Origin: Nemertoderma westbladi | Taxonomy: Eukaryota; Animalia; Xenacoelomorpha | Direction of reading: 5' to 3' | Length of the DNA stretch: 62,206 bases | Assembly: GCA_032718475.1 (NCBI GenBank) | Contig: JAUCBJ010000987.1 | Span: 1-62,206 of the forward strand | The notes under the pieces: model-generated | What the model was told of the DNA's origin: nothing | Databases searched by the model: none | Seen by the model: only the letters and a program-made list of their open reading frames with translations | Shown here: positions 1 to 62,206 of the stretch, piece by piece | How the letters are laid out: every line of letters starts with the position of its first letter | How positions within the stretch are numbered: the stretch's first letter is position 1 | Made by a program: the position numbers and the translations under genes

Positions 1-1618
1 GACGGTGGAATGTTCTTTTACGTCTACTTGGATGAGATCTATTTCCCTTGCCTTCAGTGTCGGTGGTATCGCCTTCCTCAGATGATGTATACCCTTGTCT
101 TTTGGGAGTAGATCGACTCATCATCTGCATATTACTAGCTGCTAACTGTTTACTAAAGTCGTCTTGCTTCTCTTGAAGATTTTCCAACTCCAGTTGGATG
201 ATCTCTTCAGCCGCTTTTCGTTCTACTTCCGCCACTGCTGCCGCCTTTGCTTCTGCTGCTGCCGCTTTTGCTTCTGACGCTGCCGCTTTTCGTTCTGCTT
301 CCGCCACTGTCGCTTTTCGTTCTGCTTCCTCCACTGTCGCTTTTCGTTCTGCTTCCGCCACTGCTGCCGCTTTTGCCGCTGCCGCTGCCGCTTTTGCCTC
401 TGCCGCTGCCGCTTTTCTTTCTGCCTCTGCCACTGCTGCTATCTTTCTGTCTTCTATACGTTTTTTCCTTACTTGTTCTTCCTTTTCTCTAGCGATGCGG
501 AGTTGTTCATCGAATTTAGCTTGGTTCGCCGCTAACCTATCCACATCAATCGCATCTAACACAAGTTTGGCTCCTTCGCTATTAGGGCTAAGTCCCTCTA
601 GCCTTCTCCTCAACTCTTCATCTCCCACAAAACGCTGATAGTCTGACAGATAGATATCAATGGCATCCTTCTTATGCGGTTTCTCTGCCGTCGCTTCACT
701 TTCCACTTGGGAAAAAGTGGCGTCCGTCGATTCTCCATGAGTTGAGCGCTCCTCCAATTGAGCTTTCCACTGAGCTGCTCCCTGAACCTGGCGACTCACC
801 CTTTGAAACCAAGTCTTTACGGCAACTTGCAACGACGTGTCTTGCTTTCGTTTAGAAGCCTCCTCAAAGGCGGATAAGATTAGCCTAATCCGCAGAACTC
901 TTTCTCTAACTTGATAAAGCAGCGATCCCTGCTCTTGAGGTCCTTGAGGTTGTTGAAAAAGTTGCTTTTCTATTCGCTCCATAGAGCTGAAGAATCCCTG
1001 TGCGTATCCGGCTGCGGACCTCTTCCACACAGCTGGATCGATGGTTTCCTTGGCTACTCCCATCCGGTGTATGTCTTCCCAGGCAGCTTCTGATAAATCA
1101 AACGGGAGTCCGGGTCCGGGGAAGTTCCATTGCGACTCGACAATAGACTTCAGTTCTTCACTAGTGTAGCCCGCGTAGCTATCTCTAGTTGACCGTTGAC
1201 TTCTCGCCCAATCGATCTGGTGTTCTTCCACCGCGATCAATAACCCAGCGAGCACGGCTGCAGGAAGGATGAGAAGGGGATCCGTATAAACCGCATCCGT
1301 CATCTCTGCTCCGCTCTCTGGTGTCAGCTCTACAGTATCCTCACTACTGGAGCTGCTGGGCCGCTGAGGAATAAGTTCTTGACTAGTGGGTTGTTGCTGT
1401 TCCGCTGCCTTTTGGTCCCGCTTGACCTGAGCTCGAGTGCCTATGATAGACCTACGATGTTGGACTAGCCTAGGTTCTGTTATTACTACTGGAGGGATGA
1501 CCTTCCTCACAGTGGGAGGTGAACTGGATTTACGACCAGACGGTTGTACGTCTCTATCTGAGTCGCAGATAGTTACATCTAATAAACTGTCTGACAGGTT
1601 CTGCTTAGTATCAGACAT
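1..1618 (-). CDS. gag-like N-terminal region (coiled-coil, AAAEAER repeats), apparently open to the window edge
   Basis: ATG at 1618 (MSDTKQ...) matches ORF 36855-37418. The frame at the window edge (DTEGKGNRSHPSRRKR) aligns with A2 DSECKSNKSRSNGRRR. Confidence 0.7.
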   Translation of the reverse strand, partial: MSDTKQNLSDSLLDVTICDSDRDVQPSGRKSSSPPTVRKVIPPVVITEPRLVQHRRSIIGTRAQVKRDQKAAEQQQPTSQELIPQRPSSSSSEDTVELTPESGAEMTDAVYTDPLLILPAAVLAGLLIAVEEHQIDWARSQRSTRDSYAGYTSEELKSIVESQWNFPGPGLPFDLSEAAWEDIHRMGVAKETIDPAVWKRSAAGYAQGFFSSMERIEKQLFQQPQGPQEQGSLLYQVRERVLRIRLILSAFEEASKRKQDTSLQVAVKTWFQRVSRQVQGAAQWKAQLEERSTHGESTDATFSQVESEATAEKPHKKDAIDIYLSDYQRFVGDEELRRRLEGLSPNSEGAKLVLDAIDVDRLAANQAKFDEQLRIAREKEEQVRKKRIEDRKIAAVAEAERKAAAAEAKAAAAAAKAAAVAEAERKATVEEAERKATVAEAERKAAASEAKAAAAEAKAAAVAEVERKAAEEIIQLELENLQEKQDDFSKQLAASNMQMMSRSTPKRQGYTSSEEGDTTDTEGKGNRSHPSRRKRTFHR

Positions 1619-2936
1619 GACTATGTATACCGTTGAATGTCTACTGCTGTATTACAGTCTGAGTAAGTCTAGTAACTCAGTATTACCTGTTAGCCTAGTA
1701 ATTAATTACCGGTACTGCTACTCAGTGCAGCGTGATATATATAATATATTAGAATACCGGTATGCTTATAGTATATATAATTATTATTACAGACTAGGTT
1801 TATCACAGAATACCGGTATAATTTTAGCACAAATATATATAAATATATAATAGGCCTATTGGAATACCGGTATACAGCTTACAGTTTGTAGGATATATAA
1901 TTCTGAAATAGAATTAATTACAAGTACCGGTATAATTTCAGCCTAGATTTATAGAAATAAAGATAATAGGCCTATCGTAAATACCGGTATATCAATTATT
2001 TCAAATAATTGAATTTCTGTTACTTTAGGGTTACTTGGTTACTTTAACTTACTTTATTACCGTTATTTGAGCAGTAATCCAACTGATATTGAGGCCTAAT
2101 GGTTGTATGGTAGGCCTACGATTTATAAATCGTTAGATTTGATTTATAATATATATATACCCGTTTTAATGGGTTTTGTCAATGTTTGAAATAAATGTTA
2201 TTATTTCTGGGGAGCAATCACTACACAAAGCAGTGCGCTTTCAGTGAAGTGTTACGTACAGGACACTAAAACAAATAATACTAATTTACCTAAGTTACTT
2301 AATACTACAAATTACGTACAATTTGGGTTGAGATTACAATCTCTAAATAAACACAAAAATTTTACAAAAACACAAATACGAATTTTAGGGTAATTTTACA
2401 AGAAGTCTACAAACCAGCCTAACAAAGGGTTAGAAAACTGATTATTACAGCGGACAGGGTACTACGGTATTTGAAATAATAAGTAGTAGTAAATACACTG
2501 CGTTGTCTAGATAGGAAAATACCACCGCCTGACGACCTATAGCCGTATCGCTATAGGTTCTACGTTATGTATCACGGAGTGTTCCTACCTAGAAGTTAAT
2601 AGAGCTAATCGAATGTGCCTATCAACCACTTTACAATACAGATATAATGTCTACAATAATTACTTCGGAAAGTACTGTACACTAAACCCTAAATTAGGTA
2701 CGAGTACTTATATAACAGATAATCAGTAGTTAAATATACTTGAACAGCTAAAAGAACCACGGCATCTGCTGGAGTGACCGATGCACAAAATCACCAGTCT
2801 TTACCTACGCCGAGCAGCCCGTGTAGTACCGGGGTTAATTTAACTATAGCGGTATGTATAACAAACACAATTACTGTAGGAACAAACTTGGGGACTTGAA
2901 TGTTGCGAATAATCGCATAAACTCTGAATAATAAAT

Positions 2937-3496
2937 ATTACGCTACGCGTACAAACTACTCAAACAAAATACAGACCGAACACTGACAGACTACTATCAA
3001 GCCTAAACAAACTACGGTATATGCAGACTCCGAAATGATTAGGGAGTATGCGCTCTAACCCAGTAGTGCGACTTATTCTTTAGTTGGGGGTTTACCTTAC
3101 AGCGTTGCTGCCCCTACTTCCTAACCGTACTTAATCGGACAGATGATCTACACACGCGGCAATCCGTTCAGACCTAATAACAGCCAGACAACTATCCAGC
3201 CTACAAATTATCTAAGTAAAATTATACGCTACCCGTACAGACTTACACAAACAAAGTACAGACTAAACGATGGCAGACTACTCTCAAGCCTAAATAAAAT
3301 ACAGGACATGCAGACTCCGAAATGATTAGGGAGTATGCGCTCTAACCCAGTAGTGCGACTTATTCTTTAGTTGGGGGTTTACCTTACAGCGTTGCTGCCC
3401 CTACTTCCTAATCGTACTTAATCGGACAGGTGATCTACACACACTGCAATTCGTTCGGACTTAACAGCAATCAGACAACAGCTCAGCCTACAAATC
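2937..3496. repeat. 287-bp tandem duplication in the A1 leader
   Basis: GCAGACTCCGAAATGATTAGGG occurs at 3023 and 3310. A2 has a single unit (~57350-57625). Confidence 0.85.
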
Positions 3497-3807
3497 GTCT
3501 GTACAATCTGATCAGGCTTACACGCCTTCTGTTCAATACTGGCTTACAAATAAATAAAACTTGACAGAAATAAGTAAAATCTCAATAAAAAATCAGGGCG
3601 GCCGTTCCCTGATTAAGTACTAAGACCTACCGGTATATAATTATCAAAATCGAATAATACTGCTGTACCTGTACTGCTGTAGGTACCGGTCCGGGTGGTT
3701 AGGTAGTCAGGCCTACTGGTACCGGTTCTGGCAATTGGGCCTACTGACCTACAGATGTACCGGTTGACCGGTACTTTCAACTTTATTGCTTACTGCAACA
3801 AAGAAGC

Positions 3808-3819
3808 TATATCCTTTAA
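3808..3819 (-). promoter_or_regulatory. Non-tRNA primer-binding-site candidate of A1 (sense TTAAAGGATATA)
   Basis: Flush with the LTR end, lacks TGG, and is the exact inverted match of 4580-4591 inside the LTR. Confidence 0.65.
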
Positions 3820-5058
3820 TGTTCGCGCTTTCAGACCTTTGGCAGTTTAACCCACCAAATTAAGATGTCTTCTAGATATTAAATCTGTTTTTTAGTCTAT
3901 GACAAGTATTTGATTCACTACACTAGTCGAAACCAATCCGTGCGCGACCATTCACCCGCTGGATATTCCCGGGAGATTGGGTTCGACGGTTTAATTTTAT
4001 TGCTATGTAAGCCTAATGTATTATTCGACCGACAGTATTATATAATCTCTGACAATATTATTCACCTTCGGTAATATTAACAGTTCCTTTAGGACGTGGC
4101 GCTTTATCTATATAAACAGAGTTATGACTTAAACTACTCACAACGATATGGCTTAATTATAATTCACATATATGGCGCATTCTTTAGGAATTGCTTCTTT
4201 AACAGACTCACTCATACACAATGCTGCACAATACTGCACACTAATCTGCCAATCTTCACTGATTTTAGTCACATATAAAAGGAACACAGGCTGACTCATG
4301 TAGGGTCTATCAAATAACATTAGATTCACTTCAAACCACTTTAACATAAGTCACAATCGTTATTGGTAACCTTTCTCTCTTACCTTCGGTATATCAAGAA
4401 TATTGGGTTGCGGGGTTATTTATCGTTATTCCAAATATAATTATTCATCAACCATATTATGAAGAACTGACAGCAAATAGCAGTATAAAACAACAACTGA
4501 ACAGTTAGGTAGATCGGTACGTCAGTACCGGTATGTCAGCAGTGAGATATTTACAGAGTGATATTTATCAGGACGTCAGTTAAAGGATATATGCCCTTTA
4601 TAATTAAACCTACCAGTGTACGACTAAAAAACAGTACAGCACAAAATACTTCCAAGCCGTTCTTTCTTTGGCTCAAGACTGAATGTAAGCACTGCACATA
4701 GGCATTGCGTCATTTCTCGGAAATTTTCTGTACAAGGAGCCACAAAAACGCTCTCATTGGCTGACTGAACTGAGAGACGCCGTAGAACAAAGGAAATCAA
4801 CACGTATGAATGTCAGCTGTTAACCGTAGTCATAGTAACTACTGTTCAAGAGTAGCTATCACCCTTTTGCGTCACGAATTGCCATAGAATCATAAAATAT
4901 GCCTTTCACAGTACACATACGGAGGAAATAGGTCTTAGATCCTCTAAAAACACCGATACAGCAATAATACGGTCTCTTACACTTATTAAATCAACTACAG
5001 AGTATTTTAATGCAAAAGATAATAAAAATAACGGGGCAATTCAGCAAAGGCTTTTACA
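3820..5058 (-). repeat. 5' LTR of A1 (~1.24 kb)
   Basis: On the + strand it starts TGTTCGCG and ends CTTTTACA, the same termini as 57896-58937. The left terminus also matches 28525. Confidence 0.8.
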
Positions 5059-6003
5059 GACATCGTGAGGCAATACCAAGGTATCGAGGGCGGCTTCACG
5101 ACGGCATGGCGGGCATTGGACAGGGAATACAGGCACCCGGCCAAGATCATCCGGCAAACCCTGAGAGGCATAACATCGGGTGGCCTACAGGATAATCCCG
5201 TCAGCATTAAGACGTTCGCGAACAAGGTCGAGAAGGCACTAATCGTGCTAAAGACGCTAGACGCACCATACAAACTCAACGCGTCTAACAACATCACCAC
5301 GATAGCGCAGGCACTACCGATATGGCTGCGGAGTAAATGGAGGAAGATTGCCTTCTCCACGTGGGAGAAGAAGTGTGCGGAACCGGGCCTAGAAGAGATG
5401 TCGAGCTTCCTCAACTACGAAGCCGAACTAATAACAGACCCAGTCTATAGTGAGGATAGTTTGAGGAAGGCGCCAAAGATCGAATACAACTGGCCTAAAC
5501 CCAAACACAATCATGCAGATCCATTCTCGAGAGTAAGACAGTCACTACCACATGCGGCCACACAGGGGACTGCTAGTCCACAGTTAGCTGGTAGTAGGGC
5601 CACACCGTGGCAGGGACAGAAAGAAAATAACACCATAAATAAACACAATCCCAATATACCCAGTAGGCCGAGTCTAGACAACCAAAACACTAAATCGGTA
5701 CATATAAACCTATGCGCGATACGTGAGGGACTATACAGGGAATGCTATAAACCAGGATTCGAATGTCAATTACATCGGGACGGAACCCATAAGACCAGGA
5801 GTTGTAAGCACTGGCAAGCGTTGCCCAAACAAGATCGTGTAGCCTACACAGACGCAAACGGACTATGTCATCGATGTGTGGTAGAAGGACACAGATCCGG
5901 AGAGTGTAGAGAAACAGCGGTAGAGAGTCCGAGACTGGAGGCCAAACAATGGCTACAAGCACGACAATGGCAAGAAAGAAGAGAAAAGTACTACTCGGGG
6001 TAG
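5059..6003 (+). pseudogene. Bel/Pao gag fragment with zinc knuckle
   Basis: LP.WLRSKW helix and knuckle CHRCVVEGHRSGEC. Truncated at the 5' side by the A1 LTR. Confidence 0.8.
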
Positions 6004-7067
6004 TACCAGTGAAGATATCAGGAGAGGGCGGTCAATCAGTAACGACACTAATGCTAGTCGACAGCGGAGCAGCCTTCACGCTGGTGGAGAACTGGGTGGC
6101 CGAAGAGATAGGGCTAAAGACGAGGCCGAATAGAATGGCGGTAACTACCATCTCAAGTAAAGATGAGGTCCTGGAGACGAGGACGGGACGGTGCAGGATA
6201 TCAGCGATTGCACCGGGATGCGACTATGGGGCGACGATCGACCCCATCCACGTCATAGAATCGATAAATATCAACGCCAGGCGACCAACCAACATTGAGG
6301 TCGAACAATATAGATTCCAGGACGGTATCGATTTTTCAACAATACCAAAGGTGGACGTTAGGAAGGTATCCATTATAGTAGGAATGGACTGCCCGACGGC
6401 CCACGAGAGAATGAAGACGGTCTTCGGCGAAGACAGGCAGTGGGATCCGACGGCGATCCTCACGCTTAGCAGTCCAGTTAAAACCAAGATCCCATGCATT
6501 GTGACAGAGGCATCAGGGTGCATGTTACCAGGCACCGTAGACGCAGAGGATGAAGAGGAGAAACAGGAGATAGTAGAGCCAGACAGGGAAGTAACAGTAA
6601 GAGAGTTGGCGGAGGAGAATAGATTTCCCAGCAAGCATCGGTATGGAGATGGAGAGGAGCGGACGGCGAGATGTCCGGAGGACAACACTCCGGAGGAGTG
6701 TCCGGAGGAGTGTCCAGAGGAGTGTCCGGAAGAGACGCCGGTCCGGTTGAGAGGCATACCGACAAGGGGGAAGTCGAGAAGGAAGACAGGATGGAAAGGG
6801 ATAGGACTACTATTGTACGTTCTGTTTTGCCTGTTCTTTCACTTTCTTTCCATTCTGCCGCCGGGAGACAACAAGGTGGGAGGTGGCATTTTGATGCCAG
6901 GAGACGAGATAGTTAAGAAGGCGGCGGAGAGACCCGATTTTGGGGTGGCAGAAGAGGGAGAACCAATTCCTGGTGAGTTGGAATTGGCGAAGAGAGTGTG
7001 GCGAATCCTACAGGACCTACAAGAGCAGCAGTGGGAGAGTGCCTGTTGGAAGAATCGCCCTAGTTAG
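5949..7067 (+). pseudogene. Bel/Pao aspartic protease fused by deletion to a low-complexity segment and the integrase tail
   Basis: LGVVPVKI...LVDSGA protease motif. RT, RNase H and the integrase core are absent. The 3' end is homologous to the B2 integrase end. Confidence 0.75.
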
Positions 7068-7259
7068 GTGAAGTTTAGTTGTCCAATATTTTGGACTGAG
7101 GGGGGTGGGAATGAGGGCGAGACGCCCTTCCCACACAAATAATTATTTAATTAAAAATAAATAATAAAAATAATTAAATAATAGTTAGAACAGATAGTTA
7201 GTAGAAGTAAGAAGTAGTTAGAAGTTAGTAGAGGGTACGTAGTACCGGAAAAGTTAGAA

Positions 7260-7455
7260 GGCGGCGGGGTAAGGGAGTGTGGCATATTGTCATGCCACGA
7301 GTAGTAGTAGGGGGGTTGTGGGCCATGTAAGCGCCACGTAGAAGGAGAGTAGGTTAGACGGCGGTGGGGTATAGGGAGTGTGGCATATTGTCATGCCACG
7401 AGTAGTAGTAGGGGGGTTGTGGGCACCGTAAGCGCCACGTAGAAAGGGAGTAGTA
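7260..7455. repeat. ~101-bp tandem repeat x2 with internal hairpin
   Basis: GGGAGTGTGGCATATTGTCATGCCACG occurs at 7273 and 7374. Confidence 0.8.
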
Positions 7456-7519
7456 GAAGGCTTGACGACGCGTACGAAACAATTACTCCGGTCGGGATTG
7501 ATCCGTCGATCCCGTCACA

Positions 7520-7719
7520 GGGCGCGGGGTCACGCCTGTATCCGATGGGTTGCCATATTCTACCCGGGCGCGGGGTCACGCCTGTATCCGGTGGGATGCC
7601 ATGTTCTACCCGGGCGCGGGGTCACGCCTGTATCCGGTGGGATGCCATGTTCTACCCGGGCGCGGGGTCACGCCTGTATCCGGTGGGATGCCATGTTCTA
7701 CCCGGGAGCGGGGTCACGC
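7520..7719. repeat. 46-bp GC-rich minisatellite, ~4.3 copies
   Basis: Unit GGGCGCGGGGTCACGCCTGTATCCGGTGGGATGCCATGTTCTACCC starts at 7520, 7566, 7612, 7658 and 7704. Confidence 0.95.
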
Positions 7720-7826
7720 TCTTCGCCCATTGGGTCCTTGAATATTCAGATTAATGCTGGGATAAATATTTGAATTTTGGTATACTATCGGTAAAAATTA
7801 ACACCCTAAATTTTATATTACTATTA

Positions 7827-8532
7827 CAGTACAGGCCACCAGAAAACGCAGATTTGTACAATTGTGAACACATTTTATCAAATGTGTACCAGTGTAATGT
7901 AATGTTGTTGAACGGGACAATTGAACATAATTGAACATAATTGAAATGGCAACAACCAAAATTTTTTCGCCCAATGATATAATTGAATACTTTTGAAACG
8001 CTTAGTAATCTGGAAACTCTCTGTAGTTTGCCGCGAACTGTCACTCACTGCAGCTGGAAAAGCGATAAGGATTTTGTTTACCTATATAGTGTGCGGTTAA
8101 TAGTGTCTAGTAGGCAGGCCTATAGTTAGTGATGTTAAGGCATCTTCTGGTGTTTCTCTGTGCCCTCTCGGTGTCAGACTAGGCGCGACATCTCTCTGCA
8201 CTAAATTAATTATTCAATGGTCTAGGCTCCTCCATCCACATACCCATCCACTCCCATACACTCCATGAACCTCCATGTGGTCTTGTATGTAGTTCTCTCT
8301 CTACTAATACAGCCCATGTCCGCAATGTTACTCCCTGGGGGCTCTCTCATCTACCTGATATCAGACATACAGGCGCACCGCACACAAAGCCTTTGTCGGT
8401 CCCAGCAAGTTAGCCTCCTGCTGTGTGATCTAGAAGATAACTCGCCATAACCTGCCAATCAGATAACTTGAACAAATGTGTTCACATGTGATCACATTGG
8501 ATGAAATCTGCTTTTTCTGGTGGCCTGTACTG
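7827..8532. mobile_element. Tc1/mariner-type MITE
   Basis: TIR CAGTACAGGCCACCAGAAAA, TA on both flanks, and a second copy at 18170-18871. Confidence 0.9.
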
Positions 8533-9737
8533 TAGTTAAATTAAACACTCTTTAAATTAAATTAAATTTAAAATCATAGTATCTCATTAGGTTCCGATTA
8601 GCCAAATTAATCTAAATTACATCAAATATTCCACCAATCAAAACATTCCACCTCTAAGTAAGCCGCGTCAGTATAGAGGACTTCCACGACTTCTTTTACT
8701 GTATTTATATTTAACATTATAAATATCTTAATATTTAAGGTTTCATAGTTATATCATTGGTCGCTAATATATTATATACACTTTTTTCTTAATATTGCCC
8801 TGCTTTACTCTTAGAACTCCCCAGCAAATACATATCCAGCTAATAGCACGCTAATAGCGGGATGTACCATCCTGCTAATATCCCGCTATCTTTATGAGAT
8901 AATATCCGGATAATCGCCGTAAAAGTGGTCCCCGCTATCGCGGCGTTTTTAGCGGGATATTTAGCCGCTTAATAGCGGTTCCTTAGCGTAACTTTAGCTG
9001 CGTTGTACCTGCTCCAGTGCACCGCGATTCGTGACCATTTATAGCGCCTAATTTGCTGCATATTAGCGGTCGTTTAGCGTGGTTATATCTGGACTTTAAC
9101 GGTTACTTATCGAATTAGCTGCCTTTTAGCGTCTAAATAGCAGCGCAAATAGCGCCCATATAGCGTTACAATTTCTGCACTACGCTATTTAAACGCTAAA
9201 AGGCCGCTACCGCTAGCTTGATTACTCTGATTTTAACATTTACTTAAATTAAGAATGAAATAATAATTAAGAATTAAGATTAATTAGGTAGGATTTATTA
9301 ATAAATTCAAATGCTTTCGCTTTCATATATGTAGAAACTAGAGTAGATCGGGGGAATAAGGAAATTAAATAAGGAATATTAAGGCCAGCGAAAAAATCTT
9401 AAGTTTAAACATATTAGTTATAGTTTAATTGTCGTAAATGAATGATGAATGATGTTTTCATAAATGAATGAATGAATAATTGCACATACCAAACTATTAT
9501 TAATAAAATAATATTAATTACAATTATTACCCTATTAGCAGAGTAAATTATTATTAATATGTGTGTTTAATGTTTATTTGTGTGTTATTAATATTAATGA
9601 AGTTTATCTAATCATTTATACACTTTATCATTTGGAATGTTTTTTACGTTGTCTTTGAAGGTCACTCTGGCTTTTCAGAAAGGACGTAATTTGTTGAAGA
9701 ACTTCGCGTTCGGTGCCCACAGTTTTAGAGTTGAGGA

Positions 9738-10936
9738 GGATAGTTCTAAATTAGGAAAACACTAGTAAAACGGTAAAACACTAGGAAAACATAGGAAAAG
9801 TACTGTAAAACACACGGAAAACAGTGAAAATATTGATCAGCAGGAAATTAAACACATGTACTTCTCTGAATTGACAATCCTAAATGTACTCCTCGCATAG
9901 CACCCCTTAAGTAATCACCGTAAAACATAGGGAAAACACTATAAAAACACTATAAACCTTCCGGAAAACAGTAAAAAAATTGATCAGCATTAAATTTTAC
10001 ATATATGCTGCAAAAAAATAAATTGAAAGAGTCTAATATTGCCCAGAAAGCTTGTTGCCAGGCAACCAAAGAACTGTAACCAATCAGCTTACGGTGCAGT
10101 ATCAGTACAGCAGTACTATCCTTGTTTTACCGGTCAGTCGGTAGAGGCGCAAAGTACCAGTATTGCTGTATTCTGGTAGGCCTATTACCTGATTACAGAT
10201 TACAGTATTAGTGCTGTAGTGCAGTAGTGTATTCCAGTATTCAGATATTGCAGTATTGTTAGGGTTAGTTAAAGCTGTAAATATTTCTATATTTAGTAGC
10301 TGAGTAGTACCGGTAAGCATTACAGTATTAAGCATTACTACTATTAAGCATTATTATACATTACAGTATCAGCCTGGCAGCCTGGTTACAGAGATAGTGC
10401 CATAGCCATGGGACATTACAGCATTACATTACATTGCAGCATTACACTACTGCACTACAGCACTAATACTGTAATCTGTAATCAGGTAATAGGCCTACCA
10501 GAATACAGCAATACTGGTACTTTGCGCCTCTACCGACTGACCGGTAAAACAAGGATAGTACTGCTGTACTGATACTGCACCGTATGCTGATTGGTTACAG
10601 TTCTTTGGTTGCCTAGCAACAAGCTTTCTGGGCAGTATTAGACTCTTTCAATTTATTTTTTTGCAGCATATAGGTAAAATTTAATGCTGATCAATTTTTT
10701 CACTGTTTTCCGGAAGGTTTATAGTGTTTTTATAGTGTTTTCCCTATGTTTTACGGTGATTACTTAAGGGGTGCTCTGCGAGGAGTACATTTAGGATTGT
10801 CAATTCAGAGAAGTACATGTGTTAAATTCCCTGCTGATCAATATTTTCACTGTTTTCCGTGTGTTTTACAGTACTTTTCCTATGTTTTCCTAGTGTTTTA
10901 CTGTTTTACTAGTGTTTTCCTAATTTAGAATCATCC
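9738..10936. mobile_element. MULE/Mutator-type foldback element
   Basis: ~490-bp near-perfect inverted arms, GG...CC ends, and a 9-bp TSD AGTTGAGGA (9729-9737 and 10937-10945). Confidence 0.85.
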
Positions 10937-11262
10937 AGTTGAGGACGATTCCTGCAATTGTTAAAGAAAACAAAACTTTCAATTAATAATTAGCAGTTTT
11001 ATTTATTAATCAAGCTAGACTTACCGGTAGTGCAGGTATGACTGAAATTGAAATGATAGAAATAAGACTCAGTGAATTGCATTTTGCAAATGAACACAGC
11101 CAATTGATGGAAAGCTTTTACAGAGGCGGGTTTTTAACCAAAACAATAAACGACCCCGCCCTATAAGCATTTGGCGTCTATTTTTACACCTCAACAGGTA
11201 TGTGGACGTCATTTTACGTCAATTATGTTTGTTGCAAGAACTCAAAGTTTTGATGGTTGACG

Positions 11263-11440
11263 TAATTACCTAAAATGACGTCATGAACACGTCTTGATGG
11301 CACGTATCTGTGTGATACTTTTCATGGTGGATATAATTACCTAAAATGACGTCATGAACACGTCTTGACGGCACGTATCTGTGCGATACTTTTCATGGTG
11401 GAAATAATTACCTAAAATTACTTCTTGAACACGTCTTAAT
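11263..11440. repeat. 71-bp tandem repeat, ~2.5 copies
   Basis: TAATTACCTAAAAT occurs at 11263, 11334 and 11405. Confidence 0.85.
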
Positions 11441-11519
11441 GATACATATACTTACCACTTATACCTACTGACTGACTACAGTATGAGTACAGTATATTTA
11501 TATTAGTGGTGGGTATATT

Positions 11520-11670
11520 TTAGTTAGTTATTTTTTATAGGTGGTGGGTGAGGAAGGTAATGAAGTGGGTGTGAGTGGGTAGGAACGTAATGAAGTAGGT
11601 GTGCGTGGGTAGGAAGGTACTATAGTGGGTGTGAGTGGTTAGGAAGGTACTATGGTGGGTGTGAGTGGTT
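11520..11670. repeat. ~30-bp G-rich tandem repeat
   Basis: GTGGGTGTGAGTGGGTAGGAAGGTA-like units, about 5 copies. Confidence 0.8.
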
Positions 11671-13865
11671 CTATTGCGCACTCTGAGTACCACCAATGGC
11701 AAGAAAATGGCCAAATTGACCCATTAGAATAAATTTTTGGACAGAATGAATCGGCGCAATCGATTTCTAGCGTATAAAATAGTCGGAAACCACTTTCACA
11801 TTAAATAGTTGAAAATTGAAAATAGTAAGCCCCTATTATCTTTGCCAATAATTGTTTCCCCTCCATCTTGTAATTTCCAAATCAAACTTGTGCTAAATAT
11901 ATCAGTGCTATTTTAATTTGTGTTTATTAGTTGTTAATTAACAATTTATTCGGATATTAAATTTATCGTCCGTTGGTTACATTATATAATTATGTTTTTT
12001 CTTTATTATAGTATCAACAAACACCGTCAAGAAAGTAAAATCAATTTCAATCATAACTGTCATGGATCTAAGCGATGTAAAAAGCGACGCGTAAGTGCTT
12101 GTGTGGTCAGTGGTGTAGTTATTTGAATTTGGCGTCTGTTATTTATACAGTACGTGTCTAGCACGTCATTTGACGTGCTTGTGTGGTGTTCCAGTGTAGT
12201 ATTTGACGTCTGATGACGTAATTGACACGTGTCTAACAAGTCATTTGACGTAAACTGTAGCACGTGATGGTTTGATGTGCTCAAACACGTGTTTGACACT
12301 TCCAAAATACACGTGGCCAAGACGTCATTTTCAACACGTTGACGTCAAATAATTACGTCGTATCCACGTGTTTTTGACGTGTTGAAGCTTATAGGGCGGT
12401 ACCAATTGCGGGAAAGGAACATGTTACAGAGCCAGGATTTTCTAACCAAAACAATAAACAATCTGAGGCAGAGAGGATCTTTGTTAACAAGAGCTGGTTA
12501 CTAAAGCGGGCTTTTCTAACTGCTAACAAAAACAAATAATACTGTAATGTAATACACGTACACGATATCGTTACACTGACCTATTGAAGGACAGAAGGAA
12601 AGGAGCTATTACAGAATGCTATTGAAAATTTATGCTACAACTAAAACTAACTGACTAAGACTGTCTGATATTGTGATATAGGCCTAAGACTGTACCACAA
12701 CCACACTCTCAAACTTATCTGTAAAAATTGATATGCTGCAACATCAAGACAGGATGTCTATCATCTATGTATAGCTACACAACAGCTACCAATAGAAAAG
12801 TAATAACAAAATGTTGATGTGAAGAAATGAGTGGCCTCATACAGTATATACGCACTTCTATTGGTAGCTAGAACACCGCTATTAACTTCTATATTTAGCG
12901 CCTGACTGCAAAATTGCACTGCTAAAATGACGTTAAAAACCCGCTATATATTAGGTCAATTTATTCATACGCTAAAGTGACGCTATTTAGTGGATATTCT
13001 CTCCCGCGATAAGCCAGATACCATTATCCAGCTATTAGCTGGATATTAATACGCCAAAAACTACGCTAGCGGGGTTTAGCTGGATATTATCCGGATATTA
13101 GCCGGATGTGTCTTTGCTGGGTCGTTGTCTTGCCGATCAATACGTGTAATTTAAGGATATTATCTCTTATTGTATTGCCATACCACCATACCTAAAGGTG
13201 GCAGCGATTACTAGCACCACTGTGCAACACGCTGTCTCCATCCGTCTAAATTAATAAAATTATTAATTTATAACAATTTAAGTATTCCCATTGTGTATGT
13301 ATGTATTGATATTATTGGAAATATTATTGGAAAATAAACTGAAATTGAATTGAAAAATTGAATTGAAATTGTATTGTTCGTGTAATTGTCATCGGTGTTT
13401 TTTTAATGTTTTTTAATAATTAAAATGGTACTGTATGTTTGCGTAGTTCTCTAGCAATATAACAGTTGATGATAGCTAATCGAATTAGGAAGCCTAGCAA
13501 ACTGTAAAAAATTATAAAATGACTAGTACGAACATTCATAAGATATTAGGGGGTCCACCTGGAAAAAAACAGTAACTATTTTATCTGGTAAAAAAAAATA
13601 GCTAGTATAATCTCAAAAATAAAAACCTCAAATATTTAAAAGTCAATAGATAAAATGTGGTTAACGGGCCGGTAGGCTGTTAGGCCTACCGGTCAGCCGT
13701 AGGCCTACATCAAATTTCAATGTCTTTTTTAAAATTCAACTTTTAAGTTTAGTTTAGCTTTCGTGCTATGCTCCTGATTCTTCAAAATCCTCTGCAACCT
13801 TCGAGAACTTCTTAGCGCGGTTAACAAACTTAATTAACTCTTATGAGACTGCAATTCCTATCATT

Positions 13866-14393
13866 TTGTCCGACACCAACTGCGACTTTGGACCTCTACA
13901 AGGACCACGTAAATGTAGGTATCATCCTACCTCACGAGGCGACAGGCTTCACGGTTTTCTTAATGAAAATAATCTCATCGCAGTAGACACCTTCCCCAAA
14001 TTTACAGGCCCATGTGTCACATTCCGTGGACATGGAAACTCATACATTGATCACATCATATCCAATAATCTAGGTTATCAATGTTTAGTCAACGGCACCA
14101 TTGGCTCTGATGATGCACTATGCCAATCTGACCATGTCCCACTCTTGGCTAACTTTAAATTTGAGAAGTTCAAGATGAAATCTGAAGTTAAAGACACCAG
14201 AAAGATATCAGGAATGTATAGAAAACTACCACCACCAATCAAGGTTGCATGGGGCAAGGTAACTGATGAGCACCTACTTTTATATCAACAAAAGGTCCAA
14301 AGCGAGGTGAAGGGGATGTATGACTCAGTGGGTGTTGCCAATCAACTGGGATCTCAACAACTTAACAGAATTTGTCTCCGGAGTCCAAAATAG
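13866..14393 (+). pseudogene. LINE ORF2 APE endonuclease C-terminal part
   Basis: SYIDHII and SDHVP motifs. Frameshifted relative to the RT ORF. Confidence 0.85.
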
Positions 14394-16467
14394 TATTTAT
14401 GGTGCAGCGAAGATTTTTCTACCATTAATTAGGAAATTGCGCAAAACCAAGAATATTCGAATACGGTCAGCTTTACTCAAAGACAGATCAACCACATGCC
14501 GGAAACTATTTGAGCTATGGTGCACAGATGACAAGAATGAAACTAGTCTATATGGCGTAGCTTACAAGGAATCTCGTCGTTCTGTCCGCAGACTAAAGAA
14601 CTGGCTGCTGAAGTCACTGACATCAGATAATATCAAGAGGAAGGCGAATACCTTTAGGAATAACCCTAAGGCCTTCTGGGGCGCTTTCAATGATAAAAAA
14701 GCCAATAAACCACCGGATTCAGTTCAAACCGACATACTAAACAATTTAACAGCTTCGAATATAAAGTACGCAGGGTATGACAACAATATGGACAAGCTGG
14801 TGTCTGATCTACAGAACAGATGTACAGAATCTACACTCCCTGTAATATCACCGACAACCATAAAGCGTGCCACAATTGCTCTTGCCAAAGGAAAATCTGG
14901 AGACATCAACTCCCTTGTAGTGGAACACATAATGTGTCTCGATGAGGACTTTATTTGCAATGTACTGGCCGACATTATCAACACATGCTTCAGACTAGGC
15001 GAAGTTCCTGAGACCTTAGGGTATACAATTATTTCAAGCTTATATAAAGGAAAAGGGAGGAATGCCTTATCACACAGGTCCTATCGTCCAATTGCCAGTA
15101 TAAACGTAGTTAGCAAAGTGATGGAGAGCGTCATCATGTTTGAGTTTCTATCTCTCCCCGACTTTATACCACTGCCGCAGCTCGCATATCAAAAGAAAAT
15201 TGGGTCAGATATCATAATTAGTACAATTCTGGAATTTCTTGAATGGCAGCGTCTCCAGAGGAATACAACATACGTCTGTCAGCTTGATATCAGTAGTGCC
15301 TTCGACAATGTCGACTATGCCATACTCTTTGGAAAATTATCCAAGCACCTTAACCCATACATCTGTCTATCACTGTTAGCTTATTACCGCTCATCAATCG
15401 CTTTCCTTAAGTTTGGTGACAGTATCAACAATATAGGTGTCAGACTTGTCAAAGGCGTGAAGCAAGGCTCTATACTATCCCCTATACTCTTCATCATGTA
15501 CACAGGTGATGTCTTCGAAAAGACAGACTCCCAAGGATACGGTTTTAACATATCATTATTTTGGCTTGGGATCATCTCCTACGCCGACGATATATTAATT
15601 GTAGGAAGAACTCCGAAAGAAATTGAAACCATAATTGACACTGTATCTAATGAACTCAGCAGCATTAACCTACAGTTTGAAGAGAGTAAAACAAAGTGGT
15701 CTGTTCATCTTGGTCTTGGCAACTCGACTCATTGTGTTCCAACTTTCTTAAATATAAATGGCGTCTTAGTACCAGCGAGCTCCTCTATTACATTCTTAGG
15801 ATTCCCTATTGTTGCAATCGCAAACAATGCTAGTCGGCTACAAAGTTGTATACAAACAATCGCACGCATATCTGACGTTTTCCACAGGAACGGCTGGACA
15901 TGTCGCAAATTGGACTGTGATACTGTTGGCTACCTCTGGCGCACTGTCGCAGTTCCTACAATTTTATATACTGTTAAATTCCAAGTGGGCGCGCTATCAA
16001 CTCCAGCTCTAGAACAACTGGACTCGTATTACCGCAAGGCTCTTCGGGGAGTCCTCCACTTAGGACCATACGTCAGTAACCAAATTATATATTGCCTCAT
16101 TGGCTGTAGACCATTAACAATGGAGGCATACCACGAGTGCCTATGTATATTGCTGCGCTGTAAGAATTGTCCTAATCTTATCCTGCAAACGCTCACACGA
16201 GTGTTAGCCAAAGTGCCAAGAAGCAATCATTCATATGTTGGTGTCTTCTCCACTTACGATTCATCAAGAAGAGCATTCCCAATGCCTCTAATCACATCCC
16301 TTTTTACATATGAGTACAGCAAATCTTCCTTGAGCCAACGACTTCAACCGGGAACGATATCTACTATCGAGAACTACAAGGCTGAATTTATCCGCTGGTG
16401 CTACAATATATCCTCTTCCTTCAAGATGAAGCATGATCGTATTCTGAGATTTTTCAATGTACCCTAG
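14320..16467 (+). CDS. LINE ORF2 reverse transcriptase
   Basis: YRPI, LDISSAFD, GVKQGSILSP and YADD motifs. Confidence 0.92.
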   Translation: MTQWVLPINWDLNNLTEFVSGVQNSIYGAAKIFLPLIRKLRKTKNIRIRSALLKDRSTTCRKLFELWCTDDKNETSLYGVAYKESRRSVRRLKNWLLKSLTSDNIKRKANTFRNNPKAFWGAFNDKKANKPPDSVQTDILNNLTASNIKYAGYDNNMDKLVSDLQNRCTESTLPVISPTTIKRATIALAKGKSGDINSLVVEHIMCLDEDFICNVLADIINTCFRLGEVPETLGYTIISSLYKGKGRNALSHRSYRPIASINVVSKVMESVIMFEFLSLPDFIPLPQLAYQKKIGSDIIISTILEFLEWQRLQRNTTYVCQLDISSAFDNVDYAILFGKLSKHLNPYICLSLLAYYRSSIAFLKFGDSINNIGVRLVKGVKQGSILSPILFIMYTGDVFEKTDSQGYGFNISLFWLGIISYADDILIVGRTPKEIETIIDTVSNELSSINLQFEESKTKWSVHLGLGNSTHCVPTFLNINGVLVPASSSITFLGFPIVAIANNASRLQSCIQTIARISDVFHRNGWTCRKLDCDTVGYLWRTVAVPTILYTVKFQVGALSTPALEQLDSYYRKALRGVLHLGPYVSNQIIYCLIGCRPLTMEAYHECLCILLRCKNCPNLILQTLTRVLAKVPRSNHSYVGVFSTYDSSRRAFPMPLITSLFTYEYSKSSLSQRLQPGTISTIENYKAEFIRWCYNISSSFKMKHDRILRFFNVP

Positions 16468-18169
16468 GGGTGGTGCTGTACTGCAGCTGGAATCTGATTG
16501 CTGGTTTTTCGAACCTTCGTGAACCTATTGTCCTTACAGTTACACAAAATCCAGTACTCATTAGGAAAGAGGCGCCTAGAGGGGGGGGGGGGGGGGGGGG
16601 GGGGTGGTGGTGGTGTCAGACCGGCGCCGTGTCTTACCAGCCAAGCTGTTTTATTTTATTTTTTTTTTTTTTCCCTCACTATTCTGGTGCAATATATATT
16701 TGGTATCGGTACTTGTTTAGTTCAGAGTCTTCTTTTTACATATGCATTATGCAAAGCATAATACTATTTTATTTAATATTCCGTAACACTATAACTTATA
16801 TCTGAATATGTGTCGCCCCACTATATGTACTTACTTATTCGTCCCTGCTATGCAATTTATTCTGTGTGTAAATTGAACTCTATGACAACTATTGTGTAAT
16901 TTGTACACATTTTTATTATGATGTCGCCGTGTGCGAATGAAATAAACGAATAATAATAATAATAATAATAGTTTAATTCAAATTGTCATTCATATGCTGT
17001 AATTTAGGCCTACAGTACCTGTCGGCTGCAGATAGTAACCCTCTGTTAAGGTTATCATCAGCCTACACCCCACGCGTACGTCGACCTTGTCATTGTGCCA
17101 CCTAATCCCCCTGCCCCCCCCCCCCCCCCCCCACACACATTACATTGTACACCAACCTAAACAATGTTTCGTAAAAAAAATATTTATTGATTTATATCCC
17201 GTTCTCTATTTAGCATTTATTGTTATAATTGTTGTTGATTTATTAACAATGTTTCAAACAAATTTTTATAATTGGAATTAAATTTCATATTTAATTTGGT
17301 TCAATAAATATGGTTTAGATTCTATTTTTATCTTATTGTGAAAATGTTCCAGCGGTATAAGGAGCTCTTTTGTGGTAAAGCATACTGTAGCTACCATGAC
17401 TCATAAATTATTCTAGGCAAATATATAATTGAGTATTCAATTATATCTTAAATTTTTTTTACTAGCTAATATAAAGTACTAGTTACAGTAACACAAAATC
17501 AAAAGTGTACTAGCTACCATCTTACTGTCAGAAGGTCAAATATTTGTTCTATTTCAAAAAACCTCATAATAAAAGCCATTTTTACAAGAAAAAAGTTGGT
17601 CAAATTTTTGTTCAAATTTTTCAATTATAATTTTTTTCACAAGCTAATAAAAAGTACTAGCTAACACAAAATTAAAATTACTAACTACCTTCTTACTGAC
17701 AGAAGGTTAAATATTTGTTCTAGAACAAAAAACCTCATGATAAAATCCAGTTTCATATGAGAAAAATTGGTCAAAAAGTGAGTACCCATAACATAGTAAT
17801 ACCAACTTAGCTAGTATAAAAAAAATAAAAAATGTGTTCTAGAACAAAGATATTTGTCAAAATTGATAGCTAACACGCACGGGTTCTATGCCATTTTTTT
17901 TTATAAAAATTAGCAAAAACTAGCTAGTATAAAGAATCAATGTCATGGAAATTACTTTGAAATTTAATGCAACATTAGGCCTACGATTTTTGTAGACAAA
18001 AAAGTGTTCTCTTTTTTGTCAAACTTGTTAACGACTTTGACAAAAAAGTGACTTACAACAAATAAATAAACTAATTAGTTACATCGGTATACAAAACCTC
18101 TATAATCAATATTAATTTAAATGTATTCAGAAATTTATTTAAAAATATTTTTTTTAAAATTACTAGCTA

Positions 18170-18871
18170 CAGTACAGGCCACCAGAAAAAGCAGATTTCA
18201 TCCAATGTGATCACATGTGAACACATTTGTTCAACTCATCTGATTGGCAGGTTATGGCGAGTTATCTTCCAGATCACACAGCAGCTTGCTGGGACCGACA
18301 AAGGCTTTGTGTGCGGTGCGCGGCCTGTATGTCTGATATCAGGTAGATGAGAGAGCCCCCAGGGTGTAACATTGCGGACATGGACTGTATTGATAGAGAT
18401 AGAACTACATACAAGACCACATGGAGGTTCATTGAGTGTATGGGTGGATGGGTATGTGGATGGAGGAGCCTAGACCATTGAATAATTAATTTAGTGCAGG
18501 GAGATGTCACGCCATTAGTCTGACACCGAGAGGGCACAGAGAAACACCAGAAGATGCCTTAACATCACTAACTATAGGTCTGCCTATAGACACTATTAAC
18601 CGCACACTATAAAGGTAAACAATATCCTTACATCGCATTTCCAGCTGCAGTGAGTGACAGTTAGCGGCAAACTACAGAGAGTTTCCAGATTACTAAGCGT
18701 TTCAAAACTATTCAATTGTATCCTTTGGCGAAAAAATTTTGGTTGTTGCCATTTCAATTATGTTAAATTATATTCAATTGTCCCGTTCAACAACATTATA
18801 TTACACTGGTACACATTTGATAAAATGTGTTCACAATTGTACAAATCTGCGTTTTCTGGTGGCCTGTACTG
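18170..18871. mobile_element. Tc1/mariner-type MITE, inverted copy of 7827-8532
   Basis: Same TIRs, TA flanks, and full-length homology in the opposite orientation. Confidence 0.9.
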
Positions 18872-19059
18872 TATTTTAAAATTAAAACAACTAGATATAT
18901 GTTCTAGAACATTTTATTTCTTATTTTATTTATGTTCTAGAATAGTATAATATAATAAGTTTCTATTGTTGTAGAACTCTTCAACGTTGCCACTAATACC
19001 CAATGATATACTCTATGTTTTAAAAATGTAGTCTATACGGAACTCTAGCCCAATTAAGT

Positions 19060-19236
19060 GCTTAGGACGAAGGCGTAACTACTCAAGGCGTCTTCTATAA
19101 CATCTCCAAATCATTTGATCGAGAGTGGCATCAAGGTATTTTATCTAAACTATCTAACTTGGGAATATCTGTCTCAACCTGGAATGCTTTGGAAGATATC
19201 TTAACAAATCGATTCCAGGGGGTATCCATCAACGGT
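19060..19236 (+). pseudogene. CR1-like LINE RT fragment
   Basis: Translates as GVFYNISKSFDREWHQGILSKLSNLGI...LTNRFQGVSING. Confidence 0.7.
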
Positions 19237-20201
19237 TTCCGGAACCGTTGTTTGAACCGTTGTTTCCGGATTTGTTTCTAGAACAAAAAATATTTGTTCT
19301 GGAACATATTTTTTTTTAATGAATAGCTAACATGTTCTGGAACATTTTCTATACGAATAGTAATAATAACTAGCTACTACAAAATATTTATAGAAGAAAG
19401 TAGGATGTCGGAACCAGTGTCAAAATTACTAGCTAAACCTACCTAAAACACTTAGCTACCATATAATTTAGTATCTTGCTTAACGAGGAGAATTCAATTC
19501 AGTCAAATTAAAGAATTATATCAAAATATCAAATTGTTGTAAAAAAAAAACTGGTCTCTTTTTGAATGGCCTCGAAATACATCTTATTAGGCCGTGAATA
19601 TATAGTAGGCCATGTGAGCGTTATATAAAATGCTGCCTGTATGTCTTAAAAACGGCACGACAGATTTTGAAAAAAATTTAGCAGCGGTTTTCTGTCATCC
19701 ATATCTATCGTTTTATAAAATAAAAAGATTGCCTCCAGGGGTCGTATGATACATTTGTCCTTCCGTGTATATTTAGTATTCCATGTGTCAACCAACCAAC
19801 AGCTGGATAAGGATTTTGAAGCTACTACAGTACTTTGAAGCCTGTCAGTCAGGTCAGTTAGGTCGCCTATTCGCATTGGGGACCCGAGTGTTAGGGTATT
19901 AACTGATGCTAGTCTAGTGACTTGCCTCAGGTTCACCAATGGCTTGCTTGGTCTGCGTGGAACATGAGAGTAGTCTCCAATTCCAGAATCCCACAACCCC
20001 GCATTCTGGCCTCCCTATATGGTGATTCAGGGTTTCTTTCGGCCAGAAAGCAACATAATACTCGTTATCTTATTGATAGGGTTAAATTATCTATTTGTCG
20101 TAGTTTTGTATTTGTAACAAATAAGTACCTGTTTTCATCCAAGTATTAAATAATCTACTAAATTAAAATAATTGTGACTAATAATGTAGGATCACAATGC
20201 A

Positions 20202-20750
20202 ATGGCCGCGCCGAATAGTATCAAGAAAGCACAGGAGATTTGTAGCAAGCTAGGTCGTTACATGCATATGTTTCAAGGCGAATATGCCAACCTTATTGCC
20301 AATATGAATAAACTCAAGGAATGTTGCCGAGATTATAAAAGAAAATTCAATGACCAGAGCCAAGAGGTCGTCGAGCTAAAGGCGGAGATCAGGCAGTATA
20401 AAAGACATTCAGAACCCTTCGAGTTACATGAAAAAATTATAGAGTTAGAGGAAGAAAACGAAAAACTCGCCGCAGAAAAGGACGAGAGCATTTCCCATCT
20501 GGAAGAGATTCATAAACTTGACGATATCGTAAAAATGATGGAGATACATACACTACAGTTTGAACTTACTGCTACGGATGCTGAGACGAATCAATGCATA
20601 GAAGAAGCGAATCGAGAAGTACATGAATTAAAACAGAAAAATAAAACTATGCACTTAATCTGCAATCAATTACTGGATCAGTTATCGATATATGAGGTAG
20701 ATAGGAAAGCAATCGACAGACTCAGAGAGCAACTTAATGGAGTAAATTAA
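20202..20750 (+). CDS. Intronless coiled-coil hypothetical protein (182 aa)
   Basis: Clean ATG-to-stop ORF with E/K/L heptad character in AT-rich flanks. No family recognised. Confidence 0.45.
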   Translation: MAAPNSIKKAQEICSKLGRYMHMFQGEYANLIANMNKLKECCRDYKRKFNDQSQEVVELKAEIRQYKRHSEPFELHEKIIELEEENEKLAAEKDESISHLEEIHKLDDIVKMMEIHTLQFELTATDAETNQCIEEANREVHELKQKNKTMHLICNQLLDQLSIYEVDRKAIDRLREQLNGVN

Positions 20751-22083
20751 AGGTTCTAACAACCGCTAAACAATCAGAAAAATAGAACTAAAGATGTTCC
20801 AAAGACGCTACTAAATGCTCACAGCCACACTGACACATACGGGTTAATATACTGTACAGTACATATAAAAATCAGTGCATGCAAAAATTGTCCCCGTGCG
20901 CGTGCATTCCGGACCTAATTTTGAATGAGTGTATTTTCTTCAAACATTTTCCATTTCATTTCAGCCTTCTCCCCACCACCGGCGGTTTATGCATGAAATC
21001 ATGTCAAAAGTAAATTGAAGAAAAAAATAAATTGTAGACAACAATGTTTTCTAGTAAATACAGTACAGTAAAATACCTTAAATTACTTTGCTGAAGCTGA
21101 AATTGTTCCGAAAATCGAGCGCCACACATTTAAACCTCCGCGCTCCGTTTCGAATTCGGAATACAACGATTTATGTTATAAGAGTTACTGTCATTTTCCC
21201 AATACAGTCGGTCGGTCACTCGTCACATTCGAAACCTCTAAAGGAACATCTTGCCAATTTTTTTCTACATAAGCCTACATCATCTCCGTTAATACAACAA
21301 CCATTTTTATTTTTTTAATTTATGACCTATTTAGATACAACTAGACGTTAAATATCGTATATTTGGAAATATTGAGCCACGTCAGTCGACTTTATTTGTC
21401 ATCTTTGGAATGTAATACATCATTAGATATCATTAGAACCGCCTTCATCTGCAGCTATCTGGATAGTTATAAAACCCGAAAATAACGAAAAAGATGAAAT
21501 TATTAACCTAACTAATTCTAGATACCCTTTCTTAATTAAACTGGGTACCTTTTCTCTTACTTACAGTACCTCTTACTAACTCAAACCTGTCTGGTTTACT
21601 CAAACCCAAACTCGTCTCACACCCCATTTTAGCAACATTTATACAATAACCTGGGAGTTTAATGTTAATCCCTACTTAATAATGTAGCTACTATATGGCG
21701 AGATGTTACCCAATGAGTCAGTTGCCCAAATACAAATACTACAGTGTCAATCACTAGCGGCCATGGTTCTGTGGTCAGTACAGTACGTGTACTACTGTAC
21801 TTCTGTTTTTAGTTGTACCGTTATCGGTATTACAGTATAGGATAGGTAACGCTTCATTATAGGCCACTTGATAGTATCCAGGGCTTACAAGAAACGCCCG
21901 GTGCGGATGGGTCCGGTTGCCTGTAATTTCAAACACACGGTAAAACACACAGTTATTTTTCAATAATATTTTATTATAGGTAGGGATCTAGGGGTCTTGA
22001 CTTCGAATGATAAGTTTATTTTACCGAAAATAACTTATATTTTATTGGCGCAATTGTAGGACTAATCCCATCACATGCGTACT

Positions 22084-22130
22084 GGTTGTAGTCTCGGCTT
22101 CAACCTCGAGGTCCCAGGTTCGAATCCGAC
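22084..22130 (+). promoter_or_regulatory. tRNA-derived SINE-like head with Pol III box B
   Basis: GGTTCGAATCC at 22117-22127, preceded by an anticodon-arm-like hairpin. Confidence 0.6.
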
Positions 22131-22173
22131 ACCACGCTGATGAGACCCAGTAAGGTCGAAACACGTACGTGGT
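22131..22173 (+). ncRNA. Minimal type I hammerhead ribozyme
   Basis: ACCACG-CTGATGA-GACC-CAGTAA-GGTC-GAAAC-AC-GTA-CGTGGT. Intact core, 6-bp stem I, 4-bp stem II, vestigial stem III. Confidence 0.8.
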
Positions 22174-22424
22174 TTGGAGAGATATGAGATATTAATTTCA
22201 AGAAAAATTACGCGATTCCTAAATTTGTACACTACCCGGTTAAAAAGTACGCATGTGATGGGATTAGTCCTACAATTGCGCCAATAAAATAAGTTATTTT
22301 CGGTAAAATAAACTTATCATTCGAGGTTAAGACCCCTAGATCCCTTCCTATAATAAATGTATAATAACAAACACCCCGAAAAATACAGCTTGCCAACACA
22401 TTGTTACTATTAATAATCAATATT

Positions 22425-22614
22425 TTATTAAGTAATTAAACAGGATGAAATGATGAAAAATGGAAATGAAAAGAGGAAAAAATGAATTCGGTTAGCATAC
22501 CTGAACGTTTATCGGGAGACGCGGATTCGATCCCCGCTGGTGGCGTATTCATTTTTTCCGCTCCATTTGCTATAGAGTTAGATCATCCTTAGTCCTGTTT
22601 AATTACTTAATAAT
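22425..22614 (+). mobile_element. tRNA-derived SINE fragment within short inverted repeats
   Basis: CGGTTAGCATACCTGA...GCGGATTCGATCCCCGC is box-B-like. Flanked by TTATTAAGTAATTAAACAGGA / TCCTGTTTAATTACTTAATAA. Confidence 0.5.
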
Positions 22615-23261
22615 TTATACAATCTATGGATGTTAAACACATATGCAATAATCAATAATACTTGGAAGATTGTGCTTAATTGTCTGTCTGTAATAATTCA
22701 CCAACTTTTGGCACAACACCTAATACCATTCGTGTTCCACTAAATGAATGTTTCGGATGTGACATTTAGCATGACTATTTTTTGCACAGATAAAGCTAAA
22801 ATCAAAGAAAATCATAAATAAAATCATAAAAAAATAAAATCATAAAAATAGATCAATCCTAATTTTTTTCACTTTAAATCGTGAGCTACATGTACCACGT
22901 AATATTGAAGAGATAATTTTTGAGCATATTGTTCGTAAATAATAGTACTAATGTATTTTATTTTTTATAAATGTTGTAGATGGGAAACATTTTACTATTA
23001 TTTTGACTTCAAAATGTCATGACAGATTTTTGCAGAAGCCTTTTCGTGCCTCATACAGTAGGTTGGAATATTGTTGTTGAATAAAATGAGCCCTTACTCT
23101 TATATCTATGATGGTTAGTATGAGAAATAAACGGCGATGAAACATGCAAATGTCCCGTCCGCAACGGGGTACATATATATATAATGCTACAGGCGTCAAC
23201 CTGCCAATCACCACATCCTCTGAGGATGAGTCACGGCGGTTCTACCACGCACAACTACCCG

Positions 23262-23585
23262 TTAGTAGTGGTTAGTAGTAGACCTAGTGGTGGGGTGAGG
23301 GGGGGGGGGGGGGGGGGTGTTTAATGGTTAGTAGTAGAAGTATACGTAGATGTAGTGATAGATGGGGGGGGGGGGGGGTCGAGGGGTTTGTTGTTTGACG
23401 CGGTTAGTACTGTAGTAGTAGACGTAGTGCGATAGAGGATGGGGAGGGGGTAATTTAATGGTTAGTAGTAGACATAGTGATAGAGGGTGAGGGGTGGGGG
23501 TTATTAACAGTTAGTAGTATAGGGGGAGGGGGGGGGGGGGGTTGTTTAACATTTAGTAGTAGAATAGCGATAGGGAGTGGGGGTG
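23262..23585. repeat. Degenerate G-tract tandem repeat
   Basis: GTTAGTAGTAG anchors alternate with G runs; G-quadruplex-prone. Confidence 0.75.
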
Positions 23586-25224
23586 TTTGTTAATATGACG
23601 CATGTTTTCTCTGATCGTAATGGTTGTTATCAGGTTAAATGTGTAACCTCTATCTCATATATTGCTCTCGTCATTATTGGTTTATTTTGTATAAGTTTTG
23701 TATGACTTATATTCTGAAGGACTAATAATGCTGCCCGCCGTGTGGGGAATGGAGGGAGGTTAATCCTAAGGTCGGTTATGAGTGTTTCATTAATGGTGTA
23801 GGAATGGGAGCATTGCGTGGTGGTTGGAAGGTCTGTAATTCGAGAGTCACTGGTGTTTGTTTATTATAGTCCATTAGCTGGAGTCATAAATCAACAGTTG
23901 ACATGTTTATTCGTTTTAAAAAATTTCCCATAGATGTTGTTGGTTTGTTCTTGGTGAATATTCAATATAACAGGGGTATAAATTTATCTCCATAATTCTA
24001 TCTTATAACAGAGGTATAAAATCGCGCTTTATCAATAAGATGATAGCAAATGGGGTATCTTTGGGTTGTTGATATCATTATAAATGTAATGAAAAGGCAG
24101 TGGTGGTGTGACTTTGATTTTTGATGTGGTATAGTATTGGTAATCTGTTAATTGGTAGGGGAATAGTGTTTAGATGGATTGTTTTGTTGTGTATTTAGGA
24201 GAGATATTGTCCGTTATCATTATAGGTATAGAACCTGTATTAAATAGTAATAGTATTTATTACTAACTAATCCAATTTTATTCTGTTTTTCTGAAGTTGG
24301 GACGGTAGTTTGAGCGTTTTAGAGAAAAAAAGTGGAAGATTTAGTTGGAAATTTGTTAGTTGGGTAGTGCGCTATGCTGTATCTTACCCATAGGTGCCCA
24401 GCCCAACACCTACAGGGGGTATTTAAGGAATACCCTACCCTGGGTTAGATGTCTCTAGTGTTGCCACTAAAAGTTGCGGAACCCTATACCGCATGGAAAT
24501 TAAAATCCCTGAAAGTAAAAAATTTGGTAAAATTTGGTGAAAGGGCCTGGAAATATGTAAATTAATGCAATTGAAATATTTCTGAAAAATATACATGAAA
24601 AAGAAGTAAATATCAGCCATATTAATTGCCAATTTGTTCGTTAGTTTATATCATGCTAGTTGAATTACAATCCCAGTATTTGTCAGATTTGTACAGTACC
24701 AATTATACCTTAATTTTTAACATGCATGAGTATGAAAGAGTATGTATTGACACTCGCGAAATGATAGGTGAGCATTGCAATTAATTTAGTAAAAGTTTTG
24801 AACAATATGTACAGTATTCCATTAAGTGAGATTATGACTGATATTCTCAGTAAATCATGCATTCGTCTTGCAAGCTTACCGCTTTAGTTGTATGATTCAA
24901 CTTATCCTGTTTTTTTTTGTATTGGGTACAATCTTTCAGATCGTAGCTGTGGGTGGGTGTCGGCTGTCGGGGTAGGGTAGCGGGTTGGTGTGTGTTGATT
25001 TTATGTTCATTTTCGTCGGAGAGCGGGAGTGGGAGAGGTGATGAGTTGGGGCAGTTCCTCGGCAATAATAATACTGCCTCTCAATAAAGAGACCCCCTTT
25101 ACTGCTATCAGGGACGCGTTGTTCGACAGAGCCCCGTCAGCAAAAACAGCCAGTACCGCTAGTCGGTGGGGTTGACTTGTTGACGAGAGGCTATTTACAG
25201 GCGCATCGGTCAACCATTACTGAC

Positions 25225-25460
25225 CCAACGGGGTACATATTTAATGAAAATCACCCCATATACATACACGAGTCCATATAACAGTCGTTCTAGAAATACT
25301 GTGACGGTGGAAATTCCTACGTATAAACACAGAACGCTCGGTGACCGCGTCTCCGCAGTATCGGTGCCTACACTGCGGAATAAACTAACTAAAATAAAAT
25401 ACGTGCCGCAACATCTATTGATATATTTAAGAAGAAGCTCAAAACTCATTTATTCGATAA
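25225..25460 (+). pseudogene. L2-clade LINE ORF2 C-terminal fragment
   Basis: TLGDRVSAVSVPTLRNKL and, in a shifted frame, SIDIFKKKLKTHLF resemble the L2 ORF2 end. Confidence 0.65.
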
Positions 25461-26191
25461 AACGTTTCCAACCCAATATTAATTAACTTCATTATTTTTA
25501 CTTTTTTTTTACTACTTTATGTCATTGCTAACTCGAAAGTTGCAGCGCTTAGAGTCTAATTTTAAATTTTTAGCGCTAAATATAATTTTAGCGATTGATT
25601 GATTTAACTTGGGAGTTAGTGTGGCGCATATAATACCTCACATAGAAAACAACTTAGTTAGTTAGGGCCTACCTATCGATCCTGAGATACACAGTGGCTT
25701 CATTAGGTCGACAACGATATAATTAATTATTAAAAATGTAATCAGACGAAAATTATGTCCAAACACGAAACAGCTAATGTTGTATTAAATTGCTAATAGT
25801 GATAATTTATAAAAAATCTCATACCACGGAACAGTCAACCTAACCACCATTATGAAAAGCAGCAAACCGCGGGAAGTAAAACACTATATGTCATGGTTAG
25901 AGACAGGAGGAGGTGGGGCACGTCACGCAAATCCTAACTCGCTGAATTAATATCTCATCTTTTTGTTAAATTATCAATTGAGGGAAAGGGGGAGGTTACA
26001 GCGGCACGTTATTCTAACCAAAACAATAAACGATGAAAAGCATATATATAATATAATTATTTTTGGGAGTAATCAGATGTTATTTGCGTCGATTTTACCC
26101 TGGAGTGGGATGAATTTTGATAGCTACAAAAGCCCTACCCCCCCCCCCCTCGCCCTTTTATCTGCTTGGTCTTGGCCAAGTCGTTGTTTTT

Positions 26192-26974
26192 TTAATTAAC
26201 TTCCAAAGTTGTGTCGAAATAGTTTGTAGTTGAGCACCTGCAGAACGGACAGGTAGACAAATAACGCAGACACCCGGCGCAAAAACCAGTGTGTCCGCAA
26301 GGGATCAAACAAAATGAAGCAGGCGAATCGTGACAGATGGAACATAGATCGGTCTGTTCCGAAGGATTGAACATCCGTCGCAGCGTGTTGATGACTCCTT
26401 CCGATGTAACCAGGAAACTGCGCGACATTAGCGAAGATAATCCCTGGATGAACACGTAGTAAACAGGTTCAATACGAGTTTGGTTCGATCTATGAGTGTC
26501 TGGTGTTACTATAGCAACAACGGTACTACCCTGAGTCTCTTCATGTGGGAGTTTTAACGTCAGAGAACGGCTGCTAACACTGCCGAGTGCCTCGCCAAAG
26601 TAAACCGAACGTTTACCAAGTTCTGAAAGAACAGCAGTTTTGTTAGCCCATTGCGAGAATCCAGGGATGAGATTCTGCAGTTCTAATTCCGTTTCGATGA
26701 ATAAAAAGTAATTTAGTCGACATTTTTGTGTAAAATTAACATCGGCAATAAGTCGGGGGATTGATGTATTGTTGGGGCGATAGATGTTCGTTATAATGAA
26801 CGGGTTGTAGACCGGAGTCATGGCGAGTTGGATGGCTGGAGATATGGGGACCGGTGTTGGGGGGTAGTGCCGCTCCAGTATATTAGTGTCCCAGCCCAGT
26901 CGGTAGATAAAGTAGAATAAAATGGCGAACGCCGATCCTATAATAGCGCATGAAACGAGCACCACGTAACTCAT
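26192..26974 (-). CDS. Intronless N-terminal TM, C-terminal RING (IAP/MUL1-type C3HC4) putative E3 ligase
   Basis: Hydrophobic residues ~3-25 and the RING CSICHDSPASFCLIPCGHTGFCAGCLRYLSTCPFCR. Confidence 0.75.
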   Translation of the reverse strand: MSYVVLVSCAIIGSAFAILFYFIYRLGWDTNILERHYPPTPVPISPAIQLAMTPVYNPFIITNIYRPNNTSIPRLIADVNFTQKCRLNYFLFIETELELQNLIPGFSQWANKTAVLSELGKRSVYFGEALGSVSSRSLTLKLPHEETQGSTVVAIVTPDTHRSNQTRIEPVYYVFIQGLSSLMSRSFLVTSEGVINTLRRMFNPSEQTDLCSICHDSPASFCLIPCGHTGFCAGCLRYLSTCPFCRCSTTNYFDTTLEVN

Positions 26975-27394
26975 CTTATTGACAACTTTAAAGTAGCAAA
27001 CTATGTTCGCTTGTAAGTAAATCTAAATCAGTATATTGGGCCTATAAATTATATAACTATAGGCTAGCCACTGTCACTAGGCCGACAGGCTTGGTTTAAA
27101 ACTTTTAAGAGCGATTATTTTATAGAGTGACTAACAGCAATGACTATCAGACCGGTAGTCCGAAACGAATTACAGACGGCATTCCTGAATCCCAATAGAA
27201 CAACTAATCAACCCCAACATATAGTGGTACAATCAAGTTGCAAGCTGGATCAGTTGCAGAGTTATGGACACAGGCAATCGATGCTATTCTTACTTCATGT
27301 AAATCAAGCAGTTACAAGCCAAAGCCACTGTTAATATCAAATGAAGTTTTATTAACGGTACTGTATTACATAGGACTATTACTGTATTACAATA

Positions 27395-27649
27395 TTAGTT
27401 TTCTTCCGTTGTAGTCTCAGATTTACATTGCTTCCCTGTAACGGATGTGAATGTCTTGCACGCCAATCTCTTCGTCCCAAGTAGAGCTAAGGAAGGTAAG
27501 TCACTAACGTATTGTCCGACAAGCATCACCCTACTGTTCCAAGATCTCCGCATTGCAGTTTTGTCTTGGTTGTATCGAAACACCAGATAACTGGCCCCAC
27601 CGACCCCACCGGAAATGAAGCCCCATTTTAGAATTCTCAGCACACTCAT
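27395..27649 (-). CDS. Small putative membrane-anchored protein (84 aa)
   Basis: Gly-rich hydrophobic N-terminus. TATAAAA upstream and AATAAA ~40 nt downstream on the minus strand. Confidence 0.4.
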   Translation of the reverse strand: MSVLRILKWGFISGGVGGASYLVFRYNQDKTAMRRSWNSRVMLVGQYVSDLPSLALLGTKRLACKTFTSVTGKQCKSETTTEEN

Positions 27650-28524
27650 TTCATTGTTTTATAGGCTCGGGTCCATTTAATAAACATATGAATAAGATAG
27701 GGTTCCTCTTACTGTCTTATTGAATTCGTACCTACAGTAGCACTACAGCACTAGCACAGTAGGCCTAGCAGCTTAGGTTAAGTTGTTGAAGCTAATTTCA
27801 GTTAATTAATTGCAGGCTGATTGCTTAACTAACCAGTAATTCTGTCTTGGTGCCTAGCCTAACTGCTGAACTCAGAACTGTCCAATTAGGTATTGCAGTA
27901 ATGCTGAATGCAGGAATGCCTATTCGGGACTACAAGTCAGCAAGTAATTCTGGCTCTACTGCAGTACTGCTTTATCACACAGTCAGACAGTGGGACAGTC
28001 ACATCAGCACATATTGCACATGCGGAACATGATTTTTCTAACTTCTTTTTATTTTGCCTTGCTTGTTTACTGCCCAGCTCTTCTGATCTTCTCTTCCTAT
28101 TCCATACTGCAGTACCGGTACTGCTGTCTGGCTGTACTGACAGTGTGGGCCACCGTACGTACCCAGTTAGTTCAACCATGGCCTAATATACACTATATAT
28201 ATGCGGCCTAACATGCCTGCACAAACGCCTGTTTCAAAAGAGGCCAGTTTTTTTTATATCGTTTTAAACGTGTTAATAGTGCCCCATGCTGCCATGCTCT
28301 TAAAATTCATACCACACAGTAATGTTGATGATAGGCTATTTGGCCCATATCATATTTTTTTTACAACGTTCACTAATAAGTCCTTTCCGCACCATTAGAA
28401 GTCAACTTATTTCACAAGGTATTGGTGTCAATAATGTACAGGGCAGGCAGCGAGTGGCAAGTGACTTAGCGGCGAGTAAGCTTTAGCATATGGTTATAAT
28501 AAATTATGTTGTGCCCAAGGACAA

Positions 28525-28641
28525 TGTTCGCGCTTTTAGACCTTTTAGCAGTTAACCTGCCAATTTAAATGTGCCTTTAATTATAAATCGAGTTTTGCCC
28601 TTACCAATTACCTGGTGTACTGAATTTACATCCGCCGAAGC
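28525..28641 (-). repeat. Remnant of the A2 3' LTR
   Basis: 117 bp matching 57896-58012 with about 3 differences. Ends where the B2 LTR begins. Confidence 0.85.
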
Positions 28642-28967
28642 TGTGACGGGATCAGAGATCCCGACCGGGTAAATTGTTATACGCGTCACCGTCACCGTTG
28701 GCTCTGAGATGGTACTAATAGCTTGGCCGAGGCCGTTGGAGAAAAGCGATAAGAGTTTGATGTTGTTTCTTGATGTTATAATATATGATAGCACAATTAA
28801 TATGGCAGAGATAATAGTATGTGATTGATACCGGTAATAATATATGATGACAGCCGATGACGTTGAATAATTGTTACCGGTTTGCACTAAAACTGAGTAA
28901 CTAACTAACTGATGTACCAATCCAAGAATCTGACATAATATATGATTGATACACCAATATTGCTTCA
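28642..28967 (-). repeat. Probable 3' LTR of B2 (326 bp)
   Basis: Sense TGAAGC...CCCGTCACA, directly preceded by the purine tract GGTAGAGTAGGAGG. The same terminus ends B1 at 7519. Confidence 0.6.
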
Positions 28968-30072
28968 CCTCCTACTCTACCTTGGCCTGCTACCTAATGG
29001 ATGCTCTCCTGTGCCCTATCATGTGCTTCCCTCCCCCCTATTGGCTAATATGCACTTCTCACCCTGGCACTCTCTGGGAGTGTTTCCCCTGTGCTGCTAG
29101 CCTCTACTAGCTGTGTTCCCTCCGAGGTGGTTTGACCTCTAACCTTCCTTTCTGTGTGGCTACGGGGCTTGTGCTATCCCCCCCCCCCCAAATGTTGGTT
29201 GTGATACGAGATTAATATTGCTAATCTCGTATCTCCAACATATTTCTAAAATGCCACCATCCCATTTTCTGGTGGGTAATGAAGTGGAATTGAATCCGCT
29301 TACACTCCCCCCCATGCTATCTTCCCGGTGAGAAGATAGCATCAACTTCAAGTGCGCTTCAATTCTGCTGGAACCCGATCTACTATCGGGTGTGGGGTGG
29401 AGTTCTTTTCTCGGGGTTGGCTTTCCAGGCCGCCCCCCCTGGGTACGATATAGCTACACCTTCTTGGTGCAATCGCAACCTATGTTGCACCAAGACATCT
29501 GACGTCTCGGTTCGAGACAATTGTGGACTCCTTTCACACAATTTTATACCACCTCTCTCTGAACTCACTCTAACTTCACTCCACTCTATATCCTATGGAC
29601 CCTATCGTCCCTCACTCTCTACCTTACTGCTCGCTCCCCACATTCGAATTGCACCCGTCTACATTCTGCGCACGTCAACACCTCCTCTCCGTTCCTCCCC
29701 CATGTTCCTATACTCAACCCACATTTATTTCACTCCACTCACTCCTGACGAGCCTCACCCTCCCCTTTTGTGCCGTCACACTCAAGAAGTGTGATTCGTC
29801 TGCTGTCCTGTCCTCCTACCATAGTCAATTGGTCCCCAGTCCCAGTAGCTAGTTGGAAAAGGTTATATGACTATAGTACTTACTTTGATTATATTGATTC
29901 TAATTATATTCTATTGATTATTACATATGTACATACTAATTGCACTTTATTAAATTTGCACTTAGGAGTTCGTATTACTTCACATGTGATGCCTTCCAGG
30001 CATCCCCACATCTCCCCCTCCGAGTCTTAGTTCGCTCCTCCCATCTTCGGGAAACATCTCAGTTCCTTCCCT

Positions 30073-31500
30073 CTATCGTCGTCCTGTCTGGGTCGCTTCA
30101 TTCCCTCTGGTTTGTCTTCCTTGAGACTCCAGTTCTCTCGGTCTCTTCCTCGCGAAATTGCCCTCAGAGACCACTGGCATGGGCATCGCTTGCAATCCTG
30201 ATGTCGACTGTTTCGGCGATTCTTCTGTCCATCCTAGCTCCTCCCCCAGAAATTCGCCCAAGCTCCCTGATCCCCACCGTAGCTCGTCCAGGTTCTTGGC
30301 CTCGAACCCGTAGTCCTCTCCTCTAGCTTCCGCCTCTCTTTCGTCTGCCTCCCTCCTTTCTCGTCTGGCGACTTCTTCCAGTCGCTTCTCTTCCAGTCTA
30401 GCTGCCTCCAGCTTCTCCCACCTCTGATATGGTGTATCCACCTCCCTGCCTACTAGATGCCGGCAGTTGTAGTATACCGACTCGCCCTTCAGCCCCGGGT
30501 GGTCTGCCAGACCTTCGAAGGCCACCTTGAAGGCTCTTCTGTAGTTCAGGGGTGATCCTGACAGCAGAAACACCATTGGCTCTCTTCCGATAACCACGGC
30601 CATGAATAGGTTTAGTAAACCTATCATTATCCAATCCTCCTGCAGGATATATCGCTTCTGATATATCTTTATCACTCCTCTCTGGAACTGATACACCTCC
30701 TGTTTCCGTGGCCTCGCTCCCCACTTCAGCGAGTTCGCCAGCTCCGCTCCGTACTCCTCCCTGAATTTACCCCAGTCCATCGGCTTGTGGCAGACGAGCC
30801 CCATGCGCTGGCCCATTGCCACTGCTCCGCAATGTCCTGTCTTCTCTATCAATCCCAACCCGTCTGGCCCTGTCATGGCCATGTAGACCGCTTGCATGTC
30901 CAGGAGGTTGGGAGTCTCCGGTCTGACGATCCTCTCTGCATCGTCGTGGATCGCCGATCCCACCTTCATCGTCGACTTCTCCCTTACTAGGTTCTGCACT
31001 GCCCTTGGCAACCGGTTTAATTTCGGCCCGCTCTTCTACCCATACGTTCCTAGCTCGAATAGGAATATGTCTCCATTTGGCACAGCCAAATGCAATAGTA
31101 TGGTTCTGGCCGACCCCACCGACCCTCTTCTCGAACCCTCGTCGTCTTCCACAGTCCCCTCGTCGTCTAGGACCATGTATCCTCCCCTGTTTACGGACTC
31201 TACGAACCTCCTCCAGTCCTTTCTCGGTGGTTCCCTCGGATACTTCGGTATCCCGAACTTCGCCTCGTCCCCTTTCACTACGTAGTGGAAATGCTCGAGG
31301 ATCGCGTTGTCTAGCGACGGTGTCCCGTAGGTCCCGACCAGTCGCCTCTTGTGCATCTCCCTGAAGTGGTCTTGCAGCGCTCGCGCTTTGTGACCCTTCG
31401 CTAGCGGGTGAAGTCTACTAGTATCTCCTTTCCACTTCTTTCCGTCTTTCTCTTCCTGACAAGTCTCTCCGCCATTACAAACACTCCCGATCGCTCACCC
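30073..31500 (-). pseudogene. ORF3 of B2: DEDDy 3'-5' exonuclease (WRN/RNase D-like), frameshifted
   Basis: ExoI MVLDDEG, LPRAVQNLV...KVGSAIHDD (ExoII), LLDMQ, W...QKRYILQED (ExoIII-like). The start is approximate. Confidence 0.65.
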
Positions 31501-32027
31501 ACTTGGTGGTGCCTTGCCAAGGCTCAAAATAGATGAGTGACGTTACTAAGATGGTCTGTATGGTTCGGTAATGGCCTATCTCTCTCAGAACACTAAATTT
31601 GCACTATATTTTTGACCTATTTGCCCCCCAAAGTGCTAACTTTCCTAAATTCCCCAAATTTGTTAGTTACTTTTATTATGTTCTAGAATTTTCACCTACT
31701 GTTTCTACTATTATTGCTCATAGTGGGTTATTTCTGCCTAGATAACCCGTATGGTTTGCATACAGAGTAGACTAGCTATTATCCACTGTGCTAGTCTGCA
31801 CCAGGTAACCTCCTGGCCCTGTATCAAACATTCTAACCTACTCTACGGGCTGTGCAGTACAGTAGTCTGTCTCGTGCGGCCCACACGGTCTATCCTGCTG
31901 TACCCATGTGCCCCCCTCACTTTCGTGGTGATTTCTATGCCCACAGCCCCTATGGTACTACGTACCCTATCACCACTATTCCTATGATATATTTACATAT
32001 TATACTCTCCACTCTCTTACTACTAAC

Positions 32028-32290
32028 TCTACTAATTCTGCTGACTCTACTAACTATACTAACTACACTAACTCTACTAACCCTCTAACTCTACTAACTC
32101 TCCAACTCTACTAACTCTCTAACTCTACTAACTCTCTAACTCTCTTACTCTACTAACTCTATAACTCTCCAACTCTACTAACTCTCTAACTCTACTAACT
32201 CTACTAACTCTCTAACTCTACTAACTCTATAACTCTCCAACTCTACTAACTCTCTAACTCTACTAACTCTCTAACTCTACTAACTTTACC
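32028..32290. repeat. (CTCTAA/CTCTACTAA)-type microsatellite
   Basis: Visible directly in the sequence. Confidence 0.9.
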
Positions 32291-32297
32291 AACCCTA

Positions 32298-32575
32298 ACG
32301 GTACTATGTACCCTCTTACTCCCGTGGTATGTTTATATACCACACTCCCTATACTTCTAACTCTAACAGTACTATGTACCCTCTTACTCCCGTGGTATGC
32401 CTATATACCACACTCCCTATACCTCTAACTATCTACTAACGGTATTATGTACCCTCTAGCCTCCCGTGGTATGCCTATATACCACACTCCCTATACCTCT
32501 AACTACCTACTAACGGTACTTTGTACCCTCTTACTCCCGTGGTATGCCTATATACCATACTCCCTATACCTCTAT
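32298..32575. repeat. 68-74-bp tandem repeat x4 with internal hairpin
   Basis: TGTACCCTCTTACTCCCGTGGTATG units near 32301, 32369, 32442 and 32516. Confidence 0.85.
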
Positions 32576-32745
32576 CTGCCTACTTACTTACTACTACATA
32601 CTATCTACTATTACTTTCTTTTTCTAACTTTCTATTTATTTCACTTCTTTATTTTTATTTTTTTTATTTTTTTTATATTTTGTGTGGGAAGGGCGTCTCG
32701 CCCTCAATCCCACCCCCCTCAGTCCAACACTTGGACGACTAAACT

Positions 32746-34000
32746 CTATGGTGCCCCTTCTAATAGGCAGCACTTCCCTACAGCCCTCCTGTAGGTCTTC
32801 CTGTCCTTTGCTCCTATCTTACCCCCTATCCGCACTTCCACTCTAGTGTCTCTAGTCTCTCAGTGTCTACCACTCTCGCTAGCCTCCACTGGTTAATGAT
32901 GATTGTGTCGTCAGTGACGATCACCAAGTCACCTTTCTTCAACTCTCTAGTGGTGTTTCTCCACTTGCTCCTCCTGTGTAATGTGGGTAGGTATTCCTCG
33001 ACCCACCTCCTCCAATACTCGGCGCTTATCGCCTTGGCGACTTTCCAACTCTGTCGGGAGTGTATGTCATCTGGGTCTACACCCTGCATGTCGATGGTCG
33101 CCGGCCTTTCTATCAGAAAGTGGCCCGGTGTTAGTACGTCTAGTGATTCTGGGTCATCATTCTCCGGGTATAGCGGTCTGCTATTGATGATTCACTCACA
33201 CTTAGCTAGCACCGTTCTTAGTATGTCCTCAGTGACCATGTGGGTGTTCATCAACTTTGTCATCAGACGTTTAGAGCTACCCACAAGCCTCTCGACACAT
33301 CCTAAAGTATGTGGCACATACGGCGTCCTCCTTTCCCATTTCACCTGTCGCCTCTTCATGGCCGCCCTGACATCGTCTCCCTCTAGGATGTCAAAGGCCT
33401 CTGCCAACTCGTTCTCCGCTCCCACAAAGTTAGTCCCATTGTTGGAATAGATCACTGCGATTGTTCCACCTTTGCGGTCTCTAAATCTCTCTAAGGCATT
33501 AATGAATGCTGATGCCGTAGCGTCCTGCGCGAGTTCTATTCCTACCGCCCTCGTGTTGTTGCATACGAAGATGATGCCGTAGCGTTTCTCCGTGTGTCAC
33601 ATCACCCTGATCTTAATCGGCCCGAACATGTCTACGCCGCAGTGCATGAATGGCGGGTCGTGCTGTCTCACTCTACTGGCCGGTAATGGCGCCATCTCCT
33701 GTACGGCCCTCTCCTTTCTCGTCCGTCGGCAGGTCTGGCACTGCCCCACTACCGCCTTCACCTTCTTCCTTAGCTGCATGATCCATAAAGTCCTCCATAT
33801 CTCTGTGAGGGTCTGGTTGGTGCCTCCGTGTAATATCGACTTGTGGGAGTCCCAAATGATCTGGTGGACTATCGGCGATTTGTTGGGAATGATTACGGGT
33901 TTTGGTGGGATGATTAGGCTGTTGTTGTTCAGCACTCTGGAGTTCATCACCAGAATCCCATCATCGTTTAGTTGAGGGGACAGCGCGTTGAGCTCGCTGA
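32746..34000 (-). pseudogene. Bel/Pao integrase, disrupted
   Basis: H..HGG...C..C zinc finger, QEMAPLP, GVDMFGP, SNNGTNFVGA, YWRRWVEEYLPTL. Contains stops and frameshifts. Confidence 0.92.
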
Positions 34001-34106
34001 CCCGACGAAGATGTTGTTTATATGTTTATATATATATGTAAAGGTTATGAGGTCTCGGGACCGGTACTAATGCTTTACTCCGATATAACGGTGTTACTTA
34101 CATTAG

Positions 34107-35426
34107 TTACCGGTACCTGCTGATGGGTGCCCGGTTGGGAATCCGCACTAGGTGGTAGTGGCGTCGCTCCTGCTGCTGAGGTTGTGAGGAGCTACGGGCA
34201 ACTGAGAGGGAACCGGTAGGCCGCTGTTGGGAGACGAAGTTACCGATACGACAGTAACGGGGCCAGATCTCACCACCAAGAAGAATATCCGCTTCTTCAT
34301 CTTTACAGCTGATAATGAACGAACGGTACGATGGATTTGGGTTGGATCCAATGGCCATACACTTGATATCCAGGTTAACTTTACACTTTACATAAGCTGT
34401 AAGCTCCTGAGCTTGAACCTCGGGAGCACAACCAGTTAAGAACAACTTGCGAAGTGGCTGAACAGTGGCAAACCCCAATGAGCTGGACTTACCATGAATG
34501 TATTTTGTTCGATGACCCAGTGGCTGTGAGCGACGCCCATCATCCCCAGATCCGCGAGCCGGTACTTTGCGAGCACTCGTTGGTTCCTTATCCTTAACTG
34601 GTTTGCCTGCACGCCCAACCTTGACGTATGGCACCCCGCCATCCCATCTGTAGGCTGGCCAGGAAGAGGTAGTCACATTCAACTGAATTGGACGTGGTAT
34701 GACCTCTTCGATCGATGCGGTAGACTCGGAGTTGGAATCCAGCTGATCGGTACCGGTAAGGTCAGGTACCAAAAAAATTGACTTAGGGGTAGGTTTCTTC
34801 TTTCTCTGCCTCTTGGACTTGGACTAAGAATTAACCGCCTCCGCGACATTCAGACCACCAGAGACCGAACTGAGGCCTGCACTAGTACAGGTGCCGGTAG
34901 CAGTATCGGGGGTTGCAGCAGAACAACTGACGACAGTCGGGGCGTTTAGATTACTCTCCATTACCACAATACGATCCTGGGGAGAGCTAACCATGTTTAG
35001 AAGGAACAGCATATCAGAGTCTGTAGACCCAAATGGCGGGATAACAGATAGATCGCACGGAACGAAAATTGGCCTAGGTTCCAAGGACTGGAACCCTGGA
35101 AATTCGAACATCTCTAGGATATCCTTTACAATAAGTTTCCTCATATCCTCACCTTGTTTCCTGTTCTTCACGAAGCTCTGTTTCGAAAGACCAGCTCTCC
35201 TCTCGTTCGAGCTACCCGAACCCGACGATAGCAAATTTAAGAGAAGGGTCTTGGCCTCCTTCAGCAGCGCATCTGGAAACTTTGGCCACGGCCCAATGAC
35301 AGCGGCAATTGAGTTGGGGTGCAACCCACGGGTGTGGGAGGTCCAGATGTAGGCTAAAATATCATTCCCTACATGACAGCAGGGACTAACAGCAACAACG
35401 GGTGGTATGTCCTCATCTAAGGTCAT
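34107..35426 (-). pseudogene. LINE ORF1-like protein (RTE-X/CR1-group type) with one in-frame stop; no ORF2 follows
   Basis: ORFs 34824-35426 and 34107-34772 are in frame. N-terminal ILAY...EAK.LL...KDIL...P.FVP.DLS.IPP and C-terminal LFLTG...YRSF...WP motifs. Confidence 0.6.
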
Positions 35427-35658
35427 ACTCTCTGTGGTGCAGCAGTAGGTACCAGGGTCCGGGACCGGGGTAGGCAGAAGGCAGGTAGGTGGTAGGTACT
35501 ATCTGTAATATGGCGGTACCAGTTTCAGTGTTTACCAGTTGTAGGTTATGAAATTGGCAGACTCACCGTAAGTCACCATATAATAGGTGGGAGCTGCTGC
35601 TTATATAAGCCACTGCTTCCAGTATATTTTATTATTTTTGCCATTTATTATTTATATA

Positions 35659-37418
35659 CTACAGTCGGAGTACTATAGTAGGGAGTCTTTCTACTCTTAT
35701 AATTTGGTCTGTTGACTCTCTATTACTTACGTCTACATTAGCTAGCTCCCTTCTCACCGTAGGGGGTAAGTTAGGCAACTTATGTCTGTGGGTCGCTCTT
35801 CTACGTCCATTTGAACGAGATTTATTACTTTTACACTCGGAATCAGTATTAGTACCTTCATCTGAGGAGGTAAATCTATGTCTTCTGGGAGTAGATCGAC
35901 TCAGTAGTTGCATCTGAGTAGCTGCCATTTGTTTATTTAAGTAATTTTGTTTTGCCTGAATGCTCTCCAACTCTAGTTTTACCTTTGCTTCAGCTGCCCT
36001 TCGTTCAGCTTCTACTGTGGCAGCTTTACGTTCTACTTCTGCCGCCGCTGCCTTTTGGTTAACTTCCGCTGCTACTGCTGCCGCCTTTCTATCAGCTTCT
36101 GCTGTTGCAGCCGTTGCCGCCGCTGCTCTTTTATCAGCTTCTGCTGCTGCCGCTGCTGCCTTTTTATCAGCTTCTGCCGCTGCCGCCTTTCTATCAACTT
36201 CTGCTGCTGCAGCTTTTAATTCAGCTTCCGCAGTTGCAGCTCGTTTCCGATCTTATATCTGTCCTTTCTTTATTTGTTCTCTTTTGTCCATCTCGATGAG
36301 AATGCTTTCATCAAATTTAGCCTGCTCCACAGCTAATATCTCCGCATCTTGGGAGTCCAAAATGAATTTGGCTTCTTCACTATTGGGGTGAAGACCAGCT
36401 AGAAGTCTCCTTAGCTCTTTGTCACCTATAAATCATTGATAATCCAACAGATAGATGTCAATAGCATCCTTCTTCTGCGGTTTTTTGGATACCGCCTCGC
36501 CTTCCATATGGGAGAAAGTTGCATCGGTTGATTCTCCACAGGCTATGCGTTCAGCTAGCTGAGCCTTCCATTGTGTTGTTCCCTGGACTTTAGCATTCAC
36601 TCGTTGGAACCAAGTCTTTACTGCCACCTGCAGCGATGTATCTTGACTTCTCTTCGAGGCCTCTTCAAAGGCTGAAAGGATTAATCTGATCCTCAATATA
36701 TGTTCTCTTACTTGGTAAAGCAGTTCTCCCTGCTCTTGAGGTCCCTGTTGTTGTTGAAATAACTGTGCTTCTACTCGTCCCAAGGAGTTGAAGAATCCCT
36801 GGACATATCCTGCTGCTGACCTCTTCCATACAGCAGGATCTCGGGTGTCCCTAACTACGCCCATTTGATATAAATTTTCCCAGGCAGCCCTGATAAGTTA
36901 AATGGGAGTCCGGGTCCGGGGAAGTTCCATTGAGTCTCTACAATAGACCTTAGTTCTTCCAACGGGTATCCAGCGTAACTGTCCCTGGTCGATCTCATAT
37001 ATCTCATCCAGTCCGCTTGATGTTCTTCTACGGCTATAAGTACTCTAGTGAGCACTGCCCCAGGAAGAATCAAAAGTGGGTCGTGATATACCACTGTTTC
37101 CATCCTTGCTCCGATCTCGGGCGTTAACTCTTCGGTGTCGGAACTAGAGTTACTACGCAGTTGAGAAATAACTTCTCGGTTCGGGTACTGTTGCTGTTTT
37201 TCAGCCGTCGCTTGGTCTCGCTTAACTTGAGCCCTTGTGCTTATAATAGACCTATGGTGCTTCACTAGCCTAGGGTCCGACACGACTACTGTAGGGATGA
37301 CCTTTCTTACAGTAGGAGGGGACTTAGACTTTGGTCGGGGCCTTCCTATGCTTTGATCTGGGTCACAGATCGTCCTTTCCAAGAGACTATCTGACAGTGT
37401 TTGTTTTGTGTCAGACAT
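35659..37418 (-). pseudogene. gag-like N-terminal region of A2, disrupted and truncated
   Basis: Homologous to 1-1618. Has a 1-bp deletion near 36890 and a premature TGA at 36433. Confidence 0.75.
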
Positions 37419-38535
37419 AATTTATTTTATAGTTGAATGCCTATCACGATAATAACAGTTAAAGTAAGTCTAGGGGAAATCAGTATCAACTGTCAGTCTC
37501 GTAGTTACCGATATTGCTACTCAATGTAACATGGTATATATCTAGTATTAGAATACCGGTATACACCTATAGTATATATAACAGTATTATTACAGACTAT
37601 GATCAGTCACAGAATACCGGTATATAAGTTTAGCCTAATTTATATAAATATATAATAAGCTTACTGTAAACACCGGTAATGTCAATAATTTAATAATAAC
37701 TGATTATCCAAATTTTAGGAATTATTTCCCTTTACTTTATGGCTGATATTAAGCAGTAGGTTCTACTGATATTAAGACCTTTTGATGTATAATAGGCCTA
37801 TTAATTTATAAATCTGATTGAGTTAATTTATAAATATATATATATATATATATACCCGTGATGGGTTTTGTCAATATTTGAAATAAATGTTATTATTTCT
37901 GAGTAAGAAGTCACTACACAGAGGCTGGACGCTCTCAGTGGAGTGCTACTTGTTAAGACACTAAATACTGATAATTCTACTTAACTAAGTTACTTATCAC
38001 TACAAATTACTTACGTATCGGGTTAAGATTACACAATCTCTAAATAAACAATGAACAAGTTAAAGTACAATTTTTAGGGTAATTTAACAAGAAATTTACG
38101 AACCAGACTAACAAAGAGTTAGAATTTCTGGTTCTTACAGACTGACAGGAATTGAGGTATTTTGAAACCACTAAAGTAGTATTCAGTACGTTGTGTTGTC
38201 CAGATAAGGAAATGCCACCGCCTGACTGCTTATAGTCTACACTATACGCACTACTTACCCAGAGTGTCCTATACCTAGAGATTACTTATCGAAGCCAACT
38301 ATAGCTAATGGACCTATTAACCACGTTACAACACAAATATACTGCCTACGCACTAAATTAACTTTCAGGAAAGCACTGTACTCTAAACCCTAAATTAGGT
38401 ACTAGCTCTTATACAATATATAACTTACAGTTAAATATATGTGAACAGCCAAAAGAGCCACGGTATCTGCTGGAGTGACCGGAGCACTAAAACACCAGTC
38501 TGTCCTACTCCAAGCAGTCCTGAAGTAGTACCGGG

Positions 38536-40717
38536 TGATAAACAACCGCGACCTCTATACTAACAGCAGAACTGTTGAACAGACAAATACCCGTTAATAT
38601 CCTTCTGCCAACCTAATGAGCTCTCGTCTAACCAATAAGACACAAAGACTGCTCTACTGTTAAGTAAAGGGGATCAGGAGCGTGATATTACTAAATTGTA
38701 AAGGTTGCTAAATACAAAACCGCTACTTACCGTTAGATGGCGCTAATCTGCCGTCCGCTAATATATTTACTAAATTTACACAACTCCTGCAAAATCGCTT
38801 GTTCCTTTCTCTACCGATCGTTCGATAGAGAGCTAACTGTTCGAATCTATGAGCCACGCGGGAATAACCAAAACAATAAACCCGAGTCGGCTCCCTAAGC
38901 TTACTTAAGACGAGTGCGAGAGGCTTTGCACTCAGAGTATTCTTACGCCTAATTTTACCACTATCAAAGCACGCTATTGCCTACGTCCTTTCTAATCGCG
39001 AATACTGGGGGTTCCCTAACGTAATGTGTGAATGCGAGAATATTTAAAATATCAAAATGGTACAGTATTTGTCTTTACGTGGATAGTATCACTCTGGGTC
39101 TAAACTTGCCTGCCGCTGGCTTTAGGCCAGCAAATTACTAGCGTGTTGTGTGTACCGAATAGTGCGATCTAGCTGATTGCCCGCTAATGCAAATAACCGC
39201 TCAGCGTGAATAGTTTACAGTACTCTAATTATTACCTTAGCTACTCTCCGCTATGCTGCGTACTAATTCCTAATTTTTACTAATCAATTACAGTCACAAA
39301 TATGTAACAGCGTACTAATTACTAAGAGTTCCAGAACGCGTAATTCTAATTTACTACGCAACAGGTTTCGCTAGTAACAGCCTAAATTGCCGTATTACTT
39401 TGACCTAATCAGTAACTAATTGTTGTAACTAAGAAATAGAAATCAATCAAAGAGAAAGGGGCGCCTACCTAAACATTCATAATCATAGGCACACTTCAGT
39501 ATCACACCAATCAGCATCAGCAATCACAGTTCGCAATTATGCAGTTAACTACTGTATAGCTCACAATTATGCGATTCACTATTCGTACTCCACACTCAAC
39601 GTTATAATACGCGCAGGCCTCTCCCGGATACATCTAGGCTTCCTAACTAACCCGATTCCTGCCCCCCTAATACTAAATAGAGACGAAACCTGGATCATCA
39701 GCCCCCTAGTTACTGTACCGGCGAATGGTCTGCGTGTTACAGTGCAAATGCCCGCCCGCAACGGTGAACCAGCGTTGCCCGTCTTTGAATCCTCCGCTCT
39801 CCCCTAGTCGCTCAACCCCCCGATGTGCCCACCGCCTACTGGCACCTTAGCCCTCATTATGCTAATAGCTACCGTAGCGGCACATGCAAATCACAAAGTC
39901 TGACAGTCTCAGAAATCCCTTAGGATTATTGCGTAGAAAGGAATCACATAGAACCATTAACAAAGATAGAAATCATAGTTCCAGTTGTAATTAGCAGTAA
40001 TCGATAGGATTAATTGAGAAACACAATCAAGAATAATCGCACTAGCAAATCATTTGGAGAAATTAATCGAAAACAGCAAATTGCAGAAATACGCTAAAAT
40101 ATCAGTCAAAAAATGAATAGAGACAGCTCAGCAAGTACAAGGGTGATAGATAGAGCTCTACCGGCACACCGCCAATTTATAGGTGATCCGAGTGGGATGA
40201 TGCAATAGGGTGACTCAATCGCTCTCCTATTGGCTCTCCAGTCCGCGCTAGCATTAAACCAAGCTGGAAGCAGTTAGTCCAATAAGGAGGCCGGATTGTA
40301 GCCCTATTGCTCCCCAAACCTCAAATTATTACCATATATGGTAATGGATCATGTTCCTGGCTGCTGAATGGCCAGGACAGCATCCCTATATGCTAGCCCT
40401 ATTGAAGCTAATATCAGCAAGCACGAAATCCAGGGTCCGAATAAACTTGCTACCCTGGAACTATCTACATATATCCTAATACAAAATTACGTAGGTAGGG
40501 CTACATATTATACAAAATGGATGGATTCAAATATATGGGCGTTTTGGTTTCCCTATCTAAATATCATTGTGCTATTATGCCTTATCTAAAATATTATGCT
40601 GCACAACGGACTAATATTGCGTACAGTATAACGGACTAATATATTATACTGTATAATGAACCAATATATTATACTGTATAATGGCTAATAATGTGTACAG
40701 CGCCATATACCGTAACA
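38536..40717 (-). repeat. 3' LTR of C (2182 bp)
   Basis: Near-identical direct repeat of 55087-57241, with a few substitutions and short indels. Confidence 0.95.
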
Positions 40718-41206
40718 CCGCTCCAAGGGAAATCATATAATGTTTCCCTCCAATTGTAGAAGAGTATAAGGTGATGTATACAAACAAAATAAATTTCTTT
40801 CAAATAATCTAAATAACACAATAATTCTACTATTTACAAATATTGCCATAGATATTGCATAATGAATTTACATACAAATTAAAATTACAAAAATATTATC
40901 TCTCTCAATGTTAACGATTATTACATACAAATTAAATTTACAAAAATACTGTTTCTCATTCGCACTACATAATGATTACTACATACAAGATCAAATATAA
41001 AATTTTGCTAGGGCAAGTGAAAGGAGTAAGCCAAACCCGCAGGTTTGTCTCCCCAATCACTTCCTTCGCCTCTCTCATAATATAAATTCAAATAATTGCG
41101 CAACTAGTGTATATGAGTCTAGTCGGATATTTCTAAAATGCTACAATATACATCAGAGCGACGATGATGTATATATCTAGAGTCTGTCGCCCTGTGATAC
41201 GATGCA

Positions 41207-44200
41207 TTAACGACCCGCTCCTGGGTTCTTCGGGCTCGCTCCTCTCTTTCGCCCCCTGCCCAGATACACCAATCGTCCTCTAGTCGACTCTGTTGATGGC
41301 GTCCGTGAGGCGTCACTCCCCGGAACCGGCGACGATGTTCCCTGAGCCCCGACAGACTCCCGGCTCGTACTTCTCCCTCGGCCTCGTCCCAATTGTCGTG
41401 CTCCCGTGGTCGCTTCCGCCAACTCTTCCTTATGCAGTTGCACACGCGCTTTTTCAGACGCTCCCTGCGCCTTGCGCTGCAACCTTTGCGCTTCTATAAT
41501 AGCGTGATAGTGGTCGTCCTTGACTTGATGCTTGTCTTGGACCCCTCCTCCTGGTTCTTTCCGCGAGCTTTGAGCTCCAGCGGTCGTCGCTGTGGTCGCT
41601 GCGATCCTCTGTTCCTCTATCCTCTCAGCGGTCAATGACCCCACTGGCACATGAGTCAACAGGAATTCGTTGCGGTATTGTATAGCCGCCATCCTCCAAT
41701 CACCTCGCGCGCGTACCACTTTTCTAGTCTCCGTAAATACACCCTTCGTGATGCGATCGCAAATAGCAACGAAGTTCCAGGTGTACTTATTGTCCATATT
41801 CAATTGTCTGAAGTATTCTCGGACTACGATAACTCCAGTGTTCTGTGGAAGGTCTTGAGCAGTTAGGATGAGTTCCTGATATTGTGGTAGCGATTGTAGA
41901 TATGGCTCGTACGCAACATGCGATGGGTCTACCGCCCAAAATCCATACCCCGCCTTAAATGGTAACCAACGCATCTGCGCTTGAATATGGTAATCAGCCA
42001 CACTCTCCCACTTATCTAACATCTCCCGAAGTAGGTTAGCGCTATGGTTTTGAAAGGAATCATCTCGCAGCTGACATCTCGCGCTACGATGTCCCTTTAC
42101 CCCACAATATCCGCATTGAGAAATGAAGACGGTGCACGTGTGAAACGAATGGTCGGTCTCATTACACCAACGACAGACCTTATGCGGCGCCTCTACTACC
42201 GCGTCGCACGACTTTAGATTGTGCCTTGTGCTGCCGCACAACTTGCACCTACGCGCTTGTGGAAACCAGGCCCTCTCGTATATGAGGTCTCCAATCGGTT
42301 TCGCACTTCCTTCTTTCCCAATGTCTAATACGATGTCGTCCTCTCCGGTCAACGGTTGTCGATCCGGAACAAAGTAAACATCCTCGCCCTTGTCCTCTAT
42401 CTCCAATATTTCCTCCCGCGTTCGTTTTGGATGTCTTCTCCACCGGAAGATCTACTCCGAACATCTCTACTAATGTCTCCGGCCAGCCCTCCTTAACAGG
42501 TCTATCAGCCTCCGAGTGGAAGGGAGTACCAAACCCGCGGGTTTGATTCCCGAACCACTTCTCCAAAGCTTCTGGCGTCGGATACTCCATCGACGGTCGG
42601 TCTCCCAAATCTCCGATGTTCTGTCGATATACTCCTTCGAATATCGCTAATCCTCTCCTAACCATCGACGTATTCTCTAACGATTGGTTGAAGAACGGGG
42701 TTAAGAAACGCTTCATCACGTCGGATTGGATTCCCCCTTTCGAGCGAACGTATTGATCTCCTCCGTATACCAATGGATGACGCTTCAAAACTCGCGCAAC
42801 GATATCCGCTAATAAACAAGTCACCGTGTTCGACTCAAGCACCAAATAATATTGTAGCGACGCACGGGGTGGCGCGCAAATGTTCCAATACACTAACGCT
42901 TGCCGCTTGAAGTGGGATTTGAACTCCGCTCCCGGTGGCATGTTGTATTCACCATACGCCTCCTCGTACTTCTTCTGCGTCTTTAACTTAAAGTCCCAAT
43001 TATACAATAAGTGTGCTATAAAGCCCATACCAGTCTTGGCAGAGTTGGGATACTCCCTATAAATTCCAATATCCTGTGCCCATAGCAACAATAGCTTGGT
43101 GTCGACAAACGGTCTCGGCAATCTATCTTCCAGATCAGTCATGGCGTTGAAGTCACTCTCCAAATCGCTCTGGACTCCCGATCCTACCTTGACGTAATCT
43201 TGGTTGAGAATAGCCTCTCTAACTTTCTTGGGTAGCATCCTGGCGTCGATACGCTCCGCTCCGTGCATACCTCCAAAATCGGTTCCCTAGGATCCTTCCC
43301 CTTCCGATATTGTGTCGTTATGATGGGCTCCGGTCTCTCTCGATCCGCCCTCACACGCATAAACACATGAGTCACACCATCGGCCGCACGAATTTGAATG
43401 CACTTGCTAGTCAAACATTCTTGATGGGACCCTCCTTCATTATCATAAAACATCACCCTCCAATCTTGCAGTGATTCCTCCGTTTTCCTCCACTGACGCT
43501 GAATCTCGTCTGATGGGGTCCACATGCGCTCGATCGCCTTGTGGTCATCATATCGGGTATAAGAACCCTTCCTCCTCAGCCACGTCTGGTCTACCTCCTC
43601 GTTGTCTGGGAATGTAGCCACCGCGACCCATACCTTGATGTACTTATCCAACCATCCGAATAGTTTGCTCTCCTTCCCCGGAGCTCCAATCTTATCCAAT
43701 GTGTCGTAATCTGTGATCTGCATTGGGACATCACGCAAGAACTTCGCGCATAAAACTTCCCGTAGACAGTCAACGTTCCAATGGTCCGCCATTCTTACCA
43801 TCGGCAAGAATCGTATCGCTTCTCGCGACTCCGGATGATCTACTAATATCGCAGGTTCGGTGCCGTCGGAATAATACACTGGTCGGGGTTGAGATACGAC
43901 CTGTGGAACAAATCCGGTCACTCTCCTCGTCTCCTCTTGATGTCTATCCGCGGTCTTATTATACTCCGCTATCCTATTCTCAACTAACTCTTTCGCCTTC
44001 GCCGCTCGCTCCTCCTGCCGCAACGCGTCTATGTCGTCCTGATGCTCGGGCGTGAGGGTTCTCACTCGGTGAGGTGAAGTAAACGCAGTCCAGGGACTCG
44101 AGAGCTCCAAACCCGCGGGTTTGGTACCCGAGTCCCGTGCCGCTTCGCGCCGCGCCTCTAGATCCTTATAGGCTCGGTACAGCGAAATGGCCGCTGCCGT

Positions 44201-44896
44201 CTCTATCAAACTGGGTGTCGAACAGGGTTTAATCTCCGTATACGGATCTAATGTCGTAACGGTCGGCGTAATGGGTCTCGGAGGTCGCTTTCCGCTGAAG
44301 TCGATACTGATCATCGGGTTGCTCATCGGGTAACCTCCCTCGTTGTATCTAAGGAATTGGTGAGCTGGACATCGCGTTAATATCGGTTCTGGATGTTGCT
44401 CGTCTAGTCGATCGGGAATCGCCACGTCCTGTTTATTCATGCATTCACCACACTTGTAGAACAGCTTGTACACGCTGAAGACTTTCGGCGTCTCCTGATC
44501 CTCGCCTCGAGTCCTCCGGTACAGATGCATTCCATCGAACTGATCTCGGACTGCAGGTAGCGGCTCCTCGTGTCGTAAATACATATTCATATGGTATAGT
44601 CGTGCGATTTCCTCGTCCGGATCTGCGCTGATGTCACACACGTCCAAAGCGAAATCGTAGGGATACCGAGTGCGATACTCTCTCCGCAAAACTTCCATCC
44701 GGTCCCCCAACGCTCTCATTCTTTCCCTCCGTAATTCCTTATCATAAGTCGGTTTGTATTTCCCGTTTAGCTCCATCACGGACCGCCCATGGTAGTAAAC
44801 GTTAGAGTCTTTACATCCTGGTCGCGCGAATGGTAGCTCCGCCTCCTCTCTGGCAGTAAATCCTCTGCGCGGTTGCGCTCTAATATCCTTCTCCAT
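41207..44896 (-). pseudogene. ORF3 of C: unknown N-terminal region, DEDDy 3'-5' exonuclease, three CCHC knuckles and basic tail (two frameshifts)
   Basis: VMFYDNEG; LPKKVREAIL...VKVGSGVQSD; FVDTK; KTGMG; W...QYYLVLES. Knuckles CKLCGSTRHNLKSC, CRWCNETDHSFHTC and CGYCGVKGHRSARC. Confidence 0.72.
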
Positions 44897-45663
44897 TATG
44901 CCTCGCGTATATACATATATATATCCCAATAAGTGCCGTTACGTAACCAATTACACTGTGGGTAAATCAGTTAGATGTCGCCGAAAGACAGACCTCCCGA
45001 ACCCCCCCCCCCCCCCCCCCGCTTTCCAGCAGTTCAGGTTCGACTCTCTAGATCCCGTCTCTTCCTAACTAACTATCCTCTAACCTATTCCCATGCATAG
45101 CGCAAAAACTTTGGAGATAAACTGGCCGTGACCAACTCACTTTTTGATGCCCAAACTACTCCCATTACTCGTACTAAACTACAGTAGTTAGAAAGGACCA
45201 TAGCCACAATACTCGACTATACCAAACCCACAGGTTTGATAATCGAATATCACACATCCTGCAAACTACTGAGTGGGGTCCATGTACGCCTCTGGTGCTA
45301 CTAACCTTTAGCACCTTAGTTGCACTGTTGGCACCAATCTGTGGAAGTTGCTAAACTCAATTTACACTCCTACGTAATATAGCCGTCACCATGGTTTCTA
45401 AATGCTATTTTCCAGGCTTCACGACTTTTCAAATTACTGTTTATCTATAGACGAATTCTAAAACGCGTCTATACACAGCGTCTGGAATTGTCTTGGGTTC
45501 ACTTCTAATTTTTAAAATTTTAAATTTTCCAAAATTTTTGAAAATAAAATTTTGTTTTGATACCCACCAGACAAAACTCAACGCAAATCACCACAACCCC
45601 GCTCCTATGCATTTCCTTGTATTTGCATACGAGGAATGCATACGAAGTGAGTTGCGTCCAACA

Positions 45664-47889
45664 CTAATTCTGTTTTGAGGCAGGAGACAAATTATAATCT
45701 CCCGTCTCGATGCGTGTCTCCTCTAATAACACGATATCTTGGACCGGTCGGTCCAAGGTGTGCAAACCATTAGTTTTACACTTTTTTGGGTGCGGACACT
45801 TGCACCTAATTTTCACAGTGACTGTGCGCACTATGTTTTGCACGTCTGGGTGTGTGTGCAAGATCACTCCTGTCTCCCAATACTTTCTCTTGACAATGGG
45901 TTCGGTTATCAATACGTAGTCTCCCCTTTGGAGACTCCGAACCGTTTTGTACCACTTTGTTCTGGTGGATATGGTGGGAAGATAGTATTCCCGCCAATAT
46001 TCCCAGAATGTGTACGCAACAAATTGAGTCATTTTCCAGCTTTTACGACTATATAGGTCGGCACTAATGGGTTCTGATGCCGGCACAAGAAATGCTGGAC
46101 TCTGCATTAGCAAATGATTCGGCGTTAATGCAACACCGTCTGGCAACATAGCTATCGGCCTCGAGTTTAGGGTATGCTCGATTTCAATGAAAGCTGTGAC
46201 CAGTTCGTCATCGGTAAGTTGTTTGTTTACAGGCAACGTTTTGGCAATGGCCTGCTTTACAGAGCGAACTAAACGCTCCCAACTTCCTCCTCTCCAAGGA
46301 CTTTCTGGAGTATTAAATCTCCACTCTACTCTTTGCGGCAAAAGTGCTGCAGAAATTTCCTTATTCTGTGCTGCTTTATGAGCCGCGTTCAACTCGCTAT
46401 TCCCTCCGACAAAGTTTGTACCCTTATCGGAGTAGAACGCCTTTACTAGTCCTCTCCTGGCCATAAATCTCTTTAAGGCCAGGAGCAGAGATTTGGTCGA
46501 CATGTCTGCCACACGCTCAATGTGTATGGCTCTACTAGCCATGCATGTCAGTAGCAGACCCCATCGCTTGTGGGTCAGCCGTCCACTCTTTGCTTCAATC
46601 GGACCAAAACAGTCCACCCCTGTGTTCGTAAAGGGTGGGTCATATGCCTGCACTCTCGCTTCCGGGAGTTCAGCCATCTCCTGTTCCAATACTCTGGCGT
46701 TCACCCTCTTGCAAACCAGACAGGCGTCGTACATAGTGCCGACTGCCCTGCTTGGCTGCAATAGAATGAATCGCTGTCTCGCTGCCGACAGACAGTGTAA
46801 CCTTCCCGCGTGATGCAACCTCTTATGTATATCCCATAGAATCGCTCTTTGCAATTCTATTGGGTGACTAGGGATTATCACTGGGAACCGAAACTGTGAG
46901 TTTATGTCGACAGTCTGGATTCTCGATCTATGACAAATCAAACCCTTATGGATTAATGGACTCCATTTTCTAAGGGGTTTATAGAGAACTGGTCGTTGAG
47001 CCGATAATAGATGGAATTCTTTTGGGAAGGCACACATTTGATAATGCTTCAAATGCCTTAACTCCGCTTGATCAATCTCATCCTCTGTCAGAGGTTGTTT
47101 CAATTTCCGAATTCGCTCACTATTGGCGCTCGATGGTTCTCTCAAATGTTTCGAATGTTTTAAACAAAGGTACGAAACGTATCGGCTTAACCACGCAGTT
47201 CTTTTACAAATTGTCAGCCAAGAGGCAGACGAATTTAGTAATTTGTCATAAATACTGCATGACTCTAATGCCAGCGACGGTTGTCCGCTAATTAATGGAA
47301 GTTTCGAATCCAAACCCGCAGGTTTGGAAACCAAAGGATCCATCGTGTCGGTCATTTTCTGTCCATCACTTACCAATTGTGACTCCGGTTTAGTCTGTAA
47401 GGGTGGTTTTATGTCGTAACTTACCCTTCCGGACCTAGTAGTCACGTAAGTCTGTTGGTCTGACAGGTCTCCGGGCCGCTCCAATGACTCTTCAGGCCGC
47501 TCAAATGACTCTTCAGGCCGCTCCAATGACTTAAGTTTGGCCTTAGACTTCGACTTAGAGACTTTCTCCACCTTGACTTCTGCATCTTCAGGCATCGGAT
47601 TGGTCACTATCTTTAGTCGCTCTGGCCAATGTTCCTGTGTCCTCGTTAGAAAATCAGGTCCATGCAACCAAAACTCCTGCGACTCTTCCTGACAGAATTC
47701 CGCCGGCATTGCACCTCTCGAAGTTATGTCGGCCGGATTCAACACTCCCAGACAATGTCTCCATTGTTCCTTCGTCGAAAAGTCGACGATCTGAGCGCGT
47801 CTATTGGCCACGAATGTCTTTAGTGCAATATTGTCGGCCGCAATGTATACTAACACTAAGGATGCGTCCGTCCAATAGAATAAGGTCAA
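45664..47889 (-). CDS. pol 3' part: RNase H C-terminus and integrase
   Basis: YWTDAS, NPADITSRG, HHAG...CLVC, GVDCFGP, SDKGTNFVG and GGSWERLV motifs. Confidence 0.95.
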   Translation of the reverse strand: MTLFYWTDASLVLVYIAADNIALKTFVANRRAQIVDFSTKEQWRHCLGVLNPADITSRGAMPAEFCQEESQEFWLHGPDFLTRTQEHWPERLKIVTNPMPEDAEVKVEKVSKSKSKAKLKSLERPEESFERPEESLERPGDLSDQQTYVTTRSGRVSYDIKPPLQTKPESQLVSDGQKMTDTMDPLVSKPAGLDSKLPLISGQPSLALESCSIYDKLLNSSASWLTICKRTAWLSRYVSYLCLKHSKHLREPSSANSERIRKLKQPLTEDEIDQAELRHLKHYQMCAFPKEFHLLSAQRPVLYKPLRKWSPLIHKGLICHRSRIQTVDINSQFRFPVIIPSHPIELQRAILWDIHKRLHHAGRLHCLSAARQRFILLQPSRAVGTMYDACLVCKRVNARVLEQEMAELPEARVQAYDPPFTNTGVDCFGPIEAKSGRLTHKRWGLLLTCMASRAIHIERVADMSTKSLLLALKRFMARRGLVKAFYSDKGTNFVGGNSELNAAHKAAQNKEISAALLPQRVEWRFNTPESPWRGGSWERLVRSVKQAIAKTLPVNKQLTDDELVTAFIEIEHTLNSRPIAMLPDGVALTPNHLLMQSPAFLVPASEPISADLYSRKSWKMTQFVAYTFWEYWREYYLPTISTRTKWYKTVRSLQRGDYVLITEPIVKRKYWETGVILHTHPDVQNIVRTVTVKIRCKCPHPKKCKTNGLHTLDRPVQDIVLLEETRIETGDYNLSPASKQN

Positions 47890-47936
47890 TGTCGTGTCTA
47901 ACTCCTCAATTATCTGCTTACTTACCTCGACCGAAA

Positions 47937-49493
47937 CTACAGCGCCTGTAACTCTGCACGAGGGACAGTCATGTATTTGACCGGCATTGTCTTTGATCTA
48001 GAAGTCACAAAGGCCGTCTCAAACTTGTCCTGACTTACCTCTCGGCGAAGGTAGGCTACCATACCAAAGCCGGTGTCACTTGCGTCACTAAATAAGTGGA
48101 GTTCGAGATCAGCTGGAAATACCAGCTGATTCGGAAAGTAGGAACGGGGTACATCTATATTTTTCAATAGATGCAACTCGGCTTCCCACTCCCTCCACTG
48201 CTTTGCATGTATAGGAGATATTGGTTCGTCCCACTCTACGTCGGACAACCAAATTTTCCTCATGCACGCTCGTGCCTGTAATATAACCGGACTGATAAAG
48301 TTCATTGGGTCAAATAGTCTACTTAATGTCGATAAGCAAATCCTCTTTGTCAAAACTTTGTCTGGGCTACTGGGCTCAAATCTAACTCTTACCTGGAACT
48401 TATCCGTATTCGGGTTCCAAGCGAGTCCCAGTACTCGCGCCATGGGGATTGGTTCTACCCCCAATTCTATGTCTCCGCTCCCGCGATCTTTCACCGGGAA
48501 CGATTCTAATAGGGCCTCCGAGTTAGTAGTGAACTTGGTCAGAGGAAATCCCCCTGTAGCCAAGCACTCTTGCAGGCCGTGAGCCACTTCTATGGCTTGT
48601 TCCGCCGTGTCCTTGGACACCAATCCGTCGTCCATGTAGAAGTTTCTCAAGATGGACTCGATAACCTCTACTGGGTACTTACCAATCTGGGCTGTTGCCG
48701 TTTTCTTTAAAACGAACAGCGTGCCATTTGGACTATCGCGGGCGCCAAATATCCTAATGTACATCTGGTATGTAACCACTGGGCCGGATAAGTCTTCATT
48801 CTCATACCAGAGAAAGCGAAGGCTATCCTGGTCTGCCTTACAGGCTCTTACCTGGTGGAACATCGCCTCGATGTCACAAGTAAATGCGAATCGCCGCTGT
48901 CTAAAACGCAACAGTATTCCAATCAAATAGTTATTCAGGTTGGGACCATCCATCAACTCTGAATTCAGGGACATACCTCTGTAGACTGCTGCGCAGTCGT
49001 TGACTACTCGGACTTTGTCAGGCTTGTCAGGGTGAGTCACATAGTGGTGTGGAAGGTAATAAGTCTGGTCTGTCACTAAGTCAGGGTCCTCTACCTTCCC
49101 AGCAAATCCCTTGGCGAAATAGTTGTTGATCTGGGCGCAATACTTCTCCCTAATGTCCGGATTCTTTAACAACCGAGCCCTTACTCCGTTTAATCTTTTC
49201 AAGGCTAAGTTGTAGTTGTTCTCCAACTTAGGTGGTTGTCGACGCCACAACATTCCAACTTCAAAATGTCCAGTCGGTAGCAGACGTATGGTATCTTCCA
49301 TCATCTCCAGCGACAGTTTCTCATCAGTAGACATGGCTAGGTCATATCCACCGGGTTCCATTGCGTCCCTATCCAGCCATTCGACGGTTCTGGCTCCTGT
49401 CTCGAGGTCCTGGCGTATCAATTCCTTCTGTAGCTCCTCCTCACTGTATTGGAAAATGTCTAGGTCTCGATATTTAGCCACTTGACCCTCCAC
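47937..49493 (-). CDS. pol: reverse transcriptase and Pao RNase H N-part
   Basis: YYLPHH, KVRVVND, DIEAMFHQ, FYMDD, LHLFSDAS and PRAEL motifs. A 1-bp deletion lies near 47942. Confidence 0.95.
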   Translation of the reverse strand: MEGQVAKYRDLDIFQYSEEELQKELIRQDLETGARTVEWLDRDAMEPGGYDLAMSTDEKLSLEMMEDTIRLLPTGHFEVGMLWRRQPPKLENNYNLALKRLNGVRARLLKNPDIREKYCAQINNYFAKGFAGKVEDPDLVTDQTYYLPHHYVTHPDKPDKVRVVNDCAAVYRGMSLNSELMDGPNLNNYLIGILLRFRQRRFAFTCDIEAMFHQVRACKADQDSLRFLWYENEDLSGPVVTYQMYIRIFGARDSPNGTLFVLKKTATAQIGKYPVEVIESILRNFYMDDGLVSKDTAEQAIEVAHGLQECLATGGFPLTKFTTNSEALLESFPVKDRGSGDIELGVEPIPMARVLGLAWNPNTDKFQVRVRFEPSSPDKVLTKRICLSTLSRLFDPMNFISPVILQARACMRKIWLSDVEWDEPISPIHAKQWREWEAELHLLKNIDVPRSYFPNQLVFPADLELHLFSDASDTGFGMVAYLRREVSQDKFETAFVTSRSKTMPVKYMTVPRAELQAL

Positions 49494-52400
49494 TATCTGG
49501 GTTCGCTATCTGTCTGGTCATTGTGGAGTGGTTCCGACAACCTAACATTATCGGGAATCAACTCCTCGTCCGACTCGCTAAAGTCACTATAGTGGTCAAT
49601 ACAGGTTCTCCTAAACTCGTCTATGTCTGGTGGTTCTACTAATGGTGGTTGAGTTATAGGCTGTAATTCTTCGCATCTGTCTATTGGCTTGTCGCCACCT
49701 GTAAACTCATAAGACATGGGTACTCTTGTATACCAACCTAGTATGGTCCTATGGGCATGTGGTCCGTTGACATGCGGCTCAGCTGGTCTTGTTTCCCATA
49801 TTTGGTGTGCGATCAGCTGTTCTGCACCAATCAACATAGAAACATTCCTATAACCTACCTGGTGTCTGGGTATCCTGAGCTTGTCAAAATACTCCTGTGC
49901 TATGGGACTCATCGGCGGCACCTTACCTAACTGCCTGCCGAATCCCTTCATAGCTAGACACTTAAATCCGTCCAATGGCAAAGCTTTCCGTTCTTGTCGA
50001 GTGTGTCGGTCTCTCGGAAGTAGGGAGTCTAGTTCCACCGAAATTCTGTGTCCCTTGAGGTCACCTACCCCATGCATAGACTTCAACTCTATTTGGATCT
50101 CCTCTGCGTCCTGGAAGCTAGAAACAGCTCTCGCCACTTCCTCGTCGATATACGATAATGTGGACGCAGTGTCCAACATCACATATATTCGCTTTGATCC
50201 CTTATCTCCAGTAAGTTTCACTGGAATCACGCTGAATATTTCCGACGTGGCCGATGATAAATACGTCCGCGCGCTGGTCGATGAACTATCCGCAGTGAAA
50301 CCTTGGCAGGTCACTTCTCTCGCGCTCGACTCGCCATCCTCGTCCGACGAACCTGGTTGGTAACCATCGTCCTGGATGCCAGTGTACGTATTCCTCCTTA
50401 TCGATACGGGTTCTTTGCTCCCCTTCCTGTGAGGATTTCGCTGTAAGTAACGGTCCGTTGGGGTATGGAAATCCGCATGTAGCAACTTGTGATGTAGTCT
50501 GCCGCATTCCATGCATCCGTCCTTGCTGTTCGGGCACTGCCGCCGTACATGACCTGGCGCAAGACATGCCCAACAGGTGTCCAACGTCCGCACTTGAACT
50601 CTTCTTTGTTCCGAATTTAATTCTTTGAACCGTCTGCAACTATCTAACTTATGGTCGTCAGATCTTACCTCCTTTAGTAAACAGTATTGGCAACCTACAA
50701 ATCCATCCGGCAACTCCTGTTGCTTTAACCTAGGTTTATCTAACCGCTCACCTGACCATACTCGCGAGTCTGATCTAAAGGCTGGGGTACTCGAATTATA
50801 TTTGTCTACTGAGTTAAATGTCACAGTGGTCCTGTCATCGTCAAAACTTACCATAGACTTACCGGTAACAGGTTTAGACTCTCTCATATTCTCTTCTGAG
50901 AAGTTTGATTTCATCTCTGCTACTGCGTCTGTGGCTATCATGTCATGAATATGCTGAAGTGTCAATACTTTACCTTGGCCCTCCAACTTATTCTCTAATT
51001 TGCGCCATTTCTGTCTGTAACGCATGTTTAAACGTCTTATTACGCTCTTTAAAACTTCGGCGTGATCACCATGATGAGGTAGATTCACCGTCTTCAAGAT
51101 GTCCAATGCGTTCGAAATAGCGTTCGCTAAGTTCAACAGCTCTAACGGAGTTGTAATCCTTTCGCCCTTACCCAAGTCTTCTACTATCGACTGCGCCATC
51201 TTGGTTTTATTCCCGTAGATGTCACTAAGCGTCTTCATCGCTAACTCAAATGCTCTCTCATTGCCGACGAAGTTGTCAGCAATGGCTCTAGGTTCTCGAT
51301 GGAGCATCTGAAGCAAATAGTTGAACTTCTCGTTGGGAGTAAAGGTGCTGTTGGTCAGCTGCTCGTCGACATAGGTTTTGAAGGTCCTCCAGTGCTTGTG
51401 GTTGCCCATAAACTTCTGGGGTTGTTGCGTCGGCAGTCCTTGCCTAGCAGCAAACTTACCTATGTCCCTAAGGGTTGCGTCGTTCCGGGTTAACAAATGG
51501 TTTAGTTCCGCAGGGTTGTTAAGTCTGGTCCTTTCCCGGTGGTTCAAACTTACCTGCTCCGCGTCCGTCCTTCTTTCCTTATAGTTTCGGAACTTCTGAC
51601 GTCTCATGTCTTCCTCTTCATCGCTTGACTCGGTGTCAGTCCTTAGCGCTCGCGATGGTTTGCGCGCCGAGGCCCTGACCCAGGCCTCCTCAATAAATCT
51701 TTCCGCCGAATTTTCGAAATTGGGATTATGGTTATTTGGGACAGGCGTCCTTACCTGAGGTCTATGTGGTATAGTCTCCTCCGATATGCGTACTCGTTGA
51801 CTAGGCTGGACTTTGTCTAACTCAGGCCTGCTAGGATTTGAATTACTTCTTACCTGGGCTGCTTCCTTTAACCGTAGGTTGCTAAGCATGTCCGTTATAG
51901 GTTGGATGTGCGGCGATATAGCTTGCGCTAAACTAGCACTTAACTCATCCCTCGTAATAAATTCCTGGCTAGGGTTCTGTTGTATAGTCGGCTCTATCTG
52001 AGTAATCCGCTGTCTCTCATATGATCCCTCTTCCGGTTTAACCCGGAAGTTCTCCGTCGAACTGGGTCGGCGCTCCATCCGCGTATTCCAAACCCGCGGG
52101 TTCGGTTCGCCCAATACTCGTCCCGTTGGAGTTTCTTCTCTAAATTCTCCGTTGTCTCGTTCGGTATACAGTGGTGCGGTGTTCCGATGACGTAGATCCT
52201 GCGCGATAGGTGAAGCACTAATACCAACTGGCGTGCGATATGTAGAGAATGGTTTAGCGATCCGTGTACTCGTAATAGCCGGACCGGGTATAGGAATTCT
52301 GGTCGTCGTCGACTCGCGTATGGTCGGAGTTCTCGCTTCCTGTTCGGCCTTCTGCAGTGCGAACAGTTCTCGCAACTCGGTCCCTACACTCGCCCCACAT

Positions 52401-53893
52401 TCTTCGATCATTCGCATCCCCTTCTCGGCGATTTCATTCGCCTTCCTGGTCCGTTCTTCGCTCTCTAAATCTAATCTCGCACTTTCCAACTGCGCCAGTT
52501 TACGTTCTTCTTCTTCCCTCGCTCGTCTCGCTACGCCCTCTTCTTCCAGTCGCGCCTTTTCTTCATACAACATCTGTCGCTCCTTCTCGATCTCGAGTTC
52601 GCGTTCTTTCCGTTCGCGTTCGAGTTGGAGTTCGCGCTTCTTCGCTTCCTGATCGCGTTCGAGTTGGAGTTCGCGTTTCTTCGCTTCCCGTTCGCGTTCA
52701 AGTTGGAGTTCGCGTTCCTTCTGTTCGCGTTCCGCTTGCTCACGCTTACCTTTGTCTTCCAACTCCCGCAACTTTGCGTCTAACTTACGTGCACGCTCCC
52801 GTTCCCGCTCAGCTTCCTTCCGTGCTTCCGATGCACGCAAAACTTCCGCCTGCTGTTCGTCCAGTCGGCGTCTTCTCTCCTCCGCCGAGTTGTGAGAAAC
52901 AAGGGATCTAGCACATATAACCTTCCCTCGCGCGTGACTAACCTGGGAATCGCCACTGTCTCTGGATGCATCATCGGGTGGAGTCAACGTCCTCTGTTGG
53001 ATGTTCTCCGTCGTCGGTAGCACCTGACCCGGTACCACCACTCCATTCTGCATCAGCCAGCTAGTAACTTCCCTCTGATAACGGCGCTCTTCTTTATCTT
53101 GGATCTCTTCTCGCTCCACTAAGTCTCTTAACTCTGCGTCACTCACTCGAGTCGCCTGCGCTTGTGATGCCCATAGCAGCCAGTTCTCCGTCCTAACTCG
53201 TCGGAATCGCTCCGGTAACTCGCGGTGCTCCAACAAGGCTGCTAAAACCCTGTCGTAAATCCTCGTCGCCACGTCGCTCGACTGAGACTATACTGCCTTC
53301 TTCGCTAGGACTGCAAGCTCCTCCGTCTGCTTGAATAACGCTGAGTTATATCCTCTTCTAATCTCTACTAACTCTACCCTCCCGATGTTCGCTGAGTCAG
53401 CTAACATCTTCCTTACCTTGTCCGTCGTCCGAGTTATATGTCCGGCGTGCGCGCGAAGTTTCTTCTTTATCGCAATGTCTAGTTCTCTCTCGCTTACCTG
53501 ACTCACACTCGGTGGACTTGAAGGATTATTTCGGGAACTACGGGTACTCCTTACAGCCGTCGGGACCACGGCACTTACCATACCCACAGGGCTGGAAACC
53601 GGGCTCCGGGCTCTCGCTTCTGCTACACTACCCTCCCTATCACTCACCTCCGTCCGGGCTGCTGTACAATCCTTCCTTACAGTAGTGGTAGGGGATCCTA
53701 ATACTATTACTGGAGGTTGTTCTTCTTCCTCACTAGTCACTGTCTCGTCCTCCTGTTCACTTACGTCAGCGTCGCTCGCTGCGTCGTCATAGTCGGCATT
53801 GTCGTCAACAGTAATATTTACGCTATCGTCAGTCGGCGGTCCGGCCGCCGTCTCATAGCTGTCCTCTAGTGCCTCTTTATCTGAGACACTCAT
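49493..53893 (-). CDS. gag and protease, with an in-frame TAG at 53288-53290
   Basis: ORFs 53288-53893 and 49493-53272 are in frame. Motifs KFMG..KHWRTF, CWACLAPGHVRRQC...CMECGRLHHKLLH and MLDTAS. Confidence 0.9.
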
Positions 53894-55074
53894 AGTCTAA
53901 ATAATGTTTGCCTTCCGGCAAAAATATCTCGCAAAAGTTCGAGATATAATTATAATTTAACCGAAATACGGTCAAATTAATTGTCTAATAATCAGTTGGT
54001 CCAAAATGTCAAATAAATTCGCAATGCAATATTGTGAATTTAATGGGGTATATAGTTATAGCAAATACTAGCACAATATTTAAACAAAAATATTATTATA
54101 TAGCTATTATATAGCATTAAATACCGGTATAGCACAAAATAACTTTGAATCTAATACAAAATATTCAAAATAAACTCGCCACCCGAATATTTCTAATTTT
54201 ATATATAGCTCTAATCAACGTAATTTTAATTTCAAATATTATATGTATCCACTAGCGCGTGGCTACATCTTCGGGTTGCGACTCTCTCTAACTCTCTCTC
54301 TAACTTGAGCGATTCAAAAAACCATGGCCGGCTAAACCTAAATATCCTAACTAATAAATTGAGTTCAGCTTCGCAGTTAAACAACCGATAATTTTTTACT
54401 GCTTCCACAAACACACTGGTGCCAACAGAACAACTAACCTTGTTTGCTGTGAGATTCCACGTCCGCGTCCAAAGATTCAGGCTCTCCGCTGATTGCAAAC
54501 CGAACCCGCAGACCCACACGAACCCCAAACTCAGAAGTTCCGTCTTGCCATGTATCTCCAGATGGTATAAAATAACTAAGCGGTTACCTAACATACCGGT
54601 ACAAAACTCTAGAATTTTACAAAATAATTTTGACCGAAACTGAATTCTCGCAAACCTAGCTAAAATTTTCAAAAAAAACTTACTAATTACAATTTGCCCT
54701 AAGGCCTAAGGAACTGCTGTATTCGCAATTAGCAAAAACGCACTACCGTACTTCCACTGTACGCAGTACAGTAAGTAAAACAGTACACCAACCTAACAGC
54801 CTAATTGATACTGTGTGTGTGGTACGGCAAACAAATGTCCTTCTACCGTACGCAGTAACAGCAATCAGCCTAATGTACTACTGTACTATCGTACGCGACC
54901 AGTGAATACAGTAATCTAAACTAACAGCCTAAAGGAATATACTCAATGTCTTACTGTACGCTAGCCTATAGCCTACAGCAGACGATCACGTGCTCTAATT
55001 TATTACTTAATACTGTGATACTACTATCAGCCTAAGAATACACTATTGACTGCTGCAAGCAACAGCCAATAAAG

Positions 55075-55086
55075 TGCGCGTATTAC
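55075..55086 (-). promoter_or_regulatory. Non-tRNA primer-binding-site candidate of C (sense GTAATACGCGCA)
   Basis: Flush with the 5' LTR. 11 nt form an inverted match to 56156-56166 and 39605-39615. Confidence 0.65.
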
Positions 55087-57241
55087 TGATAAACAACCGC
55101 GACCTCTATACTAACAGCAGAACTGTTGAACAGACAAATACCCGTTAATATCCTTCTGCCAACCTAATGAGCTCTCGTCTAACCAATAAGACACAAAGAC
55201 TGCTCTACTGTTAAGTAAAGGGGATCAGGAGCGTGATATTACTAAATTGTAAAGGTTGCTAAATACAAAACCGCTACTTACCGTTAGATGGCGCTAATCT
55301 GCCGTCCGCTAATATATTTACTAAATTTACACAACTCCTGCAAAATCGCTTGTTCCTTTCTCTACCGATCGTTCGATAGAGAGCTAACTGTTCGAATCTA
55401 TGAGCCACGCGGGAATAACCAAAACAATAAACCCGAGTCGGCTCCCTAAGCTTACTTAAGACGAGTGCGAGAGGCTTTGCACTCAGAGTATTCTTACGCC
55501 TAATTTTACCACTATCAAAGCACGCTATTGCCTACGTCCTTTCTAATCGCGAATACTGGGGGTTCCCTAACGTAATGTGTGAATGCGAGAATATTTAAAA
55601 TATCAAAATGGTACAGTATTTGTCTTTACGTGGATAGTATCACTCTGGGTCTAAACTTGCCTGCCGCTGGCTTTAGGCCAGCAAATTACTAGCGTATTGT
55701 GTGTACCGAATAGTGCGATCTAGCTGATTGCCCGCTAATGCAAATAACCGCTCAGCGTGAATAGTTTACAGTACTCCAATTATTACCTTAGCTACTCTCC
55801 GCTATGCTGCGTACTAATTCTTAATTTTTACTAATCAATTACAGTCACAAATATGTAACAGCGTACTAATTACTAAGAGTTCCAGAACGCGTAATTCTAA
55901 TTTACTACGCAACAGGTTTCGCTAGTAACAGCCTAAATTGCCGTATTACTTTGACCTAATCAGTAACTAATTGTTGTAACTAAGAAATAGAAATCAATCA
56001 AAGAGAAAGGGGCGCCTACCTAAACATTCATAATCATAGGCACACTTCAGTAACACACCAATCAGCATCAGCAATCACAGTTCGCAATTATGCAGTTAAC
56101 TACTGTATAGCTCACAATTATGCGATTCACTATTCGTACTCCACACTCAACGTTATAATACGCGCAGGCCTCTCCCGGATACATCTAGGCTTCCTAACTA
56201 ACCCGATTCCTGCCCCCCTAATACTAAATAGAGACGAAACCTGGATCATCAGCCCCCTAGTTACTGTACCGGCGAATGGTCTGCGTGTTACAGTGCAAAT
56301 GCCCGCCCGCAACGGTGACCTCCCCGCCAGCGTTGCCCGTCTTTGAATCCTCCGCTCTCCCCTAGTCGCTCAACCCCCCGATGTGCCCACCGCCTACTGG
56401 CACCTTAGCCCTCCATTATGCTAATAGCTACCGTAGCGGCGCATGCAAATCACAAAGTCTGACAGTCTCAGAAATCCCTTAGGATTATTGCTTAGAAAGG
56501 AATCACATAGAACCATTAACAAAGATGTAGCAGTAATCGATAGGATTAATTGAGAAACACAATCAAGAATAATCGCACTAGCAAATCATTTGGAGAAATT
56601 AATCGAAAACAGCAAATTGCAGAAATACGCTAAAATATCAGTCAAAAAATGAATAGAGACAGCTCAGCAAGTACAAGGGTGATAGATAGAGCTCTACCGG
56701 CACACCGCCAATTTATAGGTGATCCGAGTGGGATGATGCAATAGGGTGACTCAATCGCTCTCCAGTCCGCGCTAGCATTAAACCAAGCTGGAAGCAGTTA
56801 GTCCAATAAGGAGGCCGGATTGTAGCCCTATTGCTCCCCAAACCTCAAATTATTACCATATATGGTAATGGATCATGTTCCTGGCTGCTGAATGGCCAGG
56901 ACAGCGTCCCTATATGCTAGCCCTATTGAAGCTAATATCAGCAAGCACGAAATCCAGGGTCCGAATAAACTTGCTACCCTGGAACTATCTACATATATCC
57001 TAATACAAAATTACGTAGGTAGGGCTACATATTATACAAAATGGATGGATTCAAATATATGGGCGTTTTGGTTTCCCTATCTAAATATCATTGTGCTATT
57101 ATGCCTTATCTAAAATATTATGCTGCACAACGGACTAACATTGCGTACAGTATAACGGACTAATATATTATACTGTATAATGAACCAATATATTATACTG
57201 TATAATGGCTAATAATGTGTACAGCGCCATATACCGTAACA
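55087..57241 (-). repeat. 5' LTR of C (2155 bp)
   Basis: Sense TGTTACG...TTTATCA. Candidate TATAAA near 56713-56718. Confidence 0.95.
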
Positions 57242-57884
57242 CCGGGGGTTAATTTAACTATAACAGTATGCATAACAAGCATAATTACTGTAAGGAATAA
57301 ACTTGGGGACATGAAGGTTGCAATTACTTGCATAAACTCTGAATAATAAATATTACGCTACCCGTACAGACTATTCAAATAAAACACAGACCAAATGCTG
57401 GCAAGTTACCGTCAAGCCTAAATAAACCACAGTATATGCAATCTCCGAAATGGTTAGTTAGTAAGCGTTCTAGACTACATAGTACGACTTATTCCTTCGC
57501 GGAGGGTTTACCTTATAGCACTGGATGCCTCAACTTTCCTAACTAGCACTTTATCGGACAGACACTCTACATACACTGCAATCTCCTCAGACCTAACAAC
57601 AATCAGACAACAATCCGGCCTACAAGTTATTTATACAATCTGAGCAGGCTTACACGCCTTCTGCTCAATATTACACTTACCGATAAATAAAACTGACAGG
57701 AATAAGTAAACCATACAAGGAGTAAAGGGGTGATCAATCCCTAATCCCCTAATAGCCTACAATATACAATATTTCCCAATCAAATAATACTGGATAAAGT
57801 ACCGGTTCGGGTTAACTAGGCCTACAATATACCGTCCGACCAGTACGTTTCGGTTTTATTGCCTACTGAGCAATAAAAGAAATA

Positions 57885-57895
57885 AAATCTATTAA
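57885..57895 (-). promoter_or_regulatory. Non-tRNA primer-binding-site candidate of A2 (sense TTAATAGATTT)
   Basis: Flush with the LTR and an exact inverted match of 58590-58600. Confidence 0.65.
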
Positions 57896-58937
57896 TGTTC
57901 GTGCTTTTAGACCTTTTAGCAGTTAACCTGCCAATTTAAATGTGCCTTTAATTATAAATCAACTTTTGCCCTTACCAATTACCTGGTGTACTGAATTTAC
58001 ATCCGCCGAAGCCAGTCCGTGCACGGCGTATGACCCATTATGTGGGAGACTGGATTCGGGTCCAGAGAAAGTTATTGCGGTGTAGGCTACTTTGTATTAT
58101 TCGATTAATCGCTACTATATAATCTCTGACAACTATATTTACTTTCGGGGAAATATTAACAGTTCCTTTAGGATGTGGCACTTTAAGTATAAAACAGAGT
58201 TATGACTTACACTAATCACAACTAGATGGCTATGGAATCTCGTAAATAGCGCATTCTTTAGGAGATGCTTTATTAACTTTCACACTAATTTTTCGACCGT
58301 CACTGATTTTGATCATATATAAGGAGGATTGTAACTCACACACGTAGGGATTATGAAATAGCATTTAATCCACACAAAAACCACTATAATTTGAGTCGCA
58401 GTTGTTACCAGTAGACCCTTCTGCTTACCTCAGTAATTAAGAAAGTTCAGGGGTTTACGATTATTCATCGGTATTTTCCAAATATAACATCCATTAATAT
58501 AAACAGCAATTAACAACAATATAAAACAGCATTAAGACAGTGCAGTGAACAGTCAGTATGTGTATGCGGTGATATGATGTGAAACAAGGTTAATAGATTT
58601 ACGTTCTTATAACTCCAGCCATCAGATGTTCTTGGGCCAAAGTCTGAAACGTTTGTACGAGTACTGAATCCCGAAAGGAATAGGATTCTCAGAAAAACAA
58701 TAACTGCGCATGCACCAATTTCCACAGGTAAGTCTCTATTGGCTTAACTGGGAACATTGCTCTGATTGGCTGAAATATACCCAAACAAAGGAACCTCCAA
58801 GTACACAAAGAATCAGCTGACAGATTTCGTCATCTTGGTTCTAATTTCTGACCGACGCGTAGTTGAACAATTTTAGGCCTTTTTAGAGTATTCAGCGCAT
58901 TGTGTAAAAATGACTTATGTCCACAAAAGCTTTTACA
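57896..58937 (-). repeat. 5' LTR of A2 (~1.04 kb)
   Basis: Homologous to 3820-5058 and 28525-28641. Followed by the TSD GACAA. Confidence 0.82.
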
Positions 58938-59217
58938 GACAACTCTACACTACTACGACTGGCAGACCTGAAATTCGGATACTGCCTTCGGTGTCCGGCA
59001 TTCAAGTTAATTAAATACACCCAAAATCATCGAAAATGGAACTAATAAAGTAACTATCACCTGAACGTGAATTTCTAATCATTTTCGAGCGCAGAAACTC
59101 AGGTGAATTACAGGACGTTTATATTTTTGTAATATAATGTATATTGATTAACATACTATACTGGGTTTACTTGTTCTAATCTGCTCGCAGTTTATATTAT
59201 AGATATACAGTATATGG

Positions 59218-60293
59218 GGATGTAGGACAATTCGGTCCCGGACAATACGGTCCCGGACAATTCGGTCCCGGACAATTCGGTCGCGGACAATTCGGTCCCA
59301 AAACACTAAATAAATGGGACCGAATTGTCCGGGACCGAATTGTCCTAGGACCGAATTGTCCTAGGACCGAATTGTCCAGGACCGAATTGTCCGGGACCGA
59401 ATTGTCCGGTTCCTGATAGCAACTTTTTAGTGCTTTTTTGATATTGGTGAATGTTCTAGAACATTAGTAGAGATATTTTTTTATGGTAGCTAGTGTTATA
59501 TACTTGCTAGAATTTTTTGAAATTTTAAAAATACTGTATTTTTTTATTTTTATTATTGGTAGTGTTCGAGAATATTGTTATATATTATTTATTAAGGTGT
59601 AGCTAGTGTTGTTACTAGCTAGCATTTCCTTGAAATTATTAAAACACTTGTGAAAACATTGATATTTCAGAATTAGGCCTAAACTGTTGCTGATTATATT
59701 AATTACCAACAATATTGATGATATTATAACAGTCCCTGAATGAGATCCACCCATTATCTAGGATAATAATTTAGGCTTGTTAACCAACCAACAACACATA
59801 CAGTATACTTACGCAATATATAAAAAAAGTCAGTTTTAAACATTTTAAATACATACCATTACTAGATAGTACATAATTCACAAGCTCCATAAAAACACCA
59901 TAGCTACGATAACTAATAATGTTAACAAAAAAAAGTAAAATTTTCTTTATTTTCAAAAAAATACTAGCTACAGTAGTAAAAAAAAACACTAGCTACCATA
60001 TAATAATATATATTAAGGTTCTAGAACATTTACCATTATATATACCAATTAAATTTGGTCCCGGACAATTCGGTCCTGGACAATTCGGTCCCGGACAATT
60101 CGGTCCCGGACAATTCGGTCCCATTAATATGCATGTTTTGGGACCGAATTGTCCTAGTCAGTATCCGGACAATTTGGTCCCGGACAATTCGGTCCCAAAA
60201 CACAAAATTAATGGGACCGAATTGTCCGGGACTGAATTGTCCGGGACCGAATTGTCCGGACCGAAGTGTCCGGGAACGAATTGTCCAGCTTCC
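59218..60293. mobile_element. MULE-type non-autonomous element with 15-bp subterminal repeat arrays
   Basis: 9-bp TSD AGTATATGG (59209-59217 and 60294-60302). Ends GGATGTAGGACAATTCG / CGAATTGTCCAGCTTCC. GGACAATTCGGTCCC arrays occur in both orientations. Confidence 0.8.
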
Positions 60294-60452
60294 AGTATAT
60301 GGGAGGCCCTCAGCTCAATTTCCCAATCGCTTCACCCCCCCCCCCCCCCCCCAAAATGTAAAAACAAATCAATGGCCCTGAAAAGGGCTCTTAATTAATT
60401 AATTAATAACAGTCGCACAGAAATTAATAATATCCAATTATAAATTTAAAGA

Positions 60453-60689
60453 TAGAGACTCCCTTGGCTCGTACTCAAAGTTTGACTCCCCTGTAGAGAA
60501 ATATCTCGGATTGTTTATAGAGACTCCCTGGGCTCGGACTCATAGTTTGACTCCCCTGTAGAGAAATATCTCGGATTGTTTATAGAGACTCCCTGGTTCG
60601 TACTCAAAGTTTGACTCACCTGTAGAGAAATATCTCGGATTGTTTATAGAGACTCCCTGGGCTCGGACTCAAAGTTTGACTCCCCTGTA
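60453..60689. repeat. 65-bp tandem repeat, ~3.6 copies
   Basis: TAGAGACTCCCT occurs at 60453, 60518, 60583 and 60647. Confidence 0.9.
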
Positions 60690-60776
60690 AAGGTATTTCT
60701 AACTATTCTAACTTGGTTGGTCTTAGAAAAGGAGCACAATAATTCAGATATAGCACAATGTTTGTAGCGCAAATAT

Positions 60777-61606
60777 TTACTGACGTTTAGAACGTTGCCG
60801 TTGCTTGAACGCAGTGAAACTTTGCACACGTCTTTGGTCAGTTATCTCGTTGGGAGTTATGTTTATCAGTGTACGGTGGACTAGACTGATCGTCTTCTTG
60901 TGGAGTTCGCAAAACATTTCCAACGCACAAATTCCGAAGTTCTCCAAAAAGTGCATTGATGCAGCACGAATAGGGATACCCAGGTTATCGAGCAGAGTGG
61001 TGTTATTCAATATGCAGTGGTGATTGGTTGCCAACTAAAAACATTTCGGGAGAGGAACTGGCCGATGAGTTAGTTCAAGTTTAACTGCCGATATTCGTAG
61101 GGCCTATCGCTCCACCCAACCGAGGCATATCGCCACTGACTCAAATCCAACTCATAGATCAGAACGCGATTGGTTGTTTTGTCGAAGACATAGCCAGGGG
61201 GACAGCAATACACAGTAATATCATCAAGTGACGAGATTGCAAATTGTCTGTGGAATTGGGACATCTCGTCAGGGTGGTACTCTCGAATTGTGGGTTCACA
61301 CCGCGGTCGTTTAACCTGGGGAGTCATGGAGGACGGAGTCCCAGCAACTGCGATGGTTGGGACGGGAGACACTGAGACATGGACCAATCCAATTTCACGT
61401 TTCCAGCTGCAGATGTTGTTTTGTAATCATCCTCAAAAATGGTCCACGCAAACGCAAGAATACTTCGTGACTTCGTAGTCCTGGCGGTTAACGAAGCGAA
61501 CCCATCGCTCCCGCAAGTCCGGGGCTGTCGGAAACTTAAATGAAGGTTTCCGAACGCCACTAGTGTAACCTGTCTTGCAGCCAACGACGCAGCATTTATT
61601 CACCAA
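60777..61606 (-). pseudogene. THAP-domain transposase relic (P-element/THAP9-like, internally deleted)
   Basis: Minus strand reads VNKCCVVGCKTGY...FKFPTAPDLRERWVRFVNR...VCVDHF and later SPVPTI. It has frameshifts and no catalytic core. Confidence 0.75.
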
Positions 61607-62206
61607 ATGCTGTAATGTTTGAATGTGAATAATTAATATTTAATTGAATAACGTAAGCAATGAGCAGATTAAGGTGAGCAGTAAGGAATACAATATCAGA
61701 CCAGTAGGATAAGTATTTTACACTTTAGGCAGCAAAGTATCTTTACTGGCAACTGGTAGTAAGTAATTAATACTGTAATAAAGGCTTTGGTACAGTAATA
61801 AAGGAAAAAACAATTAATAACAAGTAGATAATATGTTTTTTTATCATAAACAACCAAAAGCAAAAGCCATCCATGTTTATATTCAGATATTACAGGTATA
61901 AATACAACATTAAGTAAATAATTAGGGGTCTGACGAATTTGTACAAAAAAATACAAAATAGTACAAAGTACAATATAGTACAAAAGAATACAAAAGAGTA
62001 CAATAAAGAGCAAAAATAGTACAAAAGAGTGCAAAAATAGTACAAAAGAGTACAAACGAGTGAGAAACGCTTGCAAAACTAACGTGTATCCAAGTGTAGT
62101 TCAAATCGTTTAGAGGGGCGCGGCGCACATGATGTGCAAAAGCAAAATAAAACAAAGCATTGTCTGATTGTGGGGCGAGCCATGCATTGAGCGGGGGCTG
62201 ATCTAG

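What the first reader, a model, noticed from the sequence alone, without database searches (positions are those of the whole stretch)
3808..4591. Family A: tRNA PBS replaced by a self-complementary 11-12-mer that co-varies between copies (self-priming LTR element)
Seen: the A LTR end is fixed by the A2 3'-LTR remnant and TSD. The sense sequence flush with it is TTAAAGGATATA in A1 (3819-3808) and TTAATAGATTT in A2 (57895-57885), with no TGG. Each is perfectly complementary to a sense-strand site at the homologous position inside its own LTR (A1 4580-4591; A2 58590-58600). The copies differ at 3 of 11 positions and both partners changed together. Pairing stops exactly at the LTR edge. Established: Bel/Pao and most LTR elements prime with tRNA 3' ends, while 11-nt self-priming is known from the Tf1/sushi group of Ty3/Gypsy. 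Inference: this family primes reverse transcription with its own RNA. I know of no such report for Bel/Pao-like elements, but family A's classification is itself inferred.
Basis: partly seen in the sequence, partly recalled or inferred. Interest (0 to 1): 0.9.

Follow-up and report, generated by a model that had tools for sequence, protein, structure and literature searches.

The report
Self-priming retrotransposons in the BEL/Pao group
Two copies of a jumping gene carry, where a host tRNA normally lands, 11-12 letters that pair exactly with their own terminal repeat and have changed together, so they likely start DNA copying with their own RNA; a BEL/Pao element beside them has the same signature, and in many of its relatives the partner sequence would be created only by splicing.

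Summary
In both family-A copies the 11-12 nt flush with the LTR end pair perfectly with a site in their own LTR. The copies differ at 3 of 11 positions and both partners changed together. There is no TGG site. Family A itself stays unclassified: no pol lies in the window and its gag-like ORF matched nothing. The BEL/Pao claim rests instead on family B, nested inside A2: a BEL/Pao element with all pol domains and an 11-nt self-complementary, non-TGG site. Among 16 related families with a readable LTR end, 11 have a primer site that pairs (10-15 bp) with the exon-exon joint of a predicted GT-AG intron in the LTR. Three pair contiguously, one is tRNA-type and one is unexplained. None of 346 swapped pairs reached 11 bp. 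Self-priming is inferred (about 0.8); no RNA ends or primers were seen. It is published for Tf1/sushi, Tcn1 and TAR/Houba; ten searches found no report for BEL/Pao. This scan noted BEL/Pao self-priming and the splice-built primer before, on other genomes.

The parts
3820..4981 (-). A1 5' LTR, 1162 bp, TG...CA
   Evidence: contigs of run X4 begin at 3820 or carry other sequence before 3819
3808..3819 (-). A1 primer-binding position, 12 nt, flush with the LTR end, no TGG
4580..4591 (-). A1 putative self-primer (LTR nt 391-402), exact complement of the PBS
   Evidence: no variant letter listed here in 4 runs
4577..4630 (-). Block shared by family-A copies: primer site plus upstream promoter-like sequence (TATAAA at 4602-4597). 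Similarity collapses just 3' of the primer
4379..4384 (-). Splice-donor-like GGTAAG kept in A1 and A2 LTRs, downstream of the primer site
   Evidence: splicing not shown
1619..3807 (-). A1 5' leader, about 2.2 kb, with a tandem duplication
2..1618 (-). A1 gag-like ORF, 539 aa, runs off the window; no family match
57896..58937 (-). A2 5' LTR, 1042 bp, TG...CA
57885..57895 (-). A2 primer-binding position, 11 nt, flush, no TGG
58590..58600 (-). A2 putative self-primer (LTR nt 338-348)
28525..28641 (-). A2 3' LTR remnant, cut by element C; TSD GACAA at 28520-28524 and 58938-58942
35660..38535 (-). A2 leader and gag-like frame, broken by stops and frameshifts, ending at an unrelated insertion; no pol follows
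38536..57241 (-). Family B: BEL/Pao element inserted in A2; LTRs 38536-40717 and 55087-57241 (10 mismatches, 43 gap columns), TSD CCGGG
45664..53896 (-). B gag-pol in four open segments: DUF1759, RT region (about 40% to BEL/Pao RTs), Peptidase_A17, Integrase_H2C2, DUF5641
55075..55086 (-). B primer-binding position: 1 nt (possible G-U), then 11 nt complementary to its own LTR; no TGG
56156..56166 (-). B putative self-primer; same word at 39605-39615 in the 3' LTR

Best explanation
Family A is an LTR retrotransposon whose primer-binding position pairs exactly with an 11-12 nt segment of its own LTR, and it likely starts reverse transcription with that segment of its own RNA instead of a host tRNA. 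Shown: the LTR ends, the TSD, the missing TGG, the perfect pairing and the three matched changes. Inferred, by analogy to Tf1: the LTR segment lies at or near the start of the transcript, anneals to the PBS, is cut at its 3' end (probably by the element's RNase H), and the freed 3'-OH is extended into U5. Inferred: plus-strand strong-stop DNA then copies the primer back into the PBS, which would keep the pair matched and make it stop where the primer stops. The same signature marks the BEL/Pao element B. In most tested relatives of B the primer would be assembled by splicing of an intron inside the LTR. Family A is more likely BEL/Pao (about 0.6) than not, but that is not shown.
For: Perfect own-copy pairing with 3 of 3 changes mirrored, shuffle rates 4 and 52 of 20,000, cross pairs 5 nt. 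At about 30% divergence between A1 and A2, chance mirroring is roughly 1e-4 or less (hand estimate). No TGG near the fixed ends of A1, A2 or B. In four runs no variant letter was listed at 4580-4591, and family similarity ends at 4574-4579, at the primer's 3' end. B, a BEL/Pao by four Pfam families and 86 RT relatives, has an 11-bp self-pair (3 of 300 local shuffles reached its score). Relatives: 14 of 16 families with a readable LTR end self-pair over 10-15 bp, 11 across a GT-AG joint and 3 contiguously. With splice-site filters 10 of 17 entries gave 11-15 Watson-Crick pairs; 0 of 346 swapped pairs reached 11. Blind scan: 31 of 70 loci against 64 of 1400 shuffles. The one tRNA-type family, L065/L076, matches a listed tRNA-Met end and shows no self-pair. 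Tf1 precedent: 11-nt primer and RNase H cut (PMC7175516).
Against: No RNA end, primer, cut or spliced joint was observed; everything is read from DNA. Covariation in family A rests on two copies; the run contigs cannot link a PBS to its LTR. Whole-leader folding does not favour the helix robustly: pair probability 0.93-0.96 with a short tail but 0.00 with a 250-nt tail, high in most shuffled contexts too, and 0.14 or less for B. The only TATAAA near the A1 site starts 11 nt before it; as a TATA box it would start transcription downstream of the site. In relatives, TATA-like words lie 31-184 nt before the primer or are absent, so a Tf1-like 5'-terminal primer is not general. B alone is borderline under the looser null (p 0.05). 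Family A has no detectable link to BEL/Pao proteins or DNA. No host tRNA set was available, so tRNA halves were not tested.
Confidence: 0.78

Rival explanations
1. Family A self-primes but is a Tf1/sushi-type Ty3/gypsy element, or a non-autonomous passenger, so for A alone this is the known mechanism in a new host.
For: A flush 11-12 nt pair is the Tf1 geometry. A's PBS starts with TT, while most BEL relatives start pairing at a G after 0-5 nt. No BEL/Pao domain was found in A.
Against: 539 aa of gag-like frame carry no Retrotrans_gag or any Pfam family. B also has about 820 aa before its DUF1759. The base after the primer is C in A1, A2 and 11 of 12 relatives (weak). This rival does not touch B or the relatives.
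Confidence: 0.3
2. A host RNA (a tRNA half or another small RNA) is the primer, and the LTR site forms a regulatory or structural helix that masks the PBS.
For: Half-tRNA primers exist in Ty1/copia. Five related families share a PBS that resembles a tRNA T-loop (resemblance recalled; sequences). Host tRNAs were not available.
Against: A host primer should hold the PBS constant, yet A1 and A2 differ at 3 of 11 and the relatives' PBSs are diverse, each matching its own LTR. None of the three primer words occurs in the supplements of PMC13524379, which list tRNA ends (a weak test).
Confidence: 0.1
3. The segment lies in U3, between a TATA box and the start site, so any primer must come in trans from another LTR transcript or from the 3' LTR copy rather than from the RNA's own 5' end.
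For: A TATAA word lies 5-6 nt before the site in both copies. The conserved block ends 25-30 nt after it, where such a box would start transcription.
Against: A cut in the 3' U3 would remove R and block strand transfer (inference). In relatives the primer spans a predicted intron, so it must be transcribed.
Confidence: 0.12
4. The inverted match is chance, or a functionless product of template switching.
For: The words are short and AT-rich. With free GT/AG choice, 46 of 342 swapped pairs reached 10 bp or more, 17 of them among the five related families.
Against: Three elements in the window and 14 of 16 relative families show it at the PBS position; 0 of 346 constrained swaps reached 11 bp.
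Confidence: 0.03

Closest known systems
Tf1/Tf2 of Schizosaccharomyces pombe, Tj1, and the Tf1/sushi and Tcn1 groups (Ty3/gypsy)
   Same: No tRNA PBS; about 11 nt of the element's own LTR RNA complementary to the PBS (PMC7175516, PMC4600332, PMC6317226; passages).
   Different: In Tf1 the primer is the first 11 nt of the RNA and the cut was shown by experiment. Here the start site is unknown, B is BEL/Pao by its polyprotein, A has no readable pol, and in most relatives the primer is split by a predicted intron.
TAR lineage, Houba and Osr-1 (plant Ty1/copia)
   Same: Self-priming predicted from PBS-LTR complementarity outside Tf1/sushi (PMC6317226).
   Different: Plant copia elements; no splice-built primer is mentioned in the passages read.
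BEL/Pao retrotransposons (Belpaoviridae, Semotivirus)
   Same: B has DUF1759, a BEL-type RT, Peptidase_A17, integrase with DUF5641, TG...CA LTRs and a 5-bp TSD.
   Different: The ICTV profile gives an 18-nt PBS for tRNA-Arg or tRNA-Gly, LTRs of 0.2-1.2 kb and genomes of 4.2-10 kb (PMC8742986, whole text). B has no tRNA PBS, 2.15-kb LTRs and 18.7 kb with extra ORFs.

Membership tests
LTR retrotransposon (family A) | Direct terminal repeats TG...CA with a target-site duplication | tested here: met
   A2: 5' LTR, 3' remnant and GACAA TSD
BEL/Pao (family A) | RT, RNase H and integrase that group with BEL/Pao | not testable with these tools
   No pol of family A lies in the window and no genome is held
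BEL/Pao (family A) | Gag with DUF1759 | tested here: inconclusive
   No Pfam hit; gag profile E=0.14; the A2 tail scores 2.0 on a DUF1759-start matrix, below all 44 training rows; both copies end before the domain would be complete
BEL/Pao (family A) | 18-nt tRNA-Arg/Gly PBS (ICTV profile) | tested here: not met
   No TGG. A is not filed as a member.
BEL/Pao (family B) | DUF1759 gag, BEL-type RT, Peptidase_A17, integrase/DUF5641, in that order | tested here: met
BEL/Pao (family B) | TG...CA LTRs and short TSD | tested here: met
BEL/Pao (family B) | tRNA PBS; LTR up to 1.2 kb; genome up to 10 kb (ICTV profile) | tested here: not met
   B belongs to the BEL/Pao lineage by protein but departs from the profile.
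Named BEL/Pao clade (Sinbad, Suzu, Sparrow, Surcouf and others) | Grouping with reference elements | not testable with these tools
   No reference elements were available; B sits on a long branch among marine-invertebrate-type RTs
Tf1/sushi group | PBS complementary to about 11 nt of the element's own LTR | tested here: met
Tf1/sushi group | Primer is the first 11 nt of the transcript, freed by RNase H | not testable with these tools
   No RNA ends are available
Tf1/sushi group | Ty3/gypsy chromovirus polyprotein | tested here: not met
   Not met for B, which is BEL/Pao. For A no pol is present and no Retrotrans_gag was found.

The most novel reading that the evidence does not exclude
A broad BEL/Pao lineage has dropped tRNA priming and builds its primer with the host spliceosome: an intron in the LTR splits the 10-15 nt primer, so only spliced RNA can start reverse transcription while an unspliced LTR copy preserves the intron. 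Families A and B are intron-less derivatives with a ready-made primer.
Probability: 0.45. Interest if true: 0.88.

Novelty: new variant of a known kind. Interest (0 to 1): 0.72.

Why it matters
BEL/Pao is described as tRNA-primed (ICTV profile), and its replication is called poorly understood. Self-priming here would put the mechanism in a third LTR superfamily. It would explain BEL/Pao elements with no findable PBS and free them from host tRNA supply and from tRNA-fragment silencing at the PBS (inference). A splice-built primer would tie reverse transcription to splicing, a link not found in the papers searched. It is directly testable: each family predicts an exact joint and an exact primer end.

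Tried and rejected
No genome is held for this window, so no genome-wide copy set and no host tRNA set. Family-A gag: 0 hits among longer proteins, near-length proteins and 1.84 billion representatives; no Atlas answer; no significant match to B, C, D or the 86 loci. No RNA holder listed; run X5 is only guessed to be RNA, and contigs show no starts or ends. No joint with spliceosomal ends and no sign of an intron-split site in family A was listed; this is not proof of absence. Leader folding was rejected as evidence: it depends on the cut ends. Viral contigs held no BEL relative; six pattern hits there did not extend. ARAGORN found no tRNA in the window or in the 40 of 80 loci given to it; Rfam found nothing in the window. 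A first unconstrained scan had a high null and was replaced by the constrained ones. The CT...AC control gave 0-9 bp in 20 of 21 entries and 14 bp for L056 (its contiguous 11 plus 3). Esnault and Levin 2015 and Levin 1996 were not held; Butler 2001 was seen only as a reference; Repbase and GyDB entries could not be searched and may already mention this.

Full report
Observation. The window is a nest of transposons. Family A has two copies on the minus strand. A1 has a 5' LTR at 3820-4981 and a gag-like frame that runs off the window. A2 has a 5' LTR at 57896-58937, a 117-nt 3' LTR remnant at 28525-28641 and a GACAA TSD on both flanks. The sense sequence flush with the LTR end is exactly complementary to LTR nt 391-402 in A1 (12 bp) and 338-348 in A2 (11 bp). 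The PBSs differ at 3 of 11 positions and the partners mirror all three. LTR shuffles reached these lengths in 4 and 52 of 20,000 trials; cross pairs reach 5 nt. No TGG lies in the first 15 nt and no CA(N0-5)TGG within 60 nt. The sites align as homologous when long gaps are cheap, and other copies show 35-37 nt skips that match the offset.

Other copies. Four runs were laid on 4535-4655 (321, 59, 14 and 1 contigs). Only two variant letters were listed, at 4614 and 4620, none in 4580-4591. Summed depth in X1 falls from 258,250 at 4580-4584 to 2,486 at 4570-4574, and loose ends in X3 and X4 start at 4574-4579. Family members therefore stay alike up to the primer's 3' end and diverge just after it. 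These are contigs: a missing row does not prove identity, and a PBS cannot be linked to its LTR.

Class of family A. Not resolved. A2 has no pol; A1's lies outside the window; no genome is held. The 539-aa frame found nothing in Pfam, in two protein searches or among 1.84 billion representatives. A gag profile from 60 loci plus B scored A2 at E=0.14. The A2 frame ends in an LP word that recalls the start of DUF1759, but it scored below all 44 training rows. A long variable N-terminus, as in B, and a shared C after the primer are weak hints. I put BEL/Pao at about 0.6.

Family B. Inserted in A2 is an 18.7-kb element with 2.15-kb LTRs and a CCGGG TSD. It encodes DUF1759, Peptidase_A17, Integrase_H2C2 and DUF5641, and its RT region found 86 relatives at up to about 40% over full length, named from corals, molluscs, a shrimp, a tunicate, a fish and others. 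One nt after its LTR end begin 11 nt complementary to 56166-56156 in its own LTR; the first nt can add a G-U pair. Local shuffles reached this score in 3 of 300; under the looser null the rate was 0.05.

Relatives. A metagenome scan kept the best 80 of 542 loci. For 16 families the LTR 3' end could be read from a direct repeat in the locus or a sister locus. I moved the end to the nearest CA/TA for L049, L016 and L048, left out L062 (unclear end) and duplicates, and kept L063 and L072 although their ends are uncertain. Contiguous pairing was short in most. By eye and then by script, the PBS of 11 families pairs over 10-15 bp with the last 4-9 nt before a GT donor plus the first 5-7 nt after an AG acceptor, with introns of 67-409 nt. 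Three families (L038, L056, L072) pair contiguously over 10-12 bp. L065 has a TGG site that matches a listed tRNA-Met end and no self-pair. L063 is unexplained. With splice-site filters, 10 of 17 entries gave 11-15 Watson-Crick pairs, L049 gave 12 with one G-U, and L029 failed the acceptor filter. Of 346 unrelated swaps none reached 11 and two reached 10. Shuffled PBSs reached the observed length in 0 of 300 for nine entries and 2 of 300 for L016. Five of the 11 families are related and share most of their PBS, so they are not independent. A blind scan found a joint helix of 10 bp or more in 31 of 70 loci (20 of 49 families) against 64 of 1400 shuffles; 10 loci had no 5' zone, many misses lack an LTR, and a few best hits (L026, L043) look like chance. 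On the RT tree, L056 and the L038/L072 pair have joint-type nearest neighbours, and B lies on a long branch; L023 and L075 were left out of the tree. Direction of change was not tested.

Mechanism. Shown: structure, missing tRNA site, pairing, matched changes. Known for Tf1: the first 11 nt of the RNA pair with the PBS and RNase H cuts between nt 11 and 12 (PMC7175516). Inferred for A and B: the LTR segment is transcribed, pairs with the PBS, is cut at its 3' end and primes minus-strand DNA. Plus-strand strong-stop DNA would copy the primer into the PBS (general retroelement knowledge, recalled), which would enforce the match. In joint-type families the PBS would then be a DNA record of spliced RNA. 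The intron can persist only if the LTR copy used as template stays unspliced, so the primer comes either from a spliced 5' end in cis or from a separate spliced RNA. Splicing of the 3' copy would yield intron-less families like A and B. Open points: the start site is unknown; a TATAAA 11 nt before the A1 site could place the site in U3; whole-leader folding gave no robust support.

Literature. ICTV gives BEL/Pao an 18-nt tRNA PBS (PMC8742986, whole text). Self-priming is shown for Tf1 and predicted for Tj1, Tf1/sushi, Tcn1 and copia TAR/Houba/Osr-1 (passages of PMC7175516, PMC4600332, PMC6317226, PMC2864245). Term searches in three BEL/Pao surveys found no PBS, primer binding or tRNA (PMC554778, PMC3118150, PMC6238403). 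PMC8220671 and PMC3601003 (passages) say nothing on BEL priming in what I saw. PMC13524379 was read in passages and searched in its supplements. Ten full-text searches (listings) showed no report of BEL/Pao self-priming or of a splice-built primer. Subscription journals, Repbase and GyDB were not searched. This scan's own notes record both ideas on other genomes; I looked only after finding the joint pattern, and those notes are not evidence.

Verdict. A real feature. Family A very likely self-primes, but its class is open. The novel part is carried by family B and its relatives: self-priming in BEL/Pao, often with a primer predicted to be built by splicing. New variant of a known kind; interest 0.72.

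Noticed in passing
window 41207-44938 (-) and 30073-31494 (-): Families B and C carry extra ORFs 3' of integrase. One in each is weakly alike (24% over 176 aa, E 1e-4) and recalls a 3'-5' exonuclease (recalled; no Pfam or PDB support). B also has a CCHC-rich ORF.
   Followed up: partly
window 28642-33990 (-): Element C, BEL-like by its integrase segment, is inserted in the A2 3' LTR. Its 3' LTR is about 28642-30010 with a purine tract; its 5' half and PBS are missing.
   Followed up: partly
window 5032-7067 (+): Element D: DUF1759-like gag and protease fragment into which A1 inserted; 7072-7231 resembles C 32580-32745, suggesting an internal deletion.
   Followed up: partly
window 13758-16467 (+): LINE endonuclease and RT, inside an element with 720-bp inverted repeats (7825-8538 and 18164-18873) that also holds a 494-bp inverted-repeat element (9738-10936).
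   Followed up: no
window 34107-35660 (-): 5' part of a probable LINE (ORF1-like frames; resemblance recalled) at the break of the A2 gag-like frame.
   Followed up: no
window 26192-27022 (-): Intronless 276-aa frame with a C-terminal C3HC4 RING finger; host gene or transposon cargo is unknown.
   Followed up: no
window 4482-4573: The stretch just 3' of the putative primer is highly variable among family-A copies. It would be where minus strong-stop DNA ends and jumps.
   Followed up: partly
L011 LTR 1988-2387: A TATATAAG lies 31 nt before the primer's first base, so the first exon would be only about 5 nt long.
   Followed up: no
L063 end near 92; L026/L029: L063 shows neither a clear self-pair nor a checked tRNA site. 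L026/L029 have a second joint-like match at the 3' end of the element, probably chance.
   Followed up: no
window 59225-60286 and 21970-22357: Two small inverted-repeat elements, the first with 15-bp subterminal repeats.
   Followed up: no

Follow-up and report, generated by a model that had tools for sequence, protein, structure and literature searches.

A BEL/Pao retrotransposon of Nemertoderma westbladi with a primer-binding site complementary to its own LTR and a predicted exonuclease ORF3

Three BEL/Pao elements in the window

The window (the whole stretch of DNA analysed here, 62,206 nt of the forward strand of contig JAUCBJ010000987.1, Nemertoderma westbladi assembly GCA_032718475.1) contains an 18.7-kb BEL/Pao LTR retrotransposon on the minus strand, which was designated element C. 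Its main parts are as follows.

57241-55087, minus strand: 5' LTR of C, 2155 bp
45664-53896, minus strand: BEL/Pao gag-pol of C, in four pieces
41207-44896, minus strand: ORF3 of C, ATG at 44896, in three reading-frame pieces
40718-40724, minus strand: short polypurine tract (PPT) GGAGCGG, preceding the 3' LTR of C
38536-40717, minus strand: 3' LTR of C, 2182 bp, TG...CA
38531-38535 (+) and 57242-57246: target site duplication (TSD) CCGGG of C

The two LTRs of C differ by 10 substitutions over 2147 aligned positions. The gag-pol is broken by one in-frame stop and two frame changes, and a Pfam scan detected DUF1759, Peptidase_A17, the zinc domain of an integrase, and DUF5641 in it. A gag with DUF1759, a Pao RT-RNase H region, and an integrase with DUF5641 lie in this order between the LTRs, which is the arrangement that defines BEL/Pao. 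C shares this domain set and order, the TG...CA LTRs, the 5-bp TSD, and the PPT with the Belpaoviridae, and the nearest integrases showed only 33-41% identity to that of C. The ICTV profile of BEL/Pao elements gives an 18-nt tRNA-Arg/Gly primer-binding site (PBS), an LTR length of 0.2-1.2 kb, and a genome size of 4.2-10 kb, with tRNA priming as the sole priming (PMC8742986), whereas C has a self-complementary PBS, 2.2-kb LTRs, a length of 18.7 kb, and a predicted exonuclease as ORF3. Five copies of a near-palindrome, CAAACCC(A/G)C(A/G)GGTTTG, lie within C (at 41033, 42531, 44109, 45224, and 47312), including in ORF3 and pol, at spacings of 1.1-2.1 kb; a plus-strand scan of the window found none outside C.

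C was inserted in the leader of a second element, B, and a relative of B, element A, is found near the start of the window. Since the A leader is colinear with both flanks of C, C sits within B.

57896-58937, minus strand: 5' LTR of B, 1042 bp, beyond C
57885-57895, minus strand: PBS of B, TTAATAGATTT
58590-58600, minus strand: 11-nt complement of the B PBS in the B LTR
32826-34025, minus strand: broken integrase of B, about 35% identity to the C integrase
30073-31494, minus strand: broken exonuclease ORF3 of B, with an in-frame stop
28525-28641, minus strand: remnant of the B 3' LTR, last ~119 nt only
3820-5058, minus strand: 5' LTR of A, 60% LTR identity to B
3819-3808, minus strand: PBS of A, TTAAAGGATATA
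4580-4591, minus strand: 12-nt complement of the A PBS in the A LTR

The preliminary description had taken B to be without a 5' LTR and the window to be unfit for testing the co-occurrence of exonuclease and self-match. The B 5' LTR is nevertheless present at 58937-57896, the TSD TTGTC flanks B on both sides, and the two features co-occur in both testable window elements, B and C. The protease-RT region of B seems to be missing, the segment at 28641-30073, preceding the 3' LTR remnant, does not match the B 5' LTR, and non-BEL ORF pieces without a Pfam match, which we take to resemble LINE ORF1, lie within B at 34107-35498.

Elsewhere in the window are a BEL/Pao gag and protease fragment adjoining the A LTR (5032-7067, plus strand; DUF1759, aspartyl protease), a non-LTR retrotransposon with endonuclease and RT (13758-16467, plus strand), a 276-aa ORF carrying a RING finger at its C terminus (26192-27022, minus strand), and long inverted repeats resembling DNA transposon or MITE ends together with 15-nt tandem units in inverted arrays (7825-8538/18164-18873; 9738-10936; 59199-60286).

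ORF3 as a predicted exonuclease

ORF3 of C consists of an N-terminal part without assignment, a predicted DEDE-type exonuclease, and three CCHC knuckles, and its frame changes lie within about 43184-43286 and 42249-42451. The motifs were located as follows, the ExoI and ExoII coordinates being hand-counted.

43436-43444, minus strand: ExoI motif D-N-E, aligned with D-T-E of RNase D
43164-43166, minus strand: ExoII aspartate, in KVGSGVQSD
42834-42848, minus strand: ExoIII-like Y-x-x-x-E, Glu replacing Asp, beyond the HHalign match
42074-42247, minus strand: three CCHC zinc knuckles

A single ORF3 homolog, P0004 (E 3.5e-6), was found among 1.84 billion representatives; it is unbroken and also has the exonuclease and three knuckles. 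The ORF3s of P0004, B, and C were aligned, with X at the breaks, and compared with a profile of eight RNase D/polymerase exonuclease domains. HHalign gave a probability of 91% and a pairwise E of 1e-6 with ExoI and ExoII aligned; the score was 48.9 against a maximum of 17.9 in 40 column shuffles, and the reversal was negative. The ExoI DxE, the ExoII D, and an LP...KVG...D...LD segment align with RNase D, EXD2, and WRN, and the acidic motif residues are conserved across the three ORF3s, which are only 24-27% identical. In contrast to these DEDDy enzymes, the ExoIII motif reads YxxxE, not YxxxD, in C, B, and P0004, after an insertion, and the copies of B and C are broken. ORF3 is thus a predicted exonuclease of a divergent DEDDy-like type (DEDE variant). 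Its earlier description as a DEDDy protein with knuckles held for the ExoI/ExoII profile match and the three knuckles and failed at ExoIII.

The P0004 counterpart of the C knuckle region matched nucleocapsid knuckles, and the C piece matched P0004 with an E of 1.5e-5; no knuckles were detected in B within 28600-32900. P0004 matched Pfam DNA_pol_A_exo1 with an E of 0.2. Direct scans of the ORF3 pieces of C from the window gave no Pfam match, searches of PHROGs and NCBIfam yielded nothing relevant, and PDB sequence searches returned only the knuckles and a non-significant EXD2 match (E 1.8). No further homologs of the exonuclease were found among longer proteins or in a follow-up search, no loci in viral contigs or prokaryote genomes, and no phage match. 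AlphaFold2 prediction from the three-row alignment gave a pLDDT of 33.

DEDDy ORF3s are described in the bdelloid LTR elements Juno and Vesta and in Athena/Terminons; in Juno, Vesta, and Athena, as in C, the RNase D-like exonuclease is ORF3 after pol (Rodriguez et al. 2017, PMC5408684). Juno and Vesta are gypsy-like and have a DEED motif, whereas C is BEL/Pao and has a D-E-D-E motif followed by three knuckles. According to that paper, the bdelloid ORF3s are family-specific and absent from basal LTR-element branches, and 3'-end processing of element RNA and silencing are put forward as possible roles; the PBS is nowhere mentioned in it (PMC5408684). The literature outside subscription journals and Repbase yielded no published report of self-priming or of an exonuclease in BEL/Pao elements. 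An exonuclease of the BEL-like Cer elements of nematodes may be mentioned in a work by Malik from 2000. As a guess, ORF3 may be an RNA-binding 3'-5' exoribonuclease that would turn over element RNA or host silencing RNAs.

PBS-LTR complementarity in the window and in relatives

The preliminary description had held that the PBS of C lacks the tRNA-type TGG and is complementary to the LTR of C, with a copy of the complementary site in the 3' LTR as well. These statements were borne out by the following features.

55075-55086, minus strand: PBS of C, G-TAATACGCGCA, without TGG
56166-56156, minus strand: copy of TGCGCGTATTA in the 5' LTR of C, at LTR position 1076 of 2155
39615-39605, minus strand: PBS-complementary copy of TGCGCGTATTA in the 3' LTR of C, exact over 11 nt

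The 11-nt Watson-Crick complement of the C PBS, TGCGCGTATTA, has exactly these two copies on the minus strand, of which the 3' LTR copy adds no evidence because the LTRs are duplicates. The site lies mid-LTR, 1069 nt ahead of the LTR end, and a U:G pair closes the site-PBS duplex flush with that end. For C, a match of this length arose 16 times in one set of 5000 dinucleotide shuffles and 13 times in a set of 2000; the corresponding figures were 19 of 2000 shuffles for B and 0 of 2000 for A. When G:U pairs and mismatches were allowed, the single-element significance became weaker (A, 4/200; B, 24/200; C, 2/100 shuffles). An 8-nt spliced match in the C LTR was discarded as probably due to chance (6/300 shuffles, a weak donor, and decoys reaching 7).

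None of the three window elements has TGG in its PBS. Their PBSs all differ, and only the LTR of the same element matches each of them, over 11-12 nt; cross-element matches reached at most 7 nt among A, B, and C and 9 nt across 15 elements. The strongest argument for self-priming is this co-variation. A and B are related and hence are not independent cases.

A metagenome scan with the integrase alignment gave 519 confirmed loci, the best 80 of which were examined. Excluding five near-duplicates and the loci without both LTR ends left 12 readable relatives, in two of which (L004 and L027) the LTR ends were placed by hand. Nine of these 12, drawn from the best 80 of 519 loci, are self-complementary; L019 and L030 have a TGG PBS, and L027 has no assignable PBS class. 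A contiguous self-match of 10-11 nt was found in L045, L046, and L071, which was reached in at most 2 of 1000 PBS shuffles. In L004, L043, L055, L056, L057, and L060, independent loci with controls, the PBS complement is split mid-site by a GT-AG LTR intron, and a junction-only match of 10-15 nt (0/300 shuffles each) forms upon removal of this 71-186 nt segment; therefore, in these six relatives pairing with the PBS requires that the RNA be spliced. Sliding the splice site by 1-3 nt on either side, or using foreign junctions, reduced the match to 9 nt or less. The splitting intron is present in both LTRs of L043, L056, and L060. Among 13 further loci with inferred LTR ends, L010, L011, L061, L073, and L076 showed junction matches of 11-14 nt (without shuffle control), and L076 also has a TGG candidate.

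In L046 (1-326, 6694-7103), the contiguous site of the 3' LTR corresponds in the 5' LTR to an acceptor-like intron end, which suggests intron loss via a spliced template unless the contig merges two copies. The metagenome contigs may be merged copies, and LTR pair identity is 74% in L045 and 88% in L046. Apparent head-to-tail BEL/Pao tandems were seen at L029, L035, L037, L040/L041, L061, L068, and L080, where a new gag ORF begins shortly past the integrase.

No exonuclease was found in any of the best 80 of 519 loci, either by tblastn or by a profile that was built from B and C and recovers both. In the nine self-complementary relatives, gag-pol alone occupies the internal region, the integrase match lies 178-384 nt from the 3' LTR, and on this reading of the contigs there is no room for an exonuclease gene; seven of these relatives have a single unbroken gag-pol ORF of 1853-2156 aa. 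Self-complementary elements without ORF3 make up nine of the 12 readable relatives, a finding that the preliminary description had itself named in advance as one that would refute exonuclease trimming. The proposal that the exonuclease accompanies the loss of the tRNA PBS agreed with B and C, which show both, but not with the exonuclease-free relatives, whose PBSs are self-complementary all the same. The integrases of these relatives are only 35-41% identical to those of B and C. In a descriptive integrase tree (FastTree, midpoint root, 71 rows, 11 near-duplicate loci excluded), B and C group together with a support of 0.93 on long branches, apart from the exonuclease-free relatives; this grouping may be a case of long-branch attraction.

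Position of the site in the RNA and formation of the primer

TATA boxes were found 122-167 nt upstream of the site in four of the nine self-complementary relatives, and AATAAA or ATTAAA 6-89 nt downstream of it in eight of them, L071 included. By these signals, the site in these relatives would lie inside R, flush with neither end. The signals in A, B, and C conflict as to where the site falls in the transcript. A and B have CCAAT at -169 with TCAGT at -91 and -67, and C has a predicted acceptor-like signal 58 nt upstream of the site, which suggests that transcription starts upstream of it; a TATAAA was predicted in the C LTR 551 nt upstream. TTATAA is found 11 nt upstream of the site in both A and B and is absent at this position from C. 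If it were a TATA box, the site could lie in U3 and only the 3' copy would be transcribed. None of the three window elements has a TATA box at -30 of the site. In B, the canonical poly(A) signals nearest downstream of the site follow it by 220 and 315 nt, and a scan of the C 5' LTR found neither AATAAA nor ATTAAA. Splice-like signals were predicted in the C 5' LTR at 56115-55980 and 55281-55208. Contigs of a sequencing run, X1, which may derive from RNA, reach neither the site nor the PBS of C and contain no splice joints, and they count neither for nor against these signals. The LTR site may well lie in R and hence at both RNA ends. A site outside R had been named as evidence against fold-back of the RNA 3' region, which was too broad: a U3 site also reaches the RNA 3' end, and only a position in U5 excludes fold-back.

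Also conserved between the A and B LTRs are a splice donor, G|GTAAG, found 171-207 nt past the site start (about 4385 and 58430), and a TGA(C/T)(T/C)AAAATCAG motif about 125 nt beyond the donor.

A site-PBS helix was predicted in the 5' leader, with 80 nt upstream included, of B and of seven of the nine relatives, and in A only with RNA starting at the site; with such RNA its probability was 0.95 (A) and 0.93 (B). No helix was predicted in the unspliced 5' leader of C (probability about 0.01, loop of 1070 nt). When the C leader was folded with predicted introns removed, the helix appeared in one of 10 variants, which was not used as support.

Self-priming has been reported for Tf1/sushi elements and predicted for plant Tcn1 and TAR (Houba, Osr-1) elements (PMC6317226, PMC4600332), and it is established that RNase H cuts after base 11 in Tf1 (PMC7175516). 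As far as these sources describe them, Tf1/Tf2 and Tf1/sushi elements resemble C in having no tRNA PBS and about 11 nt of LTR that complement the PBS by the LTR end (PMC7175516, PMC4600332, PMC6317226). In contrast to Tf1/sushi with its Ty3/gypsy chromovirus-type pol, the pol of C is BEL/Pao. Unlike in Tf1, the site-PBS loop of A, B, and C spans 694-1070 nt, and the site of the relatives is internal and often intron-split rather than the first 11 nt. The post-site bases formed no significant Tf1-like stem with the U5 end.

We hold with considerable confidence that these elements prime themselves without a tRNA. The more specific model, that C primes reverse transcription with a piece of its own LTR RNA, probably cut by RNase H, and that ORF3 is accessory, is the one we favour, with reservations. 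In this model, the site of C would be transcribed, at or downstream of the start and in R, and would pair with the PBS, and, as happens in Tf1, the RNA would be cut where the duplex ends on its 3' side. The cap-proximal copy would be the simplest source, and it is placed first because it is near the PBS. Since an activity that frees a 3'-OH must exist in elements with gag-pol only, RNase H is the simplest candidate. The primer would be copied during plus-strand synthesis, by which the PBS would be rewritten in each cycle and stay matched to the site. We infer the start site, the poly(A) site, the cleaving enzyme, and the priming copy from sequence. The ORF3 exonuclease is likely an accessory protein dispensable for priming.

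A sub-case of self-priming without ORF3 follows Tf1 strictly: the transcripts of A, B, and C would start with the site as their first 11 nt, and RNase H would cut after base 11. The three sites are all 11 nt long, in register with PBS +1 to +11, and begin with a purine after T, as start sites tend to (A, T|A; B, T|A; C, T|G; against one of nine relatives), and the helix probabilities of A and B with RNA beginning at the site agree with it. However, there is no TATA box at -30, the CCAAT and TCAGT of A and B and the acceptor-like signal of C lie upstream, and the mid-site junctions and upstream TATA boxes place the site of the relatives inside the transcript. In addition, A and B do not count as independent cases. 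The purine-first 11-nt site, once taken as proof of strict Tf1 priming, was downgraded given the internal sites of the relatives, and this version deserves serious consideration while being unlikely.

Another source of the primer, which we consider rather doubtful, would be either the R copy at the 3' end or a separate transcript, spliced or short; RNase H or a nuclease of the host, and not ORF3, would then free it. This is suggested by the site-splitting intron that L043, L056, and L060 keep in both LTRs, since a retained LTR intron implies that the template copy was unspliced and the primer copy spliced; intron-like segments near the end of the C LTR are likewise retained. However, one RNA molecule in which the 5' copy has been spliced and the 3' copy has not would presumably explain these introns equally well.

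A rival reading takes up the hypothesis of the preliminary description that the exonuclease itself makes the primer: among elements of the B/C lineage, the 3' site copy would fold onto the PBS, and ORF3 would digest the poly(A) and the tail as far as the duplex. The co-occurrence in B and C and the acidic residues kept in divergent ORF3s speak for this, as does the TTATAA of A and B, which as a TATA box would leave only the 3' copy transcribed, and the poly(A) signal past the site in eight of nine relatives means that a 3' copy exists there. On the other hand, none of the nine self-complementary relatives carries an exonuclease gene, C lacks TTATAA at -11, and the distant (B) or absent (C) poly(A) signals imply a tail of probably hundreds of bases; moreover, first-strand transfer would presumably lose part of its R acceptor to the trimming. 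The comparative test goes against exonuclease trimming as a general mechanism, and an exonuclease supplied by the host or in trans may serve the relatives that lack the gene. Because the relatives test the general claim and B and C are a separate lineage, trimming is judged improbable rather than dismissed. B and C form their own long-branched lineage, so a role of the exonuclease specific to it is conceivable. The B/C lineage might have swapped the splice-built primer of its relatives for an exonuclease-made one, with a knuckle-tethered DEDE nuclease that would trim the 3' R/U3 copy or a short capped transcript to the 11-nt duplex with the PBS. We likewise give this little credence; if true, it would be a third priming route beside tRNA and RNase H cleavage.

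That the match in C is a chance or leftover one and a host RNA primes is very hard to credit: single-element shuffle values of only about 0.003-0.01 and the four of 14359 internal 11-mers of C (PBS included) with a complement in its long LTR would allow it, but three PBSs without TGG are each matched flush by their own LTR, and nine relatives are self-complementary as well.

Taken together, the three window elements and nine of the 12 readable relatives from the best 80 of 519 loci point to self-priming in BEL/Pao, by which Tf1-like priming is extended to another superfamily. The primer of six relatives exists only after splicing, and this raises the question of how an internal RNA segment acquires a 3'-OH. 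ORF3, as a predicted exonuclease, extends the DEDDy accessory genes of bdelloid elements to BEL/Pao, and its link with priming, if true, would be a new priming route.

Follow-up and report, generated by a model that had tools for sequence, protein, structure and literature searches.

An exonuclease-like third gene under purifying selection in a Bel/Pao-type retrotransposon of Nemertoderma westbladi

What would an LTR retrotransposon do with a very long exonuclease-like gene in the position of env? This question is raised by a 62,206-bp stretch of Nemertoderma westbladi DNA (assembly GCA_032718475.1, contig JAUCBJ010000987.1, positions 1 to 62,206), hereafter called the window. Self-comparison of the window delimited an LTR retrotransposon of 18,706 bp on the minus strand, termed element C, with direct repeats, TG...CA ends, and a 5-bp target-site duplication (Table 1). 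Its genes follow the order gag (DUF1759), protease, reverse transcriptase, RNase H (Peptidase_A17), and integrase (DUF5641). Judged by these domains and this gene order, element C is of the Bel/Pao type, a formal placement within Belpaoviridae not being claimed. The insertion appears young because its LTRs are separated by only nine substitutions and five indel rows, and this copy is dead since gag carries an in-frame stop and gag-pol shifts frame twice. The first TGG lies 18 nt from the 5′ LTR, and the 11 nt just past this LTR are complementary to its middle part, a behavior found at 1 of 2,041 control positions. We regard this complement as a self-priming-like signature that apparently stands in place of a tRNA site. 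Element C itself sits inside another repeat (36139-38535 and 57241-58277), which encodes an alanine/lysine-rich repeat protein without known family and has an uninterrupted, diverged copy (72-81%) at 347-4203.

Table 1. Coordinates of the retroelement features in the window
Feature	Position	Strand	Remarks
5′ LTR of element C	55087..57241	-	TG...CA ends, 2,155 bp, 5-bp target duplication on both flanks
11 nt just past 5′ LTR	55075..55085	-	complementary to mid-LTR 56166-56156 (also 39605-39615)
gag and protease region	49493..53893	-	DUF1759 E 5.7e-10; one CCHC; DTAS; in-frame stop 53288-53290
Reverse transcriptase and RNase H	47937..49505	-	Peptidase_A17 E 9.7e-35; YMDD
Integrase with Bel/Pao C-terminal domain	45664..47997	-	DUF5641 E 1.7e-17; Integrase_H2C2 E 2.6e-5
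Splice-acceptor-like signal	44956..44974	-	branch point, pyrimidine run, CAG; 60 bp before ORF3 ATG
ORF3 open frames	43184-44938, 42249-43286, 41207-42451	-	three, overlapping
ORF3 frame 1	43270..44896	-	~455-aa N-terminal region of no known family, CxxC...CxxH 44452-44360, then ExoI
ExoI motif YDNE (DxE)	43436..43447	-	three-way alignment
ORF3 frame 2	42431..43264	-	ExoII KVGSGVQSD 43190-43164; ExoIII-like YxxxE (YLVLE) 42848-42834
ORF3 frame 3	41207..42430	-	three CCHC knuckles 42247-42074; block common to P0004; basic RG-containing tail
3′ LTR of element C	38536..40717	-	versus 5′ LTR: 9 substitutions and 5 indel rows over ~2,150 bp
Element B integrase	32826..34025	-	second, truncated Bel/Pao-type element; 35% identity to element C integrase; DUF5641 E 3.1e-18
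Element B ORF3	30073..31494	-	ExoI 31173, ExoII 30966, YxxxE 30651; in-frame stop 31036-31038

The original prediction placed three overlapping ORFs of about 1230 codons between integrase and the 3′ LTR. Reading from the ATG at 44896 to the stop at 41209 indeed gives 1,229 codons with two breaks in this copy, after a 0.77-kb spacer downstream of the integrase stop (45664) and ahead of the 3′ LTR (beginning at 40717). At this base composition, open stretches of 538, 280, and 407 codons would arise by chance with probabilities of 7e-13, 5e-7, and 6e-10, respectively. The YDNE, KVGSGVQSD, and YLVLE motifs were found where predicted, as were the three CX2CX4HX4C knuckles, which start at 42247, 42175, and 42115. 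As also predicted, neither a membrane segment nor other env-like features (transmembrane anchor or signal segment) were detected in ORF3, its top 19-residue hydropathy being 0.88, 1.34, and 0.55 in the three pieces. The tail encoded at 41240-41389 (minus strand) has three GRG repeats in 75 aa. PIWI protein RG motifs bind Tudor domains, and the GRG tail is reminiscent of them; it may equally be a plain basic tail or a nuclear signal. Upstream of ORF3, the acceptor-like signal is one of two strict matches in the 14.4-kb internal region, which suggests that ORF3 is likely made from a spliced message. Past the integrase stop, at 45575-45610 (minus strand), a purine run followed by TTGT resembles by eye an old polypurine tract and LTR start, and may be the junction where ORF3 was added.

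The first break lies near 43,270, as predicted, and the second lies near 42,430 rather than at ~42410. Other copies were checked at both places and differ there in length from the element C copy, the evidence at the first break consisting of two diverged contigs and loose ends. Since these other copies are, by arithmetic, unbroken at the two sites, the breaks are lesions of the element C copy. Programmed frameshifting was rejected because of these different lengths, and an assembly artifact is improbable as the chief reason, since just one single-base indel separates the two LTRs.

To what extent does ORF3 have relatives? A HMMER search of 1.84 billion proteins had a single match, P0004 (648 aa, E = 3.5e-6), which comes from one 9.4-kb contig. 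P0004 shares 26% identity over 162 aa with the middle frame of ORF3, and its separate match to the third frame takes in the three knuckles plus the block that follows (E = 2e-6). The layout of P0004 is thus that of element C ORF3, i.e., an exonuclease domain plus three knuckles, the latter resembling retroviral nucleocapsid, and no match to the ORF3 N-terminus was seen in it. A second relative follows the integrase of element B, a distant element within the same window. Read with X at its stop, element B ORF3 gave E-values of 4e-7 against P0004 and 0.009 against element C, and its remaining part is devoid of knuckles. The knuckle fusion and the long N-terminus, both called unusual in the original prediction, hold for element C and are not universal, the knuckles being absent from the surviving part of element B and the N-terminus from P0004. 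Elements B and C have no detectable DNA similarity, suggesting that ORF3 is old in the lineage or was acquired on two occasions from a common pool. The related gene in so distant an element also makes ORF3 likely to be a lineage-wide helper. Tandem repeats (about 31950-32600) separate the element B integrase from its ORF3. Elsewhere, a Bel/Pao-like gag and protease remnant at 5032-7225 (plus strand) precedes DNA that is 79-81% similar to what lies beyond the element B integrase; this remnant is possibly an internally deleted relative of element B.

Word-index searches, an insensitive method, found no related protein among 1,523 candidates when the ORF3 middle piece was compared to longer proteins, only P0004 itself among 1,347 candidates for the P0004 domain, and none among the 7,996 scored for the first frame. 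Given this insensitivity, the N-terminus of ORF3 is unexplained and not shown to be unique. Likewise, no ORF3 relative turned up in phage tblastn or when metagenome, viral, and prokaryote contigs were scanned for patterns.

We then sought support for the exonuclease assignment. In a three-way alignment of element C, element B, and P0004, the DxE, KVGS..D, and YxxxE motifs are in register. The profile of ORF3 was compared by hhalign with bacterial PF01612, represented by a reference of 40 of 98 bacterial PF01612 matches, and gave a probability of 92% and a score of 49.6 over a match spanning ExoI to just after ExoII; none of 60 column shuffles was as good (best, 17.0). The probability was 66% with two sequences and rose to 92% with three. 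The reference profile in turn gave 14.1 bits to P0004 and 4.2 bits to the X-read element C domain, both scores exceeding those of all 500 shuffles, while a reference built from the first 20 loci alone recovered nothing. The ExoI DxE, which is not statistically significant by itself in ORF3, follows a hydrophobic strand and is aligned in all three relatives and to the reference DxE. The ExoII Asp is present and aligned in the three relatives as well. ExoIII, paired by eye with the PF01612 reference pattern, reads YxxxE in all three relatives versus YxxxD in 40 of 40 bacterial references. Because Glu replaces the last Asp, we term ORF3 DEDDy-like with a DEDE site; this Glu could lower activity. 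The four acidic positions and the Tyr are conserved across the relatives at only 24-26% overall identity.

Database scores were weak. No Pfam family scored on any of the three ORF3 pieces, N-terminus included, and P0004 reached E = 0.2 and 11.9 bits against PF01612, whose gathering score is 23.6. NCBIfam and PHROGs yielded nothing meaningful for the ORF3 pieces. In the ESM Atlas, P0004 fell with PF01612 clusters at 0.94 (25 of 30 hits) and the element C ORF3 piece at 0.88, the latter a lead only. The best PDB match of the ORF3 profile was human EXD2, a weak one (E = 0.22). A phmmer match of the middle piece to rotavirus VP4 in PDB (E = 0.04) was dismissed as due to chance. Two AlphaFold predictions had pLDDT values of 33 and 37. 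Since no Pfam family scores and these models are of low confidence, we infer fold and activity only. Nonetheless, the DnaQ-like assignment is supported by the profile comparison and by language-model features, and ORF3 is very probably an exonuclease-like accessory gene. The predicted DEDDy exonuclease accordingly stands as a DEDDy-like assignment (hhalign at 92%, ESM Atlas) and falls in its strict sense, the ExoIII residue being Glu.

Compared with EXD2, WRN, Mut-7, and RNase D (PF01612), ORF3 aligns at ExoI, the following strands, and the LP and KVG..D of ExoII. It differs from these enzymes in scoring below the Pfam threshold, in having YxxxE instead of YxxxD, and, for element C, in a spacing from ExoI to ExoII that is longer by ~20 residues. 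The domain pairing has a cellular precedent in an RNase D-like protein bearing a CCHC finger (PDB 7c42/7c45). Dada DNA transposons are also transposable elements with a DEDDy exonuclease, although their domain, as described in the cited part of that study, is inserted within the DDE transposase and is not a separate retroelement gene (PMC3706591).

To determine whether ORF3 is maintained by selection, we turned to six sequencing runs from four studies that contain the element C stretch or part of it. Contig coverage of ORF3 was like that of gag-pol, and 1,124 and 740 contigs fell on 1.5 kb of ORF3 in two DNA runs, indicating that the element C family has many copies. These copies are diverse, down to <90% identity. 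When the ORF3 variants were ranked by support, 34 of the best 40 of 60 were synonymous, versus 33.5% expected for random transitions (p = 3e-11). Within the same best 40 of 60, the variants segregating in other copies were synonymous in 29 of 30 cases, whereas those nearly private to the element C copy were so in 5 of 10 (Fisher p = 0.002), a contrast that fits selection acting while the family spread, followed by decay once this copy had inserted. Third codon positions hold 13/15, 16/21, and 4/4 of the variants in the three ORF3 segments, again for the best 40 of 60. Since the variants fall at third codon positions segment by segment, the frame switches of ORF3 are real. Four of five further variants elsewhere in ORF3 were synonymous, and so were the listed variants at codons 497-499 (ExoI). 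ORF3 is under purifying selection and is not the neutral one-off capture that had been considered at the outset. Contigs from three runs skip 44422-44750 of the N-terminal region, at high depth in two, and there seems to be a sub-lineage lacking this part, CxxC included.

Which function, then, could be selected? We propose that ORF3 is a selected accessory exonuclease with three knuckles, made from a spliced message, that trims RNA 3′ ends against small-RNA silencing, and we assign this reading a probability of roughly 0.4. ORF3 would likely be expressed from the spliced message as a separate protein, whose knuckles and basic RG tail would hold single-stranded RNA. A two-metal site (Asp, Glu, Asp, Glu plus Tyr) could then shorten small RNAs or their precursors, and the trimmed small RNAs would weaken host silencing of the element. 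Being a separate gene with an acceptor-like signal, ORF3 fits a regulatory protein better than a polyprotein part. Moreover, the DEDD relatives mut-7, EXD1, and Maelstrom are described as acting in silencing in the cited part of PMC5408684. The anti-silencing role is itself tentative, its fold, catalysis, RNA substrate, splicing, and target all being presumed.

A close rival, though one that we hold to be rather unlikely, is that ORF3 assists replication. An exonuclease inside the particle would trim the 3′ ends of RNA or cDNA or the element's RNA primer, or remove reverse transcriptase mismatches, helping to sustain an unusually long genome. However, most Bel/Pao elements to our knowledge replicate without an exonuclease third gene such as ORF3. 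Lying outside the gag-pol polyprotein, ORF3 would presumably have no built-in route into particles, and the divergence among copies, <90% identity at its lowest, gives no sign of unusual fidelity. The replication role does find support in the nucleocapsid-like knuckles of P0004, in the self-priming-like signature found rather than an evident tRNA site, and in the length of element C, 18,706 bp versus 4.2-10 kb in the ICTV profile (PMC8742986). In addition, the sections of PMC5408684 cited here indicate that EXD2/WRN-type enzymes can act on DNA besides RNA, and 3′-end processing was the first suggestion of the rotifer authors.

Less likely again is a bolder view, in which element C would belong to a clade of Bel/Pao elements not yet described, giant, self-priming, and without an envelope, that encode an active DEDE exoribonuclease. 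This enzyme would destroy host piRNAs/siRNAs, or would proofread and trim primers for reverse transcriptase and, like nidovirus ExoN, let the genome reach about twice the described range. If true, the piRNA/siRNA-destroying variant would be an element-encoded silencing suppressor in an animal.

It is also conceivable, but improbable, that the Asp-to-Glu change disables cutting and that the protein binds RNA or jams host trimming enzymes, as EXD1 does. The consistent ExoIII Glu in the three relatives, where all 40 bacterial references have Asp, would agree with such a pseudo-nuclease, and catalytically dead DEDD derivatives work in piRNA pathways according to the cited part of PMC5408684. A dead site would nevertheless be expected to drift, whereas the Tyr and all four acidic residues persist despite such low identity; in the same part of that paper, the rotifer ORF3s likewise have Glu for Asp, at a different position (DEED). 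Finally, a neutral host-gene capture or a chance look-alike without exonuclease identity is largely refuted and very improbable, as the weak database scores, low-confidence folds, and broken element C copy are set against a strong synonymous excess, more than 1,000 contigs covering the gene in one run, and a related gene at the same position in element B despite an integrase only 35% identical.

Few counter-defence proteins are known from animal retrotransposons, and exonuclease third genes have so far been an untested curiosity of rotifers. Juno and Vesta, two of the rotifer elements concerned, are gypsy-like. The precedent invoked by the original prediction is published: in the cited parts of the respective papers, bdelloid rotifer Juno, Vesta, and Terminons carry DEDDy ORFs with DEED (PMC5408684; PMC6431247; PMC5718144). 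Their ORF3s resemble that of element C in being assigned as RNase D-like 3′-5′ exonucleases encoded by a third ORF after pol, with an Asp-to-Glu swap and without transmembrane or env features, a likeness of description (PMC5408684, cited part). Unlike Juno and Vesta, element C is of Bel/Pao type with the swap giving DEDE, not DEED; compared with the rotifer genes in these sections, its ORF3 has ~1,230 aa, three CCHC knuckles, a long N-terminus, and visible purifying selection. The variation analysis in the cited part of the rotifer study concerned only env-like and GDSL ORF3s and found it near-neutral (PMC5408684).

As for the Bel/Pao context, element C shares with Belpaoviridae the gag, PR, RT, RH, IN order, the DUF1759, Peptidase_A17, and DUF5641 domains, and a third gene after integrase. 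In the ICTV profile of this family, third genes are only env-like, genomes measure 4.2-10 kb, and LTRs 0.2-1.2 kb (PMC8742986). In contrast, element C has a nuclease-like third gene without membrane segment and no evident tRNA-type site directly after the LTR, and its 18.7 kb with LTRs of 2.2 kb falls outside the described size range. The main text of a survey of 62 genomes sets full-length BEL/Pao elements at 15 kb at most, and the word exonuclease does not occur in it (PMC3118150). Nor is a Bel/Pao exonuclease mentioned in the cited parts of PMC9094657 (Atlas virus), PMC6338049, PMC3985635, PMC4131045, and PMC11662393. Our literature search, with most subscription papers, supplements, Repbase, and GyDB outside its scope, yielded no Bel/Pao element with an exonuclease, and nothing on the effect of Asp-to-Glu at ExoIII. 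For Cer13, a BEL element of C. elegans, Malik, Henikoff and Eickbush are said to have noted a 3′-5′ exonuclease in 2000; if this is right, the Bel/Pao context of ORF3 would be no first. An exonuclease-like third gene is now seen in a further LTR superfamily, where two highly divergent elements carry it, one of them from a young family of many copies. Purifying selection on this gene is clear, and the two elements have the active-site variant in common. The purpose of such nucleases thus becomes testable with a natural intact relative, P0004, and by small-RNA comparison of families with and without the gene.

Two other features were observed in the window. A LINE-type endonuclease and reverse transcriptase lie at 13758-16467, between long inverted repeats at 7825-8538 and 18164-18873. 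An intronless ORF at 26192-27022 (minus strand) encodes a protein with a hydrophobic segment on its N-terminal side and a RING finger (zf-C3HC4_3, E = 9.5e-10) on its C-terminal side.

Follow-up and report, generated by a model that had tools for sequence, protein, structure and literature searches.

What primes reverse transcription in a Bel/Pao retrotransposon that has no tRNA-type primer site beside its LTR? The question is raised by element C, which lies in a contig of Nemertoderma westbladi (GenBank assembly GCA_032718475.1, contig JAUCBJ010000987.1; the whole stretch analyzed, 62,206 nucleotides, is referred to as the window). Bel/Pao elements are among the main LTR superfamilies of animals, and their reference description assumes tRNA priming. 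Specifically, the ICTV 2021 profile of the Belpaoviridae gives an 18-nt site for tRNA-Arg or tRNA-Gly, LTRs of 0.2 to 1.2 kb, genomes of 4.2 to 10 kb, and a PPT of about 10 nt, and it calls replication of the group poorly understood (PMC8742986).

Structure and classification of element C

The preliminary description had drawn the LTR boundary of C from two LTRs and a target site duplication (TSD), and both are in place: the repeats run from TG to CA, are bracketed by a 5-bp TSD, and mismatch at 10 of 2150 aligned bases, with a few indels in addition. The features of C are as follows.

38536-57241, minus strand: element C, 18.7 kb, with TG..CA LTRs, TSD, and Bel/Pao Gag-Pol
38531-38535 (left) and 57242-57246 (right): 5-bp TSD, CCGGG on the plus strand
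55087-57241, minus strand: 5' LTR, 2155 bp, TG..CA
56712-56717, minus strand: TATAAA, candidate TATA box, at LTR nucleotide 525 and 551 nt upstream of the LTR partner described below
45664-53896, minus strand: Gag-PR-RT-RH-IN, with coding interrupted by stops and a frame change
41207-44938, minus strand: three additional reading frames, located after integrase and before the 3' LTR, the last with three CCHC-like knuckles
40718-40724, minus strand: weak PPT, a 7-nt purine-rich tract with one C, adjoining the 3' LTR
38536-40717, minus strand: 3' LTR, TG..CA

Assignment of C to Bel/Pao, proposed earlier from RT, RH, and IN motifs, is supported at the protein level. Pfam detected DUF1759, Peptidase_A17, and DUF5641, with Integrase_H2C2 just under the cut-off; Pol carries the motifs YMDD and DAS, and Gag has three Cys-His boxes. 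A DUF1759 Gag and the order PR-RT-RH-IN, together with Peptidase_A17 and DUF5641, are the protein characters of Bel/Pao, and like the Belpaoviridae as profiled, C is a metazoan LTR element with Gag plus PR-RT-RH-IN, a Pao peptidase, DUF1759, and DUF5641. Its closest RT homologs are about 40% identical, most of them carrying PF05380, and on an RT tree of 80 Bel/Pao-type loci, built without an outgroup or named reference elements, C falls inside on a long branch. It departs from the ICTV profile in having no tRNA-type site, a 2155-bp LTR, a length of 18.7 kb, a 7-nt tract, and extra 3' frames.

Searches of viral contigs with the RT, the alignment, and an LTR-end pattern returned no matches, and an Rfam scan of 53900-59200 gave one chance-level match and no ribozyme. 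The extra reading frames at 41207-44938 matched no Pfam family, and a PDB search with the first of them was without a match; judging from its sequence, the last looks as if it encoded a second nucleocapsid-like protein. Extra frames between integrase and 3' LTR, again without a Pfam family, also occur in the neighboring element B (30073-31494), this region spanning several kb in each element.

The primer site of C and its LTR partner

In retroelements, the 3' end of the primer determines the U5 end of the LTR. Because the U5 end is set in this manner, the primer of C is expected to anneal no more than a few bases away from 55086. The positions concerned are listed here.

55075-55086, minus strand: primer-binding position of C, lacking TGG and directly abutting the LTR
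56155-56166, minus strand: LTR partner of C, candidate self-primer, LTR nucleotides 1076-1087, complementary to the primer-binding position
39604-39615, minus strand: copy of the partner in the 3' LTR
55043-55072, minus strand: predicted 13-bp hairpin directly after the primer-binding position, -15.0 kcal/mol in a 43-nt window

The claim that no TGG follows the LTR was borne out over the first 17 post-LTR bases of C, and with TGG missing, the tRNA-type primer site by which ICTV describes Bel/Pao is absent. We also recovered the pairing that had been reported between the post-LTR 12-mer and the LTR (56166-56155, and again 39615-39604), which consists of 11 Watson-Crick pairs and one G-U, with the G-U end flush with the LTR. 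The only 11-base complements of this 12-mer in the window lie at 56166-56156 and 39615-39605. When recomputed with Markov models of orders 0 to 3, the expected number of such 11-mers in the C LTR was 4e-4 to 1.2e-3, in keeping with the earlier estimate of about 5e-4 and rising roughly 5-fold if offsets of 0 to 4 are allowed. As a control, 4 of the 14,357 other internal 11-mers of C are perfectly complemented in the LTR; for the leader the figure is 1 of 1,788. The element's own LTR was the only primer candidate found for this site.

The candidate TATA box that had been placed near 56715 corresponds to TATAAA at 56717-56712, and GC-box-like motifs lie nearer to the partner. Folding of the whole region assigned the partner helix a probability of 0.00 to 0.88, varying with the chosen ends; since the outcome flips with the window, we dropped global folding as evidence for the helix. 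A splice junction was likewise considered as the source of the C partner and rejected, as none of 22 donor-acceptor pairs supplied it.

Neighboring elements A and B

Two further 5' LTRs in the window, those of elements A and B, are followed by sequences with the same flush pairing.

57896-58937, minus strand: 5' LTR of B, TSD 58938-58942 / 28520-28524
57885-57895, minus strand: primer-binding position of B, forming 11 Watson-Crick pairs with 58590-58600
58590-58600, minus strand: LTR partner of B
3808-3819, minus strand: primer-binding position of A, forming 12 Watson-Crick pairs with 4580-4591
4580-4591, minus strand: LTR partner of A

The LTR end of B is fixed independently by a 3' remnant and the TSD, and that of A is set via homology to B; the integrase region of B carries Bel/Pao motifs. 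In the LTR of each of the three elements, the primer site forms its best duplex with the partner, and hairpins similar to that of C are predicted after the primer sites of A and B. The preliminary description had counted three 5' LTRs with one geometry and different letters. The geometry and the differing letters hold, but the three cases are not independent: the LTRs of A and B are 68 to 80% alike where alignable, and both are unrelated to the LTR of C by BLAST. Given this homology, the window provides two independent lineages and one covarying pair. Within that pair, 4 of the 12 primer-site positions differ, and three of the differences are compensated in the partner, the outermost being the exception. 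MAFFT placed the two partners 19 columns apart in a poorly conserved region, so that they are taken as homologous from their spacing and flanks.

In A, a TATAAA precedes the start of the partner by 11 nt, and a TATAAG is similarly located in B. If the motif in A is a TATA box, it would put the partner in U3, off the 5' end of the RNA; its position fits poorly with a 5'-terminal primer.

Some additional observations concern these elements. B is a whole Bel/Pao insertion (28525-58937) with its own 5-bp TSD, in which the 3' LTR is cut down to the last ~117 bp and RT is missing; it hosts another insertion at ~34000-35600 as well as C, which is nested in the leader. An interpretation of 28642-32719 as a separate LTR was rejected, as this is the 3' non-LTR region of B and the TSD of B brackets 28525-58937. 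In the LTR of A, a second 13-base inverted match (4622-4634 with 3885-3897) crosses the partner helix, which implies a pseudoknot or an alternative fold; no such match was found in B. Finally, A and B share a conserved AG/GTAAG donor-like site (~4370 and 58445, respectively, at column 612 of their alignment) about 200 nt downstream of the partner.

Variants in other copies of the C family

Six public runs from four studies, none recorded as RNA, cover part of the stretch, and the best-covering run may be the source of the window itself. In other copies of the family, G replaces A at plus-strand position 56155, with depths of 29604/29646 (X1), 132905/133134 (X2, the same sample as X1), and 27732/27732 (X3); run X4 is without coverage at this position. 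If the primer site of those copies equals that of C, the common variant would make all 12 pairs Watson-Crick. The preliminary description was right about the 11 Watson-Crick pairs and the G-U in C, and the G-U is a rarity of the present copy. Among the 40 of 303 variant rows listed, there were no primer-site changes in other copies.

Not all of the variation is favorable. Changes inside the partner at 56157 and 56163 account for 13 to 28% and 15 to 24% of depth, respectively, and they look linked, the X3 depths differing by the depth of one contig. Such linked changes would create two mismatches if they were not accompanied by changes in the primer site, and to that extent they count against a self-primer. 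Run X5, which was guessed to be RNA, has no LTR joint and leaves the partner without coverage; we excluded it from the evidence.

Contigs of sister families match the following block and then diverge at the partner.

56167-56226, minus strand: block 5' of the partner, possible promoter or RNA element, matched by contigs of sister families

The loose ends of these contigs suggest other 12-mers in the same register and with the same three-letter ending.

Distant Bel/Pao relatives

The preliminary description had called for a screen of Bel/Pao relatives for complementarity between post-LTR and LTR sequence. We scanned metagenome contigs and kept the best 80 of 538 loci. The main count was made on the 13 of these 80 in which the point where two LTR copies diverge defines the LTR 3' end, leaving out 67. 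Post-LTR bases at offsets 0 to 4 were scored against the element's own LTR, either contiguously or across GTRAG..AG junctions. Nine of the 13 relatives have at least 10 perfect pairs to their own LTR (range 10 to 15), a count that is neither blind, as the junction rule was formulated after the pattern had been seen, nor fully independent, as L028 and L067 are related. Three matches are contiguous like that of C (L022, L028, and L067), and six exist only across the junction of a predicted GT-AG intron (L005, L012, L016, L017, L026, and L056). With A, B, and C included, 12 of 16 elements match their own LTR; in the controls, at least 10 pairs were reached by 1 of 240 cross-element pairs and by 7 of 864 own-leader windows.

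The four misses under the strict rule differ in kind. L068 has 11 pairs across a junction, one of them G-U; L039, on visual inspection, has a comparable junction whose donor is not GTRAG; and in L037 the LTR end is unclear. L058 has a TGG site that exactly complements the 3' 12-mer of a tRNA given in a supplement of PMC13524379, and as a positive control for tRNA-type priming it scores only 4 against its own LTR.

Nine further loci, in which no second copy fixes the LTR end, gave a junction match of 11 to 13 in four cases under the strict rule. They were left uncounted because their LTR end was picked by score and because several junctions apparent on inspection did not pass the filter for acceptor or offset. 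In a blind scan of the 10 loci nearest to C on the RT tree, the junction of L009 and the TGG site of L058 were recovered and L016, of the same family as L009, was missed, its contig beginning inside the LTR; the remaining loci were truncated or uninformative.

On the midpoint-rooted RT tree, which has no outgroup, contiguous types are scattered among junction types. C, on its long branch, is grouped with L058 and L016 (SH support, 0.99). Priming mode may therefore vary within the clade holding these three. Among junction types, a TATA box lies upstream of the partner by 31 nt (L016) or about 133 nt (L005 and L056).

Across loci, junction pairing uses the end of exon 1 and 4 to 7 bases of exon 2, with a maximum of 15 perfect pairs in L005. 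Junction-spanning pairing was also seen in L008, L009, L018, L036, L053, and L068.

A self-priming model and its alternatives

The reading put forward at the outset, that a self-complementary primer site is a lineage-level property within Bel/Pao, is supported by these sequence comparisons: the variant at 56155, the compensated differences between A and B, and the 9 of 13 relatives set against 1 of 240 cross pairs. For C, the primer is very probably encoded by the element, whichever kind of transcript supplies it. By analogy with Tf1, we also think it probable that C is primed in cis from R of its own 5' LTR. According to this model, the partner in the transcribed R of the 5' LTR would anneal to the primer site, and cleavage where the duplex ends 3', perhaps by the RNase H of the element as in Tf1, would leave a 3'-OH. 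From there RT would extend through about 1,070 nt of R-U5 (55087-56154) before transferring to the 3' R, with the region upstream of the cut restored from the 3' LTR. During plus-strand synthesis the primer would itself be copied and the primer site rewritten, so that both arms would stay matched while drifting. In several relatives, the partner would arise only by splicing an intron from the LTR, that of C, A, and B being contiguous. Since the TATA box of junction types lies 31 to ~133 nt upstream, a 5' tail ahead of the primer appears to be tolerated.

A broader version of self-priming can be offered tentatively, and we regard it as slightly more apt to fail than to hold. In this version, a broad Bel/Pao lineage would self-prime; the host spliceosome would join two LTR exons in many members, such that copying is licensed when the 5' copy, as opposed to the 3' copy, is spliced; C, A, and B would be intron-less derivatives, their primer lying inside the RNA and preceded by a capped tail; and the group would have switched between tRNA priming and self-priming.

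Alternatively, the primer could be encoded by the element and yet come from the 3' LTR partner, through circularized RNA, or from a trimmed transcript of the 5' LTR or of a solo LTR. The TATAA motifs 5 to 6 nt before the partners of A and B leave room for a partner upstream of the start or near the 3' end, and a search of the C LTR for AATAAA and ATTAAA returned neither to fix the end of R, which is compatible with a 3'-copy or separate-transcript primer. Covariation would be expected alike under such a primer. The junction relatives, however, have a TATA box upstream of the partner and would keep the intron in the 3' copy, which favors the 5' copy, and a cut in the 3' copy would presumably lose the R that is required for strand transfer. 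We consider this alternative unlikely.

It is quite improbable, in our judgment, that the duplex is structural, serving packaging, dimerization, translation control, or shielding, with a host RNA such as a tRNA half acting as primer. Bel/Pao elements are tRNA-primed according to ICTV (PMC8742986), half-tRNA priming occurs in Ty1/copia lineages according to the available part of PMC6317226, and the relative L058 has a tRNA-type site. Yet the letters of the primer site differ across nearly all scored families and track the family's own LTR, which would demand a separate host RNA for each, and the pairing ends 0 to 4 bases from the LTR end, where the primer must stop. A tRNA search within the window found 0 tRNAs.

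That the match is due to chance, or is a functionless by-product of fold-back copying, is very improbable: an LTR of 2.2 kb is long, similar short motifs are abundant, and other 11- to 13-base inverted matches occur in the window, yet 12 of 16 elements carry, in one and the same position, a match expected about 1e-3 times per site, and compensated changes and junction-spanning matches without a contiguous DNA counterpart also oppose it.

Comparison with known self-priming elements

Taken together, these considerations make it likely that C works like Tf1, even though it belongs to Bel/Pao and is no member of the Tf1/sushi group. Tf1, Tf2, and Tj1 of that group (Ty3/gypsy chromoviruses) and C all are without a tRNA site and have post-LTR sequence complementary to their own LTR over 11 to 12 bases. 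A cut at the end of the duplex is required in Tf1 and in the proposed route for C; in Tf1, RNase H cuts between bases 11 and 12, according to the accessible parts of PMC7175516 and PMC4600332. In contrast, Tf1/sushi elements have the Pol of Ty3/gypsy chromoviruses, whereas C has Bel/Pao families and no chromodomain match. The remaining difference is the possible 5' tail ahead of the C primer. As for a supporting RNA structure resembling the U5-IR of the Tf1 group, folds of C vary with the window chosen, and A, B, and C each have the hairpin predicted after the primer site. Splice-built partners like those of the relatives of C are not described for Tf1/sushi in the same parts of these two papers.

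Self-priming has also been predicted for the plant elements Tcn1 (Ty3/gypsy) and, among Ty1/copia, TAR, Houba, and Osr-1, on the basis of at least 10 complementary bases starting 0 to 5 bp after the 5' LTR (PMC6317226, available part). By the same measure C, A, and B would be classed with them, although C belongs to another superfamily and another host. The available part of that survey includes no Bel/Pao case. Bel/Pao self-priming is also unmentioned in the accessible parts of PMC3601003, PMC5443660, PMC2864245, PMC8220671, PMC554778, and PMC13524379, and in a term search of PMC3118150, primer, PBS, tRNA, and intron were all absent. Our search of openly accessible literature returned no paper on Bel/Pao self-priming of either the contiguous or the splice-junction form; an earlier mention may exist in subscription journals, in bioRxiv supplements, or among the entries of Repbase and GyDB.

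If the model is correct, Bel/Pao would be a further independent home of a mechanism with described cases in Ty3/gypsy and predicted ones in Ty1/copia. The failure of tRNA-based annotation to find a primer site in such elements would be accounted for, and LTR ends could be located by a simple rule. Furthermore, the splice-junction form would couple the onset of reverse transcription directly to RNA splicing.

Other features of the window

The remainder of the window holds several other elements. On the plus strand, 5032-7519 contains a Gag-protease fragment with a 3' end resembling the 3' region of B, and 46-bp tandem repeats follow it. A LINE-type endonuclease and RT fragment lies at 13758-16467, and a 276-aa open frame at 26192-27022, ending in a C3HC4 RING finger, could be a host or captured gene. 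Elements with long inverted ends occur at 7825-8538/18164-18873, 9744-10930, and 59199-60290, the last of which is composed of 15-bp subrepeats.
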